The notes under the pieces are model-generated. The model did not search any database and had not been told where the DNA came from. It worked only from the letters and a program-made list of their open reading frames with translations. DNA of 64,000 bases from Desulfurobacterium pacificum. Its GTDB lineage: Bacteria; Aquificota; Aquificia; Desulfurobacteriales; Desulfurobacteriaceae. The stretch spans positions 557,954 to 621,953 of the forward strand of contig NZ_FXUB01000001.1 of NCBI RefSeq assembly GCF_900182835.1, in the 5' to 3' direction. The position numbers were made by a program, and so were the translations under genes. This document shows positions 1 through 64,000 of the stretch, piece by piece (within the stretch, counting starts at the first letter, position 1; each line of letters begins with the position of its first letter).

Positions 1-851
1 ATGTTTATTTTGCCCTGAGAGGTGAAAAGCGTTCCGTTCCTCGCGTTTCTTGTTGGAATAACGCAGTCAAACATATCAACGCCGCAGGAAACTGCTTCCA
101 AAATGTCTTCAGGTTTTCCAACTCCCATAAGGTAACGGGGCTTATCTTCTGGCAGTTGCGGCGCAACAAGTCTCGTTATCCTATACATATCTTTCTTCGG
201 TTCGCCAACGCTCAAACCGCCTATGGCAAAGCCGTCAAAGTTTAAAGGCGAAAGAAGCTCAACGCACTTTAGCCTCAAATCTTCGTAAACTCCCCCCTGC
301 ACTATGGCAAAGATAGCCGTTTTATCGGTAGTTCTCGCCCTCAAGCTCCTCAAAGCCCACCTGACAGTCCTCTCCATAGAATGTTTGGCGTACTCGTAAG
401 TAGCCGGATAAGGCGTGCATTCGTCCAAAACCATTCCTATGTCAACACCTATCTCTTCTTCAAACTTTACGACAAATTCAGGTGAGAAGAAATGCTTTGA
501 ACCGTCTATGTGAGAGCGGAACTCTATACCATCTTCCGTTATCTTCATTAACTTTCCTAAACTAAATACCTGAAAACCGCCGCTATCTGTAAGTATGAGA
601 CCGTCCCAGTTTACGAATTTATGAAGTCCTCCGGCTTCTCTGAGGATATCCAAACCCGGACGCAGGTAAAGGTGATAAACGTTTGAGAGAACCAGAGAAT
701 AACCCATTTCCTTAACGTCGCGCCAGGTTACGCTTTTTACAGCGCCAAGCGTCCCGACAGGCATAAAGCATGGCGTTTCTGTAACGCCGTGAGTTCCTTT
801 CAACAAACCATACCTTGCGCTGCCGTCCTTAGCTAAAACCTTAAACTCCAT
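1..851 (-). CDS. tgt: Queuine tRNA-ribosyltransferase (tRNA-guanine transglycosylase). It is partial: the C-terminus runs off the window start.
   Basis: Reverse-strand translation from the ATG at 851 reads MEFKVLAKDGSARYGLLKGTHGVTETPCFMPVGT...DCVIPTRNARNG, which is a typical TGT. The ORF track omits it because it is truncated. Confidence 0.8.
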   Translation of the reverse strand, partial: MEFKVLAKDGSARYGLLKGTHGVTETPCFMPVGTLGAVKSVTWRDVKEMGYSLVLSNVYHLYLRPGLDILREAGGLHKFVNWDGLILTDSGGFQVFSLGKLMKITEDGIEFRSHIDGSKHFFSPEFVVKFEEEIGVDIGMVLDECTPYPATYEYAKHSMERTVRWALRSLRARTTDKTAIFAIVQGGVYEDLRLKCVELLSPLNFDGFAIGGLSVGEPKKDMYRITRLVAPQLPEDKPRYLMGVGKPEDILEAVSCGVDMFDCVIPTRNARNGTLFTSQGKIN

Positions 852-859
852 AAAAGCTC

Positions 860-1897
860 CTACTTTGGAAGTGTAGAAAGAACGAAAGCATCGCTTTCTG
901 TTACAAGGCAGTCATCTTCTATCCTCACACCGCCTAATTCAGGAACATATATTCCCGGTTCAACGGTTACAACCATATTCTTCTTTAGAATTTCCGAAGA
1001 ACGTTTTGAAAGCGTCGGTGCTTCGTGAACTTCCACTCCTATACCGTGACCGGTTGAATGAACGAAGAGTTCGCCGTAACCTTTAGAAGTTATGTATTCT
1101 CTGACTGCTTCATCTACCTTTTTGCAGGGAACGCCTACTCTAAGGCTTTCTATACCAATTCTCTGCGCTTCTTTCACAATGTCGTAAATGTTCTTTAATT
1201 CGGAAGGAACGTTACCTACCAAAAACGTCCTCGTTACGTCGGAAACGTAACCGCCTACGCGAACGCCGAAATCTACAACAACCGCTTCACCGTCTTTAAT
1301 CTCTTTACGAGAGGTTTTCCAGTGGGGAATGGCAGAACCTTTACCTGAAGCTACTATAGTTTCAAAAGCCTCATCCTCACCGCCAAATTTGAAAAACGCC
1401 TTTATCAGCTCAGCTCTAAATTCAAGTTCGGTTATGCCGGGTTTTAACAGATGGATAACGTGATTCAGTGTTGTCTCAGCAACAGTTACAGCCCTTGATA
1501 TAAGCGCCACCTCCTCTTCCGTCTTAACTGCTCTGAATTCTGAAAGGAAATTGCTTTCTATCTTTACAGAAAAACTCTTTTTCAAGGCATTGTAGGTAGA
1601 AACCTTTACCTTTTTATCATCTATCAATAGTCTGTCCAATTTTAAATCTTCTAACTTTTCCACAAACTTTTCCCAGCTTTTCCACAAAACTACGTTAACC
1701 TGTTTCACTGAACGCTTTGCCTTCTCAAAATACCTGCCATCGGTGAAAAAGAAAATTTCTCCTTCAGCGGTGACAACGCTAATTCCGAAAGAGGATTGAA
1801 ATTTTGTAAGGTAGAAGTTTTCGGCACTATCAAACGAAACGTAAGCGTCACAATCTCTACTTTTTACTTTACAGGATATACTTTGTAAGGTCTTCAT
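860..1897 (-). CDS. M24-family metallopeptidase (Xaa-Pro aminopeptidase/prolidase-like).
   Basis: [15 protein letters not shown] metal-ligand motif and the pita-bread fold pattern. It overlaps the hslU 3' end by 29 nt, so the true start may be internal. Confidence 0.75.
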
Positions 1898-3296
1898 CCT
1901 CTATTATCCCTTCCAACTTGCTCCTTACGTAGTCCCTATCTATAACCACTTTCTGTCCTTTCATACTTGGCGCATTGAAGGACAGGTCTTCTAATAGCCT
2001 TTCCATAACGGTGTGTAGTCTTCTCGCACCTATGTTCTCTGCCTTCGTGTTGGCTTCTTCGGCAATTCTCGCAATTTCTTCAATCCCATCTTCCGTAAAC
2101 TCTATCTCAACGCCTTCCGTTTCCAAAAGGGCTTTATACTGCTTCGTAAGAGCATTCTTAGGCTCTGTAAGAATTCTTACAAAATCCTCTTTGGTGAGAG
2201 GCTTAAGCTCAACTCTTATGGGAAATCTACCCTGAAGTTCGGGTAGAAGGTCTGAAGGTTTCGCTATATGGAAAGCACCGGCAGCTATGAAGAGAATGTG
2301 GTCTGTCCTTACAAGTCCGTATTTTGTAGAAACCTTGCTGCCTTCAACGATAGGAAGTAAGTCCCTCTGAACGCCCTCCCTTGAAACGTCTGGACCTCTA
2401 CCGCCGCTTTTTGCAGCTACCTTGTCTATCTCATCTATGAAAACGATTCCCTGATTCTCAACTCTGTTTATCGCTTCTCTTATCACCTCATCCATATCTA
2501 TAAGTTTCTGAGCTTCTTCCTGTGTTAGATAGCGAAGCGCTTCTTTTACTTTCATTTTTCTCATCTTCTTGGGCTTTGGCAGAATAGAAGAAAGCATGTC
2601 CTGAATGTTAGAAAGGTCACCTCCAACGCCTATAACGTTTATACCTGGCGTTTCAACAGTAACGGCTATCTCAACTATTTCATCATCAAGTTTTCCTTCT
2701 TTTAAAAGCTTCTTTATTCTGTTTCTCTCGTCCTGAAGGCGGGATTTCATCTTCTCATCGGTCTGCTGCGGCTTTTGAGGCGAAAGGAATACGTCAAACA
2801 GGCTCTGTAGAGACTGCTGGGCAGTCGCAGGCTCTGGAACCATTATCTCGGCGAGTCTATCGTAGGCAAGCTCTCTCGCCCTCTCCTCTACTTCAGCCAT
2901 CTTTTCTTCTTTAACCATATTGACAGCTATCTCTACAAGGTCACGAATGATGGATTCAACATCTCTACCTACGTAACCGACTTCTGTAAACTTTGTAGCC
3001 TCAACCTTTATAAACGGCGCCTTTACTAACTTGGCAAGTCTCCTTGCAATTTCGGTCTTACCAACGCCTGTAGGTCCTATCATTATGATGTTTTTCGGTG
3101 CAACCTCTTCCCTCATCTCTGGCGGCAACTTCTGACGGCGCCACCTGTTTCTTAACGCTATAGCAACAGCTTTTTTGGCTTCTTTCTGACCGACTATGTA
3201 TTTATCAAGCTCATTAACTATCTCCGCCGGCGTCATGAAAGATTCTTCCTTCTTTTCCTCGGCGCTCTCCTTGCCGCCAAAAAACTTTTCAAACAT
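1869..3296 (-). CDS. hslU: ATP-dependent protease ATPase subunit HslU.
   Basis: [20 protein letters not shown] Walker A, the I-domain and a C-terminal EDLTKYIL-like end. Confidence 0.9.
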
Positions 3297-3305
3297 CTTT
3301 CCTCC

Positions 3306-3839
3306 TTAAAGTTCTTCAATGACAATGTTCGTATTGGTGTAGATGCAGATTTTGCCGGCGATGTGGAGGGATTTTTCAACGATTTCTCTCGCAGAAAGGT
3401 CTGTATTTTCGTAAAGGGCTGTCGCCGCCGCCTGAGCGTAAGCACCCCCGGAACCGATAGCCATAACAGGAATATCAGGCTCTATAACGTCACCGTTTCC
3501 CGAGATAAGCAAAATTTTCGTAGTATCAGCAACCAAAAGCATCGCCTCTAAACGCCTCAAAACTCTGTCAGTTCTCCAATCCTTTGCAAGCTCAACAGCA
3601 GATTTCAAAAGGTTACCGCTGTAAGTTTGAAGCTTATCCTCAAACCTCTCAAGGAGGGCAAAAGCATCAGCAACAGAACCGGCAAACCCAGCTAAAACTC
3701 TACCACCGTATATCTTTCTAACTTTCCTTGCGCCGTTCTTAAAAACCGTATTACCTAAAGTAACCTGACCGTCTCCAGCCATCGCAACTTTGCCATTTCT
3801 CAACGCAGCGCATATCGTAGTAGCGTGAAAATCCATCAC
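3306..3839 (-). CDS. hslV: ATP-dependent protease subunit HslV.
   Basis: An N-terminal TTI motif after Met ([27 protein letters not shown]) and its position immediately upstream of hslU. Confidence 0.9.
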
Positions 3840-4087
3840 CCCTCCACAATAAACATCTGTCTACGAAGTCTACCACCAACAAACTGACCCAAAACTGCAA
3901 CTGCTATCAAAACCGGTGCAAACTTCCACGGTATTCCAAGTCCTATCCTCATAGCTATAATGAACGGTATAGGTATATGAACGTATAGAAACCACTGCTT
4001 AGAGAACTTCTCCACACCTTCTCTCAACCAGCCAAAAGGAAGGTTTAAAATAAACGTCATAACAATAACGAAAACTATTTTTTCCAT
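3836..4087 (-). CDS. Small integral membrane protein (83 aa, two or three TM helices), translationally coupled to hslV.
   Basis: Hydrophobic ORF with an ATGA overlap onto the hslV start. No recognisable family. Confidence 0.45.
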
Positions 4088-4149
4088 TTTAAGCCTCCCG
4101 AGTGGAAGAATCTAACGTTGCAGAATAATTTAATGGAAATCATTCCTAA

Positions 4150-4830
4150 ATGCAAAAGGAGGAAACCTTGACTCCTGTAGTTGCCTTTGTAGGATATCAC
4201 AACTCCGGAAAAACCAGCTTCGCCTCAAAAGTGGTAAGAATACTGAAAGAGAAAGGCTATAAAGTAGCTGTCGTCAAATCAACGAAGCATTCAGGTCTTA
4301 TAAAAGACACAGAAGGTAAAGATACGTTTATTTATAAACAATCAGGCGCAGATGCCGTAGCTCTCGTAATGCCAGACGAAATCGTCCTTTTTAGCAAAGA
4401 GCAGCTCCCTTTAACTGAGCTGGTATTCCACTACTTTCCCCACTTTGACATTGTAATATGTGAAGGCTTCAAAAACTCCTCCGTTCCAAAAATAGAAGTA
4501 ATAAGAAAAGAACTAAACAAAAATCCCCTCCACAACCAGCTAAAAAACGTAATAGCCGTAGCCTCCGACTTTGAAATCCCTGATATTAAAAACTTCTCAA
4601 TAGAAAAACCGGAAGAAGTAGCCGAATTCTTAGAAAAAAGCTTCATTAAAAAGAGAAACGACGATTTTCCGCACGAAGTAACACTCTTAGTAAACGGGAA
4701 AGAGATTCCGATGAAACACTACGTAAAGAAAAGCCTTATGGGAGTAATAGAAGGATTCATCAGCGCGCTAAAAGGCGTTGAAAAACCGGAAACCATAGAA
4801 ATAAGAATCAGCAAATCGGAGGAAAAATGA
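4150..4830 (+). CDS. mobB: MobB-like molybdopterin-guanine dinucleotide biosynthesis adaptor (P-loop NTPase) with a C-terminal extension.
   Basis: VAFVGYHNSGKTSFASKVVRILKEKGYKVAVVKSTKH is a typical MobB P-loop. An alternative TTG start at about 4168 follows the AAGGAGG sequence. Confidence 0.7.
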   Translation: MQKEETLTPVVAFVGYHNSGKTSFASKVVRILKEKGYKVAVVKSTKHSGLIKDTEGKDTFIYKQSGADAVALVMPDEIVLFSKEQLPLTELVFHYFPHFDIVICEGFKNSSVPKIEVIRKELNKNPLHNQLKNVIAVASDFEIPDIKNFSIEKPEEVAEFLEKSFIKKRNDDFPHEVTLLVNGKEIPMKHYVKKSLMGVIEGFISALKGVEKPETIEIRISKSEEK

Positions 4831-6203
4831 ACGTTGAAAAAGTTGAAAAATACTTAAAGGAAGCAATAGGAAAGGAAAGAGTAAAATCTTCCATTGATTT
4901 TCGCGCTGCCTACGCCTACGACGGCACACCAACAGGCTACAAAGCCATTCCAGACTTAGTAGTGTTTCCGGAAAATGAAGAACACGTATCAAAAATCCTC
5001 TCCATCGCTAACGAAGAAAAAATCCCTATCTACCCCCGCGGCGCCGGCTCCGGTCTTACAGGCGGTTCAGCCCCCATAAACGGCGGCATAGTAGTATCAA
5101 CTGAAAAGATGAACAGAATATTGGAAATAGATGAAGACAACTTAGCCGTCCTCACAGAACCGGGCGTCGTAACCTACGACCTCCAAAAAGAGGTTGAAAA
5201 GAAAGGACTCTTCTACCCGCCAGACCCTTCAAGTTATAAGTATTCAACAATCGGCGGTAACATTGCCGAAAACGCAGGTGGACCCCGGTGCGTCAAATAC
5301 GGCGTAACGAAAGATTACGTCATGCAACTTGAAGTTGTCTTTGCCGACGGCACGATTGCAAAAGTAGGTTCAAAAGCCGTTAAGTCCGTCGCAGGATACA
5401 ACTTAAAAGACCTGATAGTCGGCTCAGAAGGAACGCTTGCCTTCATCACAAAAGCCTACCTCAAACTCATTCCAAAGCCGGAAGCCGTAAGAACAGCAAT
5501 GGCAATCTTCCCCAAAATAGAACAGGCAGCACAGGCAGTAGCCAACATGTTCAAAGCAAAAGTCATCCCAACAGCCTGCGAACTCTTAGATAAAAACTCC
5601 ATCGTTGCAGTTGAAAACTACGCCAAAATCGGACTTCCCTCCTATGCAGAAGGGCTATTAATCGTTGAAGTTGACGGCTACGCCTCAATCGTTGACGAAC
5701 TGATAGAAAGAGCCATGGAAGTCTGCAGAAAGGCAGGTGCAGAAGAAATCAAAATCGCAAAAACGGAAGAAGAAAGAGAACACATCTGGCACGCAAGACG
5801 CTCTCTTTCACCTGCAATCGTTAACTTGAAACCGAAAAAAATCAACGAAGACGTTGTCGTCCCAAGAAGCAGAATTCCGGACCTCATAAAAGGCGTTTAC
5901 GAAATAGCTAAAAAGTACGACCTCATGGTAGTAAACTTCGGACACGCCGGCGACGGCAACATACACGTAAACTTCATGTACGAACCTCACGAAGAAGAAA
6001 AGGTAGAAAGAGCGGTAAGAGAAGTATTCCGTCTCACCCTAAACCTTGAAGGCTCCGTCTCCGGCGAACACGGCATCGGCTGGATGAAAAAAGAGTTTCT
6101 ACCCTGGGAAGTAGGTGAAGCCCTGGAAAAGATGAAAGCTATTAAGAAAGCCCTTGACCCCAACAACATACTCAACCCGGGAAAAATATTTGATTTATCA
6201 TAG
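4827..6203 (+). CDS. glcD: FAD-linked oxidase (glycolate oxidase subunit GlcD / D-lactate dehydrogenase family).
   Basis: FAD-binding PCMH domain (PRGAGSGLTGG), 458 aa. Confidence 0.8.
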   Translation: MNVEKVEKYLKEAIGKERVKSSIDFRAAYAYDGTPTGYKAIPDLVVFPENEEHVSKILSIANEEKIPIYPRGAGSGLTGGSAPINGGIVVSTEKMNRILEIDEDNLAVLTEPGVVTYDLQKEVEKKGLFYPPDPSSYKYSTIGGNIAENAGGPRCVKYGVTKDYVMQLEVVFADGTIAKVGSKAVKSVAGYNLKDLIVGSEGTLAFITKAYLKLIPKPEAVRTAMAIFPKIEQAAQAVANMFKAKVIPTACELLDKNSIVAVENYAKIGLPSYAEGLLIVEVDGYASIVDELIERAMEVCRKAGAEEIKIAKTEEEREHIWHARRSLSPAIVNLKPKKINEDVVVPRSRIPDLIKGVYEIAKKYDLMVVNFGHAGDGNIHVNFMYEPHEEEKVERAVREVFRLTLNLEGSVSGEHGIGWMKKEFLPWEVGEALEKMKAIKKALDPNNILNPGKIFDLS

Positions 6204-6282
6204 AGGTAAAAAGAACTAAAAAGCTGCCGATAAGTATAATTAATCGGGCAGTTTTGCTATCTCGCGTTTTGGGAGAGGGTAA

Positions 6283-7044
6283 ATGGACATAGCTACCCTT
6301 ATAGGTATAGGCGGTGCGTTACTTCTCATAATTATCTCAATTGTCATAGGCGGAAGTCCCGGCGCTTTCATCAACATTCCCTCTCTCCTCATTACGGTCG
6401 GCGGTGGTATAACTGCTGGAATGGCCGGCTTTCCATTGGGAGAGTTCATCGGTGGCTTAAAGGCAATGCTGAAAGCGATTCAACCTGGCATGCCTGACCC
6501 TTTAGAAACCGTTGATTTTCTGTCCGAAATAGCGAAAAAAGCAAGGAAAGAGGGGATTTTAGCTCTTGAAGCCGATATTGATTCTTTCTACGCAAGAGAC
6601 CCCTTCTTCGGCGACGTCATGAGAATGCTCATAGATGGTCTTGAAATAGAAGAAATACGCAGTACCGCAGAAAGCTCCATGGCACAGATAGACCAAAAAC
6701 TATCAACGGAAGTCTCTGTATGGGAAGCTTTAGGTGACCTGTTTCCAGCGTTCGGTATGATAGGAACGCTAATAGGTTTGATTCAGATGCTTCAAAACCT
6801 GTCAGACCCATCAGCACTTGGTCCCGGCATGGCAGTAGCTATGATTACAACCCTTTACGGTGCTATATTAGCCAATACGCTCTGTATTCCGATATCCAAG
6901 AAACTCAAATACTACAAAGACTTACGTCTTCTTTACCTTGAAGCCTACATACTTACTGCAGAAGCAATAGAAAAAGGTTTAAACCCAAATATACTCAAGC
7001 AAAAACTTGCTGGACTCTTAGGAGTGGAAGTGAAAGAGGGTTAA
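6283..7044 (+). CDS. motA: Flagellar motor stator protein MotA/PomA.
   Basis: Four-TM MotA/TolQ/ExbB proton-channel pattern, followed by two motB genes. Confidence 0.85.
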   Translation: MDIATLIGIGGALLLIIISIVIGGSPGAFINIPSLLITVGGGITAGMAGFPLGEFIGGLKAMLKAIQPGMPDPLETVDFLSEIAKKARKEGILALEADIDSFYARDPFFGDVMRMLIDGLEIEEIRSTAESSMAQIDQKLSTEVSVWEALGDLFPAFGMIGTLIGLIQMLQNLSDPSALGPGMAVAMITTLYGAILANTLCIPISKKLKYYKDLRLLYLEAYILTAEAIEKGLNPNILKQKLAGLLGVEVKEG

Positions 7045-7047
7045 TGA

Positions 7048-7749
7048 ATGGCAAGGAAGAAAAAGGAGGAGTGCAAAGCTCCTCCAGCGTGGCTCACCAG
7101 CTTTGGCGACCTCATGTCTCTGCTCTTAACGTTCTTCATTCTCCTTTATTCCATGTCAACAATATCCCTTGAAAAGTTCTACCAGGCTCTAAAAGGAATA
7201 ATACAGGCATTCGGGGGGCATTACGTCATTTACGAAAACAGAGTCGTCAGCGGAAAAAACGTTCCAATAGAATTCCCCAATATGTACCCCAAGATACCAT
7301 CAAGAAGACAGATAGAAAGCAAACTTCAGGAAATAAGGAGTATGCTTCAAAAAGCGGGTATAAAAACAGAAATAGCAAAGTTCGGAACAAGTATAAGGCT
7401 AAGGATAAACACAGACAAAATATTTCCGCCCGGAAGTGACAGACCCTACCCTCAGGCAATTCCTCTAATCATGGAACTCTGTAAAAAGCTGAAGGAGTTA
7501 GACTTACCGATAACCATTGAAGGACACACAGACAGCACTCCAATACATACAAAACGATTCCCTTCAAACTGGGAACTATCTGCCGCAAGAGCAACAACTG
7601 TTCTAAGGTTATTCATGCAATGCGGCTATGACCCTAATAAACTATCAGCAGCAGGATGTGGACAATACAGACCTATTGCCCCAAATACAACTCCTGAAGG
7701 CAGAGCAAAAAACAGACGGATAGAGATAGTAATACACTTACCTATGTAA
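7048..7749 (+). CDS. motB: Flagellar motor protein MotB, paralog 1 (OmpA-like C-terminal domain).
   Basis: PAWLTSFGDLMSLLLTFFILL plug and TM region with a conserved Asp, plus an OmpA-like peptidoglycan-binding C-terminus. Confidence 0.85.
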   Translation: MARKKKEECKAPPAWLTSFGDLMSLLLTFFILLYSMSTISLEKFYQALKGIIQAFGGHYVIYENRVVSGKNVPIEFPNMYPKIPSRRQIESKLQEIRSMLQKAGIKTEIAKFGTSIRLRINTDKIFPPGSDRPYPQAIPLIMELCKKLKELDLPITIEGHTDSTPIHTKRFPSNWELSAARATTVLRLFMQCGYDPNKLSAAGCGQYRPIAPNTTPEGRAKNRRIEIVIHLPM

Positions 7750-7759
7750 CGGTGAAAAA

Positions 7760-8506
7760 ATGGCAAGGAAAAAGAAGGAAGAATGTAAATCAGTCCCGGC
7801 GTGGCTCACCAGCTTCAGCGACCTTATGTCACTTCTTTTAACGTTTTTCATTCTCCTTTACTCTATGAGTACACTTGATATAACGAAAGCTATGAAATTC
7901 CTGTCCTACTTCCAGGGTGAAAAAGCAAAAACCTTTGAAAAAATATCCATAGTTAAACCAATCCGTATATACACAACCGATGTAGCCAAAAAGATTAAAA
8001 AGATAATTCAAAGAATCCTTCCCGTTTACGGTTACCAGATAGTAGTTACAGAAGACTACGTAATGGTAAGACTATTCAACAAAATACTATTTAAGAAAAA
8101 CTCCTTTCAACTTACACCGGAAGCAAAAAAGGCATTAGACGAGATAGCAAAAATAATCAAATCGCTTCCCGATTGTCAGATAAAAGTTGTAGGACATACA
8201 AGCGAAAACGAACCTACAAAAATCCTCCCCGGCATCCAAGATAGCTGGGACCTCTCAATAAGAAGGGCTACAACAGTAGCAAGGTACTTAGCGTCAAAAG
8301 GCGTTCCTCCTAATAGGATAGAAGCTGTAGGTTACGACTACACAAGACCTCTATATACATGGAAAAATCCCCTCCTCCAAGCCCGCAACCGCAGAGTTGA
8401 AATATACATCTACGTTGCCCAACCGCGAAAGGAGAAAAAGGTAGAAGTTAAGAGAAAAGAAAAACTCCCGACAAAAGAAAAAGAAAAAGAAAGCAAAACT
8501 AAATAA
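7760..8506 (+). CDS. motB: Flagellar motor protein MotB, paralog 2, with a K/E-rich C-terminal tail.
   Basis: Its N-terminus (MARKKKEECKSVPAWLTSFSDLMSLLLTFFILLYSMST) is nearly identical to that of paralog 1. The C-terminal domain is OmpA-like. Confidence 0.85.
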   Translation: MARKKKEECKSVPAWLTSFSDLMSLLLTFFILLYSMSTLDITKAMKFLSYFQGEKAKTFEKISIVKPIRIYTTDVAKKIKKIIQRILPVYGYQIVVTEDYVMVRLFNKILFKKNSFQLTPEAKKALDEIAKIIKSLPDCQIKVVGHTSENEPTKILPGIQDSWDLSIRRATTVARYLASKGVPPNRIEAVGYDYTRPLYTWKNPLLQARNRRVEIYIYVAQPRKEKKVEVKRKEKLPTKEKEKESKTK

Positions 8507-8583
8507 ATTAAATTTTGATTTTAAAAGGATATTTTGATAAATTTCTTCTTAAGAACTGTTTCAAACCATCTCAGGAGGGAGGC

Positions 8584-9318
8584 ATGAAAAAATCACTAAT
8601 TATCCTTTCTATTCTCAGTCTTATCCCCCTTACAGCAAAAGCAGAAGGAATTAAAGTATCTACATCCGTAGGAGTACAACAGGAACTCTTCAGAGGTTGG
8701 GTACAGTATAAAGGAACAAAAATAGACGTTAAAGACGACCTGCAAATAAAAGACAAGAACAAATTCACCGGATGCATAGATTTCAAAATACCAGGAAAAC
8801 TTCCAAACGTGAGAATAGAATACTTAAACGTCAAAAGCTCAGGTACAGGAACAATCTCAAAATCCATTACATTTGGCGGCGTAACTTTCAACGTTAGCGA
8901 TACAATTAATACCAGATTTAAAGCAGACCAGATAGACGCAACTTTCTACTACACACCTCTAAAAGGAACTCTGCAAGCAAACGTAGGTGCAGGAGTTAAA
9001 TATCTGACAGGCTACGTTGATATCAAAAGTCTTAAAACAGGAACTTATTCCGATACAAATTTTGATATCCCCGTACCTTACGTGTTTGCAGAAACAACTA
9101 TAAAACAGAACCTATTCTTCGGCTCCTTTTCAATTAAAGGAGTTGCATATTCCGGCAATTACTTTTACGACTGGAACCTAAAAAGCGGAGTAAGTTACAA
9201 AAACTTTTTCGCCGACTTGGGTTATAGATATCAAAAACTGCATATAGACGATATAGAAGACTTCTCAAGCGATTTAAAAATAAAAGGAATTTACGGAGAG
9301 ATAGGAATAAGATTCTAA
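8584..9318 (+). CDS. Outer-membrane beta-barrel protein with a signal peptide, function unknown.
   Basis: Signal peptide MKKSLIILSILSLIPLTAKA, alternating amphipathic beta-strands and a C-terminal aromatic residue (GIRF). The ORF-track start at 8515 is probably too early. Confidence 0.6.
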   Translation: MKKSLIILSILSLIPLTAKAEGIKVSTSVGVQQELFRGWVQYKGTKIDVKDDLQIKDKNKFTGCIDFKIPGKLPNVRIEYLNVKSSGTGTISKSITFGGVTFNVSDTINTRFKADQIDATFYYTPLKGTLQANVGAGVKYLTGYVDIKSLKTGTYSDTNFDIPVPYVFAETTIKQNLFFGSFSIKGVAYSGNYFYDWNLKSGVSYKNFFADLGYRYQKLHIDDIEDFSSDLKIKGIYGEIGIRF

Positions 9319-9358
9319 ATAAAAATGGAAGCTGGCAGAAAGGTTTTCTGCCAGCTAA

Positions 9359-10282
9359 TTAACGAATAATTTTAACGAAGTAGTAAGTTTGAACACCATT
9401 AGAAGGTTTAAGGTCTACTTCTTCATAAGCTTTATACGTAAAGTTTAACCTACTGCCGTGCTGTGCAGGAGCAAGTAAAATGTCACGACCGATAGTAATT
9501 CCTACCCTGTTATCCTTCAAGTGACCAAAGTAATACTTCCTTAACGAAGGATGTTTGGCAGCTTCAGAAGCATCTATTCCATAAACAAAACCATCAGGAT
9601 AAGCTAAAACCCAGCAGTGATAACCTTTAACTTCACCGCTTCCATTTACAGGTAAGCCTATCTGAAACCTGGCAGGAATTCCTGCTGCTCTACAAAGGGC
9701 GATAAATAGAGAATGAAAATCGGTGCAGTTACCCCTTTTCGCATCGCAAGCCCATATCGCATCACCTCTTCCCCAGCCTTTTCCGGATTTATCATACTTC
9801 ATATGAGAAACCACGTAGTTGTATATCGCTTTCAATTTTTCAACGTCAGTCTTTTTACCGGCAGTTATCCTTTCTGCAAGAACTTTAAACTTATCAACAG
9901 GAACCAACCTGTCCGGAAGTAGATACCTCAAAGGCGGTTTGGAAGTCAATTTTTCAGGTTTTACTTCCTCTCTCTCTACGAGCAATTTAACGGTAATCCT
10001 TGTAGGTTCTTTTAGAGGTCCTTCATGCCTTATATAGATAAACCTATCGCCGTATTCCGACTCTTTGAGAAGCTGAAAAGAGTATGGGGAAACAACTTCC
10101 ATCCTTTCTATCTTTTGCCACCTGTTCTCGTAAGGCACAGGAATCCAGACTTCCACCAATTTGGCTTTCGGTTGAGGCTTTAAATCAACAACTTCTTTCA
10201 ACTCATAAAGCGCCGCGTTAGCGTTTTGAGTTAGCAAAACTAAAGCTCCAATTAGCGCGCTGAAAAATCCTCTCATCATCAT
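9359..10282 (-). CDS. Secreted transglutaminase-like cysteine protease domain protein.
   Basis: GNCTDFHSLFIALCRAAGIPARF transglutaminase core with Cys, a signal peptide MMMRGFFSALIGALVLLTQNANA, and GGAGG upstream of the ATG at 10282. It is translationally coupled to the upstream molybdoenzyme gene. Confidence 0.7.
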   Translation of the reverse strand: MMMRGFFSALIGALVLLTQNANAALYELKEVVDLKPQPKAKLVEVWIPVPYENRWQKIERMEVVSPYSFQLLKESEYGDRFIYIRHEGPLKEPTRITVKLLVEREEVKPEKLTSKPPLRYLLPDRLVPVDKFKVLAERITAGKKTDVEKLKAIYNYVVSHMKYDKSGKGWGRGDAIWACDAKRGNCTDFHSLFIALCRAAGIPARFQIGLPVNGSGEVKGYHCWVLAYPDGFVYGIDASEAAKHPSLRKYYFGHLKDNRVGITIGRDILLAPAQHGSRLNFTYKAYEEVDLKPSNGVQTYYFVKIIR

Positions 10283-10289
10283 TCGCCTC

Positions 10290-13200
10290 CTAAACTTTCT
10301 CAATCTTAACTCTTGTGCTGCTGAAGTCGGGAATACCGCTGAACGTTTCAAGAAGCGGCAGGTTGTAGAACTCAGAATCAAGGTAGGTTAAAGCATTTAC
10401 GGGAATTCCTACTTTTCTTCTTTCATCTGGAACTATCCAGCCATCCTCTCCAACTACCTTGTTACCCCCTAAAAGAACCTCCCTTCCGTTTTCAACAAAA
10501 AAGGCAGATGCACCGTGCTGCCAGTGCCCAAAGTGGTGGGAATAGGCTACAACTCCAGGTCTCACAAGTTCCGTAACTTTAACGGTGGTTATAAACCCCT
10601 TTCTATTTGAAGATGAAGTTACCCTTACCCTATCACCATCTCTGAGGTTGAGAGCAGCGGCGTCGGTGGGGTGGATTTTTAAGGAAAAGTCAGGCTCATA
10701 GACAAGTGCCTGTCTGTAACAGATAGTTCTTGATTGAGTGTGAAGGGCAGATTTGTAAGAGATAAGGTTAAATCGGAACTCGCTCTGAGGTTTATCAACA
10801 CGATTACCACGGTAGTCTGTAGCCCTTACGTATTTAAGAGTTCCCCACAATTTCTTTCCCGTTAGAGAATCGGTTGAAGTCCCCAGCTTCTCGTTCCACA
10901 CACATATCTCTTTAACCTTAGACTCAAAATTACCGTTCTCATCAAACAAAACCCTGTCAGATTTAAAAACGCCTCCTTTCAAAAGGACGGTGCATACTTT
11001 TCGCCATTCCTTTCCACTTAAAACGTCCTTGTGCTTGGCAACGGGATAATTCTTTTCCACTTCTTCTAACTCTTTTTCTGAAGCATCTTCTACGCCGGCA
11101 TTAAAGGCAAGATTAGCTATACCTCTCAAGTAATAATCCTCGGCTTTTTTAAGAGGGTAGAACTTACCGTTCTTACCCGGAATGGCGTTATCACCGTATC
11201 CCGGCAGGTTCAAATAACGAGACACATCTATAATAAACGTTTCCATAGAGTAAGGATTCCCCTCTTTCGTCTTCCCCACTAACGGTTCAACTGCTGGCGT
11301 TCTTACGGCAGTGAAATAACCACCAGGTGCGTGCGGCGTCAAAAATCCGTAGTGTCCTTCAAGATAAGTAACATCAGGAACTATGTAATCTGCATAAATG
11401 TTCGTTTCATTTATTGTGGTATCAATAGAAATAAACAGAGGAACCTTATCTTGGTTTTTCAGTGTTTCAATAAAGCGCATCCCTCCCGGCATGCTGTAAA
11501 TAAAATCCGAAAAATAAGCAATCAGAACTTTTATGGGGTAGGGATACTGCTGGTCTATCCCGGAAATAGCTGCCACAGAAAGTCCACCTTTGGTAAACGG
11601 AAACCACGGAAGTTTTGAAGGATAACCGTGTTTTTTAAACTCAGAAGTCTTCTCGTAAGCAAACTTCTCCCTTGAAATCTTAACGCCTTTAGGCTTCAGC
11701 TTCCCGTTAAAATCTTTAAGGTCGTAAAGTCCTCTCTGCCAGTTAGCAGCCCCTTTTCCTTTTCCTAAATACCCTCCCTTTCTGCAAACGTTACCCACTA
11801 ATGCGTTAAGCATAGCTATGGCGTAACTTGCGTAAGTTCCACCAACATAGTTACCGCCTCCGTGATAGGCAAACGCCACTGAATAAGGTGCATACTCCCA
11901 GAACTCTTTTGCAACTTCCTTTATAACGCTTTCCGGTATTCCCGATTCATCTGCATAGAAAGAAAGTTGATACTCAAAAACGCTGTCCTTCATAAGCCTA
12001 AACGCAGTCTTAACCTTAAAACCGTTAACTTCACCTTCCCACTCAAGCTCTCCTTTTTCTGCAGATGCATAAGGAACAACTTTCCCCTTTACACTATCGT
12101 AAACAGCAGGCTTACCATTAATTCTCAGAAATTCACCTATTCTTTCTCCTTCAGCTATAACGAGATGCGTAGCGTTAGTGTAAACGTTCCTTCCATACTC
12201 TTTAGCAACTTTTAAAGAAGGAATAGAAAGAAATTCTCTATCAAACCAGCCATTCTCAAGCATTACTCTTATCATTCCCATAGCCAAAGCGCCGTCTTTA
12301 GTAGGCTTAATAGGAAGCCACCTGTGAGCGTGAGCAACTGCTTTAGGCGCTCTCGGGTCAACGATAACGACCTTAAGCTCTCCCGCATTCACCCGCCGTG
12401 CTATTATCCCACCAGACGTGTTTACACCCGGCTGCTGAGCTGAGTAAAGGTTTGAACCAAATATCAACATATATTTTGAGTTCCAGTAATCAGCTTTAAA
12501 CTCCACTTCCTTACCGTCAGAAAAGGCGTAGTTGCCCATTCTAAAGCCGATACCGCATATATCCGTATGAGATATGTAATTTACAGTTCCAACCGAGTTG
12601 TAAAGCCACCTTTTTATAAAATGACTTCTCCCCGCCTGTGAACGACCGATAAACCATACCAATTGGTTTCTTACTGTTCCTAATTCAGGTGCGCTCTCAT
12701 TTATAAGCTCGTCAGATAGAACGTCTTTTATCCCCGGATAGTATCGGTTATCACCAATCTCTTTAAACAGGTATCCTCCCTCACTTACCTCTTTTATCAA
12801 CTGTTCCCAACTTATCGGTTTAAACTTCCCTTCGCCGCGTTTACCTATCCTTTTAAGCGGCTGAGTTATCCTGTAAGGGTTATATAGATAATCGTTATCC
12901 ATCTGCGGCTTGGCACAGGTTGAAGCAGAATAGTTAAAACTCTTCCTAACAGGCGTTTCATAAGGAATTTCCCTTCCACAACGATTGTAAGGATGGTATG
13001 GATTACCATCTACTCTTCTGAGTTTACCCTTATCTACCGTTACTCTTAAACCGCATCTTGCATTGCAGGCAAGACAAACGGTATTAACAACTCTTCCACT
13101 ATCTTTTTTTGTTTCTGGCATACCGTAAACGTTCTCTTTAACAGGAAGAGAAACGCTAACAGAATGGAAGAAAGAAAGCTTTCTACGAAGCTCAGGGGAA

Positions 13201-13766
13201 GATTCTAAAAGTTCCTTTAAAGCTCCTTCCGGTTTCAACAGGTTTCCAAATACTAAAGCACCAGACGGACAAACGGCAGCACACCTTGGAACGTCACCTT
13301 TTTTAATAACCCTTTCAGCGCACAGGTCACACTTTTTTGCCTTTCCGTTCACTAAAGTTATTGCACCGTAAGGACAAGCTATAGCACAATTACCGCAACC
13401 AACGCAGAGATTTTCATCTATTGATACAACACCACCTTTTTCCACCCTAATTGCACCGTAACTGCAGGCAGAAACGCAGAAGTGCTCCCTACAATGCTTG
13501 CAGGCATTTTCTCTGTTAAACTCAAGTCTCGGAAATGTATCTTTGATTTCCGCATCTCTGATGAAGAAGAGATTGACTTCAGGAGTTTCGTTCAATTCGT
13601 GTTCCAGCTGACAGGCAGCCATACAGGCTTTACAGCCTATACATCTATTTTTATCGTAAATCAAAACAGGATAAAACTTCTCAGTTTCTTTACCCTTAGC
13701 TATCTTAATTGGCGACAGAAGGAGAACGGAAAATCCAGCAACCTTCAAAAAATCCCGCCTTCTCAA
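10290..13766 (-). CDS. TAT-exported fusion protein: a four-cluster 4Fe-4S ferredoxin module (PsrB/DmsB/NrfC-like) followed by a molybdopterin-guanine-dinucleotide oxidoreductase catalytic module (PsrA/TtrA/DmsA-like).
   Basis: Twin-arginine motif MRRRDFLKVAGFSVLL, four Cys-rich ferredoxin motifs (CIGCKACMAAC, CKHCREHFCVSAC, CVGCGNCAIACP, CDLCAERV..CAAVCP), then the CLACNARCG N-terminal FeS motif of MGD enzymes and a long MGD-binding region. 1158 aa. Confidence 0.75.
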   Translation of the reverse strand: MRRRDFLKVAGFSVLLLSPIKIAKGKETEKFYPVLIYDKNRCIGCKACMAACQLEHELNETPEVNLFFIRDAEIKDTFPRLEFNRENACKHCREHFCVSACSYGAIRVEKGGVVSIDENLCVGCGNCAIACPYGAITLVNGKAKKCDLCAERVIKKGDVPRCAAVCPSGALVFGNLLKPEGALKELLESSPELRRKLSFFHSVSVSLPVKENVYGMPETKKDSGRVVNTVCLACNARCGLRVTVDKGKLRRVDGNPYHPYNRCGREIPYETPVRKSFNYSASTCAKPQMDNDYLYNPYRITQPLKRIGKRGEGKFKPISWEQLIKEVSEGGYLFKEIGDNRYYPGIKDVLSDELINESAPELGTVRNQLVWFIGRSQAGRSHFIKRWLYNSVGTVNYISHTDICGIGFRMGNYAFSDGKEVEFKADYWNSKYMLIFGSNLYSAQQPGVNTSGGIIARRVNAGELKVVIVDPRAPKAVAHAHRWLPIKPTKDGALAMGMIRVMLENGWFDREFLSIPSLKVAKEYGRNVYTNATHLVIAEGERIGEFLRINGKPAVYDSVKGKVVPYASAEKGELEWEGEVNGFKVKTAFRLMKDSVFEYQLSFYADESGIPESVIKEVAKEFWEYAPYSVAFAYHGGGNYVGGTYASYAIAMLNALVGNVCRKGGYLGKGKGAANWQRGLYDLKDFNGKLKPKGVKISREKFAYEKTSEFKKHGYPSKLPWFPFTKGGLSVAAISGIDQQYPYPIKVLIAYFSDFIYSMPGGMRFIETLKNQDKVPLFISIDTTINETNIYADYIVPDVTYLEGHYGFLTPHAPGGYFTAVRTPAVEPLVGKTKEGNPYSMETFIIDVSRYLNLPGYGDNAIPGKNGKFYPLKKAEDYYLRGIANLAFNAGVEDASEKELEEVEKNYPVAKHKDVLSGKEWRKVCTVLLKGGVFKSDRVLFDENGNFESKVKEICVWNEKLGTSTDSLTGKKLWGTLKYVRATDYRGNRVDKPQSEFRFNLISYKSALHTQSRTICYRQALVYEPDFSLKIHPTDAAALNLRDGDRVRVTSSSNRKGFITTVKVTELVRPGVVAYSHHFGHWQHGASAFFVENGREVLLGGNKVVGEDGWIVPDERRKVGIPVNALTYLDSEFYNLPLLETFSGIPDFSSTRVKIEKV

Positions 13767-13888
13767 TTCAAACCTCCTTATTTTAGTATGACGCTTACAT
13801 TCTACTTATCTATTTTCCAGATAGAAAAAATCAATTTTAAAACACTTCATTATAGAGGGCTTTTTTCGGTAAGATTTAAGAAATACAA

Positions 13889-14080
13889 ATGAAGAGGTCA
13901 GCTATGGAGATAACTCACAAGCTCTGGAAATGCACTGTTTGTGGATACGTTTATAACGTTGACGAAGGAGATGAAGAAAATATGATTCCCCCCGGAACGC
14001 CCTTTGAAGCGCTGCCTGTTGACTGGGTATGTCCAATATGTGGAGCAACAAAGGATAAATTTGAGCCGGTTGACGAATGA
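13889..14080 (+). CDS. rd: Rubredoxin.
   Basis: CTVCGYVY and WVCPICG paired CxxC motifs. An alternative start at the ATG at 13904 (MEITHK) is possible. Confidence 0.85.
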
Positions 14081-15051
14081 AGATTTTAATAATTAGGTTC
14101 TCATCGTTAGGTGATGTAATACTTACTTCCTCTGTATTCTCACCTCTAAAAGAAGTCGGTATTGAGGTTGATTTACTTACGCTGAAACCGTGGGGAGAAA
14201 TCTTTAAAAACGATAATAGGCTATCAAGAGTCATAGAAGTCGGAAAAGAAGAAGTTAAAACTCTTAAAGGTTTAAAAAGGTTAGCTGAAAAATTAAACAA
14301 AAATCAGTATGACTACATATTTGACCTTCACAACACCTTGAGAAGCAGAGCGCTATCTTTTTATCTAAAAGCCAAAGTTTTCCGATATAAAAAATCCTCC
14401 CTCCTGCGTCGCCTCATGCTCGTATTCAAACCTTTCAAATCAAAATGGTTATTCGTTCCTGAGCTTTACGCAAAACCCTTCAGAAAAATCGGTATAGAGA
14501 TAAAAAATCCCCGCCCCTACATCCTCCTATCCCGGCAGGAAATATCAAAAATTTCCCATTTAATCCCTCCAAAACCCTTCATAGCCATTGCACCTGGAGC
14601 AAAGTGGGAAGGGAAAAGATATCCTGTAAAAAATTTCATAGAAATCAGCAAGCTCTTAAATAAAAAAGGATTCAACGTAGCCGTAATCGGCGGCAAAGAA
14701 GACTACCCGTTAGGTAAGGAAATCTCTGAAAACAGCACTGCTGTCAACTTGTGCGGAAAACTAACCTTAAGAGAAAGCCTCACCGTTATCTCACAGGCAA
14801 AAGGTGTAATATCAAACGATTCAGCCGTAGTTCACATGGCAAGAGCAGTCAAAACGCCTGTAGCAGTAATCTTCGGTCCCACCCACCCCGCTTTCGGATT
14901 CGCACCAGCTCCAGACGAAGGAATCGTAATAACGAAAAACCTTCCCTGTTCCCCCTGTTCCCTTCACGGCAAAACAAAGTGCAAAGAAAGAAAGTGCTTT
15001 GACATAAACCCCAAAAAAGTAGTAGAAAATTTCTTGAAAATTTCAGAATAA
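14077..15051 (+). CDS. Glycosyltransferase family 9 (LPS heptosyltransferase-like).
   Basis: [22 protein letters not shown]-terminus and a C-terminal CSPC motif typical of GT9. Confidence 0.75.
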
Positions 15052-15135
15052 TCAAGCGCAAAACTGCACCCAAAAATTCCAAAAGATTCCAAATGGGAAA
15101 TTTTGAGGAAATCATTGGGAGAGAAGGGAAGACGT

Positions 15136-15222
15136 TGGTGCCCGGGGCGGGAATCGAACCCGCACGGGCTTGCGCCCAAGGGATTTTGAGTCCCTCGCGT
15201 CTGCCAGTTCCGCCACCCGGGC
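15136..15222 (-). tRNA. tRNA-Leu (anticodon CAA), long variable arm, encoded CCA.
   Basis: Reverse complement reads GCCCGGGTGGCGGAACTGGCAGACGCGAGGGACTCAAAATCCCTTGGGCGCAAGCCCGTGCGGGTTCGATTCCCGCCCCGGGCACCA. The cloverleaf is folded by eye. Confidence 0.85.
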
Positions 15223-15276
15223 ATTTGGTTAAACTATAATATAGTCTCTAAAAGCAAAACTACAAGAGAGGTAATT

Positions 15277-16095
15277 ATGAACGTTAGAATCGGATTTATC
15301 GGCGGCGGAAATATGGCAGAAGCATTCATAAGCGGCTTCGTAAACGGCGAATTGATACTGCCAAGCAAAATCCACGTTTCCGACGTTAACAAAGAAAGGC
15401 TTGAATACCTTAAAAACACTTACGGAATTAACGTTCACGAAACAAACGTATCTGTCGTTCTAAACAGCGATATAGTCTTTCTATCAGTAAAGCCTCAAGT
15501 GATGAAAGCGGTTTTGGAAGAGATAAAGGAAGCCTTAACGCCAGCACAGGTAGTAGTTTCTATGGCAGCAGGTTATCCGATAAAGAAGATAGAGGAAACT
15601 TTAGGAGACGACAAAAAAATCGTCCGCATAATGCCAAACATACTGGTAAAGATAAGGAAAGGAGTAATCGCTCTAACTCACAACTACCGTTTGTTAGACG
15701 AGGAATTAAGCACTGTTAAAGAAATTCTTTCTGACTGCGGAGAAGTCGTTGAGGTTGAGGAAAAACTCTTTGACGCCGTTACTGCAATTTCAGGCAGCGG
15801 ACCAGCGTTCATATTTCTAACCATAGAAGCGTTAGCCGACGGCGGCGTAAAGGCAGGACTACCAAGAGAAGCAGCTCTCAAGTTAGTAACGGCAACAATT
15901 GTAGGTTCTGCAGAAATGGTGAGAAACGGCGAACACCCTGAAGTTTTAAAGGATAAAGTCACATCACCTGCAGGAACAACAATAGCAGGACTGTCAGCTT
16001 TAGAAGAAAGAGGTACGCGTTACTCTTTCATAAAAGCGGTAGAGGAAGCATTCAAACGTTCAAAAGAGATATCTGAGTTGATAGAGAAGTTATAG
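15277..16095 (+). CDS. proC: Pyrroline-5-carboxylate reductase.
   Basis: MNVRIGFIGGGNMAEAFISG Rossmann N-terminus and the ProC C-terminal dimerisation domain. Confidence 0.9.
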   Translation: MNVRIGFIGGGNMAEAFISGFVNGELILPSKIHVSDVNKERLEYLKNTYGINVHETNVSVVLNSDIVFLSVKPQVMKAVLEEIKEALTPAQVVVSMAAGYPIKKIEETLGDDKKIVRIMPNILVKIRKGVIALTHNYRLLDEELSTVKEILSDCGEVVEVEEKLFDAVTAISGSGPAFIFLTIEALADGGVKAGLPREAALKLVTATIVGSAEMVRNGEHPEVLKDKVTSPAGTTIAGLSALEERGTRYSFIKAVEEAFKRSKEISELIEKL

Positions 16096-16842
16096 ATGCT
16101 AAAGAAACCGAAACCGGAAAAGCGCTTCTACAGAAAATGGGAAAAACGTAAAGGCTTTAAATCTTTTGAAATAGTCTCAGGCGAAAGTGATATATTCATT
16201 TCTGTTCCGGAAAAACACTACTCAGAAGAACTTAAAAAGACACTACTAAACAGACTTATAACTCTCAGAGAGCAGATACTCTCGTTTTCAAATAAACACA
16301 GAGAATTCCTCACCTCTCTTACCCCTGTAAAAATCCCCCCCCTCTCACCAGCCATAATCAACTACATGGCAAAAAGCGCGAAAGAGATAGGCGTAGGACC
16401 TATGGCAGGAGTGGCAGGTGCAATAAATTTTTACCTCTCAGAAACGCTGAAAGAGAGGGGAATTGACGAATTTTTCATAGAAAACGGCGGAGACACCTAT
16501 TTCTCATCAAAATCGCCGGTAACGGTAGGAATAATTACAGGAAGTCCGAACATTGACGGCAAAATAGGCATTAAACTCGCGCCAGGAACCTGGAGCGTGT
16601 GCAGCTCTTCAAGCAAGATAGGTCATTCTTTAAGTCTTGGAAGAACACAGTTAGTCACGGTTGTAGCGAAAGACCCTGCTATTGCGGACTGCGCCGCAAC
16701 GTTTTTGGCAAACAGCAAAAGCGTAGAGGAAGTTCAGGAACGCTTCAAAAAGATAAAAGATAAAATCACCGGCTTCCTGTCGTTCATAGACAACAAGTTC
16801 GCCTTCTACGGACTGGAACTAACTGCGGTTAAAACTCGTTAA
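16096..16842 (+). CDS. UPF0280/ApbE-like family protein (function unknown).
   Basis: GVGPMAGVAGAINFY...ENGGDTYF pattern resembling the UPF0280 (MJ1651-like) family, recognised from memory only. Confidence 0.5.
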   Translation: MLKKPKPEKRFYRKWEKRKGFKSFEIVSGESDIFISVPEKHYSEELKKTLLNRLITLREQILSFSNKHREFLTSLTPVKIPPLSPAIINYMAKSAKEIGVGPMAGVAGAINFYLSETLKERGIDEFFIENGGDTYFSSKSPVTVGIITGSPNIDGKIGIKLAPGTWSVCSSSSKIGHSLSLGRTQLVTVVAKDPAIADCAATFLANSKSVEEVQERFKKIKDKITGFLSFIDNKFAFYGLELTAVKTR

Positions 16843-18208
16843 TCTCTACGCTCCCTTCTTCCAACCTCTTTTCTAACTTAATACCGCCTTTTTCTATCCT
16901 GTAAGTGTAGAATACGTTACCAACAGGCGTTCCCCTTGCTTTGACAACTCCTATAACCCTTTTTATAACGCCCTTTATAGGAACGTACTTTAACAGTATA
17001 AAAGCATCAGCCATATACGATATACCGTAATCTTCGTTTCCGCCGGGAACTAACTCTTTCGTGAAAACGGCAGTTATTCCGTTCTTTTTAAAGAAGTGAA
17101 CGAGAGAGTAGATTAAGTCAACCAACCTAACCTTGTTAGGTATTCTGGATACAACGTCAAAGATGGAATCTATCGTAACGCGCCTGTAACCACCATTTTT
17201 GATAATTTCTATCATTTTAAAAGATAACAGGTCTGGGTCAACCTCTGTAGGAGTGATAAAAACTAAATCTATTAGCCCCTTATCTCTATACTTCTTCACA
17301 GGAAGACCTAAAGTTTCTCCGTTTGATTCAATACTGCCAGGCGGTTCCTGAAAAGATATATGTAATCCCTTTTCTCCTTTTTCTGCTCCGGAAATAAGAA
17401 AATGCAGACATAGAGTTGTTTTCCCAAGACCTGCATAACCCTTAACAACAGCCGTTGTGCCCCTTATCAACCCACCCGTCAGAAGCTTATCCACTCCATC
17501 AACACCAAAACTGCACCTATCCTGCGGATTTACTTCTACGTTGTAAGGTTCAACCTTTATCCTCGGGTAAACGGTAATGCCGTCAGAAGTAATAACCAAA
17601 GGATGGTTTCCGGCAAAAAAATCCCCACCCCTCAACTTATCCACTCTAAAATACTTCCTCTCATAGTTGTTAAATATTTTCTTCTCAAACGTAAATATCA
17701 CATCGGCTATATAAACAACAGGCGTATCCTTACCGTTAACCCATTCACCAACTAAAACGGTGGATATCCCTCTCAAGCTGTTTTTGACCGAAAGGCTGTA
17801 GGTCAACTTCCTTACTTCTTCCCTTGAAAGCAAGGATTCAACAGCTTTGTAACTATCTATAAAAACAAAATCGGGGCTGAAACCCTCTATTAGCTCATCT
17901 ATCTTGGCAGCTATATCTTCCGCCTTAGGAGAAAACAGAAAATCCTCAAGAGAAGCCATAGCAAAGTTCTCAGTCAACTCTTTTGAAAAGAAAGAGAATT
18001 TGCTCATATCAGAAAATATTTTGATTGCCGGCTCACCCAAAGTGCTGATAAAAAGAGACTTTTTACCCTGCCTTGAAAGGCTGCACATCCACTGAAACGT
18101 AAACGTCGTCTTTCCTGTTCCGGGTTCTCCCCTCAAAACAACTACAGAACCTGGCGAAATACCTGTATAAAGTATCCTACCATCAATAAAAGGAACGCCT
18201 ACTTCCAT
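16829..18208 (-). CDS. KaiC-like double RecA-superfamily ATPase.
   Basis: Two tandem KaiC-type domains, each with a Walker A (GEPGTGKTTFTFQW and GYAGLGKTTLCLHF). Confidence 0.75.
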   Translation of the reverse strand: MEVGVPFIDGRILYTGISPGSVVVLRGEPGTGKTTFTFQWMCSLSRQGKKSLFISTLGEPAIKIFSDMSKFSFFSKELTENFAMASLEDFLFSPKAEDIAAKIDELIEGFSPDFVFIDSYKAVESLLSREEVRKLTYSLSVKNSLRGISTVLVGEWVNGKDTPVVYIADVIFTFEKKIFNNYERKYFRVDKLRGGDFFAGNHPLVITSDGITVYPRIKVEPYNVEVNPQDRCSFGVDGVDKLLTGGLIRGTTAVVKGYAGLGKTTLCLHFLISGAEKGEKGLHISFQEPPGSIESNGETLGLPVKKYRDKGLIDLVFITPTEVDPDLLSFKMIEIIKNGGYRRVTIDSIFDVVSRIPNKVRLVDLIYSLVHFFKKNGITAVFTKELVPGGNEDYGISYMADAFILLKYVPIKGVIKRVIGVVKARGTPVGNVFYTYRIEKGGIKLEKRLEEGSVEINEF

Positions 18209-18522
18209 AAGTCCTCCAAAAGTAATTCTGCCACCGATTCACCGAAAGATGAAATCAAAACGCTCTTAACAGCACTCCAGAACGTAGAAAACTCACTTTC
18301 ATTTAAATCTGCCAACACCTCTCTCTCTGTAAGAACAATCTTTCCAGAAACGTCAGACGGAACTTTACCAACCGCCAGCCGAAAGATAGTATAAGCTGAC
18401 AGCGTTCCCAACTTCTCTTTTAACTCCTCGTAAGCCGCATTCAATTTTTTATTGTAGTCCACGTTACCTCCCGAGTAACCTGAGGGGCGGAGAGAGGAAG
18501 TATCCCTGTCCAAGTTCAACAT
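18199..18522 (-). CDS. Hypothetical 107-aa protein lying between the EAL and KaiC-like genes.
   Basis: ORF with no recognisable motif. It overlaps both neighbours, so its start is uncertain. Confidence 0.4.
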   Translation of the reverse strand: MLNLDRDTSSLRPSGYSGGNVDYNKKLNAAYEELKEKLGTLSAYTIFRLAVGKVPSDVSGKIVLTEREVLADLNESEFSTFWSAVKSVLISSFGESVAELLLEDLWK

Positions 18523-20170
18523 TCATCTCCTTTAAAAGCTTATAAACTTTTTCATTCTCTATCCACTCGGCAAGCAGAGTAATGTTCAGGTTATCACAGA
18601 CGTACTTAACGGCAGAAACGATAATCTCATCCTCTTTTGAAAACGCAAGATTCCTGATTAAACTGCCATCAAGCTTTATATAGGTAGGATGTAACTTTTT
18701 AACGTAATCAAAACCGGAAAATCCACTTGCAAAATCATCTATCGCAAACTCAAACCCTTTCACCTTTAACTTATTAAACAGGTCAACAACTGAAGCCATA
18801 TCTTTCACGTACTCCCTTTCCGTTACTTCAAAAACAATCTCTTCAGCCGGTAGCTCTTCTGAAACGGAAAGCAGAAATTCTCTGTTCTGAGGATTGGAAA
18901 GAAACTTACCCGAAAGGTTAACAAACAACTTTTTCCCTTTCAGCTCCTCTATCTCCTCTTTCCATTTAGGAATTTCGGAAAGAACTATCTTGTCAAGCTC
19001 CTGCCACAAATTCAATCGGTCTAAAACGTCCGCATAAACGTAAACCGATTTGAGTTCGCCATCCTCCTCAAACCTTGATAGCACTTCATAACCGTAAATC
19101 TCTTCCCTTTTCATATCAAAAATCGGCTGAAAAACAGGAATAACTTCCCTGTTAAGAACCTTCTCTTTTATACAGACAAAGCAGTCAAACTTCCTAAAAA
19201 AGCGCTCCCCGAACTCTTCTCTTTCTCTTATCTTCAAAATTGCAGACCTACCTTCCTCCTTCAGCTTCTCAAGAGACATAAAAATAATTCTTTCAACATC
19301 TTCAGGTGATTCAGCCACGCTGCCCAAATCAAGAATAGCCATAGAAACGCCAACGCTGAAATTCTCTGGCATTACCAAAAAGCTCGTCTTATCCTTCAAA
19401 AGCTCGTAGCACTCATCAACGTCCTTCTCACAGACGAAAAGGAACTGCCCAGAGCCCAAATAACCGCAGATAAACTCTGACCCCGCTTTTTCAAGAACTT
19501 CTTTAAAGACGTTTCCAACAAAGTTAATGACCCTGTTACCAACCAAGTTGCCAAAGCGCATGTTTATAAGGTTAAGGTCGTTGATATCAATTATCACTGC
19601 CGTTAAACTCTTTTTCGTCTCTACAAGGCGTCTAACGAGTTCTATTGCAACGTCCCTGTTTAAAAAGCCCGGGATAACACTTACAGGAGAGCGATTTTCA
19701 AGACCGTAAAGGTAGAGAAACGACAGAAAAGAGAGCAGAAAAGAGAAAGCCGAAACGTCCGGTGGTTCCTGGTCGTTAAAACCTACCGATAGGTAGAAGT
19801 CTAAGTTTTTGGCATCTATAGAAAGCGGAATCAAAAGATAGTTCTCGGGGCTTTTTTCTGATTTGCCTTCTAAGGTAAAAGTCTTTACGCTCTCTTTGCG
19901 GATTTCAACGCCCACCGATGAAAGTTTTTCAATTAAAGCGTCCAAAACTTTTTGAAAGGAGCAATCGGAAGAGGAGATGAATTTTACAGACTTGTCTTCA
20001 AGAACTATGAGAGAGAGGGAAGGGGAGGTGAAGGGGGGGATTTTTCTCAAACCATCAATCATATGAAGAACCACTTCCTCAGGAACAGACAGCTCAGAGA
20101 CAGAAAGAAGTAACTTAGAGAAAAGCTCCCTCAGTTTCCCCAACAGTTTTAAACTTTGACTACCCATCAT
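18464..20170 (-). CDS. Cyclic-di-GMP signalling protein: N-terminal sensory region, degenerate GGDEF and a C-terminal EAL phosphodiesterase domain.
   Basis: EAL-domain motifs (EVLSRFE, FVNLSGKFL, FEVTEREYV, FAIDDFASGFSGF, YIKLDGSLI). The GGDEF-like region lacks a canonical GG(D/E)EF. Confidence 0.75.
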   Translation of the reverse strand: MMGSQSLKLLGKLRELFSKLLLSVSELSVPEEVVLHMIDGLRKIPPFTSPSLSLIVLEDKSVKFISSSDCSFQKVLDALIEKLSSVGVEIRKESVKTFTLEGKSEKSPENYLLIPLSIDAKNLDFYLSVGFNDQEPPDVSAFSFLLSFLSFLYLYGLENRSPVSVIPGFLNRDVAIELVRRLVETKKSLTAVIIDINDLNLINMRFGNLVGNRVINFVGNVFKEVLEKAGSEFICGYLGSGQFLFVCEKDVDECYELLKDKTSFLVMPENFSVGVSMAILDLGSVAESPEDVERIIFMSLEKLKEEGRSAILKIREREEFGERFFRKFDCFVCIKEKVLNREVIPVFQPIFDMKREEIYGYEVLSRFEEDGELKSVYVYADVLDRLNLWQELDKIVLSEIPKWKEEIEELKGKKLFVNLSGKFLSNPQNREFLLSVSEELPAEEIVFEVTEREYVKDMASVVDLFNKLKVKGFEFAIDDFASGFSGFDYVKKLHPTYIKLDGSLIRNLAFSKEDEIIVSAVKYVCDNLNITLLAEWIENEKVYKLLKEMNVELGQGYFLSPPLRLLGR

Positions 20171-20210
20171 CTCCTCTCGGTTTAAAATTATACTCTTATT
20201 TACAAAATGC

Positions 20211-20239
20211 TTGACAGAAGAACAACGAGGATATATAAA
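20211..20239 (+). promoter_or_regulatory. Putative sigma70-type promoter for the TolC-like gene.
   Basis: TTGACA (20211-20216), a 17-nt spacer, then TATAAA (20234-20239), about 30 nt upstream of the ATG at 20272. Confidence 0.4.
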
Positions 20240-20271
20240 TTGATTGCAATATTTGAATTAATGGGGTAGAT

Positions 20272-21603
20272 ATGAAGAAGTTTCTAACGTCCACGTTATT
20301 GCTCTTTCTAATAACCTCCACCTCCTACGGTTTAACGCTTCAGGAAGCCGTCAAAACAGCCCTTAAAGAAAACAACTACCTGAAAGCTCAAGAAATCAGC
20401 GTAAAAGAAAAAGAGATTAACCTTAAAATATCAAAAGCCCGTCTTCTGCCCTCTTTCTCTTTATACACCGACTACAACAAAACTACAGACCCACCTTACG
20501 CAATTATGAATAGAATGGAAGTTCAAAAACTTGATATGTTCAACACAAACTTTAACGACCCCGGAAAATCCCAACTCTTCCGCACCGGAATAAACGCTTT
20601 CCTTCCCATATGGCTCGGCGGAAAATTAAGGATAGGAATAGATATTTCAAAGAAAGACCTAAAAGCCGAAAAAACAAAACTTTCCAAAAGTAAACAGGAA
20701 ATAATCTACCAAGTAGTTAAGGCTTACTATCAGGTTCTCACCGCAAAATCCTACGTTGAAACGGCAAAGTTAGCTGTAAGAGATGCTCAAAAACACGTAA
20801 AAGACGCCGAAACCGCTTATAAAGCCGGACTTACTGTAAAATCCGATGTTTTAAGAGCTAAAGTCTACCTTGAGCAGGCAGAAGAAAATTTAGTAAAAGC
20901 AAAAAGCAACTACGAAATAGCAAAACGAGCGCTGCTAACGGCAATGGGACTGATGCCACTGAACTCTATAAATATTGACGGCGAGCTGACCTATAAAAAA
21001 TTCAACTTTAACCTTCAAAAACTTATCAAAACAGCACTGAAGAACAGACCGGAATTAAAAGAGCTATCTATCAGAGAAAAGCAGAGTAACGATGTAGAAA
21101 AGTTAGCAAAAAGCGACTTCTTACCATCTATCGTTGCCTACGGTGACTACTTCATGGCTTCAGATGCAGAACCTCTTGATAAAGACAACTCAAGCTGGAC
21201 GTTCGGATTAAAGGCTTCCGTTAAACTTTTTGACGGCGGCATAAGGTTTAGAGAAGTTGAAAAAGCAAGACTAATGAAGCTCAAAATAAAGGAAAACAGA
21301 GAAAGAGCTGAAAAAGGAATAGCATTTGAAGTCTCTCGTGCATACTACAACTTCCTTCAGGCAGAAAAGAGAGTAGAACTCTCCGCAGCAGCAATAAAAT
21401 CGGCAGAAGAATCTTTAAGAATTATGGAAAAGAGGTACAAAAACGGCTTAGCCACCATAACAGAGCTACTTGATACACAAACAGCGCTAAATCAAGCAAG
21501 GAGTAACTACGTTGCAGCCCTTTCAGCTTACAGAATGGCTGTAGCAGACGTATACTACACGACAGGAACTATAGACAAACACTATAGTGAATTGGCAGAA
21601 TAG
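20272..21603 (+). CDS. TolC-like outer membrane efflux protein (OMF family).
   Basis: Signal peptide and duplicated coiled-coil/beta-barrel repeats typical of TolC/OprM. Confidence 0.75.
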   Translation: MKKFLTSTLLLFLITSTSYGLTLQEAVKTALKENNYLKAQEISVKEKEINLKISKARLLPSFSLYTDYNKTTDPPYAIMNRMEVQKLDMFNTNFNDPGKSQLFRTGINAFLPIWLGGKLRIGIDISKKDLKAEKTKLSKSKQEIIYQVVKAYYQVLTAKSYVETAKLAVRDAQKHVKDAETAYKAGLTVKSDVLRAKVYLEQAEENLVKAKSNYEIAKRALLTAMGLMPLNSINIDGELTYKKFNFNLQKLIKTALKNRPELKELSIREKQSNDVEKLAKSDFLPSIVAYGDYFMASDAEPLDKDNSSWTFGLKASVKLFDGGIRFREVEKARLMKLKIKENRERAEKGIAFEVSRAYYNFLQAEKRVELSAAAIKSAEESLRIMEKRYKNGLATITELLDTQTALNQARSNYVAALSAYRMAVADVYYTTGTIDKHYSELAE

Positions 21604-22286
21604 GAAAGGAAAAATTCAGCTAACTTTACATCTTCCTTAGTTGTAATTTTTATGTTAAAAGGCTCTCCAGGTATGGTAACAACGCTGTAGCCGTACCTTT
21701 CCAACAGCGCTGAATCGTCAGTCGCCCAAAAATCCTCCCCCACCGCCCTCTCATGACATTTTAAAATCACCTCATACATAAAAACTTGCGGCGTTTGAAC
21801 TAAAACTAACTTATCCCTGTCCAGAGTTCTCTCCACAAAAAAATCCCCCCTCTCAAGCGGCGCCCCAACGACCTTAACTGTATCCCTTGGTTTCAAACCG
21901 GGAATAACGCCATCAACCTCATAATCGGACAAAGCGACAACCAACTCTCTAACAAGCGACTGAGAAACCAAAGGTCTTACGCCGTCATGTATTAAAACCT
22001 CATCAACTCCCTCATTCTCAATCGCCTTTAAACCCTTAAAAACAGAACTCTGTCTTTCCTCTCCTCCAGGAACGACGTACTTAATCTTCTTAAACTTCTC
22101 CTTTAGCTTTTCCCCAAATTCCAAATCCTTGGCAGGCAGAACCAAAACTATACCGTGAACAAGCTCACTTTTTTCAAAAACTCTCAAAGTGTACTCAATT
22201 ACAGGAACGCCGTTAATCTCAAAAAACTGCTTCTTTCCACCAAACCTCCTGCCCAGCCCGGCAGCAGGTATTACAGCGTATCTCAC
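21582..22286 (-). CDS. ispD: 2-C-methyl-D-erythritol 4-phosphate cytidylyltransferase.
   Basis: MRYAVIPAAGLGRRFGGKKQF N-terminal motif. Confidence 0.85.
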   Translation of the reverse strand: MRYAVIPAAGLGRRFGGKKQFFEINGVPVIEYTLRVFEKSELVHGIVLVLPAKDLEFGEKLKEKFKKIKYVVPGGEERQSSVFKGLKAIENEGVDEVLIHDGVRPLVSQSLVRELVVALSDYEVDGVIPGLKPRDTVKVVGAPLERGDFFVERTLDRDKLVLVQTPQVFMYEVILKCHERAVGEDFWATDDSALLERYGYSVVTIPGEPFNIKITTKEDVKLAEFFLSYSANSL

Positions 22287-23263
22287 TTAACCACCTCTTT
22301 AACCCTTGCAAAAATTATCTTACCCGAAGAGGTCTGTAAAAGGTTATTCACAAGTACTTTAACCTTATGCCCTATCAGATGTTTGGCATCATCAACAACA
22401 ACCATCGTACCATCATCAAGGTAACCAACAGCCTGGTTCTTCTCTTTACCTTCCTTAACTAAGAAGACAACCAACTCCTCCCCAACTGCAACAACAGGCT
22501 TCAAAGCGTTGGCAAGGTCATTTATGTTCAAAATCTCAACGCCTTTTATAGATGCAACTCTGTTCAAATTATAATCGGTAGTAATCAACTTCGCTCCAAG
22601 TCTCCTGCAAAGCTCTACAAGCTTTGAATCAACATCCCTAATCCACGGAATATCCCTCTCGTAAATTTCAACAGGCGGTTTCTCAAGCATCCGTAACTGA
22701 GAAACCATATCAAGTCCCTTCTTCCCCTTCGTTCTCACCATAGGGTCAGTAGAATCTGCAAGAGTCTGAAGCTCCTCAAGAACAAATCGCGGAATCAAAA
22801 TCTTTCCTTCAATGAATCCCAACTTAGCTATCTCTACAACTCTACCATCTATAAGAGCGCTCGTATCAACGACCTTTAACGTCGTATAAAGTCCTCTTTC
22901 CTCTTTCAGCAACTCCGAAAGAGGTTTCCTACTACCTATTTCAACAGCCGTTAAACCAAAAAGGTAAGGAAGAGTTAGGAAGAGAATCTCTTGGAGGTAA
23001 GGAAAGTTAGTGAAGAGAGAGAAAAGCGAAAGCGTTATACCTTTGGCAAGGTAAAGTCCCAAGAAGAAACCGGCGGAAAACAAAAGAACGGTTTTAATCT
23101 TAAGCTTCCTCTTCATCAAAAACTCATAGAAGAGAAAGGAAGCAGCAGAGATGAATATACCAACAATTAAAGACTGCGTTAAAGTAAAGCCGTAATGTTT
23201 GAAAATAGCCGTAGAGACAAGCAGGAGGAATATTAAAAACCCTCCCATCACCTTTGACGTCAC
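22283..23263 (-). CDS. Membrane-anchored PIN plus TRAM domain protein (YacL-like).
   Basis: N-terminal TM helices, a PIN-domain motif VVDTSALIDGRV and a C-terminal TRAM-like beta region. Confidence 0.65.
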   Translation of the reverse strand: MTSKVMGGFLIFLLLVSTAIFKHYGFTLTQSLIVGIFISAASFLFYEFLMKRKLKIKTVLLFSAGFFLGLYLAKGITLSLFSLFTNFPYLQEILFLTLPYLFGLTAVEIGSRKPLSELLKEERGLYTTLKVVDTSALIDGRVVEIAKLGFIEGKILIPRFVLEELQTLADSTDPMVRTKGKKGLDMVSQLRMLEKPPVEIYERDIPWIRDVDSKLVELCRRLGAKLITTDYNLNRVASIKGVEILNINDLANALKPVVAVGEELVVFLVKEGKEKNQAVGYLDDGTMVVVDDAKHLIGHKVKVLVNNLLQTSSGKIIFARVKEVVK

Positions 23264-23748
23264 TTCTGCACCTCTTTAAGAATCTTCCTTATCCTCTGTT
23301 TTATCTTCTTTACAGGCTCCCCTAAAGATAAAGCTATCTCTTCAGATAACTTACTAAACGCCTCTTCAAACATCCTCTTTTCAGAGTAAGAAAGGTCTTT
23401 ATCCTTCGCTCTAAAAGAAAGATTACGAACAACTGTAGCAAGCTCTTTAATGTCTCCGGTTCTCAACCTATCAACGTTAAGCCTGTGTCTAACCGTCCAC
23501 TTCTCACTTATATTGGTCGGGGTTTCAGAAAGAAACTCAAATATCTCTGCAATTTCTTCTTCAGAAAGGATATGTCTGATACCGGAAGTCTCAGCTGCAG
23601 CTTCTGGAATCAGGATAGACATATTCTTTCCAACAAGGGAAATCCTCAGATAAACAACTTTTCTCCCCCCTACCTCCCTTTCTTCAGTTCCTTCAATAAC
23701 GCCAACGCCGTGAGGGGGACAGGCAACCTTATCTCCTACTTTAAACAT
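23260..23748 (-). CDS. carD: CarD/CdnL-family transcriptional regulator.
   Basis: MFKVGDKVACPPHGVGVIEG RNAP-interacting N-terminal domain. Confidence 0.8.
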   Translation of the reverse strand: MFKVGDKVACPPHGVGVIEGTEEREVGGRKVVYLRISLVGKNMSILIPEAAAETSGIRHILSEEEIAEIFEFLSETPTNISEKWTVRHRLNVDRLRTGDIKELATVVRNLSFRAKDKDLSYSEKRMFEEAFSKLSEEIALSLGEPVKKIKQRIRKILKEVQK

Positions 23749-23757
23749 CAGATACTC

Positions 23758-24615
23758 CTAATGAGGTTTCTTCACCGGCACCTCTCCCTTTTTCGGTTCC
23801 CCGTAAGGAACGGGAACGTACTGAACAGAAGGTTGTCCTCCCGGTTGATAGTAAAGCTCCATAAGGTCGTAAACCTCTTCCGGAACCTCTGTAGTAACGT
23901 TCAACCCCAACTCTTTAACCACTTCAACGTTCAAAGGATAATCGTGCGTCCAGTAACCGCTCGTTAGAATCTCCGCTATCCTTTCAGCTTTTTCCCTGTC
24001 ATGACCTTTAAGCGTCAGAACCCTAACTATTGTATTTTTCATCTGTACAAGGGCTTTTTCTGCAACATCCGCCATTATCAACGTTTCATCTTTCAGTTCC
24101 GTTTTCTTCATCTGGGCAACTTTCACAAGAGAAGGAGCAGGAAACTGACCAAGCTGCGGGTCAAGAGGACCTAACACGGCGTTTGAGTCCATAACTATTT
24201 CATCGGCTGCCAGAGCTATAAGCGTCCCGCCGGACATAGCATAATGGGGAACAATAACCCTAACAGGCGCTTTCCTCTTGGCAAGGGCTGAGGCTATCTG
24301 CGTAGCCGCAAGAGCAAGCCCACCCGGAGTATGAATAATCAGGTCAATAGCCATATCGTCAGGCGTCATCCTTATCGCTCTCAGGATACGTTCAGAATCC
24401 TCAATCGTTATGTAGCGAACCAAAGGAAATCCCATAAAGGCAAGTCTTTCCTGACGGTGAATCATAGTAATAACGCGGGATTTTCTCTTTTTCTCTATCT
24501 CTTTTATAAGGCGGAGACGCGCCCACTCAAGATTTTTCTGCTGAAAGAGGGGCCAGATGGAAAAGAAGATAATAAGCAACCAGAAAATGTCAAAAAAAGT
24601 TGGACCCTGATGCAT
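23758..24615 (-). CDS. Membrane-anchored serine protease of the SDH / ClpP-like (S49-related) family.
   Basis: N-terminal TM helix and HTPGGLALAATQIASAL...MSGGTLIALAADEIVM pattern. Confidence 0.6.
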   Translation of the reverse strand: MHQGPTFFDIFWLLIIFFSIWPLFQQKNLEWARLRLIKEIEKKRKSRVITMIHRQERLAFMGFPLVRYITIEDSERILRAIRMTPDDMAIDLIIHTPGGLALAATQIASALAKRKAPVRVIVPHYAMSGGTLIALAADEIVMDSNAVLGPLDPQLGQFPAPSLVKVAQMKKTELKDETLIMADVAEKALVQMKNTIVRVLTLKGHDREKAERIAEILTSGYWTHDYPLNVEVVKELGLNVTTEVPEEVYDLMELYYQPGGQPSVQYVPVPYGEPKKGEVPVKKPH

Positions 24616-24625
24616 GGAGTCTCCT

Positions 24626-25909
24626 TTATAAATCTTTAAACACTATTTTACCATTATAAAATGTCATTTTAACTTTTCCTTTTAATTTCCAGCCCAAAAA
24701 CGGCGAGTTAAAACTTTTTGACCTAACCATTTCTCTGATAAAAACGTACTCTTCGTCCGGGTCAAAAACGGTAACATTTGCCCTCGCTCCAAGTTTTAAC
24801 GCTCCTATATCACTTCTCTTTATGATTTTAGCTGGAGTGGTAGATAGCCTCTCCACCATCTGAGAAAGCGTTAGATACCCCTTTCTAACAAGCTCTAAAG
24901 TAAGTGGCAACATAGTCTGAAGACCTATTATTCCAAAAGGTGCAGCACAGAATTCAACCATTTTCTCATCTTCTGTATGGGGAGCGTGGTCTGTAGCGAT
25001 AGCGTCGGCAACTCCGCTTTTTAAAGCTCTCCTACAGGCTTCAACATCTTCTGAAGTTCTCAACGGTGGGCACATCTTAGCACTGGTGTTGAAGTCCCTG
25101 ACAGCTTCCTCCGTAAGTGTAAAGTGGTGAGGCGTTATTTCACAAGTTACGTTTATTCCTTCTCTTTTCGCCATTTCTATAATTCTCAAGGCATTAGAAG
25201 TAGAAACGTGACAGATATGGATATGAGCGCCCGTAAGCTTTGCAACCATTAAATCTCTTAAAATCCCTATCTCTTCAGCTTCTGCCGGCATACCAGGAAT
25301 GCCCAACAGCGTTGAAATCATTCCCTCGTTCATATGACCGCCGGCGGAAAGAGTCTTATCCTCACTATGGGTAAAAACAGGAATTCCAAGAGAACGGGCG
25401 TAATCCATCGCGTTTCTCAAAACCTTCGCATCTTTAGGCGTTTCACCATCATCAGAAACAGCAACTATACCGGCTTTTACCATCAAACCTATTTCTGCTA
25501 ATTCCTCTCCCTTTAACCCTTTAGTTATTGCTCCAATAGGAAAAACATCACAGAGACCAACCGACTTCGCCTTTTCCACTATATACCTTGTAACGGCAGG
25601 ATTATCGTTAACAGGGTCTGTGTTAGCCATACAGCAAACAGAAGTTACTCCTCCCGCAACGGCAGCCTGCGAGCCCGTTTCTATGTCTTCTTTCCACTCC
25701 TGCCCGGGGTCTCTAAAGTGAACGTGCAAATCTATAAATCCAGGAGAAACAACTAAACCATCGGCATTAACAACGGTTACCGCTTCAGAAATAGGAATGT
25801 TCTTCTCAACTTTAACAACTTTGCCGTTATCAATAAGAATGTCTGTTACTTCATCAATTGAAAGGGAAGGGTCTACAACCCTTCCTCCCTTTATAAGGAG
25901 AGAATCCAT
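24626..25909 (-). CDS. pyrC: Dihydroorotase.
   Basis: Amidohydrolase metal ligands (DLHVHFRDPG, HxH), 427 aa. Confidence 0.85.
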   Translation of the reverse strand: MDSLLIKGGRVVDPSLSIDEVTDILIDNGKVVKVEKNIPISEAVTVVNADGLVVSPGFIDLHVHFRDPGQEWKEDIETGSQAAVAGGVTSVCCMANTDPVNDNPAVTRYIVEKAKSVGLCDVFPIGAITKGLKGEELAEIGLMVKAGIVAVSDDGETPKDAKVLRNAMDYARSLGIPVFTHSEDKTLSAGGHMNEGMISTLLGIPGMPAEAEEIGILRDLMVAKLTGAHIHICHVSTSNALRIIEMAKREGINVTCEITPHHFTLTEEAVRDFNTSAKMCPPLRTSEDVEACRRALKSGVADAIATDHAPHTEDEKMVEFCAAPFGIIGLQTMLPLTLELVRKGYLTLSQMVERLSTTPAKIIKRSDIGALKLGARANVTVFDPDEEYVFIREMVRSKSFNSPFLGWKLKGKVKMTFYNGKIVFKDL

Positions 25910-25921
25910 TCTCTACTCCTT

Positions 25922-26254
25922 CTACCGTTTTTGAGCCAGTGCAGTTTGTCTGTGACAGCGGGTGCAGTTGGCTGGATTTTTAGCGCTAAACGCTTTCACC
26001 CCATTATGACAGGCGCCGCAATACTTACCTTGCCATATATCCTGCATAGTAAAGTGGTCTGCTCCAAACTTTTTCTTAAACAGCTTCGGATGGCAGTAAA
26101 AACAGTGTTGGTGCTTTACCTTTACGTGATAAACGTGGCTAAATACCACATCACCTTTAGGTGTTTTAAAAACAAGGTTTTTATTAAGCACTCCACCTTT
26201 AAAACAACCGTAGATAAACAGCGCGGCAGCAGGTAAAAGCAGAAACTTACGCAT
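25922..26254 (-). CDS. Small periplasmic triheme c-type cytochrome (c7/c3-like).
   Basis: Signal peptide plus three CxxCH motifs (CFYCH, CGACH, CTRCH) in 110 aa. Confidence 0.7.
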   Translation of the reverse strand: MRKFLLLPAAALFIYGCFKGGVLNKNLVFKTPKGDVVFSHVYHVKVKHQHCFYCHPKLFKKKFGADHFTMQDIWQGKYCGACHNGVKAFSAKNPANCTRCHRQTALAQKR

Positions 26255-26300
26255 TTACAAACCTCCTTTCATTTCTCCCCATCCCCAAACTGCCGCTCCT

Positions 26301-27242
26301 CTAATGTATCTCTTCCTTCAACTTCTCAAGCCTTCCACAGAGTAGAGAAAGGACTACCATTCTCACTGCCAACCCGGTTTCTACCTGGTTGAAAATTAAA
26401 GAACGCTCCGACGTTACAACGTCATTGTTTAACTCAACGCCCCTGTTGAAAGGACCAGGATGCAGTATCACCGTTTCAGGCTTTAACATTCCAAGACGCT
26501 TTCTATTCACGCCAAACAGCTCTGCGTATTCCCTTAGAGAAGGAAATACTTTTTTCGCATTTTGCCTTTCAAGTTGAATTCTTAAAAGAATAATCACGTC
26601 AGAAAGCTCTGCTACCTCCTCAAAAGAGTTTAACTTTTTAACACCTAAAGCTTGAGGAAATCTTGGCATCATAGGTGAAGGACCATAAATAAAAACTTCC
26701 GCCCCTAACTTCCTGAAAAGTAAAGCGTCTGAACGAGCAACTCTGCTGTTAACTATATCTCCCATTATCGTTATCTTCTTACCTTCAAGCGTTCCAAACC
26801 TTTCTAAGAGGGTTATCGCATCAAGAAGTGCCTGTGTGGGGTGTTCCCTCCTTCCATCACCTGCATTTACAACAGAGGCGTTTATATGGTTTTTAACGGT
26901 ATAAGGTGCACCTTCACACGGATGCCTTAAAACGATAACGTCTGGATGCATCATATCAAGATTTTTTAAAGTATCTATAAGGCTTTCACCCTTCTTAACG
27001 CTGCTAACGGAAGCCGAAATATTTATCACGTCGGCAGAAAGAAACTTGCCAGCCTTTTCAAAAGAGGAACGGGTTCTTGTGGACGGTTCAAAGAAAAGGT
27101 TTACAACGCACTTACCTCTAAGAACGGAAAATTTCTTTCTATCTTCTTTTAAAGCTTTCTTTACCTGTTGAGAAAGCTTATATACCTCCTGAAACTGCTC
27201 TTTTGAAACATCCTCTATAGAAATCAGGTGTTTCATTATCAC
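26301..27242 (-). CDS. pyrB: Aspartate carbamoyltransferase catalytic subunit.
   Basis: STRTRSSFE and HPTQALLD motifs. Confidence 0.9.
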   Translation of the reverse strand: MIMKHLISIEDVSKEQFQEVYKLSQQVKKALKEDRKKFSVLRGKCVVNLFFEPSTRTRSSFEKAGKFLSADVINISASVSSVKKGESLIDTLKNLDMMHPDVIVLRHPCEGAPYTVKNHINASVVNAGDGRREHPTQALLDAITLLERFGTLEGKKITIMGDIVNSRVARSDALLFRKLGAEVFIYGPSPMMPRFPQALGVKKLNSFEEVAELSDVIILLRIQLERQNAKKVFPSLREYAELFGVNRKRLGMLKPETVILHPGPFNRGVELNNDVVTSERSLIFNQVETGLAVRMVVLSLLCGRLEKLKEEIH

Positions 27243-27319
27243 CCCTTAGCTTTTTTTCGGCTCTTTTGTAAACTCTTCTGCCCTAACAATACCTAAAGTA
27301 CCTGCTAAAGTTATTTCCC

Positions 27320-28675
27320 TCAAACTTTTTCCTCTAACTTTATAGGTATCTTTATCGCTTCCCTTACTTCAACTGCAAGCCTGTGAGCCTCAAGCCCTTC
27401 ACATTCAGCCAAATTCCTTGCATGTTCAGATACTCTTTTAAAGCCTTCTTTACTAACGTAAAGAATGGAAGAACGCTTTACAAAATCGTAAACACCTAAA
27501 GGCGAGAAAAATCTCGCGCTTCCACCTGTAGGAAGAACGTGGTTTGGACCTAAAACGTAATCACCCAAAGATTCGCAAGTATGGTGTCCTAAAAAGATTG
27601 CACCTGCGTGCTTTATTAAATCCAGTAGAGCAAACGGTTCTTTTGTAGCAACCTCAAGATGCTCTGGTGCTACTTCGTTGGCTACCTGACAGGAATGGTA
27701 AACGTCCTTAGTTAAAAACACCGTTCCAAAGTTTTCTATTGACTTTTCTGCAATTTCTTTCCTTTTAAGAGTTTCAAGCTTTTTATAAAGAGCATCTACA
27801 ACTTCTTCGGCAAGTTTTTCATCATGAGTTACTAAAAAAGCACCAGCAAGCTCGTCATGTTCTGCTTGAGATAGAAGGTCTGTAGCAACCCATTCTGGAT
27901 TTGCCGTTTCATCGGCTATAACTAAAATCTCACTCGGTCCTGCCACCATATCTATGTCAACAGTTCCAAAGAGAAACTTCTTTGCAAGAGCAACGTAGAT
28001 GTTTCCAGGACCTACTATCTTGTCAACCTTAGGTATAGATTCTGTTCCATAGGCTATTGCGGCAATCCCGTGAGCGCCGCCAACCCTGTAAATCTCATCA
28101 ACGCCAGAAAGTTTAGCGGCAACTAAGGAATAGGGATTAACTTCAAGCGTTCCAATAGCTGGCGTTATCATAACAACCTTTTCAACGCCGGCAACCTTAG
28201 CAGGAACAGCGTTCATAATAACAGAAGACGGATAGGAAGCTTTTCCACCTGGAACGTATATACCTGCACTTTCAAGCGGCGTTACTTTCTGTCCTAAAAC
28301 AATTCCCGGTTCTGTAACGAAATAGGAATTTTCAAGTTGCTTTTCGTGAAACTTCCTTACTCTATCAACAGCAAACTTTATGGCATCTATTACTTTAGGC
28401 TCAACTTTTTGAAAAGCTTCTTCTATCTCCTCTTCAGAAACTTTTACGTTTTCAGGAGTTAAGTCAACTCTGTCAAATTTTTTAGCGTATCCGAAAACAG
28501 CAGTATCACCATACTTTTTAACGTTTTCTATTATTTCTAAAACAGAAGACGCGTATTTACTTTCTAAACCCTGACCTCTGTTTTTTATTCTTGAAAGTTC
28601 AGGGTCTTTCTGCCAGTCATCTTTCCTTAAATCAACTCTTTTCATAACGAACTCCTGATGCGGATTTAAATACAA
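27320..28675 (-). CDS. hisD: Histidinol dehydrogenase.
   Basis: HisD family pattern. The likely true start is the internal Met at about 28645 (MKRVDLRKDD). Confidence 0.85.
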   Translation of the reverse strand: MYLNPHQEFVMKRVDLRKDDWQKDPELSRIKNRGQGLESKYASSVLEIIENVKKYGDTAVFGYAKKFDRVDLTPENVKVSEEEIEEAFQKVEPKVIDAIKFAVDRVRKFHEKQLENSYFVTEPGIVLGQKVTPLESAGIYVPGGKASYPSSVIMNAVPAKVAGVEKVVMITPAIGTLEVNPYSLVAAKLSGVDEIYRVGGAHGIAAIAYGTESIPKVDKIVGPGNIYVALAKKFLFGTVDIDMVAGPSEILVIADETANPEWVATDLLSQAEHDELAGAFLVTHDEKLAEEVVDALYKKLETLKRKEIAEKSIENFGTVFLTKDVYHSCQVANEVAPEHLEVATKEPFALLDLIKHAGAIFLGHHTCESLGDYVLGPNHVLPTGGSARFFSPLGVYDFVKRSSILYVSKEGFKRVSEHARNLAECEGLEAHRLAVEVREAIKIPIKLEEKV

Positions 28676-28736
28676 ATTATATCAGCCACAAACGGTAAAA
28701 TTTAAAAGAAAAAGCAAAATGTCATCAGGAGAAATT

Positions 28737-29477
28737 ATGAAAAACTTCTTTTTCCTTTCTCTTATGCTAATCTTCTTTAGCTGCGGAGGTTCTCCTTCTA
28801 ATCAAACCACTTCAACCCTTAAAGGAAGTATCCTTTTTGCTTATAACTACAATTCTACTCTGTGGCAATCTATTGAATCTGCCCCTTCCGGAAACAAAAC
28901 AATCTTCGTAGTGGTCAATCCTGACGATGGACCTGGAACACAAACCGACCCTCTTTACAGCAACTTTATAAATGAACTCACTAAAACAGAGAAAATCCCC
29001 CTCGCCTACATTTACACAAACTACGCCCAAAGAGACATAACTTCAGTAGAAGCAGACGTAAATGCATGGCTGGAACTCTACCCGGAAATAAAAGGCTTCT
29101 TCTTTGACGAAGTAAGCGATTCAGAAGAAGACCTTCCTTACTACGAAGAATTAGAAAACTACGTAAAAGCTAAAGGAAACTATTATATAGTCCTGAATCC
29201 CGGAACGAACGTTCCAGAAAGTTACTTTGAAATATCAGATGCCGTTATAACCTATGAAGATTCCGCAGAAAATACAGGAAATTACGTTCCCCCACCGTTT
29301 TACAGCAAGAATGCCTGCGTAATCTACGGCGTAAGCGATAATTTATGGAAAGAGGTATTCAACGAGTTTAAAACGAAATGCGCCTACCTGTTTATAACAA
29401 ACGGAACGTTGCCAAATCCTTACAGTGAGCTACCAGATTACTTTGAAGAAGAGATAAAGAGTATAGAAGAAAATTGA
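28737..29477 (+). CDS. Lipoprotein of the spherulation-specific family 4 (GH114-related TIM-barrel) type.
   Basis: Lipobox FFSCGG, then VVNPDDGPGT...GFFFDEV...VLNPGTNVPE, which matches my memory of the Spherulin-4 / PF12138 pattern. Confidence 0.55.
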   Translation: MKNFFFLSLMLIFFSCGGSPSNQTTSTLKGSILFAYNYNSTLWQSIESAPSGNKTIFVVVNPDDGPGTQTDPLYSNFINELTKTEKIPLAYIYTNYAQRDITSVEADVNAWLELYPEIKGFFFDEVSDSEEDLPYYEELENYVKAKGNYYIVLNPGTNVPESYFEISDAVITYEDSAENTGNYVPPPFYSKNACVIYGVSDNLWKEVFNEFKTKCAYLFITNGTLPNPYSELPDYFEEEIKSIEEN

Positions 29478-29478
29478 G

Positions 29479-29574
<96 letters not shown>

Positions 29575-29579
29575 AAGAA

Positions 29580-29655
<76 letters not shown>

Positions 29656-29660
29656 ACTTG

Positions 29661-29755
29661 TGGCGGAGGGGGAGGGATTTGAACCCCCGGAGGGCTGGTT
29701 AGGCCCTCAGGTGATTTCAAGTCACCCGCCTTCAGCCAGACTCGGCCACCCCTCC
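29661..29755 (-). tRNA. tRNA-Ser (anticodon TGA).
   Basis: Reverse complement GGAGGGGTGGCCGAGTCTGGCTGAAGGCGGGTGACTTGAAATCACC...GGTTCAAATCCCTCCCCCTCCGCCA. Confidence 0.8.
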
Positions 29756-29820
29756 GCGTTGCGTAGAAGAAAAATATAACCTATGTTTTAAGCTGTCAAC
29801 TGAAATCTGGAGGAATTGTC

Positions 29821-29991
29821 ATGCTTCCAAAAGAACTTTTAGAAGTTTTAGCCTGCCCGCAGTGTAAAGGAGACTTAGAATACAGGGAAAAAGAGCAAAA
29901 ATTGGTGTGTCACAAGTGCAAGTTGGCTTTTCCCATCGTTGACGACATACCTGTAATGCTCATTGAAGAAGCTGAAAAGTTAGAGGGGTAA
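29821..29991 (+). CDS. Trm112/UPF0434-family small zinc-ribbon-like protein (56 aa).
   Basis: [21 protein letters not shown]...[20 protein letters not shown], with GGAGG upstream. It is under 60 aa, so it is absent from the ORF track. Confidence 0.65.
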
Positions 29992-29994
29992 AGG

Positions 29995-30099
29995 ATGAGC
30001 ACAATAAGCTTCTTGCTTTCCCTTTTAATAGCAGTTGTCTTTATCACTTCTACCGCCTACGGCATCTACAAAACCTTTAAAAAGAGGAAGCAGCAATGA
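29995..30099 (+). CDS. Possible 34-aa single-TM micro-protein overlapping the rlmN start.
   Basis: AAGGATG start. The ORF reads MSTISFLLSLLIAVVFITSTAYGIYKTFKKRKQQ, a hydrophobic helix with a basic tail. Confidence 0.3.
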   Translation: MSTISFLLSLLIAVVFITSTAYGIYKTFKKRKQQ

Positions 30100-31148
30100 C
30101 CTGTCTGAAAGATTTAACGTTTAAGGAATTACAAGACTTTGTAACTTCCATAGGACTTGAAAAATACAGAGCAAAGCAGATTGCTCAGTGGCTCTACAAA
30201 AAGAGAGTCAAATCTTTTGACGAAATGACAAACATTTCAAAGCAGACAAGAAAGCTCCTTTCTGAGAAAGCAAAGATAGATGCCCTGAAACTGGTAAAAG
30301 TGGAAGAATCATCCGATGGAACGAAAAAATACCTTTTTGAACTTGAAGACGGCAACAGAATAGAGTCAGTTTTCATACCGGAAAGAGACTGGAACACGCT
30401 CTGCGTTTCTACTCAGGTTGGATGCCCGATAGGTTGCAAGTTCTGCCTTACCGCAAAGGACGGATTTGCAAGGAACTTAACAACAGCAGAAATCGTTGAC
30501 CAATATATACAGGTTCAAAGAGATGTGGGTGAGGAAAACCGCATTTCCAACGTAGTATTTATGGGAATGGGAGAGCCGCTTTTAAACTTTGATAACGTCA
30601 GGAAAGCCGTAGAAATCATGACGGACAAAAACATGCTTGACCTTTCAACAAGAAAGGTAACGATTTCCACAGTAGGAATAATTCCCGGAATAGAGAGAAT
30701 GGCTAAAGAGATGAACAAAGTTAAGCTCGCCATTTCTCTCCACGCAACAACAGACGAAGTAAGGGATAAGTTAGTGCCGATAAACAAAAGGTATCCCATA
30801 AAAGAACTTTTCAAAGCATTAAGAAAGTATCCGGCAGACAACGTAAGAAGAATAATGATTGAATACGTGATGCTAAAGGGCGTTAACGATTCAGAAGAAG
30901 ACGCTAAAAGACTTGTTAAGTTAGTAAAAGGCATCCCTGTAAAAGTCAATCTGATACCCTTTAATCCATATCCGGGCGCTGAGTTTGAACCTTCACCGCG
31001 CAGCCAGATAGAGAAATTTCAAAAAATCCTGTGGGACAACAACGTTGCAGCGTTTATAAGGGATTCAAGAGGACAGGACATTTCGGCTGCCTGCGGAATG
31101 CTCAGAACGAAGGAAAAGAACCAGTTAGCTCAAAATATATCTTCCTGA
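30096..31148 (+). CDS. rlmN: 23S rRNA/tRNA adenine-C2 methyltransferase, radical SAM.
   Basis: CPIGCKFC radical-SAM motif and the RlmN/Cfr family pattern. Confidence 0.85.
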   Translation: MTCLKDLTFKELQDFVTSIGLEKYRAKQIAQWLYKKRVKSFDEMTNISKQTRKLLSEKAKIDALKLVKVEESSDGTKKYLFELEDGNRIESVFIPERDWNTLCVSTQVGCPIGCKFCLTAKDGFARNLTTAEIVDQYIQVQRDVGEENRISNVVFMGMGEPLLNFDNVRKAVEIMTDKNMLDLSTRKVTISTVGIIPGIERMAKEMNKVKLAISLHATTDEVRDKLVPINKRYPIKELFKALRKYPADNVRRIMIEYVMLKGVNDSEEDAKRLVKLVKGIPVKVNLIPFNPYPGAEFEPSPRSQIEKFQKILWDNNVAAFIRDSRGQDISAACGMLRTKEKNQLAQNISS

Positions 31149-31515
31149 AAAAATCCCTGTCTTTGAGGCCCGGGTGGGGGATTTTCAGGCGGGGCGTGCT
31201 AATTTTCACTTCATCGTAAGTTATTATGTCCACATCTATTACTCTGGGACCCCACCGATAAGTAGGATACCTGCCTACCTGTTTCTCTATCCACTTAGCA
31301 AGGTAAAGGAGTTCCTGAGGAGGATGAAAAGTTTCCATTAAAATGCCTGTATTGAGAAATGGAGGCTGTTTTTCCACTCCAAACGGCGTAGTTTCGTAAA
31401 TGTCCGTTCTTTTCAGTATTTTTCCCGCTTCTTTCTCTAAAAAGTAAACAGCTCTTTCAAGGTTAGTTAGCCTGTTTCCTAAATTACTGCCTAAAATAAA
31501 AACTACTTCTGCCAT
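31102..31515 (-). CDS. folK: 6-hydroxymethyl-7,8-dihydropterin pyrophosphokinase (HPPK).
   Basis: VFILGSNLGNR ... RWGPRVIDVDII motifs. Confidence 0.8.
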   Translation of the reverse strand: MAEVVFILGSNLGNRLTNLERAVYFLEKEAGKILKRTDIYETTPFGVEKQPPFLNTGILMETFHPPQELLYLAKWIEKQVGRYPTYRWGPRVIDVDIITYDEVKISTPRLKIPHPGLKDRDFFRKIYFELTGSFPSF

Positions 31516-32498
31516 TTATCGTTCAACCACATATGGAAATTGCTGCTTTGGGGAACGTTAAGGAAGAGTTTAATGTTGGGGTTCTTTGAAAGGCTTTCTG
31601 CTATCTTCTCTTGAACGTTAAGTTCCTTCCACTTGAGAACAGCTTTATTGATAGACTTTGACAGCATTTCGTTAGCCTTGGCTTCCGCTTCTGCTTTCTT
31701 CAGCCTTGCTTCTGCTTCCGCTTTTGCCTGAATTACCCTCTGTTCAGCTTCTGCCTGTGCTTTTATAACTTTCTGTATCTTTTCCGTTTCCGCCTGTATT
31801 TTCTTAACTTCTTGTTCGCGTTTTGCCTGCTCTTCAACGTACTTCATTCTTTCAGCTTCCTGTTTTGCAAGCTGAACTTCTTTTATCTTTTTCTGAATCT
31901 CTGGAGGGAGAAGAATATTTCTAAGCTGAACACCTACCACCTGAACAGCCTTTTGAGATTGCTTCGCAATTTCACTTCTTATTCCCTGCTCTATCTTAGT
32001 GGCTATTTCCGTTCTTTTAGTCGGAATGGTCTCTGCTGGGTAGTTACCTATTACGTCTCTAACTACTTCTCTAACTATAGGATTAACCAATTTTTCTTCC
32101 CAGTTCCAGCCCCACCTTTCAAGGGTTTCTGCTGCCTGGTCGGGCATCAACCTATACTGCGTAGTGAGTTCTACTTCTATAGGCAACCCTCTCTCATCTA
32201 AAACGGTTATGGCAGGCTTGTTTATTATGCCTTCTTTGTCGGTTAAATCTCTTGTGCCTTTGTAGTTGATGGTGTGGATTTTTACGTCAACCTTTCTTAT
32301 ATCTTGAATGAGAGGCATCTTAAAGTGAAGTCCAGGAGGTAATTCATGAGGGTCGTACTTACCTAAAGTAATCTTTACGCCTACCTGTCCAGATTCTATT
32401 GTTTCAAATGGCTTGAATACACCAAAAGCAAACATAAGAACGAAAAATATTCCCAACAATCCTGCGAATTTTCTAAGTTCAGGCGGAGCTTCTTTCAC
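31503..32498 (-). CDS. SPFH/band-7 (prohibitin/HflK-C-like) membrane protein with a coiled-coil C-terminus.
   Basis: N-terminal TM helix, SPFH core and a K/E-rich coiled coil. Confidence 0.75.
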   Translation of the reverse strand: MKEAPPELRKFAGLLGIFFVLMFAFGVFKPFETIESGQVGVKITLGKYDPHELPPGLHFKMPLIQDIRKVDVKIHTINYKGTRDLTDKEGIINKPAITVLDERGLPIEVELTTQYRLMPDQAAETLERWGWNWEEKLVNPIVREVVRDVIGNYPAETIPTKRTEIATKIEQGIRSEIAKQSQKAVQVVGVQLRNILLPPEIQKKIKEVQLAKQEAERMKYVEEQAKREQEVKKIQAETEKIQKVIKAQAEAEQRVIQAKAEAEARLKKAEAEAKANEMLSKSINKAVLKWKELNVQEKIAESLSKNPNIKLFLNVPQSSNFHMWLNDKWQK

Positions 32499-32998
32499 TA
32501 TTTAACCTCTTCTTTAAGAATTTCTATCAACAGCTTTAACGCTTTTTTGGCAGCTTTCCTCCTTCTGTGGTTACGGCGCTTAACTTCATCCGGGTCATCA
32601 TCTTTAAAGATAAACTTAAACACTTCTACTCTATCCTTTACTGCTACACCAATGTAGGTTAAACCGACAGGCTTTTCTTCCGTTCCACCGGAAGGTCCTG
32701 CTATTCCGGTAGTGGAAATAGCACAATCGGTATTCATAAGTTCCTTAACGCCTAAAACCATTTCTCTCGCTGTTTCTTCACTAACTGCACCGTATTTGAG
32801 TAACGTTTCTGCCTTAACGTTTAAAACCTTCATCTTTATGTGGTTATCGTATGCAACTACACCACCCATAAAGTATTCTGAACTTCCAGGAACGTTAACG
32901 ATTCTGGCTGCCACTAAACCACCGGTGCAACTTTCAGCCGTAGAAAGTTTCAATCCAGCCTTTGTTAAAAGCTCTTTAAGTTCAAATTCCGGTTTCAT
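32498..32998 (-). CDS. pncC: CinA C-terminal domain protein (NMN amidohydrolase PncC-like).
   Basis: [16 protein letters not shown] motif. Confidence 0.8.
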
Positions 32999-33071
32999 GA
33001 CTTAACTCCGTAGATAGTTATAATTATTCTAACATCACGCTTCACGTTTAAAACAATAAAGGAACTGCAGT

Positions 33072-33374
33072 ATGAAAAAGGAAGAGGTAATAAAAATCCT
33101 GCAAAAACACAGGAAAGATATAGAGAAGTTCGGCGTAAAAAGAATCGGCTTGTTCGGCTCTGTGGCAAGAGATAAAGCTAACGAGAAGAGCGATATTGAT
33201 TTTGTTGTTGAGTTTGGAAAAGGGAAAGCCACATTCAAAAATTTCGGGGGATTGATTGAGTTTTTGGAAAACCTTTTCCACAGAGAAATGGATATTTTAA
33301 CACCAGAAGGAATCAAAAGCATAAGAATTAAATCCGTAAGGGAAAGAATAAAAAAAGAGGTAGAGTATGTTTGA
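33072..33374 (+). CDS. MntA-like minimal nucleotidyltransferase (Pol-beta superfamily), HepT/MntA antitoxin type.
   Basis: GLFGSVARDKANEKSDIDFVVEF, i.e. GS...D.D nucleotidyltransferase motif. Confidence 0.7.
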   Translation: MKKEEVIKILQKHRKDIEKFGVKRIGLFGSVARDKANEKSDIDFVVEFGKGKATFKNFGGLIEFLENLFHREMDILTPEGIKSIRIKSVRERIKKEVEYV

Positions 33375-33407
33375 CAGAAGCAACAAGGAGTTTGTCATAA
33401 ATCTAGT

Positions 33408-34526
33408 ATGGAGGAAAATAGAATGTTTTCTCTACCAGAACACATAAAAAAAGTTCACGTTTACGAACCTGGAAAACCGGAAGATGAACTGAAAAGAGAG
33501 TTAGAACTAAAAGAAATAGTCAAGTTGGCTTCAAACGAAAATCCCCTCGGCCCCTCCCCCGCAGCCGTCAGAGCAATCATTGAAGACCTGAAAAACCTCA
33601 ATCGCTATCCAGACGGAAATTCCTACTACCTCAAAAAAGCCCTCGCAGAACATTTAAACGTTGAAATTGAAAATATCTTTGTAGGTTTGGGTTCTAACGA
33701 AGCGCTGGATATCATCTCAAGAGCATACTTAAGACCTGGCAAAAACGCCGTTTACAGCGAAAAATCCTTCGCCGTTTACCCCATAGTCGTTCAGCTTGCA
33801 GGCGCAGAGCATAAAGTTGTAAAAGCTAAAGATAACTACTATATGGACCTGAAAGCGCACCTTGATGCAATAGACGAAAACACAGCAGTGGTGTTTTTAG
33901 CAAACCCAAACAACCCGACAGGAACGGCATTTACAAGAAAAGAGTTTGAAGAGTTTTTAAAAGAGTTCCCCAACGACGTTCTGCTCGTTTTAGATGAAGC
34001 TTATTACGAATACGCCGTAGGAGCAGGTTTTGATATAGAAAACGGCGTTGAATACATTCACGAAAAGAACATAGTGGTAACGAGAACGTTTTCAAAAATT
34101 TACGGACTTGCAGGTTTAAGGTTAGGATACGCCGTTGCTAAAAAGGAAATAATAGAAGACATGAACAGAATCAGACAGCCCTTTAACGTAACAAGACCTG
34201 CACAGGTAGGCGGCGTTGCAGCGTTAGAAGATAAGATGTTTATCAAACATTCTCAGGTGGTAAACGAAGAAGGCAAGAAGTATCTATACGAGCAGTTTGA
34301 AAAGTTAGGGCTTGAATACGTTCCAACCTACGCAAACTTCATACTGGTAAAGGTAGGATTTCCCAGCAGAGAAGTATTCAACCGCCTGCTTAAAAAAGGC
34401 GTTATAGTCAGAGCTATGGACGGATACGGCTTCCCAGACCACATAAGAGTTACAATCGGAACGATGAAGGAAAACATCTTCTTCATCAACAAGCTTAAAG
34501 AGGTTTTAGAGGAGTTAAGAGGTTGA
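33408..34526 (+). CDS. hisC: Histidinol-phosphate aminotransferase.
   Basis: Class II aminotransferase pattern with a PLP lysine (FSKIYGLAGLRLGY). Confidence 0.85.
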   Translation: MEENRMFSLPEHIKKVHVYEPGKPEDELKRELELKEIVKLASNENPLGPSPAAVRAIIEDLKNLNRYPDGNSYYLKKALAEHLNVEIENIFVGLGSNEALDIISRAYLRPGKNAVYSEKSFAVYPIVVQLAGAEHKVVKAKDNYYMDLKAHLDAIDENTAVVFLANPNNPTGTAFTRKEFEEFLKEFPNDVLLVLDEAYYEYAVGAGFDIENGVEYIHEKNIVVTRTFSKIYGLAGLRLGYAVAKKEIIEDMNRIRQPFNVTRPAQVGGVAALEDKMFIKHSQVVNEEGKKYLYEQFEKLGLEYVPTYANFILVKVGFPSREVFNRLLKKGVIVRAMDGYGFPDHIRVTIGTMKENIFFINKLKEVLEELRG

Positions 34527-35701
34527 AGATAGCCCACATCTCAGACAGCCACACAGGATACGCCCAGTATAGACTTATAGAGAGAAAGAGAGACTTTTTA
34601 CTGGCGTTTGAAAGGGCAATAGATGAAAGCCTCAATAGAAAGGTTGACCTGATTATCCATACCGGAGACCTTTTTGAAAGTTACCAGCCGGACATGGCAA
34701 CATTTTCCGCCGTTATAAAGATTCTTCAAAAAGTTAAAAGTGCAGGTGTGGAATTTTTAGCCATAACGGGAAATCACGACAGGGCTTTAAGGGGTGGCGT
34801 CGTTCCGCCTCACAGAGTTTTAGAAGAGTTAGGACTGCTGAAGTTTCTCAATATTAAACCGGGAATTCCTGTAAAAGAACAGGTTTTTTCGGACGGCGAT
34901 TTTGTAATCGCTGGATTTCAATACCTTCCTAAAAGGCTGTTAGACGCTTTTAAAGAGGATATCTTCCCCTCACTTTCCGAATTAGCAGCAAAGAGCAAAA
35001 CGTCAATTCTGATGTTCCATCAGGGAATAAAGCAGTATCTACCTTACGAAGAAAGCTACGAGATGGACTTTGTTGACCTGCCGGAAGGGTTTGATTACTA
35101 CGCAGGCGGGCACGTTCACGCCTTCTTAAAGGAAAACGTCAAAGGGGGAATACTATCCTACGCAGGCGCTACGGAGTTCAGAAGCAGGAGAGAAGCTGAG
35201 AGGAATTTCAGGGGTTTCAACGTCTTTGATACAAAAGAGAAAAAGCTTGAGAGAATTGAATTGGAAGGTTTAAGACCTTTCATAGTTGTTAACTGTAACG
35301 AGGAAAACGTCAAAGAAGAGTTAGAAAAAGCTTTAAGCAGAGCCGAAGAAAGCGAGATTCCACCGATTGTTGTAGTTGATTACAAATTCAGAGGACTTGA
35401 AATTGAAACTTTCTCGGAAACTCTTAAATCTCTGGAAAAGGTTTCATTAACTTTGAGGATACTGAAAAAACGGCTGGAAGGAGAAGAAAAAGAGCTAACG
35501 GGCGGGAAAGGAAAAAGCTACGCCACGTTCTTGGAAGAGTTTATGAAAGAAAAAGGCGCTGGAAGCAGCGCCATAAAGGTTGCAAAAGAGCTTTTAGACG
35601 CATCGCCGGAACACGTAGAAGAGATTTTAAAGGCTTTCTCGTTTGAGATGACGGGAAGCGAGAGGCTAAAGGAATTTTTGGATGGGGTGGGGGATTTTTA
35701 A
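34523..35701 (+). CDS. Mre11/SbcD-like metallophosphoesterase (DNA repair exonuclease family).
   Basis: MKIAHISDSHTG, GDLFE and GNHD calcineurin-like motifs. Confidence 0.7.
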   Translation: MKIAHISDSHTGYAQYRLIERKRDFLLAFERAIDESLNRKVDLIIHTGDLFESYQPDMATFSAVIKILQKVKSAGVEFLAITGNHDRALRGGVVPPHRVLEELGLLKFLNIKPGIPVKEQVFSDGDFVIAGFQYLPKRLLDAFKEDIFPSLSELAAKSKTSILMFHQGIKQYLPYEESYEMDFVDLPEGFDYYAGGHVHAFLKENVKGGILSYAGATEFRSRREAERNFRGFNVFDTKEKKLERIELEGLRPFIVVNCNEENVKEELEKALSRAEESEIPPIVVVDYKFRGLEIETFSETLKSLEKVSLTLRILKKRLEGEEKELTGGKGKSYATFLEEFMKEKGAGSSAIKVAKELLDASPEHVEEILKAFSFEMTGSERLKEFLDGVGDF

Positions 35702-36407
35702 CCTTTTAGCCGACGTTCTATTCCCTTCCTACTGCGCCGTTTGCGGAAAAGTTTTAATCGGAAAGGATAACTACGCCGTTGCCTGCAGAGATTGCTGGAA
35801 CGAACACTTTAAAGCCTACAAAGGCGTAAAGTGCCTGATTTGCGGACATCCGGTTGAAAAGCTGCCGGGGAGCGGAAACCTGTGCAAAAGGTGTCTTGAA
35901 AGCGGCAGGAGGTTTTACTTTGAGGGGGTGGATTTTTTCGGCATCTACGAAGGGCTTATAGAATACGCCATTTATGAGCTGAAGTTTGAAAAAAACCTGC
36001 CGGTTGCAGGGTTCATAGGAAAGGAAATCAGCAGGCAGCTGAACAGTTTTGCCCTGAAAAATCGGGTTGATGTAATCACGTTCGTGCCCGTATCTGAAGA
36101 AAGGAAAAGAGAAAGAGGCTACGACCAGTGCGAAGAAATTTTGAAAGCAACCGGTATTAAATTTGAAAGCTTATTAGAAAAAACGTTTGAAACTGAAAGA
36201 CAGGCTACTCTTGAATTCTCTAAAAGGCGGGAAAACGTAAAAGGATGCTTCAGGGTTAACAGAAACGTAAAAGGAAAGAGAGTTCTACTCTTTGACGATG
36301 TCTTCACAACCGGCGCAACGGCAAACGAAGCGGCAAAAACTCTGAAAGAAGCAGGAGCAGAAAGGGTTTTTGTATTTACAGTAGCCTACACCGTTTTAGG
36401 AAAATAG
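35682..36407 (+). CDS. comF: ComF-family phosphoribosyltransferase-domain protein.
   Basis: N-terminal Cys zinc finger (CAVCGK..C..C) and a C-terminal PRTase motif VLLFDDVFTTGAT. Confidence 0.7.
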   Translation: MGWGIFNLLADVLFPSYCAVCGKVLIGKDNYAVACRDCWNEHFKAYKGVKCLICGHPVEKLPGSGNLCKRCLESGRRFYFEGVDFFGIYEGLIEYAIYELKFEKNLPVAGFIGKEISRQLNSFALKNRVDVITFVPVSEERKRERGYDQCEEILKATGIKFESLLEKTFETERQATLEFSKRRENVKGCFRVNRNVKGKRVLLFDDVFTTGATANEAAKTLKEAGAERVFVFTVAYTVLGK

Positions 36408-37352
36408 AAGACACGCAACTTTCCTGCCGTTTTCCACCACTATCGGTTTCATGTCAAATGAAAGGCACTCTTTCTTTCGGTAAGAGCATCTAAAGTAGAA
36501 AGGACATCCACTTTCTGGAACTTTTTCATCGTCAGTAGATATTACCCTCTTTTTCTTCAAACCTATTTGCGGAACAGGGGTGGATTCAACTAAAAGCTTG
36601 GTATACGGATGCAGGGGAGATGAGATAACGTCTTCGGTTCTACCCTCTTCAACGACATAACCTTTATACATCACGATAACTCTGTCGCTTACGGCTTCCA
36701 CGGTAGGCAGAGAGTGAGAGATAAAGAAATAGCTCATTCCAAACTTTTCCTGAAGGTCAAGAAAAAGGTTGACAATCTGCGCCTGAACGGAAACGTCAAG
36801 TGCTGAAGTGGGTTCATCTGCAACTATGAGTTTTGGCTTTAAAGCAACTGCCCGGGCGATGGCAAGGCGCTGCTTTTGACCGCCGGAAAGCTGGTGAGGG
36901 TAACTCTCAAGAGCGTTTAAAGGAAGGTTAACTAATTCTATAAGTTCTCTGGCTTTTTCCTTCAATTCCTTCTTTATATAAGCGTAGTTTATCTTTAAAC
37001 CTTCCGTAACGATTTCCCAGCCTTTCATTCTTGGGTTTAAAGAACCCTGAGGGTTCTGGAAGACTGCCTGAACGTTAAGCCTGTAGTTTCTATACTCTTT
37101 GCCTTTCAGAAAACGAATGTTTTTACCCAGATACCTGATTTCGCCCTTTGTGGGTTTTTCAAGGTCAAGGATGGTTTTGGCGAGGGTGGATTTTCCGCAA
37201 CCGCTTTCACCTATAACGCCAAGCGTTTCCCCTTCCTTCACGTAAACGCTAACGTCCCTTAAAGCCACCAACTTTTCTATCGTTCTGCCAAACCAGTCTT
37301 TTTTAACCGGAAATTCTTTAGTTACATTAATCGTTTCTATTAACTTTTCCAA
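36396..37352 (-). CDS. ABC transporter ATP-binding protein (oligopeptide/dipeptide OppF/DppF type).
   Basis: Walker A GESGCGKST, signature LSGGQKQR, Walker B LIVADEPTSALD, and a C-terminal oligopeptide-type extension. Confidence 0.8.
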   Translation of the reverse strand: MEKLIETINVTKEFPVKKDWFGRTIEKLVALRDVSVYVKEGETLGVIGESGCGKSTLAKTILDLEKPTKGEIRYLGKNIRFLKGKEYRNYRLNVQAVFQNPQGSLNPRMKGWEIVTEGLKINYAYIKKELKEKARELIELVNLPLNALESYPHQLSGGQKQRLAIARAVALKPKLIVADEPTSALDVSVQAQIVNLFLDLQEKFGMSYFFISHSLPTVEAVSDRVIVMYKGYVVEEGRTEDVISSPLHPYTKLLVESTPVPQIGLKKKRVISTDDEKVPESGCPFYFRCSYRKKECLSFDMKPIVVENGRKVACLLFS

Positions 37353-37415
37353 AACCTACCTCTCAATTAATCGCCTAAATTATAACTGGTAGAATTCCTT
37401 TAACAGGAGTGCAGG

Positions 37416-37601
37416 TTGAAAGAGAAGAAAATAAAATGCCCCAACTGCGGTAGAGAAACGGAATGGAAAGGTAATCCGTTTCGCCCTTTCTGTTCTGAAA
37501 AGTGTAAGTTAGCAGACTTGAACAAATGGTTTAACGAAGAATACGCCATAGAAGGTGCTGTAGGAAATGAAGAATCAGAAGAAGTTGACACCGGCTCTTA
37601 A
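37416..37601 (+). CDS. yacG: DNA gyrase inhibitor YacG (zinc ribbon).
   Basis: CPNCGRE...FCSEKCKLADLNKW pattern. Confidence 0.7.
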   Translation: MKEKKIKCPNCGRETEWKGNPFRPFCSEKCKLADLNKWFNEEYAIEGAVGNEESEEVDTGS

Positions 37602-40110
37602 ACAGTATCTTGACCTGAAAGAGAAGTTCAAAGATGCAATCTTAATGTTCAGAATGGGTGACTTCTACGAAATGTTCTTTGAAGACGCAAAAGTAGCAGC
37701 AAAGGAACTGGAAATTGCCCTGACTTCAAGACCTTTTGGAAAGAATAGTGCCAAAGTCCCCATGTGCGGCGTTCCCTATCACGCTGTGGAAAACTACATA
37801 ACCAAACTGGTGAAAAAGGGCTACAAAGTTGCCATATGCGAGCAGTTAGAAGAACCAAAGCCTGGTAAAAAGGTCGTTGACAGAGACGTAGTCAGAGTTA
37901 TCACGCCCGGCACTTACTTTGAAGATGAAACGGAAGACAGATTCTTAATGGCAATATATCCGTTCAAAGGCAACTACTGCGTGGCGTGGTGCGAATTGGG
38001 AACAGGTGATTACCTTTTTACAACAGTTAATAAAAAGGAACTTCTGTCAATACTATCAAAGTTTAAGCCACGAGAAATCATCATTCCCAACACTTCTTCA
38101 ATTCATTCGCTAATAAAAGAAGCTCTTCCTCATGCCTCTATCGTTGAAAGAGAACCTTGCCTTTTTTCAGAAAAGGAAACAGTAATAGATGCAGAAAACA
38201 AAGGTGAAGTAAAAGCTATTTCTGCTCTCTCAGAGTTCGTTAAAGAAACCCAGAAAGAGTTTATACCCAAACTTAAAACTCCCCGTAAATACACAGGCAA
38301 CAGATACGTTTATATTGACCCTCAAACGCAGAAAAACCTTGAGCTTATAGAACCTGCTTTCGGCGACAACGACAAAGCATCTCTATTCGGCGTTTTAAAC
38401 AGAACAAAAACAGGAATGGGCAGAAGACTCTTAAAGTTCTGGATATTACATCCTTTAAGGGACATAAAAGAAATACAAAAACGCCTGAATGCTGTAGAGG
38501 AATTAACTAAAAACTACGAAACTTTAGAAAAACTTTCTTCAACGCTATCCCGAATATACGACCTGGAAAGATTACTATCCAAGATTACGTCTGGCATAGC
38601 CAACCCAAGAGAAATTGCCGCCTTAAGAAACTCTTTAAGTATACTTCCACAGCTCTTTCAGGAAATGTCCCAACTATCATCAACGCTATTTTCAGAAATA
38701 AAGAACGACTTTGACGACCTCTACGATATCTACTGCGAAATAGAAAGGGTTTTAGTAGAAAATCCCCCCACCTCTCCCAAAGAAGGCGGACTGATTAAAG
38801 AAGGCGTCAACGAAGAGTTAGATGAATTGAGAAAACTGAAAAGTCAGGCAGAATCAATCATAAGAGAGATAGAAGAAAGAGAAAGACAGAGAACAGGCAT
38901 ATCAAGCCTAAAAGTAGGCTACAACAACGTTTTCGGATACTACATAGAAGTTTCCAGACCAAACCTTCACCTGATTCCTGAAGATTACATAAGAAAACAA
39001 ACACTGGTCAATGCAGAAAGGTTTATAACGCCAGAACTAAAAGAGTTTGAAGAGAAAATCCTCTCCGCCCAGGAAAGAATAGAAAAGATAGAGTATGAAC
39101 TCTTCTCCAACCTACGCCAATTCATAACAGACAACGCCCACAGAATAATGAAAACGGCAGAGAAAGTCGCCCTCATAGATGTCCTTCAATCCTTAGCCGC
39201 CGTTGCAGTTGAAAGAGACTACACAAAACCTGAAGTAAAAGAAAGCTTCTCAATCTACATAGAAGAAGGTAAACACCCGGTTCTTGAAAAGTTCTTGGAA
39301 GAAGATTTCATTCCAAATACCACCGCCCTCACCCCCGAAAGTTACATCCTCATCGTTACAGGACCGAACATGGGCGGAAAATCGGTATTCCTGCGTCAGA
39401 CAGCCCTCATAACACTAATGGCACAAATAGGCTCTTTTGTGCCAGCCCAAAAGGCAAAAATAGGCATCGTTGACAGGATATTTTCCCGTATTGGCGCTGC
39501 AGACAACCTAAGCAAGGGGCTTTCAACCTTTATGATGGAAATGGTAGAAACTGCCAACATCCTGAAAAACGCCACAGAAAACAGCCTCATAATACTTGAT
39601 GAAATCGGAAGGGGAACGAGCACCTACGACGGCATGAGCATCGCAAGAGCTGTGGTGGAATACATCTCAGAAAAACTTTCTGCAAAAACTCTCTTTGCAA
39701 CCCACTACCATGAACTTACAGAACTTGAAGGAACGGTGAAAGGCATCAAAAACTTTCACGTTTCCGTAGAAGAAATAAACGGCAGAATAGTATTCACCCA
39801 TAAAGTTTTGCCCGGAGCGTCGGAAAAGTCCTACGGCGTCCACGTTGCAGAGTTAGCAGGACTTCCAAAGGAAGTAATAAAGAGAGCCAAAGAAATCCTC
39901 AGCAGCCTTGAAGAGAAAACCGACTACCTCCCCCTGTTTCAAAATATCCCCACCTACAGCGAAACTACAGAGTTTGAAAACGAAATGGTAGAAAGGCTTT
40001 TAGAAGAGTTAGAATCCATTGAAATTTCCACCACAACACCCCTTGAAGCGCTCATGATACTGTCAAAGTTGAAAGAAATCGCTAAAACGGTGAAAAGAGG
40101 TGGACGTTGA
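37567..40110 (+). CDS. mutS: DNA mismatch repair protein MutS.
   Basis: TPALKQYLDLK N-terminus, Walker A GPNMGGKS and the HTH C-terminus. The annotated ATG overlaps yacG by 35 nt, and an in-frame TTG at about 37585 is an alternative start. Confidence 0.9.
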   Translation: MKNQKKLTPALKQYLDLKEKFKDAILMFRMGDFYEMFFEDAKVAAKELEIALTSRPFGKNSAKVPMCGVPYHAVENYITKLVKKGYKVAICEQLEEPKPGKKVVDRDVVRVITPGTYFEDETEDRFLMAIYPFKGNYCVAWCELGTGDYLFTTVNKKELLSILSKFKPREIIIPNTSSIHSLIKEALPHASIVEREPCLFSEKETVIDAENKGEVKAISALSEFVKETQKEFIPKLKTPRKYTGNRYVYIDPQTQKNLELIEPAFGDNDKASLFGVLNRTKTGMGRRLLKFWILHPLRDIKEIQKRLNAVEELTKNYETLEKLSSTLSRIYDLERLLSKITSGIANPREIAALRNSLSILPQLFQEMSQLSSTLFSEIKNDFDDLYDIYCEIERVLVENPPTSPKEGGLIKEGVNEELDELRKLKSQAESIIREIEERERQRTGISSLKVGYNNVFGYYIEVSRPNLHLIPEDYIRKQTLVNAERFITPELKEFEEKILSAQERIEKIEYELFSNLRQFITDNAHRIMKTAEKVALIDVLQSLAAVAVERDYTKPEVKESFSIYIEEGKHPVLEKFLEEDFIPNTTALTPESYILIVTGPNMGGKSVFLRQTALITLMAQIGSFVPAQKAKIGIVDRIFSRIGAADNLSKGLSTFMMEMVETANILKNATENSLIILDEIGRGTSTYDGMSIARAVVEYISEKLSAKTLFATHYHELTELEGTVKGIKNFHVSVEEINGRIVFTHKVLPGASEKSYGVHVAELAGLPKEVIKRAKEILSSLEEKTDYLPLFQNIPTYSETTEFENEMVERLLEELESIEISTTTPLEALMILSKLKEIAKTVKRGGR

Positions 40111-41054
40111 TTTTGGTAACGGGCGGAGCAGGCTTCATAGGTTCACACCTCGTTGAAGAGATAGTAAAAAAGGAAAAAGTCGTTGTAGTGGATAACCTTT
40201 CAAGCGGAAAATTAGAGAACCTGCCAGAACACGAAAACCTTATTTTCCTGAAAGAAGACATATCGGATAAAAGCACAGTCAAGAATATCTTTGATAGCTA
40301 CCCTGTAAAAACCGTATATCATCTGGCAGCTGTTGCTTCCGTTCAAAGGTCGGTAGAGGAACCGGAAGAAACCCACAGAACAAACTTTGATTCAACTCTG
40401 TTCCTTTTAGAAGAGAGCAGAAAAAACAAAGTAAGCAAGTTTATATTTGCCTCCTCTGCAGCCGTTTACGGCGACCTTCCAGAACTGCCCAAAAGAGAGG
40501 ATATGCCCGTCAAACCGCTAACCCCTTACGGCGTTGACAAATACGCTTCCGAAAGATACGTGGTTAACAGCTTCCACCTTTACAACTTAAACGGCACAGC
40601 TCTGCGTTTTTTCAACGTTTACGGCGAAAGGCAGGACCCTTCATCCCCCTATTCCGGTGTTATTTCAATATTCATAGATAGAACTATAAAGCACCTTTCA
40701 GGTGAAGAAACGAAAATAGTCATATACGGCGATGGCAAACAAACGAGGGACTTTATCTACGTAAAAGACGTTGTTAAAGCTCTTATCCTTGTTGGCAAAT
40801 CACCTGAATCTAACGGAAAGGTTTTCAACGTGGGAACGGGCAGAGAAACCTCTCTCCTGCAGCTACTCAAAGTGATAGAAGAAATTGCCGGTGACGTTCC
40901 ACCGGTAAAGTTTGCCCCTCCCCGCAGAGGTGATGTAAAACGTTCCTGCGCAGATATAAGAAGAATTAAAGAGTTGGGGTTCCAGCCTTCCTATTCTTTG
41001 AAAGAAGGATTAAGAAAACTGTTCCAATACGAGCTTCAGAACCACAAACGATAA
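40107..41054 (+). CDS. NAD-dependent sugar-nucleotide epimerase/dehydratase (SDR). It is PelX-like, i.e. a candidate UDP-GlcNAc/UDP-Glc 4-epimerase.
   Basis: VTGGAGFIGSHL Rossmann motif and the YxxxK catalytic pattern (YGVDKY). Its 3' end converges on and overlaps the pelB-like gene. Confidence 0.75.
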   Translation: MILVTGGAGFIGSHLVEEIVKKEKVVVVDNLSSGKLENLPEHENLIFLKEDISDKSTVKNIFDSYPVKTVYHLAAVASVQRSVEEPEETHRTNFDSTLFLLEESRKNKVSKFIFASSAAVYGDLPELPKREDMPVKPLTPYGVDKYASERYVVNSFHLYNLNGTALRFFNVYGERQDPSSPYSGVISIFIDRTIKHLSGEETKIVIYGDGKQTRDFIYVKDVVKALILVGKSPESNGKVFNVGTGRETSLLQLLKVIEEIAGDVPPVKFAPPRRGDVKRSCADIRRIKELGFQPSYSLKEGLRKLFQYELQNHKR

Positions 41055-44014
41055 CCTGAAGTAATTGTCCAGCCAGAAGAGTTCGTTCCTTTAAAACCGT
41101 TAAAAACGGTTCCCTCTATATGTAAGTTGTCGTCTCCGAACAATTTTCCTCCTATCCCCAAAAGAACAGAAGCGTTCATTCCATATTTTGAGCTGTAGCT
41201 TAGAGAGGAATCAAAGTAAGGTCTCCAGACTCTGACAAAGCTGTTTCTATTCTCAAAGCCAAAGTTAAGCCCCACACCTAACTGATAGAAGCTGTCAGGC
41301 AGAACGTCGGCTGGTTTGTATTCAGATATCTTATCTGCATAAGAGTTAGTATGGTCAGATTCAGCGTATTCGTTAACAGAGAAGAAAAGCCTGAAAAGGT
41401 AATCCGGGTATCCCGAACGAGCTTTATAGGAAAGCTCTGAATAAAGCTCTCTACCTCTTCCCACGTAAACGCCGTCAACAGAGTAATACCTATCAAGGTA
41501 AAAAGAACTGAAAAATCCGTATTTGTTGGTAATAGGAAAGGAATACTCAAAACCGCCGCCGGACTTAAGAGTTGAAAAAGAAGCAATCTCTGAAACATCG
41601 CTCAAAGCGTTCACATAAAGTTTAACTGTTAACTGACTTCCCCTGTAAAAACTCCTGCTACCTTTCAGATAAAATCCCCTCCTCTCTCTACCCCCTGCTC
41701 TAAAGATAGTTACACCGCCAGAAAGCGAAGACTTGTGAAAATATCTCTTTAACCCCACGGCAACGTCAGCAGTTCCTTTTCTTTCTGACAGAACGTTTCC
41801 GCCGTTAAGAGAAAGCAGGTTGTTACTTTCAAAGGTGAAATAGGTATCATCTTCAAAATGCCAGCGCAGTTTAAAGTGCGGAGAAAGGTAGCTAAATCTA
41901 CCGCTCCTGTTAAACGTCAGGTCAGCAGAAAAAACAGAAGCGTAGTTGACAATCAGGTCTCTGAATTGACAGTAAAGCCTGTTATCTTCCCTGTTCTCTT
42001 CAAGACCCTTGTAAGCAACTACAAACGCTTTTCCGAACTTTTCTATCTCCTCAAGGGCTGCAACTCTGTCTCTTACTGGCAATATCTCTAAATACTTTGA
42101 CAATAACCTTTCCATCATATACCTGTCATCTTTGTAAAGAGCAAGAGAAAGTCTCATCCAGGGTTTCAGCTTAAAACTCTTCCTTTTCTGCAGATACTCA
42201 ACTTCTTCGTTCCTTCCGCGGTAAAGCAGGTAAGACAGGTAAATCTCTCTGGCAAAATCAGAATCCAGATAGCGTTTCAAACGAACATAATCTCTTTCAA
42301 ACTTTTCCGGTTGCTCAAAGTAGATAGCCGTGCGTAGATAAGCTTCAACGATATCCCTTCCTCTCTTTCCATTTTCAACTTCTCTCTCTGCCTTTTTAAA
42401 TATCTTAAACCTTAACTTTTTAGCTTCTCCTTCTCTGCCGTAAAGCTCTAAAACGTCCGCTTTTGTAAGCAGAAACGAAAGGCTTCTATCTTTCACAAAA
42501 TTAATGCACCGTAAAGCGTCTTTTCCGTCCTGCAAGAACAGGTATGCAGAAAGGAAATCCTCAGGTATCAGCTTTTCGTAACTTCGGTATTTTTCTAAAA
42601 CAGACTTTAAACCTTTAACGTCCTCTGCTGTAATGAGAAGGGATATGAGCTGGGATATCAGGTCGGGGGATGGGTGGGGGGATTTTTTTATGGCTGAGCG
42701 TATAAGCTTTTCTGCCCTATCAACTTCACCAATTTTTAGAAGAGCGTAAGTATAGATAGAAAAAATATCCGCATTGCTTAACAACTTTTCCCTCTGATTT
42801 TCAGGAAATCTATTGAGAAAATAAACAATATCTTTCCACCTTTTGTGTGAAGAGAGAAAAAACAGATAATAAATGAGAAAACTATCCTTTTTAAACCTTT
42901 TATAACCATCCAAAGCATACTTTGCTGCTAATTCTGGCTTTCTATAGTAAAAATACAGAACAACACGTTCATAATCATCAACACTTCCTTTCCCTTCCAA
43001 AATCAATCTCTCAGAAACTTTTACCGCAGTATCAAAATCACCAAGCGCCCAAGCAAGATTACTCAAGGTTCTCAAATAAGAAGCATCTTTCACCTTTTGC
43101 CATTCTTCCTTTAGAGAATCCAAAGATTTCCCAAACTGCCGCTTCGCAAAATAAATATGAGCAAGAAACAACCTATCTCTCGGATTTAATCCATACTTTT
43201 TTCTTAAAATCTTAAAAACCTCTAACGCCTTCTCCGTCTGTCCTCTATACCAATATATATTCGCTGCCACTCTTAAAGCTTCAGGATTATTACCATATTT
43301 TCTTACCAAGATTTCAGCAGCCTTGTCTGGCTGCCCAGCCACGTTAAACACGTTTATAACTTCTTTGAAACCTACGTTTATCCCCCTTTTAAGCATCAAA
43401 TTTAATGTTTTCATTGCTAAATCAGGTCTATTAAGCGCAAGAGACATTGAATAAAGTTCTCTCAAGTACTCCCACTTATGAAAACCAAAAACTAATTTTT
43501 CAAGTGCTTTTAGAGCAATTTCAGGCTTTCCACTCCAGGTAGCAACTGTTTTTAATCTCTCCCACCACAAATCAGAATTTGGAAACTTCTTTATTCCCAA
43601 AAGAGCTACAGTTAAAGCCTTATCTAACTTTCTATTCCCAAGATAAACGGTATAAAGAACATCCAACACACCGTTACCATGAATAACATTTTTCCTTTTT
43701 TTCTTTATTTTAGATACATCAGTAGGAACAAAAGAGTAGCTCTTAATACCTAAAGCCTTTAAAATACCTATCTTTCTCCTCAATTCCCTGACAGTAGAAG
43801 CAGTTAGAAACCTTACAGTATAGTATCCTTTATCAGTTTTATAAATAAACGCATCTCTCCTTATCTCCTGTGGAAGTTTTCTCAAAAACCCTTCTGCATA
43901 CTTATACGATGGAAACGTCGCTAACTGTATAGAGTAAGTCCCCGCAAAGACCACCTTCGGAAACAAAAGGAAAATCAACAAAACAATCCCCACTCCCCAC
44001 CAGTTACTTCTCAT
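41036..44014 (-). CDS. pelB: PelB-like outer-membrane export protein: signal peptide, SPOR-like domain, a long TPR region and a C-terminal beta-barrel porin.
   Basis: Signal peptide MRSNWWGVGIVLLIFLLFPKVVFA and a SPOR-like stretch (YSIQLATF...YYTVRF). The central region holds many helical TPR-like repeats. The C-terminal ~300 aa shows an alternating beta-strand pattern and ends in ...GYRLWF, a terminal Phe. It lies within a pel gene cluster. Confidence 0.7.
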   Translation of the reverse strand: MRSNWWGVGIVLLIFLLFPKVVFAGTYSIQLATFPSYKYAEGFLRKLPQEIRRDAFIYKTDKGYYTVRFLTASTVRELRRKIGILKALGIKSYSFVPTDVSKIKKKRKNVIHGNGVLDVLYTVYLGNRKLDKALTVALLGIKKFPNSDLWWERLKTVATWSGKPEIALKALEKLVFGFHKWEYLRELYSMSLALNRPDLAMKTLNLMLKRGINVGFKEVINVFNVAGQPDKAAEILVRKYGNNPEALRVAANIYWYRGQTEKALEVFKILRKKYGLNPRDRLFLAHIYFAKRQFGKSLDSLKEEWQKVKDASYLRTLSNLAWALGDFDTAVKVSERLILEGKGSVDDYERVVLYFYYRKPELAAKYALDGYKRFKKDSFLIYYLFFLSSHKRWKDIVYFLNRFPENQREKLLSNADIFSIYTYALLKIGEVDRAEKLIRSAIKKSPHPSPDLISQLISLLITAEDVKGLKSVLEKYRSYEKLIPEDFLSAYLFLQDGKDALRCINFVKDRSLSFLLTKADVLELYGREGEAKKLRFKIFKKAEREVENGKRGRDIVEAYLRTAIYFEQPEKFERDYVRLKRYLDSDFAREIYLSYLLYRGRNEEVEYLQKRKSFKLKPWMRLSLALYKDDRYMMERLLSKYLEILPVRDRVAALEEIEKFGKAFVVAYKGLEENREDNRLYCQFRDLIVNYASVFSADLTFNRSGRFSYLSPHFKLRWHFEDDTYFTFESNNLLSLNGGNVLSERKGTADVAVGLKRYFHKSSLSGGVTIFRAGGRERRGFYLKGSRSFYRGSQLTVKLYVNALSDVSEIASFSTLKSGGGFEYSFPITNKYGFFSSFYLDRYYSVDGVYVGRGRELYSELSYKARSGYPDYLFRLFFSVNEYAESDHTNSYADKISEYKPADVLPDSFYQLGVGLNFGFENRNSFVRVWRPYFDSSLSYSSKYGMNASVLLGIGGKLFGDDNLHIEGTVFNGFKGTNSSGWTITSGYRLWF

Positions 44015-45085
44015 TTAATTTCCTCCAGAAACCCTCTTCAAAAGCATATCAGCAATTCTCAAAGATAGCTTCCTATCGTTAATAGCTCTTGCCACACCTA
44101 AAAAGTAGTTAAGTACGCTGTCATTGTTAGAATATTTATCTAAATTCTCTTCAATAAGCTGAGAGACACTACCATAATCCCTTTTCCATAAAGCTAAGTT
44201 TATACACGTCTTAAGAACATTAAAGGATGGATTCTTTTTCAAGTAAACCTTACAAAATTCTAAAGCTCTATCGTAATCTTTATAAGAAAGCTCAAAATTC
44301 ACCAAAGTTCTAAAATCTTTGAAAGAGAACTCACCTCTATGAAGCAGGTTATAGGCTAATTGTTCAACTGTTCCCTTCTGTTTCAGATATAAAGCTGTTT
44401 TGAATAACTCTTTATCAAAATCTTTCCCAATCTCTCCTTTCCTCATCAAAATCTTTAACGTATCAGCAATCAGCTTTTTATCTCCAGAAGATATAGCAAG
44501 AACCATCAATTGCTTATAGTAATTTTCATCTCCCGTTAATTTCGCAAGTTTTTCACAACTCTTATAAGCCAAGTCCTTAAAGCCAAAGGCAAGAGCTTCC
44601 TCATAAACAAATCTATACGTTTCAATAGAAGGAAACGTCCTCTCATAAGACTCAAGAAACTTACGTATCTCTTTCCTTATTTTCTCTCTTTCCTTATTAT
44701 CCTTTTGGGCAAAATACTCCGATACAAGAATCTTAAAATCTAACTGATAAAGGAATTTTTTCTGCTTTTTATCCCTAATTTTTTCCAAATACTTTTCTAT
44801 AAGTCTATGAGCTTCTTCATACCTTCCTAACTTAACATCCTTCTCTATCAAAAGAGAAAACAACTTAGAATCAAACTTAATATCCAAAAGTTTTTCTAAA
44901 TATAATCTGGAAAGATCAAGGTTATAGTCTTCTTGAGTAAGCAGAATTTCATTCAATCTACCTTTCGGAAACATTACAAAAGCCAGAATCAAAAATAATC
45001 CAACAAAAGCTAACACTTCCCATTTAGAGAATATTTCAACGTTTACAAACTGCTTCCACTGTAACCTTTTTCTTTCTTGCTTCAA
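44015..45085 (-). CDS. Inner-membrane-anchored TPR protein. It is either a split-off N-terminal part of PelB or an accessory TPR protein.
   Basis: One N-terminal TM helix (VLAFVGLFLILAFVMF) followed by TPR-like helical repeats. Its stop directly abuts the start of the pelB-like gene. Confidence 0.55.
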   Translation of the reverse strand: MKQERKRLQWKQFVNVEIFSKWEVLAFVGLFLILAFVMFPKGRLNEILLTQEDYNLDLSRLYLEKLLDIKFDSKLFSLLIEKDVKLGRYEEAHRLIEKYLEKIRDKKQKKFLYQLDFKILVSEYFAQKDNKEREKIRKEIRKFLESYERTFPSIETYRFVYEEALAFGFKDLAYKSCEKLAKLTGDENYYKQLMVLAISSGDKKLIADTLKILMRKGEIGKDFDKELFKTALYLKQKGTVEQLAYNLLHRGEFSFKDFRTLVNFELSYKDYDRALEFCKVYLKKNPSFNVLKTCINLALWKRDYGSVSQLIEENLDKYSNNDSVLNYFLGVARAINDRKLSLRIADMLLKRVSGGN

Positions 45086-47801
45086 CCTCTACCATTCCTC
45101 CTTTCCTTTTCAAATTAACTCCATTACCCACTCTAAGAGAACAGGTATCAGCTACCCGCAAATCTGCCTTCAAAGGTAAAACTTCTGAATGCAGAACTAA
45201 ACGGTAATATCCTCTTTCTACATCTTTCCTAAAATCCTTTACCATACCGTTTGAACTCACCAGAACAAAATCGTTATCATCTCTATTAACAAAAACGATT
45301 CTCCTACATCTACTATCATCTAAAAATACGTAAATCCTGCCGTTTATCCTTCTATAACCAACAACTCCTTGAGATTTATCAATACTTGGTATCCCGCCCT
45401 TCCCCTCCAATCTAACTGTCTTCAAACTACCCGAAGAACAAAAGTACATATTTCCATCCCTATTACTTTCAGCAATACTTGCTCCCCTGAATTCCAAAAC
45501 CCGCTGGGCATATTCAGAGAGAAACATAGGAACAGTTCCTTGTCTCATAGCCCAATCGTAAACTTTCTTTAAAGCGTTGAAAGACAAAGGAAATTGAGCA
45601 GAGTAAAAATGGTAATAGATACTTATAGGCTTTAATCTTCTCGGCTTATCCGTAAGTTTAAACGTTGAAATAACTCTAACGTACCCATCTTTGATTTTCC
45701 AACCTTTCGTATAAACTTCCTCATTTTGAACAGGAGCATAAACTTGAAAAAATTTTCCCTTATTGATACCCATAGGAGAAACTTTACAAAGGTAAGGAAA
45801 AGTATCATCTATAGTTGTATCCCCTCCGTTAACGTTATAAACACCCAACTTATACGTTCTTTCAACAACCGGTGGCGGTGGGGCACAATCACCAGACCAC
45901 AACAACACTTTCGCCTTTTTACCATTAGGAGCAAGATATTTATCTATAAACTCGAGAGAATAATCAATTTCTTTCTTTACACTTGGAACATAACCGGGGA
46001 TAGGAAGATGATAACCATACTTAAGATTTCTCTTATCGGTAGGTTTCAAACCCATACTCATTCTGTAAACATCTATCCAGTTAAAAGGATGAGAATAAGT
46101 ATGACTCGCAGGCTCAACGTTAGGAAGCGAAAAAATACTTTTAGCAACTTCCATCAATTTCTTTGCCTTTTTAGGATAAAGCCCTCGTGGGTCAACTTCT
46201 CCAACTATTACAGAAACAGTATGCGGAACTTTATAAACCTTAAAAATCTTTTCTCTTAAAACTTCACCTACATATTTTCCATATTCCACAAAACTTTTAT
46301 CTGCAAACCCATCTCCATCTAAGTGAACAGTCATTATTCTCCGCCCACTCTCAGTCGTGACGTCAGGCGCAAAAGGCAATCGTCCAAAAACTTCCGAAAA
46401 CAGCCAAAACGGGTCAAAAACCCACAAACTATCGTTAAACATATCTTTAAGCAAGTAACCTGAATAACCGTAGCCGCCCCACGGAGTTATCGCAACAGGA
46501 ATGAACTTTTGACCTACAGAATTCTCTAAAACAAGCAAAGGAGTATATTTCCCTTTAGGATTTACAAAACTATCCGTAGGAAACGGATAGGCTTTAATCT
46601 CAAAACCATAAGTTCTTCCTTTATAAACAATCTTAGGAACTTCTTCGGGCTTTCTGTTGGAAACCAATTCAAAATTTAAGTGTTTTAACTGCTCAGGCGA
46701 AAAAACGCTTAAATCAACAATAAAAACCTTTATTCCTCTTTTCTTAGCTTTTAAAAGTAACTTTATTACTTTATCTTTATTTTTTTTCCCTCGTATATTC
46801 CATACAACAACGCCTTTTACATCGGAAGTTAAACTTTTTTCAGAAAAATCCCCCACACTCACCACCACCGGTTCATATCCCAACCATTCAAGCGGTAATT
46901 GAATTAACCTATGAACATCACTCTCATCAGGAATCTCTAAAGATGAGTCATAAACCAAAAGAATTTTCCTCTTCAAAATATGGAAAACTCCTTCTCCTAC
47001 CTCTGTCAAATTTTTATCAGCAACCCAAGGTATAAACCCCTCTTTTATTAACCTCTTAGCAACTCTCCTCGCCTCCTGTTCTTTATTAGACGGCAGATAG
47101 TCAATCACCACTACAGGTTTTTCTTCTTTTATCTTTTTAAGCTTATCTAACAACCATTGTCTTTCTCTATTTCCCACATCAACGTAATTAAGCTTAGCAT
47201 CTAATCCTTTATAAAGAGATTCAACAACTACCGCATCAATCAAACTTTTGACCTGAGGATAGACATCAAATCCCCTATTAACCATAATAATCTTCTTGGG
47301 ATAATTCCTCCTCAAAGCCTTGATAAACTCAACTTTTCTTCTTTCATAGCTTTTCCATTCCTTCTTAGGAAGAACCATTTGATAAGAATCAAGCGTATCC
47401 AAAAAAATCCCATCGTAACTCTTAAGCAAAGCACTTGCTTTCTTCAACATAAACTCAAAACATTCTTTATTTCTTAGATCAACAACAAAAGATTTCCACG
47501 CTTTATTCTTACCTAAAATCCAGCTTTTCCTAACGTGCTTAAAAAACTTTCTAAAAGGTTCTACCTCGCCCAAGCTAAAGTAAGCTATAAGCTTTCCCCT
47601 CCTTTTAACGTAAAACCTCTCTTTTATCTTTTCTGGAGTAAAAACATCAGGGTCAACAACTATCCAATCGTATGTATACAAAACTTGGTCTGGAGGCTCA
47701 GAATACATAAAAGCAACAGATGGCTTAACGCTTTGCGCAAAAACTTGAAATCCCCACAAAAAACTAAGTGTTAAGCATAAAAGTCCTATAATGAATCTCA
47801 T
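45036..47801 (-). CDS. pelA: PelA-like periplasmic bifunctional protein: an N-terminal GH114/GH166-type glycoside hydrolase and a C-terminal CE4 polysaccharide deacetylase.
   Basis: Signal peptide and a GH114-like TIM-barrel region (IAYFSLGEVE...GIFLDTLDSY...IMVNRGFD). A CE4-like HTYSHP motif and an upstream DGDG sequence are present. At 921 aa it is similar in length to P. aeruginosa PelA (948 aa). Confidence 0.7.
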   Translation of the reverse strand: MRFIIGLLCLTLSFLWGFQVFAQSVKPSVAFMYSEPPDQVLYTYDWIVVDPDVFTPEKIKERFYVKRRGKLIAYFSLGEVEPFRKFFKHVRKSWILGKNKAWKSFVVDLRNKECFEFMLKKASALLKSYDGIFLDTLDSYQMVLPKKEWKSYERRKVEFIKALRRNYPKKIIMVNRGFDVYPQVKSLIDAVVVESLYKGLDAKLNYVDVGNRERQWLLDKLKKIKEEKPVVVIDYLPSNKEQEARRVAKRLIKEGFIPWVADKNLTEVGEGVFHILKRKILLVYDSSLEIPDESDVHRLIQLPLEWLGYEPVVVSVGDFSEKSLTSDVKGVVVWNIRGKKNKDKVIKLLLKAKKRGIKVFIVDLSVFSPEQLKHLNFELVSNRKPEEVPKIVYKGRTYGFEIKAYPFPTDSFVNPKGKYTPLLVLENSVGQKFIPVAITPWGGYGYSGYLLKDMFNDSLWVFDPFWLFSEVFGRLPFAPDVTTESGRRIMTVHLDGDGFADKSFVEYGKYVGEVLREKIFKVYKVPHTVSVIVGEVDPRGLYPKKAKKLMEVAKSIFSLPNVEPASHTYSHPFNWIDVYRMSMGLKPTDKRNLKYGYHLPIPGYVPSVKKEIDYSLEFIDKYLAPNGKKAKVLLWSGDCAPPPPVVERTYKLGVYNVNGGDTTIDDTFPYLCKVSPMGINKGKFFQVYAPVQNEEVYTKGWKIKDGYVRVISTFKLTDKPRRLKPISIYYHFYSAQFPLSFNALKKVYDWAMRQGTVPMFLSEYAQRVLEFRGASIAESNRDGNMYFCSSGSLKTVRLEGKGGIPSIDKSQGVVGYRRINGRIYVFLDDSRCRRIVFVNRDDNDFVLVSSNGMVKDFRKDVERGYYRLVLHSEVLPLKADLRVADTCSLRVGNGVNLKRKGGMVEVEARKKKVTVEAVCKR

Positions 47802-49137
47802 AAAGAGCCCTCCTCAATAGAAGCGTAGCAAAAACAAAAGAAAAAAGCAGAGAAAACAGAAAACCGTAACCGTAAAAGTAAGGACCTCCCTTAATGCTCA
47901 GATAGGTAAAGAGAGCATTCGTAACGAAAAAAACAACAGTTGATACAACAGCTTCTCTCCGCAAGTCAAAATAAAAAAGCAGAGAAAGAACCACCATAAA
48001 GAGCAATTGCAGAGAAGTCCCTAAACACAAAATATTAAATAGAGGAATGTACAGCAGAGAAAGCTTAAACAACTTAAAAAGAGCATACTCCACCAAAAAA
48101 ACAATAACTAAAGCTATAGCCTGAATTCTAAAAACCTCTTGGATTAAAGACCTTATAGCCATAAGCATTTCATAACCTAACTCCAGGATTCTCTCTAAAG
48201 TTTCCCCTTCCCTCACAGCATCGTAGTATCTTTGATAGTATTCTGCAAATTCCCCTTCCAGTTTTAAAAAGAAAAACCCCATACCTGGCGCAATAGAAAG
48301 GTAAGCTAAAAACATCGGAACATCATAAACGATAGACGCCCTAAAAGGTCCCAGAACGTTTTCTCCCGTAGAACCTGAAAACCAAAAAAGAAACTTATCA
48401 ATCCATATTCCTAAGTTATAAAAAACACCTGCAACAGCCAAAGAGTAATAAACTCTCTTTCGGTTTAAAAAATCAAACTCAATCAATCTATCGGAAGGAA
48501 AGGATTTAAACATATAACCGACAATAAGAGAAAAAGTAATCCCCGCACCCACAAAATAAGCAATTAAAAAGCCTAACACAAAATATTTCTGCAACAAACC
48601 TGCCAGAAGAACCATAACACCAAAACCAAAAAGGAAAGAGGCAAAAACGAACTTATAACTTTTAAGTGACGTCAAAACAGTATTAGCTATCCAAAAACCA
48701 GAAAAGAGAGACATAAGAAACGCAAACAAAAGAACAAAAACTGGAGAAAGCTCCCTCACGTATAACAGCCCTACAAGTAGTCCAAAAATAAGCCCGGCAA
48801 TCATGCTAAGTGTAAGAGCTCCAATAAAATTAGGGAGAACTCTATCTATTTCCTTGCTAAAAATCCTATCCGCTACGTACCTGCTGAACAGCAGTTGCAA
48901 AGGAGAAGAAACTATTAAGCTCAAAGCCGTTACATAAGTAATAACTATCTGACATTTCCTAACAAAATCGTTGTCTCCAGAAACCTTCCCTGCAACTATA
49001 CCTGCAACTAATATCGCAACAATAGACACTATCCAAGGTCCTGCACTTAGAGAGACAGAATATGCAAAAGAAAGCAGGATTGAAGACAGCCTATTACTCT
49101 TTAATAACCTTTTTAGTTCAAACGATATCCCTGCCAT
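47764..49137 (-). CDS. pelG: PelG-like 12-TM polysaccharide transporter (MATE/MOP-like).
   Basis: The MAGISFELKRLL N-terminus resembles P. aeruginosa PelG (MAGIGFELRK...). It has about 12 hydrophobic helices and is 457 aa, against 456 aa for PelG. Confidence 0.75.
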   Translation of the reverse strand: MAGISFELKRLLKSNRLSSILLSFAYSVSLSAGPWIVSIVAILVAGIVAGKVSGDNDFVRKCQIVITYVTALSLIVSSPLQLLFSRYVADRIFSKEIDRVLPNFIGALTLSMIAGLIFGLLVGLLYVRELSPVFVLLFAFLMSLFSGFWIANTVLTSLKSYKFVFASFLFGFGVMVLLAGLLQKYFVLGFLIAYFVGAGITFSLIVGYMFKSFPSDRLIEFDFLNRKRVYYSLAVAGVFYNLGIWIDKFLFWFSGSTGENVLGPFRASIVYDVPMFLAYLSIAPGMGFFFLKLEGEFAEYYQRYYDAVREGETLERILELGYEMLMAIRSLIQEVFRIQAIALVIVFLVEYALFKLFKLSLLYIPLFNILCLGTSLQLLFMVVLSLLFYFDLRREAVVSTVVFFVTNALFTYLSIKGGPYFYGYGFLFSLLFSFVFATLLLRRALYEIHYRTFMLNT

Positions 49138-50614
49138 TTAAAAATTCCTCATACAACTTTCTGTAGCTATCAACAAACATCTCAAAGCTGTAAAACCTCT
49201 TAACTCTCTCAAATGCAACTCTACTACAGCTCTGCCATTCCCTTTCATTCTCCAAAAGCTCAAGGTATCCTTTGGCTATTTCACTCGGATTCGCAACTGG
49301 AGCAATCCTACCTGCTCTCCCTAATCTCACATCAGCCTCATTTAAACCACCATATATCAATTGCCTGCAAGAACCAACATCCGTAGCAACGCACGGAACA
49401 CCCGCTGCAAAAGACTCCAAAACTACTAAAGGCATTCCTTCACTTATAGATGTAAGGGTCGTAATCTTTACTTTTTTAAGAACCTCTGAAACACGACGAA
49501 AACCTAAAAACTTTACGTTATTCTCTAATCGCAAAACTTCTACCAACTTTTTACACTCTTCAAAATACTCCGGGTCTTCATCTGTAGGACCAACAACCCA
49601 CCCCTCAACTTTAGCGTTTTTATTAACAACAATCCTCATCGCCTTAATAAAAGTTTTAATATCTTTTATAGGCACAACCCTACCAATTAAAGCAACTACG
49701 GGCAATCTATCTCTACTTTTCCTTGCTTCCTCATACAGCTCTACTTTTACTCCATTAGGAATAACCATTGTCTTTTCTTCAGGAGCACCTAAAGAAATTT
49801 GAACTCTACGAGCATCTTCAAAGAGAGAAATGATTACAGAAGCAGTTCTGTAAGAGATTTTCCCTAAACCCACGAAGAAATTAATCCACATTCTCCTAAG
49901 ATGGTCAATCTCTCCATACTCTTTCTGATAAAAGAACCTCCTATCCTGTATCCAATCTGAATTCAGAATATCTATCTTCCTTTCTCTCGTATAAATACCA
50001 TGCTCAGTAAGGATAAAAGGTGATTTATAACTGTTTCTAATTAAAGAAGCTAAAAAACCAGCATATCCCGTAGAAGGACTATGAACCAATCTTGGTCTAT
50101 CTACTTCTTCAACTATTGAAGCTACCCTCCATAAAGGGTCATGAATATTCCTTACCGTCCAAAAATAATCAATAAAAGGCAAATCTTCAGCAAAAGTCAT
50201 ATAGCTTTCACATATAAACTCCCAAGAAGTTCTCCCATACAGAAACTCCTCCTCTTTAACCTCTTTTAAGTAAAAATCCTTTCTATGTAGGTTTTCAGGT
50301 ATATCTCCTCCACTCCTTCTGAACCAACAGTGCAAAAACCTCAATTTCTCTAAAAGTTTTTCTCTCTTTTTTAGACTTTGAGGCTCTGGTCTATCCTTTT
50401 TATCAAAAAGAAAAAACTCCTTAACAAACAAAACATTATCCGGAATATCGTACTGAATCTCTCCGTAATCCTCCCTCCTACTTCCCAAAAATACAACGCC
50501 AAAGGTAAACTCTGTTAAAGAAGTAATGAGCTGATGTATCCAAGAGGAAACTCCTCCCCTTATGTAAGGATACGTTCCTTCAGCTACCATTAAAATATCA
50601 GGATTATGTGTCAT
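49118..50614 (-). CDS. pelF: PelF-like GT4 family glycosyltransferase.
   Basis: EGTYPYIRGGVSSWIHQL N-terminal motif typical of PelF-type GT4 enzymes, plus the GT-B C-terminal EX7E region. Confidence 0.75.
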   Translation of the reverse strand: MTHNPDILMVAEGTYPYIRGGVSSWIHQLITSLTEFTFGVVFLGSRREDYGEIQYDIPDNVLFVKEFFLFDKKDRPEPQSLKKREKLLEKLRFLHCWFRRSGGDIPENLHRKDFYLKEVKEEEFLYGRTSWEFICESYMTFAEDLPFIDYFWTVRNIHDPLWRVASIVEEVDRPRLVHSPSTGYAGFLASLIRNSYKSPFILTEHGIYTRERKIDILNSDWIQDRRFFYQKEYGEIDHLRRMWINFFVGLGKISYRTASVIISLFEDARRVQISLGAPEEKTMVIPNGVKVELYEEARKSRDRLPVVALIGRVVPIKDIKTFIKAMRIVVNKNAKVEGWVVGPTDEDPEYFEECKKLVEVLRLENNVKFLGFRRVSEVLKKVKITTLTSISEGMPLVVLESFAAGVPCVATDVGSCRQLIYGGLNEADVRLGRAGRIAPVANPSEIAKGYLELLENEREWQSCSRVAFERVKRFYSFEMFVDSYRKLYEEFLNGRDIV

Positions 50615-51605
50615 TCCTCAATCTACCTTCCCACAAAAGTTTCATAAAGTAAACATTTGGATGTAAAGACAATGGAATTCCTTCCCAAAGTTTCTTAACG
50701 TTTTCATAATTCCCACGATAAAACTCAATCTCTGCAAGGTAAGGAATAACTCTTATTTTCGTTACAACATCATTACATTCCAAAGCTTTAGAGAGATATT
50801 CAAATGCCTTCTCATAATCACCTTTCCTTAAAAAAATCCTCCCCGCCACCAAATACACATCTGGGTCACCATTTAACTCCAAAACCTTTTTAACGTAAAA
50901 CAACGTTTCTTCCACAACAAAATTTTCAAGTTCCTTATCCACAAGCCCAAAATAGAGCAATTCCCAATAAAGAAGAGCTAACTTCTTATAAACTTCCAAC
51001 AGTTCCTTCTCTGCCAAACCTTCTTTTAAGCGGCTCTTTAAAAAACTTATCCTGTCATTTATCTCTTTCTCTAAATGAGAAATAATAGAAAAAGCAGTAA
51101 GTCTCACCTCATCTTTAGGATTTCCCAAAGCCCTTTTAGCTATCTCTATAGAAACAGGCGTTCTCATCTCCTTAAGTAGAAAAACAGCTCGTTCATCAAT
51201 ACGGTGAGCTTCACGTTTAAAAAACTGCAAAACTCCTTCTCCAAATTTCCTCGGTCTAACTCTAACATTATCCATAGTTATCTCTTCAACCTGAATACGC
51301 GAAACTGAAGGAGTTCTATCCCTTTTCTGCTTTCTTAAAACAAGCACATACAAAATCAAATAGGCAACATAACCAACTAACGGAAAAAGGAAAACAGAAA
51401 GAAAAATCGCTGGAAAGCTTCCTCTTGCTCTCCTATAAATAGACGTTACAAAAGGATAGATAAAAACAGAAAAAAGCAAAGATGCAATAAAATGAAAAAA
51501 CAAAAAAGCAAAAACAGCAACGTACGGGTTATCAACCCTTAGAAAACCTAAAGCCATAGATTCAAGTATAACAGAACCCACTAAAGTCTTATAGCTGCTT
51601 CCCAA
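50604..51605 (-). CDS. pelE: PelE-like inner-membrane protein (N-terminal TM helices plus a cytoplasmic TPR-like domain).
   Basis: Four predicted TM segments in the first ~100 aa, then TPR-like helical repeats. 333 aa against 329 aa for PelE. Confidence 0.6.
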   Translation of the reverse strand: MGSSYKTLVGSVILESMALGFLRVDNPYVAVFAFLFFHFIASLLFSVFIYPFVTSIYRRARGSFPAIFLSVFLFPLVGYVAYLILYVLVLRKQKRDRTPSVSRIQVEEITMDNVRVRPRKFGEGVLQFFKREAHRIDERAVFLLKEMRTPVSIEIAKRALGNPKDEVRLTAFSIISHLEKEINDRISFLKSRLKEGLAEKELLEVYKKLALLYWELLYFGLVDKELENFVVEETLFYVKKVLELNGDPDVYLVAGRIFLRKGDYEKAFEYLSKALECNDVVTKIRVIPYLAEIEFYRGNYENVKKLWEGIPLSLHPNVYFMKLLWEGRLRNDT

Positions 51606-51625
51606 ATTTCCCCCTCAAATACCTA

Positions 51626-52891
51626 TTACTCTTCAAATTGCTTAAAAAGATACTCCAACTTTTCCTCTATCTTTCTATCTATTGAAATAATTCTGTAAGG
51701 AAGTTCTACTTTCCCGAAACTGTATGAAAAATCCCTTTCTATCCTACCCACAAACCCCCTCGCAGAAGAGATAGAAGAAAGCGGAAGCATCACAAAAACT
51801 AACTTCACTCCGCCCAAATCCACGACGTTCAACATATCAAGACCTCTAATCCTCTCAGACAAAAACAAAGGAAAATCTTCTTTTAAATGGTCTACTCTAT
51901 AAATAACTAAGGAACTTTCTATTCCTGTTCTTTCTCTCAACGAAACCATAACAGACAACTCTTTTAAAAAGTCATACTCAAAATACCGCTTTAAAATAGA
52001 ACTTACACCACCAACCAAATCAACGCTTTCCAGCTCATTAAGCAACCAAAAGAGAATAACACCAAGAGAAAGAATAGTATCGCTGTTAAAATAGTTAAAT
52101 GGAATCCTTGTCAAAACAAAAACTCCCAAGAGTTTATCTCCTGAAGCAAAGTCATAGATAGGAATAACTGCAAGGTATTTAGACTGAATCTGATTTTCTA
52201 TCTGCGAGATAAAAACTGCCTCTTTCTCTTCAAGTGCCTTCTTCACCAAGGGGTCTTCTTTATCTAAGGAAATCTCTTTCCCAACAGAAAGCACACAATC
52301 AAAACCATTTCTCTGCGGCAAGAAAAGTCCAGCTTCTTGAACGTAAAATCCTGCCACCATAAGTTCTTTCAATTTTTCAAAGATTTCTTTTAACCCACCA
52401 CTCTCCCCCAATTCCTTCAATTTTTCCTTCAATTCTCCAATTATTGACCTAATACTAACAGGCTTAACCATATAATGCTTTTCCAACTGGTCGTGAGAAA
52501 GCTTCAGAAGAATAAAATCGCTCGCCTGTCTTCTTATCTTATCCTTGAAGTACAAATTCTCTTCCTCAGTTACTCTAATTTTCCTCGTCCAGAAAAAGTG
52601 GAACTCTCCAGCTATAAGAACATGCAACAGACTCCAAAGCAAAAACTCTACATTCCAGTTTCTATAAAGAACTCCCATGGCAGCAATTTCAAGGAGAAAA
52701 GCTAAAAGCCCAATCTCAAGTCCGTAATAAAGCGTAACAACCAGTAAAAACAGCAAATAAGGGTTAATAGGAGAAGACGTAAACAACGGGTCAGAAGGAT
52801 TCAAAAAATATCCAAAAATGAAGAAAAAAACGGTAAACAAAAAAACTTCTATAAGAACAAACTTAACGCCAATCTCTCTAAACATTATCAA
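51626..52891 (-). CDS. pelD: PelD-like inner-membrane c-di-GMP receptor (4 TM, then a GAF-like and a degenerate GGDEF-like domain).
   Basis: Four N-terminal TM helices, a cytoplasmic region of PelD-like length and a candidate RxxD I-site (RGLD). Supported by its operon context between pelC and pelE. Confidence 0.6.
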   Translation of the reverse strand: MIMFREIGVKFVLIEVFLFTVFFFIFGYFLNPSDPLFTSSPINPYLLFLLVVTLYYGLEIGLLAFLLEIAAMGVLYRNWNVEFLLWSLLHVLIAGEFHFFWTRKIRVTEEENLYFKDKIRRQASDFILLKLSHDQLEKHYMVKPVSIRSIIGELKEKLKELGESGGLKEIFEKLKELMVAGFYVQEAGLFLPQRNGFDCVLSVGKEISLDKEDPLVKKALEEKEAVFISQIENQIQSKYLAVIPIYDFASGDKLLGVFVLTRIPFNYFNSDTILSLGVILFWLLNELESVDLVGGVSSILKRYFEYDFLKELSVMVSLRERTGIESSLVIYRVDHLKEDFPLFLSERIRGLDMLNVVDLGGVKLVFVMLPLSSISSARGFVGRIERDFSYSFGKVELPYRIISIDRKIEEKLEYLFKQFEE

Positions 52892-53340
52892 AACGCCTTG
52901 TCAAACAATTCCTGTGTCATTAATCCCAAAGATTTATTTCCCCATTCAGTTGCAGACAGAGAACCTGAAGCCAACTTTTTCCCAGTTTTCAAGTCTTTAA
53001 CAACATATGTAACGCTCACAGCCGGCTCTCCATCTATTCCGACCTTATAACGCCATTCATTTACATATCCACTAATCACGCACCTGTAACCTTCTTTTAT
53101 TAAATCTCCTTTTTCAGCCCCATTAACTAAATCAACGTTGTAGCCCTTAGACTTTAAAACTCCATAAAGAATAGCAGCCACCCTACTACCTGCCAAAGGA
53201 GTTTCACTATAGTTAGTAAAAGGAACCACAGCACAATGAAAACCTTTAAAGTCTTGCCTTTTCGTCTGATTTATCAAAGTAGCACAGCCGCTTAAAACGA
53301 AAGAAAACGCAAATAATCCCCATAAAAGTTTTTTAATCAT
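52888..53340 (-). CDS. pelC: PelC-like outer-membrane lipoprotein.
   Basis: Lipobox LSGC after the signal peptide, about 150 aa, and first gene of the pel-like operon (ATGA overlap with pelD). Confidence 0.6.
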   Translation of the reverse strand: MIKKLLWGLFAFSFVLSGCATLINQTKRQDFKGFHCAVVPFTNYSETPLAGSRVAAILYGVLKSKGYNVDLVNGAEKGDLIKEGYRCVISGYVNEWRYKVGIDGEPAVSVTYVVKDLKTGKKLASGSLSATEWGNKSLGLMTQELFDKAF

Positions 53341-53412
53341 TATTACTCCCCCTTAACAAAGTAATAACGAATTTTAACACTTAATTTATCACAATGAATT
53401 GATATTAGTCAA

Positions 53413-54972
53413 TTAAGAAGTATTTTCTATTAGAGATAACGCAGCATTGATGCCATCTATTGCAGAACTCGTTATACCACCTGCATATCCAGCACCCTCT
53501 CCAATCGGATATAAATTACTCGCAGAAACCGATACGTAATTCTCGTTCCTGACAATCCTCACAGGCGAAGAAGTTCTCGTCTCAACTCCCACAAGCGTTG
53601 CGTTCTGGGGAACAAAGAAAGAAACCTTCTCATACCAATACAGGAAAGCCTCCTTAATAGGCTGAACGATTTCAGGCGGAAGCAGTCTGTCAAGCCTCGC
53701 ACTCTTCAGGGCAGGAATATAACCACCTTCTATTAACTCAGAAGAACTTTCTCCATTTATGAAATCCCAAACCCTTTGAGCAGGCATAGAGTAATCGCTC
53801 CCACCAGCTACAAACGCAGCCCTTTCAAGCAATTTCTGAAACTCTATAGCTCTGAAGGGGTCGTTATCAAAATCCTCCGGAAAAACCTGAACAACAACGG
53901 CACTATTAGCGTAACCGCTATCCCTTGCGTAGTTACTCATTCCATTACATACAACAGAATTTTTCTCAGAAGAAGCACATATCACGTATCCGCCCGGACA
54001 CATACAGAAGGTAAAAACGTTCCTTTTCCTTCCTCTATAGGTAAACGAATACTCGGCCGGCGGTAAATCAGGATATTTGAACCACTTTCTTCCGTATTGA
54101 ACTCTGTTAATTGTTTTCTGCCTGTGAATAACTCTCAAACCAACAGCAAAAGGTTTTGCTTCTAAAGCTATATTCCTGTTCTTTAACATCTCAAAAGTAT
54201 CTCTGGCGCTATTACCGATAGCTAAAAACACGTAATCGTAACTTTCCTCTGAAATCTCAGCTGTTAAAAGGTTTTTCAGAACAACAGAGTTTACTTTACC
54301 CTTATCTACGTTCAAATTAAGTAACAGAGTAGAAAACCTGAACTTAACTCCCTGGTCTATCAGCTTTTCCCTCATGTTCTTTACAACTATTCTTAACCTG
54401 TCCGTCCCAACGTGCGGCTTGCTCTTATAAAGAATGTCTTCCGGCGCACCACACTCCACTAAAAGCTTAAAAACAAAGTGTTTTTTCTTATCTTTCACCC
54501 TTGTCGTCAATTTGCCGTCAGAAAACGTTCCCGCTCCTCCTTCACCAAACTGAACGTTTGAGTTTTCATCAAGAATCCTTTTTTCCCAGAAACGATTAAC
54601 ATCTACAACTCTTTCTTCTACCTTTTTTCCGCGCTCAACAACTGTAACGTCAAAACCTGCTTTAGAAAGGATATAAGCTGAAAAAAGTCCTGCCGGTCCG
54701 CTACCAACCACTAAAACCTTTTTCTTTGTGGAAATTCTGGGGATTTTTATCTCAGGAATAGGAACGTGTTCTCTTGCTTTCTTCTCGTTTATCAACTCTT
54801 TCGCAACATTTTGAGGTAAATCCACCAATATCCTGTATAAAAAGTAAGGTTTTTTCCTTGCATCTATAGATTTCCTCAAAATAGAAAAATCCTTGACTTC
54901 CAACCCCAGACGTTTAATTTCATCCTCAAGTTTAGAACCAAGCGGAACTTTTACATCTATTTCAACCTTCAT
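53413..54972 (-). CDS. FAD-dependent dehydrogenase (uncharacterised NAD(FAD)-utilising family, COG2509-like).
   Basis: VLVVGSGPAGLFSAYILSKAGFDVTVVERG dinucleotide-binding motif. Confidence 0.7.
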   Translation of the reverse strand: MKVEIDVKVPLGSKLEDEIKRLGLEVKDFSILRKSIDARKKPYFLYRILVDLPQNVAKELINEKKAREHVPIPEIKIPRISTKKKVLVVGSGPAGLFSAYILSKAGFDVTVVERGKKVEERVVDVNRFWEKRILDENSNVQFGEGGAGTFSDGKLTTRVKDKKKHFVFKLLVECGAPEDILYKSKPHVGTDRLRIVVKNMREKLIDQGVKFRFSTLLLNLNVDKGKVNSVVLKNLLTAEISEESYDYVFLAIGNSARDTFEMLKNRNIALEAKPFAVGLRVIHRQKTINRVQYGRKWFKYPDLPPAEYSFTYRGRKRNVFTFCMCPGGYVICASSEKNSVVCNGMSNYARDSGYANSAVVVQVFPEDFDNDPFRAIEFQKLLERAAFVAGGSDYSMPAQRVWDFINGESSSELIEGGYIPALKSARLDRLLPPEIVQPIKEAFLYWYEKVSFFVPQNATLVGVETRTSSPVRIVRNENYVSVSASNLYPIGEGAGYAGGITSSAIDGINAALSLIENTS

Positions 54973-55483
54973 CCGGCAACTCCATCTTTAGTTTTTTCAA
55001 AAATTCTCTAAAATGTTCAGAAAACGCCTTAAATTCTCTTTCTCTTTGCTTAACTTCTTCCCTGCCCAACTCTTCTACATTTATAACCACAATCTCATCA
55101 AATCCTTTCACCCCTAATCTTTTCTCAACTCTATCCTTAACGTAAATGAGGGAATCCCTCTTCAAAACTTCAGCCTTTTCAAGAACATCTCCTATAAACT
55201 TCTCAGCGTTATCTATATCCCTCTGTCTAACCCTACCGGAAAAGTAAAATGAAATAGAAATCCTTACAGGATTCTCAATAGGAAAGTTCTCTAAACCATA
55301 AGTTAACTTTTGGATATGAAACTGATAAATAGCCTCCCTCTGCGCAGCTAAAACTTCCTTATCGTTCATTATAAAAGGTTTCATATCACCGTTGATTCTT
55401 CGGTGCGAAATTCTCTTATAGTTAGCTTTACTCGGTATTTTCCCGACAAAGTAGAAAGTAAACCTCACCCTTTTCACCTTCAC
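54962..55483 (-). CDS. rusA: RusA-family Holliday junction resolvase with a C-terminal ~50-aa extension.
   Basis: PSKANYKR and RQRDIDNAEKFIGDVL match the RusA motifs PPSNNRYYR and RRRDLDNLQKAAFDAL of E. coli. The K/E-rich tail is extra. Confidence 0.7.
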   Translation of the reverse strand: MKVKRVRFTFYFVGKIPSKANYKRISHRRINGDMKPFIMNDKEVLAAQREAIYQFHIQKLTYGLENFPIENPVRISISFYFSGRVRQRDIDNAEKFIGDVLEKAEVLKRDSLIYVKDRVEKRLGVKGFDEIVVINVEELGREEVKQREREFKAFSEHFREFLKKLKMELPDEG

Positions 55484-55533
55484 CGTTTATTTGGTATCTT
55501 TTTAAAAAACGAAAACTGGCAGGTAATAAATTA

Positions 55534-56598
55534 ATGATAGGATTCGCAAAGACAACCAAAAAGAACAATAACAGCTCAGAACTAATATTCAAGAAATTCC
55601 TTATTATACTGAGCCTTCTAATACTTATCGTATTACTCTCCACATTCGGAATAATGTTCATAGAACATTGGAGCTTCCTTGATGCTCTCTGGCACACAAT
55701 CATAACAATATCCACTGTAGGCTACGGTGAAGTCAGACCGCTCTCACCTGCCGGAAAAGTTTTCACTATGATTGTAATAGTAGTATCGTTCACTTTCTTT
55801 GCTTACGGTGCATTTACCGTAGCATCAATGATTATGGAAGGAGAACTGAGAAAATTTTTCATAATAAGAAAAATGGAGAAATTAGCTATGAAACTGAAAA
55901 ACCACACCATAGTCTGTGGACTAGGCAGAACAGGACAAGCAGCAATAAAAGAACTCTGGAAAGAGAAAGTCCCTTTCGTCGTAATTGAAAAAGATGAAGC
56001 AAAAATAGAAGAAGCGAAAGAGAAGTATCCCAATCTCATATATATCTTAGGAGACGCAACAGAAGATGAAACGTTGATAAAAGCAGGAGTGAAATCTGCA
56101 GCCAACATGATAGTAGCAACAGCAGACGATGCTGATAACCTATTTATTACGCTTTCAGCCAAAAACCTGAATCCAAACTTGAGAATAGTTACAAGGGCAA
56201 ACAGAGAAGAAAACGTTGTAAAACTCAAAAGAGCTGGAGCAACCGAAGTCATCCTGCCAAATGTCATCGGCGGTTTAAGAATGGCTTCTTTAGCAATAAG
56301 ACCAAGCGTAGTAAGCTTTTTAGATATAGTTACCCATCACGGAGAGATAGACTTAAGGTTAGAAGAGGTAAAAGTTCCCAAAGGTTCCCCTTTTCATGGC
56401 AAACTTTTAAAAGATTTAGAAATTCCCAAAAAGACAGGTGTAGTCGTTATTGGCGTCCGCAGAGAAGATGGTTCTTTTATACTAAATCCAACGTCAACAA
56501 CAATGATATTAGAAGGAGATTCTTTAATCATAATCGGAACAAGAGAACAAGCTGACAAATTAAAGAGACTGGTTAGAGGAGAAGAAATTGAAGATTAA
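55534..56598 (+). CDS. MthK-like potassium channel with RCK (TrkA-N/TrkA-C) gating domains.
   Basis: Two TM helices flanking a TVGYGE selectivity filter, then the Rossmann-type motif GLGRTGQAA and a TrkA-C domain. Confidence 0.8.
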   Translation: MIGFAKTTKKNNNSSELIFKKFLIILSLLILIVLLSTFGIMFIEHWSFLDALWHTIITISTVGYGEVRPLSPAGKVFTMIVIVVSFTFFAYGAFTVASMIMEGELRKFFIIRKMEKLAMKLKNHTIVCGLGRTGQAAIKELWKEKVPFVVIEKDEAKIEEAKEKYPNLIYILGDATEDETLIKAGVKSAANMIVATADDADNLFITLSAKNLNPNLRIVTRANREENVVKLKRAGATEVILPNVIGGLRMASLAIRPSVVSFLDIVTHHGEIDLRLEEVKVPKGSPFHGKLLKDLEIPKKTGVVVIGVRREDGSFILNPTSTTMILEGDSLIIIGTREQADKLKRLVRGEEIED

Positions 56599-56599
56599 G

Positions 56600-56686
56600 T
56601 GGTGCGGGAGGCGGGATTTGAACCCGCACGCCCGTAAGGGCACCGCCCCCTCAAGACGGCGCGTCTGCCGATTCCGCCACTCCCGC
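56600..56686 (-). tRNA. tRNA-Leu (anticodon GAG).
   Basis: Reverse complement GCGGGAGTGGCGGAATCGGCAGACGCGCCGTCTTGAGGGGGCGG...GGTTCAAATCCCGCCTCCCGCACCA. Anticodon stem CCGTC/GGCGG with loop TTGAGGG. Confidence 0.8.
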
Positions 56687-56695
56687 AATCGGACG

Positions 56696-57043
56696 ATGGA
56701 AAATATAAACTTTAACCCTTTCCTTGTCAAGAAGTTACGCAACGGATTTACGTTATTAGAAGTACTATTAGCTATAGCAATAGCCGGAATGGCTTTCGGT
56801 GCATTCCTACTTCTATCTTCTAAATCTGTTGACATTACCAACAGAATCTTCACTCAGTTTATTGAAACTGTAGCTGCACATAACTGCATCAACGAAATCA
56901 TCTATAATCACAAAGACTATAACGGAAAAACAGTAGAGATTCTAAATAGACAGATTACCGTAAAACAAGACTTTGAAAATCTGATGGGCTTTAGAGTAGT
57001 CAAAGTAAAAGCAGGAGACGTAGAAGTTTATGAAATACGCTAA
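56696..57043 (+). CDS. Prepilin-type N-terminal cleavage/methylation domain protein (pseudopilin / minor pilin).
   Basis: KKLRNGFTLLEVLLAIAIAG class III signal sequence (G|FTLLE). The ORF-track start inside the tRNA is rejected in favour of the ATG at 56696. Confidence 0.7.
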   Translation: MENINFNPFLVKKLRNGFTLLEVLLAIAIAGMAFGAFLLLSSKSVDITNRIFTQFIETVAAHNCINEIIYNHKDYNGKTVEILNRQITVKQDFENLMGFRVVKVKAGDVEVYEIR

Positions 57044-57527
57044 AGGTTTTACTCTCCTTGAGATACTAATTGCCACAACTCTTGCAACGTTAATAATCTT
57101 TCTTTCCTATCAATTCTTTAACAACGTATCAACCACTTCAAACTTTCTGAAAAAATACACTGAAATAGAAAAAACTTCTATTCCTCTTTTCTCCCTTTTT
57201 CTAAAAGACTTAGAATCTTCTAATCAATCCTATGGTACATTAAAGTTAACCAACACCGATAATAACTCTTCCCTATCTTTCTTCACAGAAAACTGCTACT
57301 TCTTCTCAGGTATCTGTAAAGTTAAATACTGGACATTAACAAAAAACAAAAAGCTATATCTCATACGTAGCGAATATAAACTTAATTCAACTACTCCAAC
57401 AGGCATAGACATACCTTTAACTTCCAAGCTTTCATCTTTTAAAGCCAAAGAAGAAGGAACCCTTTTAACCATCTATTTAATCTTTCAAAATAACGAAACC
57501 CTACCACTTACGTTTCACTTACACTAA
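57030..57527 (+). CDS. Prepilin-type N-terminal methylation domain protein (pseudopilin / minor pilin).
   Basis: MKYAKGFTLLEILIATTLATLIIF. Confidence 0.7.
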   Translation: MKYAKGFTLLEILIATTLATLIIFLSYQFFNNVSTTSNFLKKYTEIEKTSIPLFSLFLKDLESSNQSYGTLKLTNTDNNSSLSFFTENCYFFSGICKVKYWTLTKNKKLYLIRSEYKLNSTTPTGIDIPLTSKLSSFKAKEEGTLLTIYLIFQNNETLPLTFHLH

Positions 57528-58471
57528 GTAAACATTTTACTAATAGATTCCCCGTAATGAATCCTCCTTATAGCTTCAGCCAACATCACAGAAACGCTCA
57601 GAACTTTCACTCCATCAAACTCTTCCCTTAGAGGAATTGTATCCGTAATCACAACCTCCTTCACAATTCCCTCATTAACAACACCAGAAAGCCTCTCAAT
57701 AGCTGGACCAGAAAATACTGGATGAGTACAAGCTATATAAACCTCCGCAGCCCCCTTTTCTTTAATAGCCCTTGAAGCGTTAACTATCGTTCCTGCTGTA
57801 TCTATAATGTCGTCAACGATAATTGCCTTCTTTCCTTCTACTTCACCTATAATATTCATTACTTCAGAAACGTTAGGTTTTGGACGTCTCTTATCTATTA
57901 TGGCTATAGGAGAGCCTAATACTTTTGCAAAATTTCTTGCTCTTGCAACCCCGCCAATATCAGGAGAAACAACTACCGTATCCTCTCCTCCCATTCCTTT
58001 GGAAAGGAAATAATCTAAAAGTACAGGTCTCGCCTCTAAATGGTCAACAGGAATATCAAAAAATCCTTCAACCTGCTTCGCATGAAGGTCTATAACAACA
58101 ACATGATTTATGCCTGCTGCCGTCATTATATCTGCCAAAAGCTTAGCACTTATAGGGTCTCTCGGATTAACCTTCCTATCCTGCCTTCCATAAGCAAAAT
58201 AAGGAACAACCGCAGTAATTCTACCTGCAGAAGCTCTTTTTAAAGCATCTGCAATAATAAGCATCTCCATAATATGGTCATTAGCTGGTCTTGAAAGAGA
58301 CTGTATAACAAATACGTCACAATCTCTAACGCTTTCATTAATTACTACCTGTATTTCCCCGTCACTAAATCTTCCCACAGTAACGTCAGCTAAAGGAATT
58401 CCCAAATTTCCTGCAACAGCTTTAGCTAAATCAACGTTAGAAGTTCCAGTAATTATCTTAACCTGCTTCAT
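57524..58471 (-). CDS. prs: Ribose-phosphate pyrophosphokinase.
   Basis: PRPP synthetase motifs (DLHA, VVSPDIGGV). Confidence 0.9.
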   Translation of the reverse strand: MKQVKIITGTSNVDLAKAVAGNLGIPLADVTVGRFSDGEIQVVINESVRDCDVFVIQSLSRPANDHIMEMLIIADALKRASAGRITAVVPYFAYGRQDRKVNPRDPISAKLLADIMTAAGINHVVVIDLHAKQVEGFFDIPVDHLEARPVLLDYFLSKGMGGEDTVVVSPDIGGVARARNFAKVLGSPIAIIDKRRPKPNVSEVMNIIGEVEGKKAIIVDDIIDTAGTIVNASRAIKEKGAAEVYIACTHPVFSGPAIERLSGVVNEGIVKEVVITDTIPLREEFDGVKVLSVSVMLAEAIRRIHYGESISKMFT

Positions 58472-59120
58472 AGCTTAACCTCCTCTTAAATTCCAAAACG
58501 TTTTCCTTTATGTTACCTTTGAAAATGGCAGAACCTGCAACTATTATATCAGCTCCCGCTTGTACCACTTCATTTACGTTATCCGCCTTCACTCCACCAT
58601 CCACTTCTATAAGCGTTGATAACTTTTCCTTTTCTATTAGCTCTTTAAGTTTTTTGATTTTCTTTAAAGAAGAGTTAATAAACTTCTGTCCTCCAAAACC
58701 CGGATTAACAGACATAACCAAAACGAAATCAACGTATTCCAAAATATTTTCAAGGAAAAATACAGGAGTAGAAGGATTTATAACTATCCCAGCTTTGGCT
58801 CCAGCCTTTTTAATTTCCTCAATAATTCTATGATGATGCACGGCTGCTTCAAAGTGAAAAGATACAAGGTTAGCACCAGCTTTAACGAAATCCACCACAT
58901 ACTTCTCAGGTTCCACAATCATTAAATGCACATCTATAGGCATTTCAGTAATTTTCCTGATTGACTCAACAACAGGAATACCAACAGTTATGTTTGGAAC
59001 AAATCTACCATCCATAACGTCCACATGAAGAATATCCGCTCCAGCAGACTCAACAATACTAATCTGTTCTCCAAGACGAGAAAAATCGGCAGATAATATA
59101 GAAGGAGCCAAAAGTGGCAT
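58458..59120 (-). CDS. rpe: Ribulose-phosphate 3-epimerase.
   Basis: PSILSADF, HVDVMDG and VNPGFGGQ motifs. Confidence 0.9.
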   Translation of the reverse strand: MPLLAPSILSADFSRLGEQISIVESAGADILHVDVMDGRFVPNITVGIPVVESIRKITEMPIDVHLMIVEPEKYVVDFVKAGANLVSFHFEAAVHHHRIIEEIKKAGAKAGIVINPSTPVFFLENILEYVDFVLVMSVNPGFGGQKFINSSLKKIKKLKELIEKEKLSTLIEVDGGVKADNVNEVVQAGADIIVAGSAIFKGNIKENVLEFKRRLSYEAG

Positions 59121-59259
59121 AGTACATCTCCCTTAAATTCGTTCGCCCGAATTTTAGCAAAACCCCTGCGTACAATTTGAAAAAAACACTAATAAAACTA
59201 TTTTCAACAATAAACAAAGAAACAGGAGTTAGATAAAAAAGTTTTGGAGGAACAGCAGT

Positions 59260-59775
59260 ATGATTAAGGAATTCAAAGAATTTACTCCTAAAATAGGTAA
59301 AAGAGTGTTTATAGCGGAAAATGCTACAGTAATAGGAAACGTTGAAATAGGTGATGACAGTAGCATCTGGTTTGGGACAATACTCAGAGGAGACGTCAAC
59401 TTCATCAAAGTAGGAAAATGCACTTCCATACAAGACGGTTCAGTTGTTCATGTTACAAATAAAACCCATCCAACAGTTATTGGTAACTACGTTACTATAG
59501 GACATGCAGTTAAACTTCATGGATGCACAATAAAAGACAACTGTCTTATAGGCATTGGTGCAATCATTTTAGACGGTGCCATAGTAAACGAAAATTCAAT
59601 CGTTGCCGCAGGAACTCTTATCCCTCCAAATAAGGAATTTCCACCTGGTGTTTTGATAATGGGATTCCCCGGTAAAGTAGTTAGAGAACTTACAGAAGAA
59701 GAAATTAAAAGCCTACACGAACATGCTTTAAGATATGTAAAATACAAAGATGAATACCTTAATATGGGAGTTTAA
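59260..59775 (+). CDS. Gamma-class carbonic anhydrase / hexapeptide-repeat protein (YrdA/PaaY-like).
   Basis: Left-handed beta-helix hexapeptide repeats and the His ligand pattern. Confidence 0.75.
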   Translation: MIKEFKEFTPKIGKRVFIAENATVIGNVEIGDDSSIWFGTILRGDVNFIKVGKCTSIQDGSVVHVTNKTHPTVIGNYVTIGHAVKLHGCTIKDNCLIGIGAIILDGAIVNENSIVAAGTLIPPNKEFPPGVLIMGFPGKVVRELTEEEIKSLHEHALRYVKYKDEYLNMGV

Positions 59776-60801
59776 ATGCTTACAGAAAGAGAAAGAGATA
59801 TTCTGTTAAAAGTAACAGAACTATACATAAGGACAGGAGAACCTGTAGGGTCAAGAACTGTCCAAAAAGTCTTTAATATGAAAATAAGCCCCGCAACTAT
59901 AAGAAACGTTATGGCTGACTTGGAAGAAAAAGGATTTTTATATCAACCACACACATCAGCTGGAAGGATACCAACAGACAAGGGGTTAAAAGTTTATATC
60001 ACCCATCAATTCTTTAAATTAGGAGAAGAAGATAAAAATTTAGTAAATCAACTTTTAAACTATTTATCTCAAACTCACACAACAAGAACAGAAGATATCT
60101 TAGTGAAATTACTTGATTTCTTACAGAATTCCACGGGCTACTTAGGAATAGGAGCAAGTTTTTTAGAAAAATTAACAGTGAAAGAGATAAATCTTATAAA
60201 AATTTCTAAAGATAAAGCGTTGCTCATAATAGCTTTCTATCCTGATTATATCGTTCATAAAGTAATTAACCTATCCATTCCAGAAGGAGAAATTGCTAAG
60301 ATATCGAAAGAACTTTCTGTTAAGTTTAAAAACAAGCCTATATCAAAAATAAAAAAAGAACTAGTAGAAGAGCTAAATAGTATCCGCGAAGAATTTGCTA
60401 AATTATCCTTTAAACTCAACTCTCAAATACTTTCCGCTCTTAATGGCATAAATAAAGTAGAACTCTACGGAACATCAAACATAGTTAACATTTTGGCTGA
60501 TGATATAGAAAGGCTGAAAAACATACTTGAAATTCTTGAAGAGAAAAATCTATTGTTAGATATTCTTACAAGCTTTTTAGAAGAAGATAAGGAAACAAAC
60601 GTTATTTTAGGTTCAGAAACAAAGTACGAAGCTTTAGAACCTTTCGGTATAGTCGTAAGTAGATTCCAAATTGGAGACAAAAACGGCGGAGTAATAGGCA
60701 TCATAGGACCCAAAAGAATGGATTACTCTAAAATAATCCCTACAGTAGAAAACGTAGCAAAAGCTTTTACCATAATGCTTAACAAACAGCTCAAAAAATA
60801 A
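59776..60801 (+). CDS. hrcA: Heat-inducible transcription repressor HrcA.
   Basis: MLTERERDILLKVTELYIRTGEPVGSRTV winged-helix N-terminus. Confidence 0.85.
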   Translation: MLTERERDILLKVTELYIRTGEPVGSRTVQKVFNMKISPATIRNVMADLEEKGFLYQPHTSAGRIPTDKGLKVYITHQFFKLGEEDKNLVNQLLNYLSQTHTTRTEDILVKLLDFLQNSTGYLGIGASFLEKLTVKEINLIKISKDKALLIIAFYPDYIVHKVINLSIPEGEIAKISKELSVKFKNKPISKIKKELVEELNSIREEFAKLSFKLNSQILSALNGINKVELYGTSNIVNILADDIERLKNILEILEEKNLLLDILTSFLEEDKETNVILGSETKYEALEPFGIVVSRFQIGDKNGGVIGIIGPKRMDYSKIIPTVENVAKAFTIMLNKQLKK

Positions 60802-60803
60802 AA

Positions 60804-60894
60804 CCGGAGCCTTACCACACACGCCCTTCAGGCTTACCGTTGCTCCCTTCCGGGCCTGGCGGGGTTCACCTTCCGGGCGTTGTGGAGACCCCGG
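60804..60894 (-). ncRNA. ffs: Signal recognition particle RNA (4.5S / ffs-like).
   Basis: The reverse strand forms a hairpin (CCGGGG...CUCCGG ends) containing CAGGCCCGGAAGGGAGCAACGG, which matches the conserved domain IV motif CAGGUCCGGAAGGAAGCAGCC. The ends are approximate. Confidence 0.6.
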
Positions 60895-60915
60895 CAATAT
60901 TATTCAATATTTAAA

Positions 60916-61010
60916 TGGCGGAGGGGGCGGGATTCGAACCCGCGGTACCCCTTGTGGGGGTACACACGATTTCCAGTCGTGCCCCTTCAGCCAGGCTCGG
61001 GCACCCCTCC
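60916..61010 (-). tRNA. tRNA-Ser (anticodon GGA).
   Basis: Reverse complement GGAGGGGTGCCCGAGCCTGGCTGAAGGGGCACGACTGGAAATCGTG...GGTTCGAATCCCGCCCCCTCCGCCA. Confidence 0.8.
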
Positions 61011-61044
61011 GTGCACAAGGCAAATATAGTACCGACAAAAGCAG

Positions 61045-61073
61045 TTGACAAGTCAGTTTTACTTTTGTAAATT
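61045..61073 (+). promoter_or_regulatory. Putative sigma70-type promoter for rplM-rpsI.
   Basis: TTGACA (61045-61050), a 17-nt spacer, then TAAATT (61068-61073), about 65 nt upstream of the rplM ATG. Confidence 0.4.
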
Positions 61074-61137
61074 TCCGCCTGCCCGCTACATTTTCGGCGT
61101 TTCATAAAAAACGCCCTTAAAATTCGGAGGAGCAGAA

Positions 61138-61566
61138 ATGAAAACCTTTATGCAAAGAAAAGAAGATGTGCAGAGAGAGTGGTACATCGTAGATGCAACA
61201 GGTAAAACTCTTGGAAGGTTAGCAACGGAGATAGCTAAGGTACTTATGGGGAAACATAAACCCACATACACCCCTCACGTAGATGGAGGAGACTTCGTAG
61301 TAGTAGTCAACGCAGAAAAAGTATTTGTCACAGGAAAGAAACTCACTGACAAAATCTACTACAAACATACAGGTTACATGGGGCATTTGAAAGAAACAAC
61401 CCTTAAGGAAATGCTTGAAAAGAAACCAGAAGAAGTAATAAGGCTAGCCGTAAGGGGTATGCTTCCAAAGAATAAGTTGAGAGACAGAAGAATGAAAAGA
61501 CTTAAAGTCTATGCAGGTCCTGAACATCCTCACAAAGCACAAAACCCTAAACCCCTTGAAGTTTAA
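61138..61566 (+). CDS. rplM: 50S ribosomal protein L13.
   Basis: [30 protein letters not shown]. Confidence 0.9.
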
Positions 61567-61577
61567 CGGAGGCAATA

Positions 61578-61988
61578 ATGGCAGAAATCAGATACTATGG
61601 AACAGGAAAAAGAAAAACTGCTATAGCAAGAGTTTGGCTTATACCTAATGGTCAAGGAAATATCACAATTAAGATATCAAAAAATAAGACTATATCCGCA
61701 CCAGAATATTTCGGTAGGCTCGCACTGCTCAAAATTATGGAACAACCATTCAATATAACTGGAACTAACGGTAGATTTGACGTCCTATGTACAGTTAAAG
61801 GTGGAGGAAAATCCGCCCAAGCCGACGCCATCAAATACGGCATCGCAAAAGCCCTTTTAGCCTTCAATCCCGAACTCAGACCAACACTCAAAAAAGCAGG
61901 ATTCCTCACAAGAGATGCAAGAATCAAAGAAAGGAAGAAATACGGTCAAAGAGGCGCTCGTGCAAGATACCAGTGGTCCAAGCGTTAA
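61578..61988 (+). CDS. rpsI: 30S ribosomal protein S9.
   Basis: ...[11 protein letters not shown]...YQWSKR C-terminus. Confidence 0.9.
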
Positions 61989-63003
61989 AGCAGCAATTAT
62001 TGGTGCTTCTGGATATACGGGGGCGGAACTTCTCCGCCTCTTACTTTCCCATCCCTTCATAGAAGTTACCATCATAACTTCCAGGCAGTACGAAAATCAA
62101 CCATTAACTTCTGTATTTCCTTACTTCTTAAACAGCAAATACCAGCACTTAGTATTTCAAAGTCTGAACTTGGAAAAAATAGCTTCAGTAGATTTAGTAT
62201 TCTGTTGCCTGCCTCATAAAACATCCTTCCCAATAATAAAAGACCTCTTAACTACTAACCCAACTCTAAAAATCGTTGACTTTAGCGCCGATTTTAGATT
62301 CAAAAACCCAGCAATCTACGAACAAACTTATAACGTTCAGCACACTGCAAAAGAGCTTTTTGAAAAATCCACCTACGGCCTCCCAGAAATCTACAGAAAC
62401 GAAATTAAAAACAGCACGTTAATAGCAAATCCCGGCTGCTATCCCACCAGCGTAATATTAGCTCTCTACCCGGCTAAAAAGCACAACTTGATTGACGAGA
62501 AATTTCCTGTAATAGCCGATTCCAAATCAGGAGTAACCGGCGCAGGCAGAAAAGCAACTGTTGACTTCACTTTTTGTGAAATAAATGAAACGTTCAAAGC
62601 CTATGCAGTAGAAGGGCACCGCCACGCTCCAGAAATAGAAGAGAAACTCAACCTGAAGGTAAGGTTTACCCCTCATTTAGTTCCCATGAACAGAGGTATT
62701 TTATCCACCGTTTACTTCAAAACAAACGCCACGAAAGACGAACTTATTCAAACCTACGAAGAAACCTACAGAAACGAACCATTTGTGAGAATCAGGAAAA
62801 ATCCCCCCACCACCTCCGACGTCAAAGGCACAAACTTCTGCGACATCTACATAACCAAAGACGAAAAAACAGGCTTGGGAATTGCAATATCAGCCATAGA
62901 CAACATAGGCAAGGGAGCATCCGGTCAGGCAATCCAAAACGCTAACCTTCTCTTCAACTTCCCCGAAACAACAGGACTTGAACAATTTTCCTGGTGGATT
63001 TAA
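61915..63003 (+). CDS. argC: N-acetyl-gamma-glutamyl-phosphate reductase.
   Basis: [19 protein letters not shown] plus an active-site Cys region (NPGCYPTS). The ATG at 61915 overlaps rpsI by 74 nt, so the real start may be the in-frame GTG at 61960. Confidence 0.85.
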
Positions 63004-63104
63004 AATTTCCCCTAATACCAGAAAGGGGAAACAATTGAAAAACAAAAAAATTAGAGGGAAAAATCCCCCCACGCTACGGACAGGAAAAAATCCTTGAAGT
63101 CCTC

Positions 63105-64000
63105 ATGAAATTCCGCGCCCCACTCATTATAGCCCTTATAACCATAATGATTTCAACCGTTGGCTATATGATAATCTCCGGCGTTGACCTGCTCAGAGCT
63201 TTCTACATGACAATACTAACCGTTACCACCATCGGCTACGGCGAAATGTGGAACATGGACGCAAAGGCACGCATATTTAATTTGGCAGTAATGACCTTTG
63301 GCGTCGGCAGCGTAATGGGCTACTCAATAGCCGTTCTCATCAACATCGTTACATCAGGTGAAGTAAAAACCATAATGAGGTTCAGGAAAATGGTAAGCGA
63401 CATATCTGCCCTTAAAGGTCACTATATCGTTTTTGGAATGAACGACTACGTTGTTCACCTAATAAAAGAGATGAAATACTACGGCATACCTGTGGTAGTA
63501 ATAGATGAATCGGAAAAGTTAGAAGAGTTCGCTAAGGAACACGAAATACGCTATTACCTTCAACTGAACCCGACAGAAGAAAACACTCTATATCTTGCAA
63601 ACGTTGAAGCTGCCGTAGGTGCAATAGTTGCCACATCTGATGACTACAAAAACTTAGCTATAACCCTCACAATAAAAAACGTAACAACCAAAAACAACAT
63701 CTATCCCTTCTTCATCTTAGCACTGGTAAAAGATGACAAATTCAAAGAAAAACTCAAATTAGTAGGTGCTGATTACGTAGAAACAATCCCCTCAATAATC
63801 TCCAAAAGAGTTGTCATATTAGCAAGGAAACCACCAATTTTCGGTGAAAAATCCCTCCTTGAAGAAATCCTGTTCGGTGAACACACTTTCATAGACATAG
63901 AAGAATTAGTTGTTCAACCAGACTCTCCCATAATCGGTAAAACCCTGAAAGAACTTGACCTCAGAAAGCGTTTCGGAATAACCGTAATTGCAGTGAAAAA
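63105..64000 (+). CDS. Second MthK-like potassium channel with RCK domain. It is partial: the 3' end lies beyond the window.
   Basis: TIGYGE selectivity filter between two TM helices, then a TrkA-N-like domain (IVFGMNDYVVHLI). The ORF track omits it because it is truncated. Confidence 0.75.
   Translation, partial: MKFRAPLIIALITIMISTVGYMIISGVDLLRAFYMTILTVTTIGYGEMWNMDAKARIFNLAVMTFGVGSVMGYSIAVLINIVTSGEVKTIMRFRKMVSDISALKGHYIVFGMNDYVVHLIKEMKYYGIPVVVIDESEKLEEFAKEHEIRYYLQLNPTEENTLYLANVEAAVGAIVATSDDYKNLAITLTIKNVTTKNNIYPFFILALVKDDKFKEKLKLVGADYVETIPSIISKRVVILARKPPIFGEKSLLEEILFGEHTFIDIEELVVQPDSPIIGKTLKELDLRKRFGITVIAVK

Follow-up and report, generated by a model that had tools for sequence, protein, structure and literature searches.

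A conserved two-gene operon in Desulfurobacterium pacificum encodes a fused tetrathionate reductase-like molybdoenzyme and a transglutaminase-fold partner

The window analysed here, a 64-kb stretch of DNA, carries a two-gene operon on its reverse strand (Table 1). The first gene is a single open reading frame of 1158 aa with a TTG start, in which an iron-sulfur (FeS) part (B) precedes a molybdoenzyme catalytic part (A) resembling that of tetrathionate reductase (Ttr). The second encodes a periplasmic protein of transglutaminase (TG) fold that is 100% identical to a Desulfurobacterium pacificum protein (P0121). Its ATG (10282) lies 7 nt past the TAG stop of the fusion gene, and its AGGAGG overlaps that stop, so that the two genes are tightly coupled but do not overlap. 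With a terminator-like hairpin following the TG gene, this arrangement bears out the original prediction of a secreted transglutaminase-like gene coupled downstream. A TTG at 10381, which the mechanical ORF list gives, is probably not the start that the TG gene uses.

Table 1. Features of the operon and of its divergent neighbour, with positions in the window.
Feature	Position	Strand	Remarks
Shine-Dalgarno sequence AAGGAGG	13773..13779	-	6 nt 5' of the fusion-gene TTG; read directly from the sequence
Fusion CDS: TAT leader, four-cluster FeS domain, linker and Ttr-like Mo/W-bisPGD domain	10290..13766	-	
TAT signal peptide, aa 1-25 (MRRRDFLKVAGFSVLLLSPIKIAKG)	13692..13766	-	RRDFLK motif
PsrB/NrfC/DsrO-type polyferredoxin domain, aa 36-176	13239..13661	-	16 Cys, four cluster motifs
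Linker, aa 177-228 (~50 aa)	13083..13238	-	From alignment and AF2 model
Catalytic Mo/W-bisPGD domain, aa 229-1158	10293..13082	-	FS0, predicted ligand Cys404, Gly374-Arg375
TG-fold periplasmic protein, 307 aa, second operon gene	9359..10282	-	PF01841, Sec signal
Intrinsic terminator-like hairpin, 12-bp stem, T-rich tail	9330..9356	-	3 nt past the TG stop; closes the two-gene operon
Rubredoxin	13889-14080	+	Divergent from the fusion gene

The N-terminus of the fusion protein (MRRRDFLK) fits the twin-arginine consensus, and the TAT-exported FeS proteins NrfC, DsrO and HybA align with it from residue 1-3 on; the hydrophobic stretch of the leader is not long enough to be scored as a TM helix. The FeS domain is a four-cluster module of the PsrB/NrfC/DmsB type, matching the NrfC, DsrO, HybA, DmsB and TtrB models as well as the PsrB (2vpw_B) and ArrB (6cz7_B) chains. 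Its ferredoxin motifs (C42/45/48/52, C89/92/97/101, C121/124/127/131 and C146/149/162/166) are conserved among 33 fused orthologues, with 15 of the 16 Cys invariant. In the catalytic domain, the FS0 motif reads C231-x2-C234-x3-C238...C284. The metal ligand, whose identity was one of the checks proposed with the original prediction, is predicted to be Cys404, which lies within HTDICGIGFRMG and aligns with the metal-ligand Cys of ArrA. These features, together with the Pfam domains (Fer4_11; Molybdop_Fe4S4, PF04879; Molybdopterin, PF00384; Molydop_binding, PF01568), are those of a complex iron-sulfur molybdoenzyme of the DMSO reductase superfamily. The Cys ligand, FS0 and the cofactor-binding domains are invariant, and the enzyme is accordingly predicted to be catalytically competent. 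An AF2 model of the fusion protein (pLDDT 91, pTM 0.92) has ArrA (6cz7) and PsrA (2vpw) as its nearest solved folds, and its pTM indicates that the FeS domain is confidently placed. The linker consists of two helices followed by a disordered stretch (pLDDT 53-66 at aa 201-220, <50 at aa 208-213) and aligns with the position of the A-subunit TAT leader in unfused relatives.

The B-A fusion is a genuine, conserved gene. The identical 1158-aa gene, with the same neighbours, is present in an independent Logan assembly, and full-length orthologues form more than 40 clusters spread over three phyla (Aquificota, Campylobacterota and Thermodesulfobacteriota). The fused architecture recurs in many genomes at 51-86% identity, and dozens of orthologues stay in frame across the conserved linker. 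The independent assembly and the orthologues exclude the frameshift that the original prediction had named as a possible refutation, and the single TAT-exported polypeptide of FeS and catalytic parts that it had proposed is real. An assembly or sequencing artefact that joined separate B and A genes is vanishingly improbable also from the loss of the internal A-type TAT leader, as a true fusion predicts; no support for an artefact was found. The second refutation that had been named, orthology to a fused family of defined function, does not apply either: no such family is known, and the fused orthologues in databases carry generic names. In neighbour-joining trees, built without support values, the fused proteins form a monophyletic clade, and a second fusion of independent origin (P0049) sits inside the unfused clade, suggesting that the B and A parts were fused at least twice. 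The B and A genes of the unfused sister clade are immediate neighbours, with B upstream and no C between them, and RR leaders occur on both (RR motifs in 38/48 B-size and 51/54 A proteins). This arrangement suggests that the fusion joined two neighbouring genes. Separately, an apparent triple fusion (P0103) was recognised as an artefact from a different record.

To place the catalytic domain, it was compared with the NCBIfam models, among which TtrA was the best match (530 bits), followed by PhsA (183 bits) and ArrA (169 bits); all three scores are below the respective cut-offs (1750 bits for TtrA, NF011567; 694 for PhsA; 1600 for ArrA). The fusion protein is 48-51% identical to its unfused relatives, 34.7% to a Citrobacter arsenic-island BCA enzyme and 32% to TtrA of a ttrRSBCA plasmid locus, and both the ttrBCA-encoded TtrA and the Citrobacter enzyme are outgroups in the neighbour-joining trees. 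True TtrA has Asn-Thr aligned to Gly374-Arg375, which is invariant across the family of the fusion enzyme; absence of the Gly-Arg motif is a mark of true TtrA in a 2026 study (PMC12949373). The phylogenetic placement called for in the original prediction therefore points to a Ttr-like domain in a distinct clade, related to tetrathionate reductase but apparently not TtrA.

This placement also recasts two claims about gene order and leader. The original prediction had regarded a TAT signal on the molybdopterin subunit as the norm and the order of the fusion as the reverse of the usual A-B order. However, ttr operons are ordered ttrBCA with TAT leaders on both TtrB and TtrA (PMC12949373), as is the Klebsiella plasmid ttrBCA, and B likewise precedes A in the unfused sister clade, so neither contrast applies here. 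The fusion retains the B-type leader only, and although B precedes A as in Ttr, no C gene corresponding to the nine-helix TtrC was found in the window or at 80 related loci. Could it nevertheless be a bona fide tetrathionate reductase (S4O6 2- -> 2 S2O3 2-), in which TtrB was fused to TtrA and TtrC was lost? In favour of this, no other NCBIfam model matches nearly as well as TtrA, a B part that precedes A and carries a TAT leader is a hallmark of Ttr, and the T. dismutans orthologue (TDIS_0362) was named tetrathionate reductase, by phylogeny alone (PMC4911364). Since the score is so far below the TtrA cut-off, the ttrBCA-encoded TtrA is only 32% identical and falls outside the clade as an outgroup, Gly-Arg stands in place of Asn-Thr and there is no quinol-oxidising TtrC, we consider this quite unlikely. 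Nor does the operon fit the MOLY cluster (MolyABC) of sulfur disproportionators, which was compared by its description rather than by MolyA sequence and combines a PhsA-related A with an adjacent TorD/DmsD-like chaperone, MolyC; the domain studied here is Ttr-like and not Phs-like, and neighbour clustering of the related loci revealed no conserved gene besides B and the TG-like gene.

The original prediction that no membrane anchor gene lies nearby was upheld. No NrfD-type gene was found in the 64-kb window, in which PelG is the sole 12-TM protein, and tblastn searches with TtrC and the Citrobacter C subunit gave no match in the window and none at the 80 related loci (0/80). Fused and unfused members of the clade thus both appear to be without a quinol-oxidising C subunit. 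Anchorless periplasmic AB-type molybdoenzymes have precedents in ArrAB and FdhAB, so the electron route need not be unusual: a soluble periplasmic reductase, as originally proposed, is still the most plausible form of the enzyme, whereas the unusual electron entry proposed with it does not necessarily follow. The rubredoxin is indeed encoded divergently, but it lost its value as a clue to electron entry. It overlaps a GT9 heptosyltransferase gene by 4 nt and is thus assigned to the GT9 operon, it has no signal peptide, and it is absent from 80/80 related loci. Alternatively, the fusion enzyme would not be soluble and would dock on an NrfD-type quinol dehydrogenase encoded elsewhere, for example one shared with another complex, with conventional electron entry. 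Domains of the NrfC/DsrO/HybA/PsrB type, to which its FeS domain belongs, are normally found on NrfD-like subunits, the inspection covered 64 kb of the genome, and Nautilia sp. PV-1 has a separate PsrABC in addition to a fused orthologue (P0021) (PMC10092268). Yet the lack of such a gene near any of the 80 loci, from several phyla, argues against an obligate dedicated partner, and recurrent B-A fusion with loss of C suits a self-contained soluble unit; we regard docking as unlikely.

The TG-fold protein matches PF01841 with 94 bits and has the Cys-His-Asp triad of the transglutaminase-like superfamily (Cys186-His222-Asp237), which is invariant, as are Cys179 and Cys223. Its AF2 model (pLDDT 94) has 3isr as nearest solved fold and also matches TgpA. 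A TG gene is encoded on the same strand within 2.5 kb at 45 of the 58 loci with full flanks, and at 17/18 loci of the fused clade; several of the 13 full-flank loci that do not have it belong to a Nitrospirota and Geobacter subclade. The TG-fold protein is thus a conserved functional partner of the fusion enzyme, and speculatively it could use its thiols to carry or activate sulfane sulfur. Homologues with 42-49% identity stand alone, with no molybdoenzyme nearby, in the two genomes checked (one Planctomycetota, one Candidatus Sulfotelmatobacter), suggesting that the partner family has a role independent of the fusion enzyme. No paper in the open-access literature searched treats the TG-fold partner together with Ttr-like enzymes.

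The Gly-Arg motif raises the question of arsenate. In the fusion protein, the IGR that contains Gly374-Arg375 aligns with the SGR of the Citrobacter arsenatis enzyme, and the spacing from Gly-Arg to the Cys ligand is 29 residues, versus 28 in that enzyme and in ArrA; the pair probably corresponds to ArrA R165. It is the motif of Ttr-like arsenate reductases, although the fusion enzyme shares neither their clade, as judged from Citrobacter rather than Anaeromyxobacter or Pyrobaculum, nor their ars context. A Ttr-like respiratory arsenate reductase in the style of ArrAB, soluble in the periplasm and with a shared cytochrome as donor, would be consistent with ArrA as nearest solved fold, with the anchorless state of ArrAB, with the slightly greater identity to the arsenic-island enzyme than to TtrA, and with the active site, in which Gly-Arg, H400, T401, C404 and R409 parallel ArrA R165, H189, S190, C193 and K198. 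An unfused member is also present in Seleniivibrio woodruffii, which respires arsenate and selenate. Nonetheless, ars genes lie close to the cluster at 1/80 loci only, the accessory neighbours are sulfur- or thiol-related, Ser376 and the invariant Glu422 stand where ArrA has Y166 and Y210, the ArrA score is little more than a tenth of its cut-off, and Gly-Arg may simply be ancestral. Arsenate respiration is therefore improbable as the function of this operon.

Taken together, we propose, with a probability of roughly 0.6, that the operon encodes a TAT-exported, fused B-A enzyme of a distinct anchorless Ttr-like clade and its TG-fold partner, and that the enzyme reduces an anionic substrate in the periplasm. 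The sequence data are best read as those of a reductase that would be soluble in the periplasm, receive its electrons from soluble carriers and act on a sulfur oxyanion or polysulfide or, with lower probability, on arsenate. The folded, cofactor-loaded protein would be exported via its single N-terminal TAT leader. A soluble or shared donor instead of a dedicated membrane subunit would then deliver electrons to the distal FeS cluster; candidates are a periplasmic hydrogenase and small multihaem cytochromes such as the c7-type protein whose gene lies 12 kb away. Via the four clusters and then FS0, the electrons would reach the metal centre with its Cys404 ligand, where the substrate, most likely inorganic sulfur in the form of polysulfide, thiosulfate or polythionate, would be reduced. 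Some loci have a sulfur context, namely rhodanese, a TusA-MerT fusion, thioredoxin with a DsbD-family transporter, and an OprO/P-type porin. The active-site Gly-Arg, a signature reported from relatives that metabolise arsenic, lends a sulfur substrate no support. The published proteome tables of D. thermolithotrophum HR11 contain no such protein, although the strain reduces thiosulfate, indicating that the enzyme is not universally required for sulfur-compound reduction in the genus.

A more far-reaching proposal, which we hold to be doubtful, is that the two proteins together make up a so far unrecognised periplasmic reductase of sulfur compounds that works independently of quinone and in which the TG thiolate feeds sulfane sulfur to the molybdenum. 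The activated Cys186 thiolate, flanked by Cys179 and Cys223, would open S-S bonds in S8, polysulfide or polythionates, and the protein-bound sulfane sulfur would then be offered to the molybdenum site. If so, Desulfurobacteriaceae with the gene would use the enzyme as their terminal reductase of sulfur or thiosulfate, and in Thermodesulfobacteriota and Desulfobacterota it would take part in sulfur disproportionation.

Tetrathionate reductase is the routine annotation for Ttr-like molybdoenzymes of vent thermophiles and sulfur disproportionators, and recent papers emphasise that for many of these enzymes the name is wrong. The locus defines a coherent and widespread sub-family with no quinol-oxidising subunit, at least two B-A fusions and a conserved TG-fold partner, and it cautions that homology alone is insufficient for naming such genes ttrA or arsenate reductase. 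The fusion enzyme is one candidate for the poorly understood reduction of sulfur compounds in vent bacteria. As an expressible two-gene unit, the operon offers a concrete target for studying this process in Desulfurobacteriaceae and their relatives, and bears on the question of which molybdoenzymes act in sulfur disproportionation.

Compared with known systems, the fusion shares with TtrBCA of Salmonella enterica and Shewanella sp. ANA-3 the best family match of the catalytic domain, the FeS part with its TAT leader ahead of the catalytic part, the Cys metal ligand, and FS0 with four FeS clusters. It differs in having no TtrC, B and A in one polypeptide, a single TAT leader, Gly-Arg, a separate clade (32% identity, 530 vs 1750 bits) and the TG-fold partner gene. 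Closer in arrangement are the "Ttr homologues lacking TtrC" reported from Desulfoluna spongiiphila, Desulfobulbus propionicus, Caldimicrobium thiodismutans and Dissulfuribacter thermophilus, the AB pair of the last being more abundant on sulfite/H2 (PMC9751629, PMC13490349). They have adjacent B and A and no TtrC, and the unfused sister clade includes the D. spongiiphila locus (L058); however, their B and A are separate proteins with one TAT leader each, and a TG-like neighbour is unmentioned in those reports. The TtrAB-type cluster of D. thermophilus, likened to the fusion by description and not by clade, has 8-TM and 10-TM genes. ArrAB of Shewanella sp. ANA-3 (6cz7) shares the fold, the Gly-Arg/His/Ser-Thr/Cys/Lys-Arg active-site pattern and the anchorless state, being fed by a shared cytochrome, but its A gene comes first, A and B are separate proteins and it is A that carries the TAT leader; it is only ~19% identical over the Foldseek alignment, and belongs to a family whose model and arsenic gene context do not fit the fusion. 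PsrABC of Thermus thermophilus and Wolinella succinogenes has the same cofactor chain, and Sud sets a precedent for a periplasmic Cys-based protein that hands sulfane sulfur to a molybdoenzyme. However, Psr is bound to the membrane via PsrC, has the order A-B-C and is distantly related (183 bits with the PhsA model), and Sud is of rhodanese type, whereas the partner here has a transglutaminase fold. Finally, ActB of alternative complex III also combines MGD-like and FeS modules in one TAT-exported polypeptide, in the order A-like then B, and QrcB has the MGD-like module only. Both belong to membrane complexes and have lost the metal cofactor ligands, making them non-catalytic, whereas the fusion keeps all catalytic motifs.

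The original prediction described a single ORF carrying a twin-arginine (RR) motif, four Cys clusters and then a molybdopterin (MGD) domain, and this architecture was found exactly as stated. The gene was read from the sequence as initiating at TTG, with an AAGGAGG Shine-Dalgarno sequence six bases 5' of the start; an RNA-element search of the upstream region found no Moco riboswitch or other RNA element. The N-terminus, MRRRDFLK, aligned from its first residues with NrfC, DsrO and HybA, ferredoxins that are exported by TAT. Four ferredoxin motifs (sixteen Cys, residues 36-176) make up the FeS module (B), and all but Cys124 are invariant (15/16) among 33 aligned fused orthologues. The cluster motif of the catalytic module (A), FS0 (C231-x2-C234-x3-C238...C284), lies C-terminal to a linker and is followed by Molybdopterin and Molydop_binding domains. 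An AlphaFold2 model, built at an alignment depth of 49 sequences, reached a mean pLDDT of 91 and a pTM of 0.92 and was poorly defined at linker residues 201-220 only, which suggests that the two modules are docked on each other in a fixed, native-like way in the predicted structure. When solved structures were searched with this model, the nearest folds were ArrA (6cz7) and PsrA (2vpw), and no Ttr structure was found.

Coordinates of features in the window (window positions)
Feature	Position	Strand	Remarks
MotA/PomA-MotB genes	6283-8506	+	stator
β-barrel gene	8581-9318	+	TIGR04219 family, outer membrane
TG gene	9359-10282	-	transglutaminase fold, 307 aa
Fusion gene	10290-13766	-	B-A fusion, 1158 aa
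ELRRKLSFF in linker	13150-13190		aa 190-200
Rubredoxin gene	13889-14080	+	4-nt overlap with next gene
GT9 heptosyltransferase gene	14077-15051	+	
Trihaem cytochrome gene	25922-26254	-	c7-type lipoprotein, 110 aa, three CxxCH; TIGR04257, 74.6 bits
Low-GC region	~42000-58000		GC 0.35-0.38
PelG gene	47764-49137		in low-GC region

A sequencing frameshift artefactually joining separate B and A genes, the alternative raised with the original prediction, was ruled out, since the same gene with the same neighbours was recovered from a sequencing run in an independent Logan assembly and recurs in many orthologues. Full-length orthologues (51-86% identity) occur in Desulfurobacteriaceae (Thermovibrio, Desulfurobacterium, Phorcysia), Nautilia and Thermodesulfobacteriota (Thermodesulfatator, Thermosulfuriphilus and others). 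In neighbour-joining (NJ) trees of the catalytic domain, the fused forms constituted one clade; its sister clade is large and holds unfused enzymes of Desulfobacterota, Nitrospirota and other lineages. The exception was another fused protein (P0049, 1227 aa), which was placed within the unfused clade, indicating that B-A fusion arose at least twice. The Thermosulfurimonas proteins of the fused clade (P0044-P0047; loci L015, L017, L021) keep only two FeS Cys motifs instead of four, and their electron wire appears to be eroding. A 1641-aa homologue from a EukProt transcriptome (P0103), ordered TG-B-A (TG, the transglutaminase-fold partner), was considered as a genuine TG-FeS-MGD triple fusion and dropped because its internal Sec and TAT leaders are intact and its junctions carry Gln residues. 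Its likeliest origin is a bacterial contaminant in the eukaryote transcriptome set, whose TG-B-A operon was translated with a stop-reassigning code; we take it only as a hint of TG-B-A co-transcription.

Two anomalies seen in the original prediction, a reversal of the A-B order and a TAT signal on the wrong subunit, disappear within the Ttr-like lineage. The ttr operons are ordered B-C-A (C, membrane anchor), with a separate TAT leader on TtrB. Among the unfused sister enzymes, B lies directly upstream of A with C absent between them, and most of these proteins have RR leaders. As B adjoins A there, losing a stop codon and the A leader was enough to bring about fusion; a linker of ~50 residues stands where that leader was. 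The linker contains ELRRKLSFF, with R/K-x-L-L-K at the equivalent place in orthologues. Speculatively, this stretch recalls a degenerate twin-arginine motif, a remnant of the A-subunit leader.

The best profile match of the catalytic domain was TtrA, with 530 bits, a long way short of the 1750 bits set as curated cut-off; PhsA and ArrA scored 183 and 169. Two plasmid-borne enzymes were used as references, one from the true ttrRSBCA locus of Klebsiella (32.1% identity to the fusion) and one from a B-C-A cluster in an arsenic-resistance island of Citrobacter arsenatis (34.7%), and both fell outside the fused/unfused family as outgroups in the NJ tree. Among the reductase families considered in the original prediction, the domain is thus placed as Ttr-like, in a clade of its own with true TtrA as outgroup (NJ). 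In a 2026 study, true Ttr is recognised by its ttrBCA gene order, by a TAT leader on each of A and B and by a TtrC of nine helices; the study also reports a Gly-Arg pair (ArrA R165) that is present in arsenic-metabolising relatives and absent from true TtrA (PMC12949373). In our alignment, this position is Asn-Thr in true TtrA, Gly-Arg in the Citrobacter enzyme and an invariant Gly374-Arg375 in the family studied here, whose ligand motif HTDIC404GIGFRMG parallels ArrA SHSSVCAEAHKMG. The equivalence of R375 and ArrA R165 is based on spacing and on the Citrobacter enzyme as intermediate, since the HMMER alignments of the PDB sequence searches never reached ArrA residues 103-132. Together, the sub-cut-off score, the outgroup references and the Gly-Arg pair indicate that the enzyme is, judged by its sequence, Ttr-like yet outside true Ttr on every membership criterion tested. 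The predicted active site retains an oxyanion-type pocket. A family member from T. dismutans, TDIS_0362, was named tetrathionate reductase from a tree (PMC4911364). The Citrobacter cluster itself (L081; plasmid NZ_CP037863.1, locus coordinates 5019-9823) is a Ttr-like B-C-A cluster inside an arsRDABC arsenic island. Clusters of this type are carried by conjugative IncF-type plasmids of Citrobacter, Salmonella, Enterobacter and E. coli, are annotated as no more than 'DsrO / hypothetical / molybdopterin-dependent oxidoreductase', and probably represent a mobile Ttr-like arsenate reductase.

The absence of a membrane anchor gene nearby was upheld both in the 64-kb window and across 80 related loci from species-representative genomes, in which ORFs were called and all neighbours clustered. 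No NrfD-type protein was found in the window, where no polytopic protein but PelG was of suitable size, and tblastn with TtrC and the Citrobacter C subunit gave no match in the window or in the comparison loci (0/80). B and a transglutaminase-like gene were the sole genes conserved beside A, and a C-terminal helix is missing from the stand-alone B proteins of the unfused clade. 'TtrAB lacking TtrC' was remarked earlier in Desulfoluna spongiiphila (L058 in our comparison set) and other species (PMC9751629, PMC13490349). A complete cofactor chain is present on one polypeptide, predicted to be TAT-exported, with no dedicated quinol dehydrogenase in the window. With a hydrophobic leader of insufficient length for anchoring, the enzyme is expected to be soluble in the periplasm.

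The predicted coupling of a secreted transglutaminase-like gene downstream was also borne out. The TG sequence is 100% identical to that of a Desulfurobacterium pacificum protein, which marks this species as the source. TG carries a Sec signal, and its gene starts 7 nt past the TAG stop of the fusion, with AGGAGG overlapping that stop and a strong hairpin terminator 3' of the gene, which together define a predicted two-gene operon. The TG model (pLDDT 94) comprises a β-sandwich and a transglutaminase core, with the uncharacterised 'putative cysteine protease' 3isr as best structural match. Searches of solved structures with both sequence and model returned only such uncharacterised proteins and TgpA, and no functional lead. 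The triad Cys186-His222-Asp237 is invariant, and Cys179 and Cys223 are also kept, the latter immediately C-terminal to the catalytic His. Of 58 loci flanked by at least 1.3 kb on either side, 45 encode a TG-like protein on the same strand and no more than 2.5 kb away (25 upstream of B, 20 downstream of A); within the fused clade, this holds for 17 of 18 loci. In three Desulfurobacteriaceae loci (L001, L003, L022), an OprO/P-type porin gene lies between fusion and TG. TG also has close homologues (42-49% identity) that occur without the reductase, as seen in both genomes checked (2/2; Planctomycetota and Candidatus Sulfotelmatobacter).

In an NJ tree without support values, the TG partners of the fused clade formed two paralogous groups, the first from Desulfurobacteriaceae and Thermodesulfatator (window, L001-L014) and the second from Nautiliaceae, Thermosulfurimonas and the unfused clade (L009, L015, L017 and L021 fall here). 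One of the two had free-standing TG proteins of Acidobacteria and Planctomycetes as its nearest neighbours, and the leader of the Nautiliaceae TG is TAT, not Sec. The tree suggests that the TG paralogue differs between these two sets of lineages. If so, the partnership has survived paralogue replacement, pointing to function rather than accident. A literature search linking transglutaminase-like proteins with Ttr or molybdopterin oxidoreductases gave nothing relevant.

Of the other genes nearby, the rubredoxin noted in the original prediction is real, but its proposed relevance to electron entry was not sustained: it belongs to a heptosyltransferase operon, lacks an export signal and was matched in none of the 80 related loci, and it was therefore dropped as electron donor. 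Rubredoxin and a GT9 heptosyltransferase make an odd operon pairing, unrelated to the reductase. The β-barrel gene convergent with TG is not conserved beside the operon in other genomes. Elsewhere in the window, two MotB-type paralogues with near-identical N-termini (MARKKKEECK...) stand in tandem behind the MotA/PomA stator gene, which looks like a duplication of the stator B subunit. The low-GC region (0.41-0.44 elsewhere) includes an exopolysaccharide cluster and may be a horizontally acquired island.

ArrAB and periplasmic FdhAB are fed by shared carriers, and we hypothesize that the fusion would receive electrons likewise. The trihaem cytochrome is encoded 12 kb away, and no specific link to the fusion enzyme was seen; small periplasmic multihaem carriers of this predicted kind exist in the host and could feed anchorless reductases. 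As to substrate, host physiology and accessory genes point tentatively to polysulfide, thiosulfate or polythionates. The hosts comprise sulfur/thiosulfate reducers, sulfur disproportionators and sulfate reducers, and sporadic neighbours among the related loci include a periplasmic rhodanese, a TusA-MerT fusion, and a thioredoxin with a DsbD-family thiol-reductant transporter. Arsenic genes are close to the cluster in 1 of 80 loci; given the Gly-Arg pocket, arsenate or a different oxyanion is still a candidate substrate.

D. thermolithotrophum HR11 reduces thiosulfate by an unexplained mechanism, and no orthologue of the fusion was found in its published proteome tables; canonical PsrABC is also present in Nautilia sp. 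PV-1 (PMC10092268). The enzyme is therefore probably accessory and not universal. Members of the family are already in public databases under generic names, and neither the B-A fusion nor its transglutaminase-fold partner was described in the literature searched. The pair offers a tractable two-gene candidate for poorly understood sulfur-compound respiration and disproportionation. For TG, we propose with low confidence a role as sulfane-sulfur donor, in which an activated thiolate would open S-S bonds and pass sulfane sulfur to the metal site, analogous to Sud of the polysulfide reductase system.

Follow-up and report, generated by a model that had tools for sequence, protein, structure and literature searches.

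The minus-strand genes at 41036-53340 of the 64-kb window (the whole stretch of Desulfurobacterium pacificum DNA that was analysed) raise two questions: whether they encode the full machinery for the Pel exopolysaccharide, and whether their permuted order makes the locus a new kind of Pel system. The host is a cultured deep-sea-vent thermophile of the Aquificota, is called thermophilic in the title of its species description, and has tRNA and SRP RNA GC contents (58-71%, against 40% for the window) that fit thermophily; the original prediction of an Aquificota-like, hyperthermophile-like host was right about the phylum and too bold about the temperature class. The species is identified by exact matches in NCBI records to MutS and to eight of the nine proteins compared.

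Judged from its sequence, the interval is a complete and intact Pel-type biofilm polysaccharide cluster. An ORF scan found eight ORFs, all on the minus strand, running pelC-pelD-pelE-pelF-pelG-pelA-pelB (N part)-pelB (C part); the end of pelB (41036) and the start of pelC (53340) coincide exactly with the limits of the interval. Nine consecutive genes had been predicted, in a list that itself names eight; the prediction of a complete locus in the order pelCDEFG-pelA-TPR-pelB, permuted relative to the canonical pelABCDEFG, was correct. Seven of the eight proteins are identified through curated profiles or solved Pel proteins and pelE through position and architecture. Since the curated-model scores lie far above their cut-offs (3 to 15 times, with PelD_GGDEF lower), a chance match is ruled out for the locus. 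In RefSeq, PelG and PelA of this locus already carry names, and four of the eight proteins are annotated only as hypothetical or TPR proteins.

The packing of the genes is operon-like. Five junctions overlap (by 4, 11, 20, 38 and 50 nt), one is a 20-nt gap, and at the remaining one the TAA stop of the pelB N part is followed directly by the ATG of the C part, the GGAGGA ribosome-binding site of which sits within the 3' end of the N-part ORF. The 72-nt gap upstream of pelC holds a candidate sigma-70-like promoter found by consensus scan (53383..53412, minus strand; TTGACT, 18-nt spacer, TAAATT, with TG), with the ribosome-binding site AAGGGGGAG after it. This candidate is a pattern match only; the region shows no excess of sites of this kind (16, where 28 are expected). 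It seems very unlikely that the cluster came in by horizontal transfer as a mere passenger, silent or decaying and contributing nothing to the biology of the strain, since all eight ORFs are full length and free of frameshifts and stops, their junctions are translationally coupled, and catalytic and ligand residues are conserved. The GC content of the cluster (36.7%) is below that of the window (40.3%) and of the DNA immediately to the left (41-44%), but the housekeeping region to the right is equally low (37-39%), and Lys/Ile/Phe-rich TPR and membrane proteins themselves lower GC. Transfer is also favoured by flanks that are non-syntenic with the closest related locus, by closely similar loci in Campylobacterota of the same habitats and by a patchy distribution in the genus (D. 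thermolithotrophum is in the genome list of the 2020 survey and has no Pel entry in its S1 Table; PMC7112194); however, a horizontal origin would not imply a loss of function.

A Pel biosynthesis and export operon, the reading that we prefer, is supported by the individual proteins, for seven of which the profile searches and comparisons with solved structures returned the Pel families that had been named. The first gene, pelC (52888..53340, minus strand), encodes a predicted outer-membrane lipoprotein of 150 aa with the lipobox LSGC. Profile scans gave no Pfam or NCBIfam match, and a profile built from 20 homologues matched P. aeruginosa PelC (9h80_C, E=1.6e-34) and the crystal structures 5t0z, 5t10 and 5t11 (E ~3e-33). 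A segment of ~14 residues found in other PelC homologues is missing in this copy and in that of the closest related locus. PelD (51626..52891, minus strand; 421 aa) is a predicted inner-membrane c-di-GMP receptor with four hydrophobic segments in residues 1-100, a GAF domain and a degenerate GGDEF domain. Its match to PF16963 (PelD_GGDEF) is modest (32 bits against a cut-off of 27), and residues 146-395 match the PelD structures 4etx, 4euv and 4dn0 at E=4e-8. The I-site R349-G-L-D352 and the second arginine, R383, have aligned counterparts in P. aeruginosa PelD (PaPelD), its RGLD and Arg, and are kept in most of 33 homologues, the first Arg being Lys in five loci that include all three from Thermocrinis. 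A motif scan of the 64-kb window found no diguanylate cyclase or phosphodiesterase motifs.

The assignment of PelE (50604..51605, minus strand; 333 aa) rests on gene position and architecture, namely a pair of strong TM helices near the N-terminus (about 31-49 and 71-89) and a TPR-like region towards the C-terminus; Pfam and NCBIfam gave weak TPR matches and none to a PelE family. Homologues detected by tblastn occupy the equivalent position in four loci that lack the rearranged order, the identity to such same-position neighbours is 24-39%, and the Thermovibrio ammonificans orthologue is listed as PelE in the published S1 Table (PMC7112194). PelF (49118..50614, minus strand; 498 aa) is a predicted cytoplasmic GT4 polymerase that matches the NCBIfam equivalog NF038011 over its full length (603.9 bits against a cut-off of 100) as well as Pfam DUF3492 (287 bits) and Glycos_transf_1, and has no TM segments by hydropathy scan. 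PelG (47764..49137, minus strand; 457 aa), the putative exporter and in RefSeq the "exopolysaccharide Pel transporter PelG", matches PF16933 over residues 1-453 (428.6 bits; profile of 452 positions) and shows 12 hydrophobic segments by hydropathy scan. The motifs quoted in the original prediction are all present, GGVSSW in PelF, MAGISFELK at the N-terminus of PelG and HTYSHP in PelA.

PelA (45036..47801, minus strand; 921 aa) is a predicted periplasmic bifunctional enzyme with a signal peptide, a GH166 hydrolase, a CE21 deacetylase and further domains, and is named "endo alpha-1,4 polygalactosaminidase" in RefSeq. Residues 27-845 match P. thermotolerans PelA (9cgy, E=4.6e-130) at modest identity, and the hydrolase-domain structure 5tcb is matched at 3.5e-35. 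Its DGDG and HTYSHP align with DGDG and HTFSHP of 9cgy, where they supply the catalytic base and a metal ligand and the two metal-binding histidines, respectively (PMC12022489). Of the predicted GH114/GH166 hydrolase and CE4 deacetylase, the former holds (the Pfam GH114 model scores 68 bits and the class is GH166), and the deacetylase is now classed as CE21, not CE4 (PMC12022489).

The gene that had been described as a "TM-TPR protein" is, by profile comparison, the N-terminal ~350 residues of PelB encoded separately (44015..45085, minus strand; 356 aa), with a basic N-terminus, one TM helix at ~24-42 and a predicted periplasmic TPR-like solenoid. Among 1.84 billion proteins its profile matches stand-alone relatives of ~350 aa and also residues ~10-370, the N-termini, of proteins of 1000-1290 aa; all seven of the long proteins examined carry the PF24604 PelB barrel. 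The C-terminal fragment (41036..44014, minus strand; 992 aa) has a cleavable signal peptide, a SPOR domain, a TPR region (TPR_15, 114 bits at 278-543), an alpha-rich neck and a predicted outer-membrane beta-barrel porin (PF24604, 97 bits against a cut-off of 31, residues 695-990). Its family profile matches P. aeruginosa PelB (PaPelB; 9h80_M, E=7.2e-83) from residue 296 of the latter, as well as the TPR crystal fragment 5wft, and residues 123-992 align to residues 356-1233 of an unsplit PelB (E=1e-74). The SPOR domain (residues ~25-96; 43727..43942, minus strand) scores 23.4 bits (cut-off 21, E=7.5e-5) in a scan of the isolated segment but only 17.6 bits within the whole protein. A single-sequence AF2 model of it (pLDDT 75) has beta-alpha-beta-beta-alpha-beta topology, with the SPOR domains of CwlC, RlpA, DedD and FtsN as best Foldseek matches (TM-score up to 0.69, E-values only 2e-3 to 6e-2). 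It was not found in the closest related locus or in the other PelB C-part homologues compared, and is apparently a strain-specific peptidoglycan-binding domain, which may tether the outer-membrane half of PelB to peptidoglycan.

Division of a TPR-porin exporter between genes is also seen in alginate export, where AlgK and AlgE spread scaffold and conduit over more than one polypeptide. AlgK is however a TPR lipoprotein and AlgE a bare barrel, whereas in D. pacificum most of the TPRs stay with the barrel, and what is encoded separately is the PelB N-terminus with its inner-membrane anchor.

The original prediction knew of no described Pel locus of this architecture in a hyperthermophile-like background, which suggests the reading that the architecture is new and unique to such a lineage. 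The order does depart from pelABCDEFG, four of the proteins carry uninformative annotations, and the D. pacificum locus is not discussed in any paper found. However, the order and the pelB fission of aquatic thermophiles were catalogued in 2020 by Bundalovic-Torma et al. (Fig 5(iii); PMC7112194), whose S1 Table lists PelC-D-E-F-G-A-PelB-PelB in Sulfurihydrogenibium sp. YO3AOP1 and S. azorense Az-Fu1, and C-D-E-F-G-A-(1 kb gap)-B in Persephonella marina EX-H1 and T. ammonificans HB-1. These four Aquificota, one of them (T. ammonificans) of the same family, share with D. pacificum, which the 2020 survey did not include (PMC7112194), an identical order, similar gene sizes and junction overlaps, and short (~350-390 aa) and long (~920-1000 aa) PelB pieces after pelA. 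We found the same order in ~40 further species-level genomes of at least five phyla (genomes of Desulfurobacteriaceae, Hydrogenothermaceae, Aquificaceae, Campylobacterota, Elusimicrobiota, Thermodesulfobacterium and Desulfonauticus). Uniqueness is therefore rejected and can be given almost no credence. A 2025 paper on the PelBC cryo-EM structure also cites PelB from S. azorense and from P. marina (PMC12141448), and one on PelA from the same year cites Aquificota PelA homologues (PMC12022489). Gram-positive pelDEA(DA)FG loci (Bacillus cereus; Whitfield et al. 2020, PMC7112168) have a PelA-type deacetylase and the PelD-E-F-G core in common with this locus but lack the PelB/PelC outer-membrane export, whereas D. 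pacificum has the full Gram-negative set.

The sole candidate for a ninth component is a gene on the opposite strand (40107..41054), encoding a PelX-like SDR UDP-hexose/UDP-HexNAc C4-epimerase of 315 aa (Pfam Epimerase, 219 bits). It is convergent with pelB (19 nt 3' overlap), overlaps the mutS stop and is apparently co-transcribed with mutS. The best PDB matches are 4zrm (8e-72), annotated as UDP-glucose 4-epimerase and presumably from T. maritima, 6dnt (8e-70) and 6wjb/6wj9 (1e-68); 6WJ9, 6WJA and 6WJB we take to be P. protegens PelX entries. With the GalE equivalog model the protein reaches 217 bits, short of the 262-bit cut-off. A homologue directly flanks pel in six related loci, in differing position and orientation. 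In P. protegens, PelX is a UDP-GlcNAc C4-epimerase adjoining pel (bioRxiv 10.1101/2020.05.26.111013); the D. pacificum enzyme resembles it in family, length and adjacency to pel, and differs in its strand and in being equally close to 4zrm. It is the probable supplier of UDP-GalNAc. A GH135 (Sph3-like) lipoprotein gene lies 11.5 kb from the pel cluster.

All seven protein functions of P. aeruginosa pelABCDEFG are represented, and conservation extends to the catalytic and metal residues of PelA, the RxxD and second Arg of PelD, the fold family of PelC, the TPRs and barrel of PelB, the GT4 of PelF and a 12-TM PelG. The differences are that pelA and pelB come after pelG and not before pelC, that PelB is made as two polypeptides, with the break near PaPelB residue ~290-370 and a signal peptide gained by the distal half, and that the host is an anaerobic thermophile. 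By homology with P. aeruginosa, and with expression, polymer chemistry and c-di-GMP control inferred, UDP-GalNAc made by the adjacent epimerase would be polymerised by PelF on a PelD-PelE-PelG platform, switched on by c-di-GMP at the PelD I-site (R349xxD352 and R383). The chain would reach the periplasm via PelG and be received first by the N-terminal PelB fragment and then by the TPR region of the C-terminal fragment, equivalent to PaPelB from about residue 296 onwards, which should include the PelA-docking repeats; the two pieces would cooperate. The CE21 domain would partially de-N-acetylate the polymer, making it cationic, and the GH166 domain could trim it, before exit through the PelB barrel, the periplasmic neck of which is expected to be ringed and capped by PelC.

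"Pel" may however describe the apparatus and not the product, that is, a polymer of another hexosamine, linkage or degree of deacetylation, suited to anaerobic vent conditions at 70-75 C. Identity to characterised proteins is only about 25-55%, PelA aligns to 9cgy over its length at modest identity, the split PelB shares 19-27% identity with unsplit PelBs, and the epimerase's equal closeness to 4zrm makes UDP-Gal supply equally possible; Bundalovic-Torma et al. warn that divergent pel loci may not yield identical polymers (PMC7112194). Nevertheless, PelA has retained a full GH166 alpha-1,4-N-acetylgalactosaminidase domain and the residues for metal binding and catalysis of a GalNAc-specific CE21 deacetylase, the PelF score is six times the cut-off of an equivalog-level model, and there is good conservation of PelC, which in P. 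aeruginosa is interpreted as an electronegative funnel for a cationic polymer. We therefore regard a different polymer as improbable.

We consider it very likely that the locus is a synthase-dependent Pel biosynthesis and export operon of the catalogued thermophile clade, with pelA and a split pelB behind pelG. Literature searches found no experimental papers on Pel in any Aquificota, and it appears that no Pel polymer of a thermophile has been studied experimentally. The D. pacificum locus is a sound but ordinary find, its order and split PelB being already known. Its small additions to the known architecture are the SPOR domain on the long PelB piece, the epimerase abutting pelB, present at only some related loci, and the GH135 lipoprotein.

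The Pel locus occupies 41036-53340 on the minus strand, and the ORF map of this region contains eight ORFs of 150, 421, 333, 498, 457, 921, 356 and 992 codons. The original prediction counted nine genes, a number that agrees neither with the map nor with its own list, which names eight; its coordinates coincide exactly with the ORF ends, and the permuted order that it gave, pelCDEFG-pelA-TPR-pelB, is that of the map. The claim that the Pel machinery is complete also held, since every component could be accounted for, seven of the eight ORFs by matches to profiles or solved structures and PelE by its position and architecture. The observation of a Pel locus stands, and the functions assigned to its genes are well founded. 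Successive pel ORFs are joined by five overlaps (4, 11, 20, 38 and 50 nt) and one 20-nt gap, and at the last junction the ATG of the 992-codon ORF comes immediately after the 356-codon ORF stops, its GGAGGA ribosome-binding site lying within the last codons of the preceding gene. The 72-nt gap 5' of pelC holds a strong ribosome-binding site and, by pattern match only, a sigma-70-like element (TTGACT-18-TAAATT). Since promoter and terminator scans of the region showed no enrichment over shuffled sequences, the pelC promoter is regarded as a candidate only. A motif search found no genes for c-di-GMP turnover within the 64-kb window.

Directly upstream of pelC lie an ORF for an FAD-dependent protein (PF21688; 53413-54972, minus strand) and a RusA-like resolvase ORF (54962-55483, minus strand). 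Each was considered as the ninth minus-strand pel gene and rejected, since none of 80 related loci has either of them, or the TrkA-type ORF further out, beside pel; both are therefore placed outside the Pel system. Beyond the RusA-like ORF are the gene for the TrkA-type K+ channel, tRNA-Leu(GAG) (56600-56686) and two prepilin-type (N_methyl) ORFs extending to 57527. The RusA-like gene beside a tRNA could be a phage remnant. The GC dip that might indicate a genomic-island origin is real, but it is shared with the housekeeping region on the right and an island is not claimed here.

Pfam and NCBIfam profiles assigned the PelF, PelG, PelD, GH114-type PelA and PelB barrel families to their respective ORFs. 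PelF, a GT4 glycosyltransferase with an N-terminal DUF3492 domain (PF11997, 287 bits), matched the NCBIfam equivalog NF038011 (603.9 bits; cut-off, 100), and PelG matched PF16933 over its full length (428.6 bits) with 12 hydrophobic segments in a hydropathy scan. PelD exceeded the cut-off of 27 for PF16963 (PelD_GGDEF) with 32 bits, and its GAF-GGDEF part matched PelD crystal structures in a PDB search (E=4e-8). The I-site RGLD (R349-D352) and the second arginine, R383, align with the Pseudomonas PelD residues and are kept in most of 33 homologues, the first arginine being replaced by lysine in five loci, three of them from Thermocrinis. With its TM region, GAF domain, degenerate GGDEF domain and intact RxxD and arginine, PelD is a predicted c-di-GMP receptor. 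PelE is the least secure assignment among the pel ORFs, as neither Pfam nor NCBIfam returned a family match; it has two strong N-terminal TM helices and a TPR-like C-terminus, is encoded between pelD and pelF, and is homologous to genes at the equivalent position in loci that do not have the rearranged order.

PelA could be aligned over residues 27-845 with the crystal structure of P. thermotolerans PelA (9CGY, E=4.6e-130), with its DGDG and HTxSH (here HTYSHP) motifs placed on the catalytic motifs of 9CGY. These motifs supply the catalytic base and the metal ligands of the PelA deacetylase (PMC12022489). PelA is thus predicted to combine a GH166 alpha-1,4-N-acetylgalactosaminidase domain with a CE21 deacetylase domain bearing the Asp/Asp/His/His active-site residues. 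The two-domain fusion of hydrolase and deacetylase that had been proposed therefore stands, but its label CE4 is out of date because the 2025 PelA paper makes the deacetylase the founding member of CE21, with the hydrolase in GH166 (PMC12022489). PelC gave no Pfam or NCBIfam match; a profile built from 20 homologues in related loci matched the P. aeruginosa PelC chain of the cryo-EM structure of PelBC (9h80_C, E=1.6e-34) as well as the PelC crystal structures 5t0z, 5t10 and 5t11. Together with its LSGC lipobox, this points to a small outer-membrane lipoprotein of the PelC fold. The PelC proteins of D. pacificum (52888-53340, minus strand) and of its closest relative, L001 (L001:7287-7739), have 150 aa compared with 160-177 aa in the other homologues, being about 15 residues shorter by the absence of a mid-protein segment (alignment columns ~107-122).

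The last two genes of the locus had been described as a TM-TPR protein and a separate PelB. The two genes are confirmed, but the TM-TPR protein is the N-terminal part of PelB. The 992-aa product carries the C-terminal barrel of PelB (PF24604, 97 bits) together with a TPR_15 region, and the profile of its family matched full-length P. aeruginosa PelB (9h80_M, E=7.2e-83), with the best-scoring aligned stretch beginning at residue 296 of the latter. The family profile was needed to reach this protein, since phmmer with the single sequence against the PDB returned designed TPR proteins only. An exhaustive HMMER search of 1.84 billion representative proteins, with a profile built from the 356-aa protein plus relatives, gave matches to stand-alone relatives of ~350 aa and to the N-terminal ~10-370 residues of proteins of 1000-1290 aa, and all seven of the long proteins tested had a PelB barrel at the C-terminus. 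The exhaustive search was required for this link, as a word-index homologue search with the corresponding alignment gave six proteins only. In one unsplit PelB, the short piece covers residues 37-371, and the long piece, from its residue 123 to 992, aligns with residues 356-1233 (E=1e-74), placing the fission at about residue 356-371. The two genes thus encode the two halves of PelB. The short piece keeps the basic N-terminus, a single TM helix and the first TPRs, and the long piece, bearing further TPRs and the barrel, has gained a cleavable signal peptide. The TM anchor, TPR scaffold and PelB-type beta-barrel are all present, spread over two polypeptides. In two Nautiliaceae loci (L018:6831-9017 and L019:15356-17527), a single ORF of ~725 aa after pelA matches the short PelB piece; PelB in these Campylobacterota seems to be organised unlike that of the Aquificota, either shortened or differently split.

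A scan for PelF with one genome per GTDB species yielded 80 loci (designated L001, L006 and so on), onto which the eight proteins were mapped. The order C-D-E-F-G-A-short-long was found in about 40 genomes (L001, L006, L007, L012, L015, L021, L038, L040 and others), including members of the same family. Its carriers belong to the Desulfurobacteriaceae, Hydrogenothermaceae, Aquificaceae, Nautiliaceae and other Campylobacterota, with further examples in Elusimicrobiota, Thermodesulfobacterium, Desulfonauticus and Desulfothermus; the closest loci are from Desulfurobacteriaceae, with 57-81% identity over the locus. The order has also been published. The S1 Table of Bundalovic-Torma et al. 2020 lists PelC-D-E-F-G-A-PelB-PelB in Sulfurihydrogenibium sp. 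YO3AOP1 and S. azorense, and C-D-E-F-G-A followed by a 1-kb gap and PelB in Persephonella marina and Thermovibrio ammonificans (PMC7112194). The gene order and the short/long pelB split of the thermophile clade in that survey (PMC7112194 Fig 5 iii) are equally those of D. pacificum. The statement in the original prediction that no Pel locus of this architecture had been described is therefore wrong, and the D. pacificum locus joins a published class and is not a new architecture. Aquificota are also among the phyla with full-length PelA (PMC12022489), and the PelB homologues of S. azorense and P. marina are cited in the 2025 PelBC paper (PMC12141448); literature searches brought up no experiments on Pel in any member of the Aquificota. 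In T. ammonificans, an alginate-like cluster (Alg8, Alg44, AlgG, AlgE) lies ~6 kb from the Pel operon (PMC7112194). Three of the pel loci come from archaeal-labelled metagenome bins, L011 (Micrarchaeia archaeon), L039 (Archaeoglobaceae) and L074 (Odinarchaeota), with 31-55% PelF identity. The complete set of bacterial-type components, PelB barrel and PelC lipoprotein included, is present in L011, and mis-binning of bacterial contigs seems a likelier source of these loci than true archaeal Pel systems.

Two genes outside the operon were also noted. The gene for a PelX-like SDR C4-epimerase of 315 aa (40107-41054, plus strand) is convergent with pelB, which it overlaps by 19 nt, and at its other end it overlaps the stop codon of mutS (37567-40110). 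Its closest solved relatives, all near E=1e-70, are 4zrm, 6dnt and 6wjb/6wj9, which we take to be a T. maritima entry, an archaeal UDP-GlcNAc epimerase and P. protegens PelX, respectively. It has the SDR fold and lies beside pel, and it is as close to 4zrm, annotated as a UDP-glucose 4-epimerase, as to 6wjb/6wj9, so that interconversion of UDP-GlcNAc and UDP-GalNAc is a possible activity only. In L044, L020, L036, L040, L015 and L005, epimerase homologues border the pel genes in varying positions and orientations. The PelA active sites and this adjacent epimerase suggest that the product would be a partially de-N-acetylated alpha-1,4-GalNAc polymer. The second gene encodes a putative lipoprotein of 252 aa from the Spherulin-4/GH135 family (28719-29477, plus strand; Pfam, 114 bits) that matched the spherulin-4 structures 5C5G (E=3.4e-11) and 5D6T, presumably both Aspergillus Sph3. 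This fungal GH135 member is a glycoside hydrolase of the galactosaminogalactan pathway and cleaves a related GalNAc-containing polymer. The gene lies 11.5 kb from the Pel locus beside a tRNA cluster, and no linkage to pel was seen in the other loci examined.

The MutS protein encoded at 37567-40110 shows 100% identity to that of D. pacificum. Of nine proteins looked up, eight match the D. pacificum records WP_283400106-114 exactly, the exception being the PelD ORF as delimited here. The predicted Aquificota-like affiliation is borne out by the database taxonomy (Aquificota, Desulfurobacteriaceae), but "hyperthermophile-like" overstates the case, as the species description calls the organism thermophilic. 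The tRNAs and SRP RNA have 58-71% GC in a window of 40% GC, as expected for a thermophile. Growth of D. pacificum is optimal near 75 C. RefSeq already names the "exopolysaccharide Pel transporter PelG" and an "endo alpha-1,4 polygalactosaminidase", and lists PelC and the short PelB piece as "hypothetical", with "TPR" as the label of both PelE and the long PelB piece; the annotation of these last four is corrected by the present assignments.

The homology, residue conservation and gene organisation of the locus are those of a Pel system, and its working can be proposed by analogy with Pseudomonas. If the locus is expressed, PelF would polymerise UDP-GalNAc on an inner-membrane platform of PelD, PelE and PelG under the control of c-di-GMP, and PelG would carry the chain over the inner membrane. 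Steering of the chain would fall first to the short, inner-membrane-anchored PelB piece and next to the TPRs of the long one, the two presumably acting together, and PelA, docked on the long-piece TPRs, would partly deacetylate the polymer and be able to cleave it. Export would be through the PelB barrel and the PelC ring. The value of the locus is modest: with D. pacificum DSM 15522, a cultured thermophile with a sequenced genome joins the published rearranged split-PelB clade. Whether the matrix of thermophiles contains a cationic GalN/GalNAc polymer made at 70-85 C, and how useful its enzymes may be, is a question posed by the 2020 survey (PMC7112194), and the D. pacificum window does not render it newly testable; no study of such a polymer or its enzymes was found in the literature. 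The split PelB also offers a natural test of the proposal, made in 2025, that PelB is a physical bridge between the two membranes. What novelty is left lies in a putative wall-binding domain carried by the separated outer-membrane half of PelB, and in Pel biology at high temperature.

SPOR and AMIN are peptidoglycan-binding domains. Residues ~25-96 of the long PelB piece (43727-43942, minus strand) probably form a SPOR domain (PF05036), an RNP-like fold of ~70 aa, by a narrow margin: the segment scanned alone scored 23.4 bits against a gathering score of 21, and the whole protein 17.6 bits. A single-sequence AF2 model of the segment (pLDDT 75) had a beta-alpha-beta-beta-alpha-beta topology, and its best Foldseek matches were the SPOR domains of CwlC, RlpA, DedD and FtsN, with weak E-values. 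With the same segment, phmmer against the PDB gave irrelevant matches only and the word-index homologue search gave no proteins. The domain is absent from the closest relative, L001, and from the other long-piece homologues compared. At the equivalent place, the Aquificaceae homologue L010 has an AMIN domain (L010:11303-11800; Pfam, 47 bits). The SPOR domain in D. pacificum and the AMIN domain in L010 would suggest that a wall anchor was gained repeatedly after the fission of PelB. Such scattered additions give a hint of how the outer half may be positioned once it is detached, a small new observation that specialists in exopolysaccharide export might pursue.

These points can be joined in a reading that we offer tentatively and consider doubtful as a whole. 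The outer-membrane half of PelB, having lost its inner-membrane anchor on detachment, would have been given a peptidoglycan anchor in some lineages, so that the conduit consists of a TPR piece tethered to the inner membrane and a TPR-porin piece tethered to the wall. Denuded glycan, as at the septum, may even be where such a conduit is directed, and the polymer that it delivers at about 75 C would be heat-stable, cationic and made of GalN/GalNAc, perhaps with remodelling by the GH135-like protein. If this reading is true, the Pel conduit would be assembled from two tethered pieces, not from one membrane-bridging protein.

What the first reader, a model, noticed from the sequence alone, without database searches (positions are those of the whole stretch)
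41036..45085. PelB-like exporter carries an N-terminal SPOR-like domain and is accompanied by a separate TM-anchored TPR protein (possible split PelB)
Canonical PelB is one ~1200-aa protein made of an N-terminal TM helix, TPR repeats and a beta-barrel. Here a 356-aa ORF supplies the TM helix and TPR repeats, and ends exactly where a 992-aa ORF begins. The 992-aa ORF has its own signal peptide, a SPOR-like peptidoglycan-binding fold (YSIQLATF...YYTVRF), more TPR repeats and the barrel ending in GYRLWF. It is either a genuine two-protein PelB or a frameshift or stop splitting one gene. A SPOR domain on a PelB-like exporter would tether the secretion complex to septal or denuded peptidoglycan.
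Basis: partly seen in the sequence, partly recalled or inferred. Interest (0 to 1): 0.6.

Follow-up and report, generated by a model that had tools for sequence, protein, structure and literature searches.

The report
Split PelB exporter with SPOR domain
In this heat-loving vent bacterium the biofilm-sugar export protein PelB is genuinely encoded as two genes, a split already noted in related thermophiles, and the outer-membrane half carries a small cell-wall-binding (SPOR) domain that has not been discussed for this machinery.

Summary
Window 44015-45085 (356 aa) and 41036-44014 (992 aa) are adjacent minus-strand ORFs at the end of a complete pel operon ordered pelC-D-E-F-G-A-B. They share one frame and are separated only by TAA followed directly by ATG, so there is no frameshift.

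The split is real. About 20 Aquificota genomes and MAGs have it, mostly with an ATGA overlap in a different frame. Each has a Shine-Dalgarno sequence and a signal peptide on the downstream protein.

Profile comparisons place the 356-aa protein on PelB residues about 10-277 (inner-membrane helix plus first TPRs). The 992-aa protein, residues 112-992, maps to PelB about 285-1175 (remaining TPRs plus barrel).

Residues 25-100 of the 992-aa protein form a SPOR domain:
- AF2 gives a beta-alpha-beta-beta-alpha-beta fold.
- The isolated domain passes Pfam's SPOR threshold.
- The key beta1 glutamine is invariant.

The SPOR domain is limited to Desulfurobacteriaceae, with two tandem copies in D. indicum and D. 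atlanticum. One Aquificaceae MAG has an AMIN domain at the same position.

The pelB fission was already reported in 2020. I found no literature on the SPOR or AMIN addition. Peptidoglycan anchoring is inferred, not shown.

The parts
52888..53340 (-). pelC, a 150-aa lipoprotein and first gene of the operon
   Evidence: phmmer hit to PelC in PDB 9h80_C (E 1.4e-16) and to 5t11/5t10/5t0z. The sequence contains LSGC, which looks like a lipoprotein signal.
51626..52891 (-). pelD (421 aa)
   Evidence: PF16963 PelD_GGDEF, 32 bits against a cut-off of 27.
50604..51605 (-). pelE-like gene (333 aa, membrane helices plus TPR)
   Evidence: Weak TPR hits. It sits between pelD and pelF, as in all related loci. 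It is not a paralogue of the 356-aa protein: only 7.5 bits to the PelB-N HMM.
49118..50614 (-). pelF glycosyltransferase (498 aa)
   Evidence: NF038011 PelF equivalog, 603.9 bits.
47764..49137 (-). pelG (457 aa)
   Evidence: PF16933 PelG, 428.6 bits.
45036..47801 (-). pelA-like gene (921 aa)
   Evidence: PF03537 Glyco_hydro_114, 68 bits. Same position in all related loci.
44015..45085 (-). pelB-N: a 356-aa protein corresponding to the first ~280 residues of unsplit PelB (inner-membrane helix plus about 9 TPR-like hairpins)
   Evidence: hhalign against canonical PelB columns 10-277, probability 97.8%, E 7e-13. HMM hits to the N-termini of 7 of 7 canonical PelBs. Hit to PaPelB residues 57-214, E 2e-5. 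AF2 model with pLDDT 84.8, all-alpha. Foldseek hits are all TPR superhelices.
44972..45025 (-). Predicted membrane helix of PelB-N (residues 21-38), preceded by a K/R-rich N-terminus
   Evidence: AF2 helix at residues 21-38. Highest 19-residue hydropathy window at residues 22-42. The FPKG motif after the helix is invariant in orthologues.
44012..44026 (-). Gene junction: Shine-Dalgarno GGAGG (44026-44022), TAA stop of pelB-N (44017-44015), ATG of pelB-C (44014-44012)
   Evidence: Read directly from the sequence. The equivalent junctions in relatives also carry GGAGG or AGAGG.
41036..44014 (-). pelB-C: a 992-aa protein with signal peptide, SPOR domain, TPR scaffold and PelB beta-barrel
   Evidence: PF13429 113.7 bits and PF24604 97 bits. 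hhalign of residues 112-992 against canonical PelB 315-1234, E 2.7e-59. Match to PaPelB 285-1175, E 1.9e-27.
43943..44014 (-). Predicted Sec signal peptide (residues 1-24, VFA|G)
   Evidence: The sequence shows a basic n-region, a hydrophobic core and V-x-A before G25. All orthologues have an equivalent N-terminus. No signal-peptide predictor was available.
43715..43942 (-). SPOR domain (residues 25-100)
41045..41932 (-). PelB C-terminal outer-membrane beta-barrel (residues 695-990)
   Evidence: PF24604, residues 695-990, 97 bits.
40107..41054 (+). Convergent SDR sugar-nucleotide 4-epimerase (315 aa) overlapping the pelB-C 3' end by 19 nt. Probably an accessory gene that supplies precursor (PelX-like).
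   Evidence: PF01370, 219 bits. PDB hits 4zrm (8e-72) and 6wjb/6wj9 (about 1e-68). Same arrangement in Thermovibrio L001.

Best explanation
This is a natural two-gene PelB at the end of a complete Pel exopolysaccharide operon in Desulfurobacterium pacificum.

PelB-N (356 aa) is the part of PelB that carries the uncleaved N-terminal hydrophobic helix and the first TPR-like repeats. It most likely stays in the inner membrane with its helical domain in the periplasm (inferred).

PelB-C (992 aa) starts at an ATG immediately after the stop codon of PelB-N and has its own Shine-Dalgarno sequence. It is most likely exported by Sec, loses a 24-residue signal peptide, and inserts its C-terminal barrel into the outer membrane. 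There the PelC ring and PelA would dock on it as in Pseudomonas (inferred from homology).

The new mature N-terminus of PelB-C is a SPOR domain joined to the TPR scaffold by a lysine-rich linker of about 12 residues. SPOR domains bind peptidoglycan glycan strands that lack stem peptides. The most likely role is therefore to pin the periplasmic end of the outer-membrane half to the cell wall. This would replace the covalent inner-membrane tether lost through the fission and position the conduit over the PelDEFG synthase and PelB-N.

Whether it also concentrates export at division sites is open.

What is shown and what is inferred:
- Shown computationally: the gene structure, the homology of both halves, conservation of the split, and the SPOR fold with its signature glutamine.
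- Inferred: the membrane topology, signal-peptide cleavage, peptidoglycan binding, and non-covalent assembly of the two halves.
For: Gene structure and junction.

Complete pel operon.

Collinear homology:
- PelB-N against canonical PelB columns 10-277. It also hits 7 of 7 canonical PelB N-termini at E 1e-16 to 2e-6 with 0 of 140 shuffles, and PaPelB residues 57-214.
- PelB-C residues 112-992 against canonical PelB 315-1234 and PaPelB 285-1175.

Conservation of the split across Desulfurobacteriaceae, Hydrogenothermaceae and Aquificaceae, mostly as an out-of-frame ATGA overlap with a Shine-Dalgarno sequence, whereas Caballeronia and Trinickia PelB are unsplit.

SPOR domain:
- AF2 fold.
- Foldseek: RlpA, CwlC and DamX SPOR domains fill ranks 1-4.
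- Pfam SPOR passes its cut-off when the domain is isolated, and 14 of 24 subfamily members hit SPOR, best E 3e-11.
- Orthologues in D. indicum and D. atlanticum score 34 and 28 bits and carry two tandem copies.
- The beta1 glutamine that contacts NAM/NAG in the RlpA-glycan structure (PMC6895207) is invariant in 24 of 24 sequences.

Independent support that cell wall is the ligand: an Aquificaceae MAG (L018) has an AMIN domain (PF11741, 47 bits) at the same N-terminal position of its PelB-C.

Benedens et al. 2025 (PMC12141448) propose that the N-terminal helix of unsplit PelB is an uncleaved inner-membrane anchor. That fits a separately encoded PelB-N.
Against: No experiment supports any step; everything is in silico.

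In the full-length Pfam scan the SPOR hit is below threshold (17.6 against 21 bits). The AF2 model rests on a two-sequence alignment. PDB sequence searches with SPOR-subfamily profiles gave no significant SPOR hit; CwlC scored E 0.28.

The SPOR domain is absent from one close relative (P0003/L009, 57% identity) and from all Hydrogenothermaceae and most Aquificaceae split PelBs. It is therefore not required for the split system to exist.

The signal peptide and membrane topology were judged by eye and by hydropathy only. Interaction between the two halves was not modelled.
Confidence: 0.75

Rival explanations
1. The split is an artefact or a recent pseudogenisation: a sequencing error or nonsense mutation interrupts an ordinary single pelB gene.
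For: In this window the two ORFs share one frame and are separated by a single TAA. Together they cover the whole of canonical PelB.
Against: The same split is found in independent assemblies of at least three Aquificota families. Most have a 4-nt ATGA overlap that puts the ORFs in different frames, and sequence identity falls as low as about 25-33%. Every downstream ORF begins with a signal peptide and is preceded by a Shine-Dalgarno motif. About 110 residues (signal peptide plus SPOR) have no counterpart in unsplit PelB.
Confidence: 0.02
2. The two ORFs are joined in some molecules by programmed stop-codon read-through, giving a full-length PelB of about 1349 aa alongside the separate halves.
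For: The junctions are in-frame, with the stop directly followed by ATG, in D. pacificum, Thermovibrio sp. and Sulfurihydrogenibium.
Against: Most relatives are out of frame. A read-through product would bury a signal peptide in the middle of a periplasmic domain. No read-through context or RNA structure was looked for or noticed.
Confidence: 0.03
3. The SPOR-like domain does not anchor to peptidoglycan. Instead it binds the Pel polymer itself, an amino-sugar glycan without peptides, or another partner, and acts as a substrate-handling module at the entrance of the outer-membrane half.
For: SPOR domains recognise peptide-free glycan strands through backbone and glutamine contacts (PMC6895207). 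Pel is a GalNAc/GalN polymer (PMC12022489). The domain sits exactly where the polymer would pass from PelB-N to PelB-C.
Against: All characterised SPOR domains bind peptidoglycan. An unrelated peptidoglycan-binding fold (AMIN) occupies the same position in another lineage. The same SPOR subfamily is attached to unrelated outer-membrane proteins such as a TolC-like OEP protein. That points to a generic cell-wall ligand.
Confidence: 0.12
4. The SPOR domain serves mainly to target Pel export to division septa or new poles, as it does for FtsN, DamX, DedD and RlpA, rather than as a general structural tether.
For: Denuded glycans are enriched at septa, and all studied SPOR proteins localise there (PMC6895207). 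The signature glutamine is conserved.
Against: Nothing is known about where denuded glycans occur in Aquificota. The subfamily is also found on transporters and barrels with no link to division. This is compatible with the best explanation and differs only in emphasis.
Confidence: 0.3

Closest known systems
Pseudomonas aeruginosa PelB (PA3063, 1193 aa; PDB 9h80 chain M)
   Same: Same C-terminal barrel family (PF24604) and the same TPR scaffold, collinear over residues 285-1175 for PelB-C and 57-214 for PelB-N. Same operon partners PelA and PelC-G.
   Different: Here it is encoded as two polypeptides, broken at about PaPelB residue 280. The outer-membrane half has its own cleavable signal peptide and an added SPOR domain. 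The gene order is CDEFG-A-B instead of ABCDEFG.
Split pelB of Sulfurihydrogenibium azorense and other 'aquatic thermophilic species' (Bundalovic-Torma et al. 2020, PLoS Comput Biol, Fig 5(iii) and supplementary operon table)
   Same: Same fission point, same gene order, and an abutting stop/ATG junction.
   Different: The S. azorense PelB-C has only a short low-complexity linker after its signal peptide and no SPOR domain. The paper notes the fission in a figure legend only and says nothing about added domains.
SPOR-domain proteins RlpA, FtsN, DamX, DedD and CwlC
   Different: In those proteins the SPOR domain is C-terminal and attached to division or cell-wall-remodelling proteins. Here it is N-terminal on a polysaccharide export porin, sometimes in tandem.
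PilQ-type secretins and AmiC, which carry N-terminal AMIN domains (from my own knowledge of the literature, not tested here)
   Same: A large outer-membrane export channel carrying a peptidoglycan-binding module at its periplasmic N-terminus. One Aquificaceae PelB-C has an AMIN domain in exactly this place.
   Different: Different channel fold (secretin multimer against a single beta-barrel with TPR scaffold) and, in this window, a different wall-binding fold (SPOR rather than AMIN).
AlgK/AlgE, and the single-chain TPR-porins PgaA and BcsC, of other synthase-dependent exopolysaccharide systems
   Same: A TPR scaffold plus an outer-membrane barrel for polymer export. AlgK/AlgE shows that scaffold and barrel can be separate proteins (known from the literature; mentioned in PMC12022489).
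   Different: In AlgK/AlgE the break lies between scaffold and barrel. Here it lies inside the TPR scaffold, and the detached part is anchored in the inner membrane rather than being an outer-membrane lipoprotein.

Membership tests
PelB (Pel exopolysaccharide export TPR-porin) | C-terminal PelB-type outer-membrane beta-barrel | tested here: met
   PF24604 scores 97 bits against a cut-off of 31, residues 695-990. Aligned to PaPelB through residue 1175.
PelB (Pel exopolysaccharide export TPR-porin) | Long periplasmic TPR scaffold collinear with PelB | tested here: met
   hhalign of residues 112-992 against PelB 315-1234, E 2.7e-59. TPR_15 scores 113.7 bits.
PelB (Pel exopolysaccharide export TPR-porin) | N-terminal hydrophobic helix and first TPRs on the same polypeptide as the barrel | tested here: not met
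   These lie on a separate 356-aa ORF ending in TAA. That ORF is homologous to PelB 10-277. The pair together is a PelB equivalent; neither protein alone is a full PelB.
PelB (Pel exopolysaccharide export TPR-porin) | Encoded in an operon with pelA, pelC, pelD, pelE, pelF and pelG | tested here: met
   The same layout is found in relatives.
PelB (Pel exopolysaccharide export TPR-porin) | Exports Pel (GalNAc/GalN polymer) across the outer membrane | not testable with these tools
   This needs genetics and biochemistry in Desulfurobacterium or a heterologous host.
SPOR domain (Pfam PF05036) | Profile score above the Pfam gathering threshold | tested here: met
   22.8 bits against 21 when residues 25-104 are scanned alone, but 17.6 bits in the full-length scan. 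Orthologous domains score 28-34 bits and other subfamily members up to 96 bits.
SPOR domain (Pfam PF05036) | RNP-like beta-alpha-beta-beta-alpha-beta fold with a four-stranded sheet backed by two helices | tested here: met
SPOR domain (Pfam PF05036) | Conserved glutamine in beta1 (RlpA Q270, FtsN Q251, DamX Q351) with a small residue at +3 | tested here: met
   Q30 is invariant in 24 of 24 subfamily sequences. The Pfam alignment starts at domain residue 1 = profile position 3, which places Q at profile position 8, the position named in PMC6895207. Residue +3 is T33.
SPOR domain (Pfam PF05036) | Binds denuded peptidoglycan glycan strands or localises to septa | not testable with these tools
   This requires sacculus pull-down, ITC or localisation assays.
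AlgK/AlgE-type two-protein scaffold plus porin | Break between TPR scaffold and barrel; scaffold protein is an outer-membrane lipoprotein | tested here: not met
   The break is inside the TPR region, at about PelB residue 280. PelB-C retains about 580 residues of TPR. PelB-N has a membrane helix and no lipobox.

The most novel reading that the evidence does not exclude
After PelB split into an inner-membrane half and an outer-membrane half in the Aquificota, the free N-terminus of the outer-membrane half was independently fitted with cell-wall-binding modules. These are one or two SPOR domains in Desulfurobacteriaceae and an AMIN domain in an Aquificaceae lineage.

This would mean that the trans-envelope Pel conduit needs a fixed periplasmic anchor. 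In unsplit PelB that anchor would be the uncleaved N-terminal helix in the inner membrane, and after fission it would be peptidoglycan.

The split proteins would then be natural evidence for the proposal that PelB bridges both membranes. The vent-thermophile SPOR subfamily, also found on TolC-like and other barrel proteins, would be a general tether between outer membrane and cell wall.
Probability: 0.35. Interest if true: 0.6.

Novelty: new variant of a known kind. Interest (0 to 1): 0.42.

Why it matters
How the Pel polymer crosses the periplasm is an open question. So is whether PelB really spans from inner to outer membrane; Benedens et al. 2025 raise this possibility.

A conserved natural split at about residue 280 shows that the helix-bearing N-terminal module is a separable unit. 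It also gives a ready-made design for testing the two halves in trans in Pseudomonas.

A SPOR or AMIN module on the outer-membrane half would be the first indication I could find in the searched literature that a synthase-dependent exopolysaccharide porin is anchored to, or positioned by, peptidoglycan.

The practical impact is modest. The organisms are vent thermophiles, the fission is already published, and the domain is partly picked up by automatic annotation: UniRef calls the D. indicum orthologue 'SPOR domain-containing protein'.

Tried and rejected
- The word-indexed homologue search with the 85-aa SPOR segment found nothing. The exhaustive HMMER search was needed instead.
- PDB sequence searches with SPOR-subfamily profiles returned only repetitive de novo TIM barrels and T4 lysozyme as spurious top hits, with CwlC at E 0.28. 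Sequence alone therefore does not link this domain to solved SPOR structures; fold comparison does.
- A narrow 5-sequence PelB-N profile did not hit P. aeruginosa PelB. A broader 12-sequence profile did, at E 2e-5.
- The afdb50 fold library was unavailable.
- I considered that the 356-aa protein might be a PelE paralogue, since PelE is also a membrane helix plus TPR. I rejected this: PelE scores 7.5 bits against the PelB-N HMM, whereas the 356-aa protein itself scores 412 bits and canonical PelBs score 33-66 bits.
- The frameshift idea is rejected by inspection, because the ORFs share a frame.
- The promoter and terminator scan found fewer promoter-like sites than in shuffled sequence and nothing at the junction. 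This is consistent with co-transcription.
- No second copy of the SPOR subfamily is present elsewhere in the window.
- Literature searches for PelB with SPOR, and for 'SPOR domain' with 'Pel polysaccharide', found nothing relevant.
Full report
**What is in the sequence**

The window matches Desulfurobacterium pacificum. The 992-aa product is 100% identical to a protein NCBI names only 'tetratricopeptide repeat-containing protein'.

On the minus strand between 53340 and 41036 lies one tightly packed operon. Its genes, in order, are:
- A 150-aa lipoprotein that matches PelC of the P. aeruginosa PelBC cryo-EM entry 9h80 (E 1.4e-16).
- PelD (PF16963).
- A PelE-like membrane/TPR protein.
- PelF (NF038011, 604 bits).
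- PelG (PF16933, 429 bits).
- A 921-aa PelA-like protein (GH114 hit).
- The 356-aa ORF at 44015-45085.
- The 992-aa ORF at 41036-44014.

The junction reads GGAGGAAAT-TAA-ATG. The two ORFs are in the same frame and one stop codon apart, and a GGAGG lies 7 nt before the ATG. A frameshift is therefore excluded. Only a nonsense change or a true gene boundary remains possible.

**Is the split real?**

I looked up the genomic context of the closest homologues:
- Thermovibrio sp. (61% identity).
- A Desulfurobacteriaceae metagenome bin (57%).
- Sulfurihydrogenibium azorense (33%).

In each, the same two ORFs follow pelA in the same pelC-D-E-F-G-A order. Junctions are GGAGGGTAGGTAAATG, GGAGGAAACCAGATGA and AGAGGGTTTTAGATG.

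A scan of one genome per species returned 25 loci. Wherever the region upstream of the barrel-bearing gene could be read cleanly in an Aquificota locus, a separate upstream ORF of 222-412 aa was present. Most of these have a 4-nt ATGA overlap, which puts the two genes in different frames. The lineages include Desulfurobacteriaceae, Hydrogenothermaceae, and Aquificaceae such as Hydrogenobacter and 'Ca. Pampinifervens'. Two MAGs labelled Acidobacteria and Desulfobacterales show the same arrangement. A few loci were cut off at a contig end or gave no clear upstream ORF in the script, including the three Thermocrinis loci.

The three Burkholderiales loci (Caballeronia, Trinickia) have a single PelB of about 1300 aa.

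A sequencing error, a recent pseudogene or obligatory read-through cannot explain a boundary that is conserved across families, changes frame, always carries a ribosome-binding site, and is always followed by a signal peptide.

**What the two halves are**

A profile of four PelB-N proteins aligns to columns 10-277 of a profile of canonical 1190-1260-aa PelBs (hhalign probability 97.8%, E 7e-13). The alignment includes the membrane helix and the FP(K/Q)-x-x-L ... LS-x-x-YL-x-x-LL motif.

A 15-sequence HMM hits all seven canonical PelBs available, always at their extreme N-terminus. E-values are 1e-16 to 2e-6 at a nominal database size of one million. None of 140 shuffled controls reached E 1000. 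A 12-sequence profile finds P. aeruginosa PelB residues 57-214 at E 2e-5. PelE of this operon scores only 7.5 bits, so the 356-aa protein is not a PelE duplicate.

The AF2 model has mean pLDDT 84.8. It shows a helix at residues 21-38 followed by about nine helical hairpins, and its PDB matches are all TPR superhelices.

The profile of the barrel-bearing proteins aligns from residue 112 to the end with canonical PelB 315-1234 (E 2.7e-59) and with P. aeruginosa PelB 285-1175 (E 1.9e-27).

The two proteins therefore tile PelB collinearly, with the break at about residue 280. Residues 1-111 of the 992-aa protein have no counterpart in unsplit PelB.

**The SPOR domain**

In the full-length Pfam scan the SPOR hit is sub-threshold (17.6 against 21 bits).

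An exhaustive HMMER search with residues 25-109 found 35 cluster representatives. The best are other PelB-C proteins carrying the same N-terminal domain:
- D. indicum and D. atlanticum, each with two tandem copies.
- T. ammonificans HB-1 and several Desulfurobacteriaceae bins, each with one copy.

Other hits include proteins with clear Pfam SPOR matches of up to 96 bits.

Scanned alone, the window's domain reaches 22.8 bits. Fourteen of 24 subfamily members match SPOR (best E 3e-11), and no competing family appears.

Alcorlo et al. 2019 (PMC6895207) state that the only highly conserved SPOR residue is the beta1 glutamine that hydrogen-bonds NAM and NAG. Here it is Q30, which is invariant in all 24 aligned subfamily members. 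The Pfam alignment coordinates place it at profile position 8.

I conclude that this is a SPOR domain. Binding to peptidoglycan is inferred from that identity.

**Distribution and a parallel case**

The SPOR domain is absent from one close Desulfurobacteriaceae relative (P0003/L009). It is also absent from all Hydrogenothermaceae and most Aquificaceae PelB-C proteins, which have short low-complexity linkers after the signal peptide. It is therefore a lineage-specific addition that came after the fission.

One Aquificaceae MAG (L018) has an AMIN domain in the same place (PF11741, 47 bits, E 2.5e-12). This is an unrelated fold which, from my knowledge of AmiC and PilQ, also binds cell wall. Two different wall-binding folds at the same position argue that the ligand is peptidoglycan rather than the Pel polymer.

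The same SPOR subfamily also sits at the N-terminus of other proteins:
- A TolC-like OEP protein (P0029).
- Persephonella (P0022) and metagenomic (P0014) proteins of 782 and 982 aa, whose C-terminal regions look barrel-like by eye only.
- A Nautilia protein.

This hints at a broader use as a tether between outer membrane and cell wall in vent thermophiles.

**Mechanism proposed**

PelB-N is predicted to insert in the inner membrane with its K/R-rich N-terminus in the cytoplasm and its TPR domain in the periplasm, next to the PelDEFG synthase.

PelB-C is predicted to be secreted, cleaved after VFA24, and folded into the outer membrane. It carries the TPR region that corresponds to the PelA-binding repeats of P. 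aeruginosa PelB (PMC12022489) and the barrel on which the PelC ring sits (PMC12141448).

The SPOR domain at the mature N-terminus would fix the inner end of this scaffold to glycan strands lacking stem peptides.

Translation of the two genes is probably coupled through the abutting stop and start.

All of these steps are inferences. The shown parts are the gene structure, the homologies, the conservation and the fold.

**Relation to what is known**

Bundalovic-Torma et al. [quoted passage not shown] Their supplementary table gives two adjacent PelB loci for S. azorense Az-Fu1. The split is therefore not new.

They do not mention added domains. Full-text searches for PelB with SPOR, and for 'SPOR domain' with 'Pel polysaccharide', found nothing relevant. 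Automatic annotation already labels the D. indicum orthologue 'SPOR domain-containing protein' in UniRef.

Benedens et al. 2025 suggest that the uncleaved N-terminal helix lets PelB 'physically bridge two membranes'. The natural split fits that picture and makes it testable in trans.

**Verdict**

- The fission is already known.
- The SPOR addition, and the AMIN addition elsewhere, make this a new variant of a known kind.
- Interest is moderate (0.42).

Noticed in passing
window 40107-41054 (+): A 315-aa SDR sugar-nucleotide epimerase lies convergent to pelB-C and overlaps its 3' end by 19 nt. Its best PDB sequence matches are UDP-glucose 4-epimerase 4zrm (8e-72) and 6wjb/6wj9 (about 1e-68). 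From memory, 6wjb/6wj9 are PelX, the UDP-GlcNAc C4-epimerase of the P. protegens pel locus. The same gene is convergent in Thermovibrio (L001 13000-13938), and an epimerase precedes pelC in Sulfurihydrogenibium (L006 1-518). It may supply UDP-GalNAc for Pel.
   Followed up: partly
L018 2608-5673 (Aquificaceae MAG JBKBNZ010000002): This PelB-C orthologue carries an N-terminal AMIN domain (PF11741, 47 bits) in the position where D. pacificum has SPOR. Its PelB-N (382 aa) is separate, with an ATGA overlap.
   Followed up: partly
P0029, P0022, P0014, P0027 (hits): The same SPOR subfamily sits at the N-terminus of a TolC-like OEP protein (P0029, PF02321 86 bits), a 782-aa Persephonella 'SPOR domain-containing protein', a 982-aa metagenomic protein with two copies, and a Nautilia profundicola protein. 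It may be a general outer-membrane-to-wall tether in vent thermophiles. The barrel nature of P0014 and P0022 was judged by eye only.
   Followed up: partly
window 42000-62000: GC content falls to 0.35-0.39 and GC skew becomes strongly negative across and beyond the pel operon, compared with 0.40-0.45 in 1-42000. This could reflect strand bias or a horizontally acquired block. It was not examined.
   Followed up: no
window 54962-55483 (-): A 173-aa ORF with a RusA Holliday-junction resolvase hit (PF05866, 27.6 bits) lies two genes upstream of the pel operon, next to an FAD-dependent protein gene (53413-54972). RusA is often prophage-derived.
   Followed up: no
window 45036-47801 (-): Pfam recognises PelA here only through its GH114-type hydrolase region (residues 47-266). 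The rest, presumably including the deacetylase domain recently assigned to family CE21 (PMC12022489), has no Pfam match.
   Followed up: no
L010/L015 (Desulfurobacteriaceae MAG JALTBO01): This one MAG yields two different PelB-C loci: L010, complete with SPOR, and L015, a fragment at 43% identity. This suggests two pel loci or a mixed bin.
   Followed up: no
L012 2323-4833 and P0021 cluster: The SPOR-bearing PelB-C of an uncultured bacterium appears cut at 836 aa in several independent assemblies, while one cluster member is 1013 aa. This may be a frameshift or a real truncation inside the barrel region.
   Followed up: no
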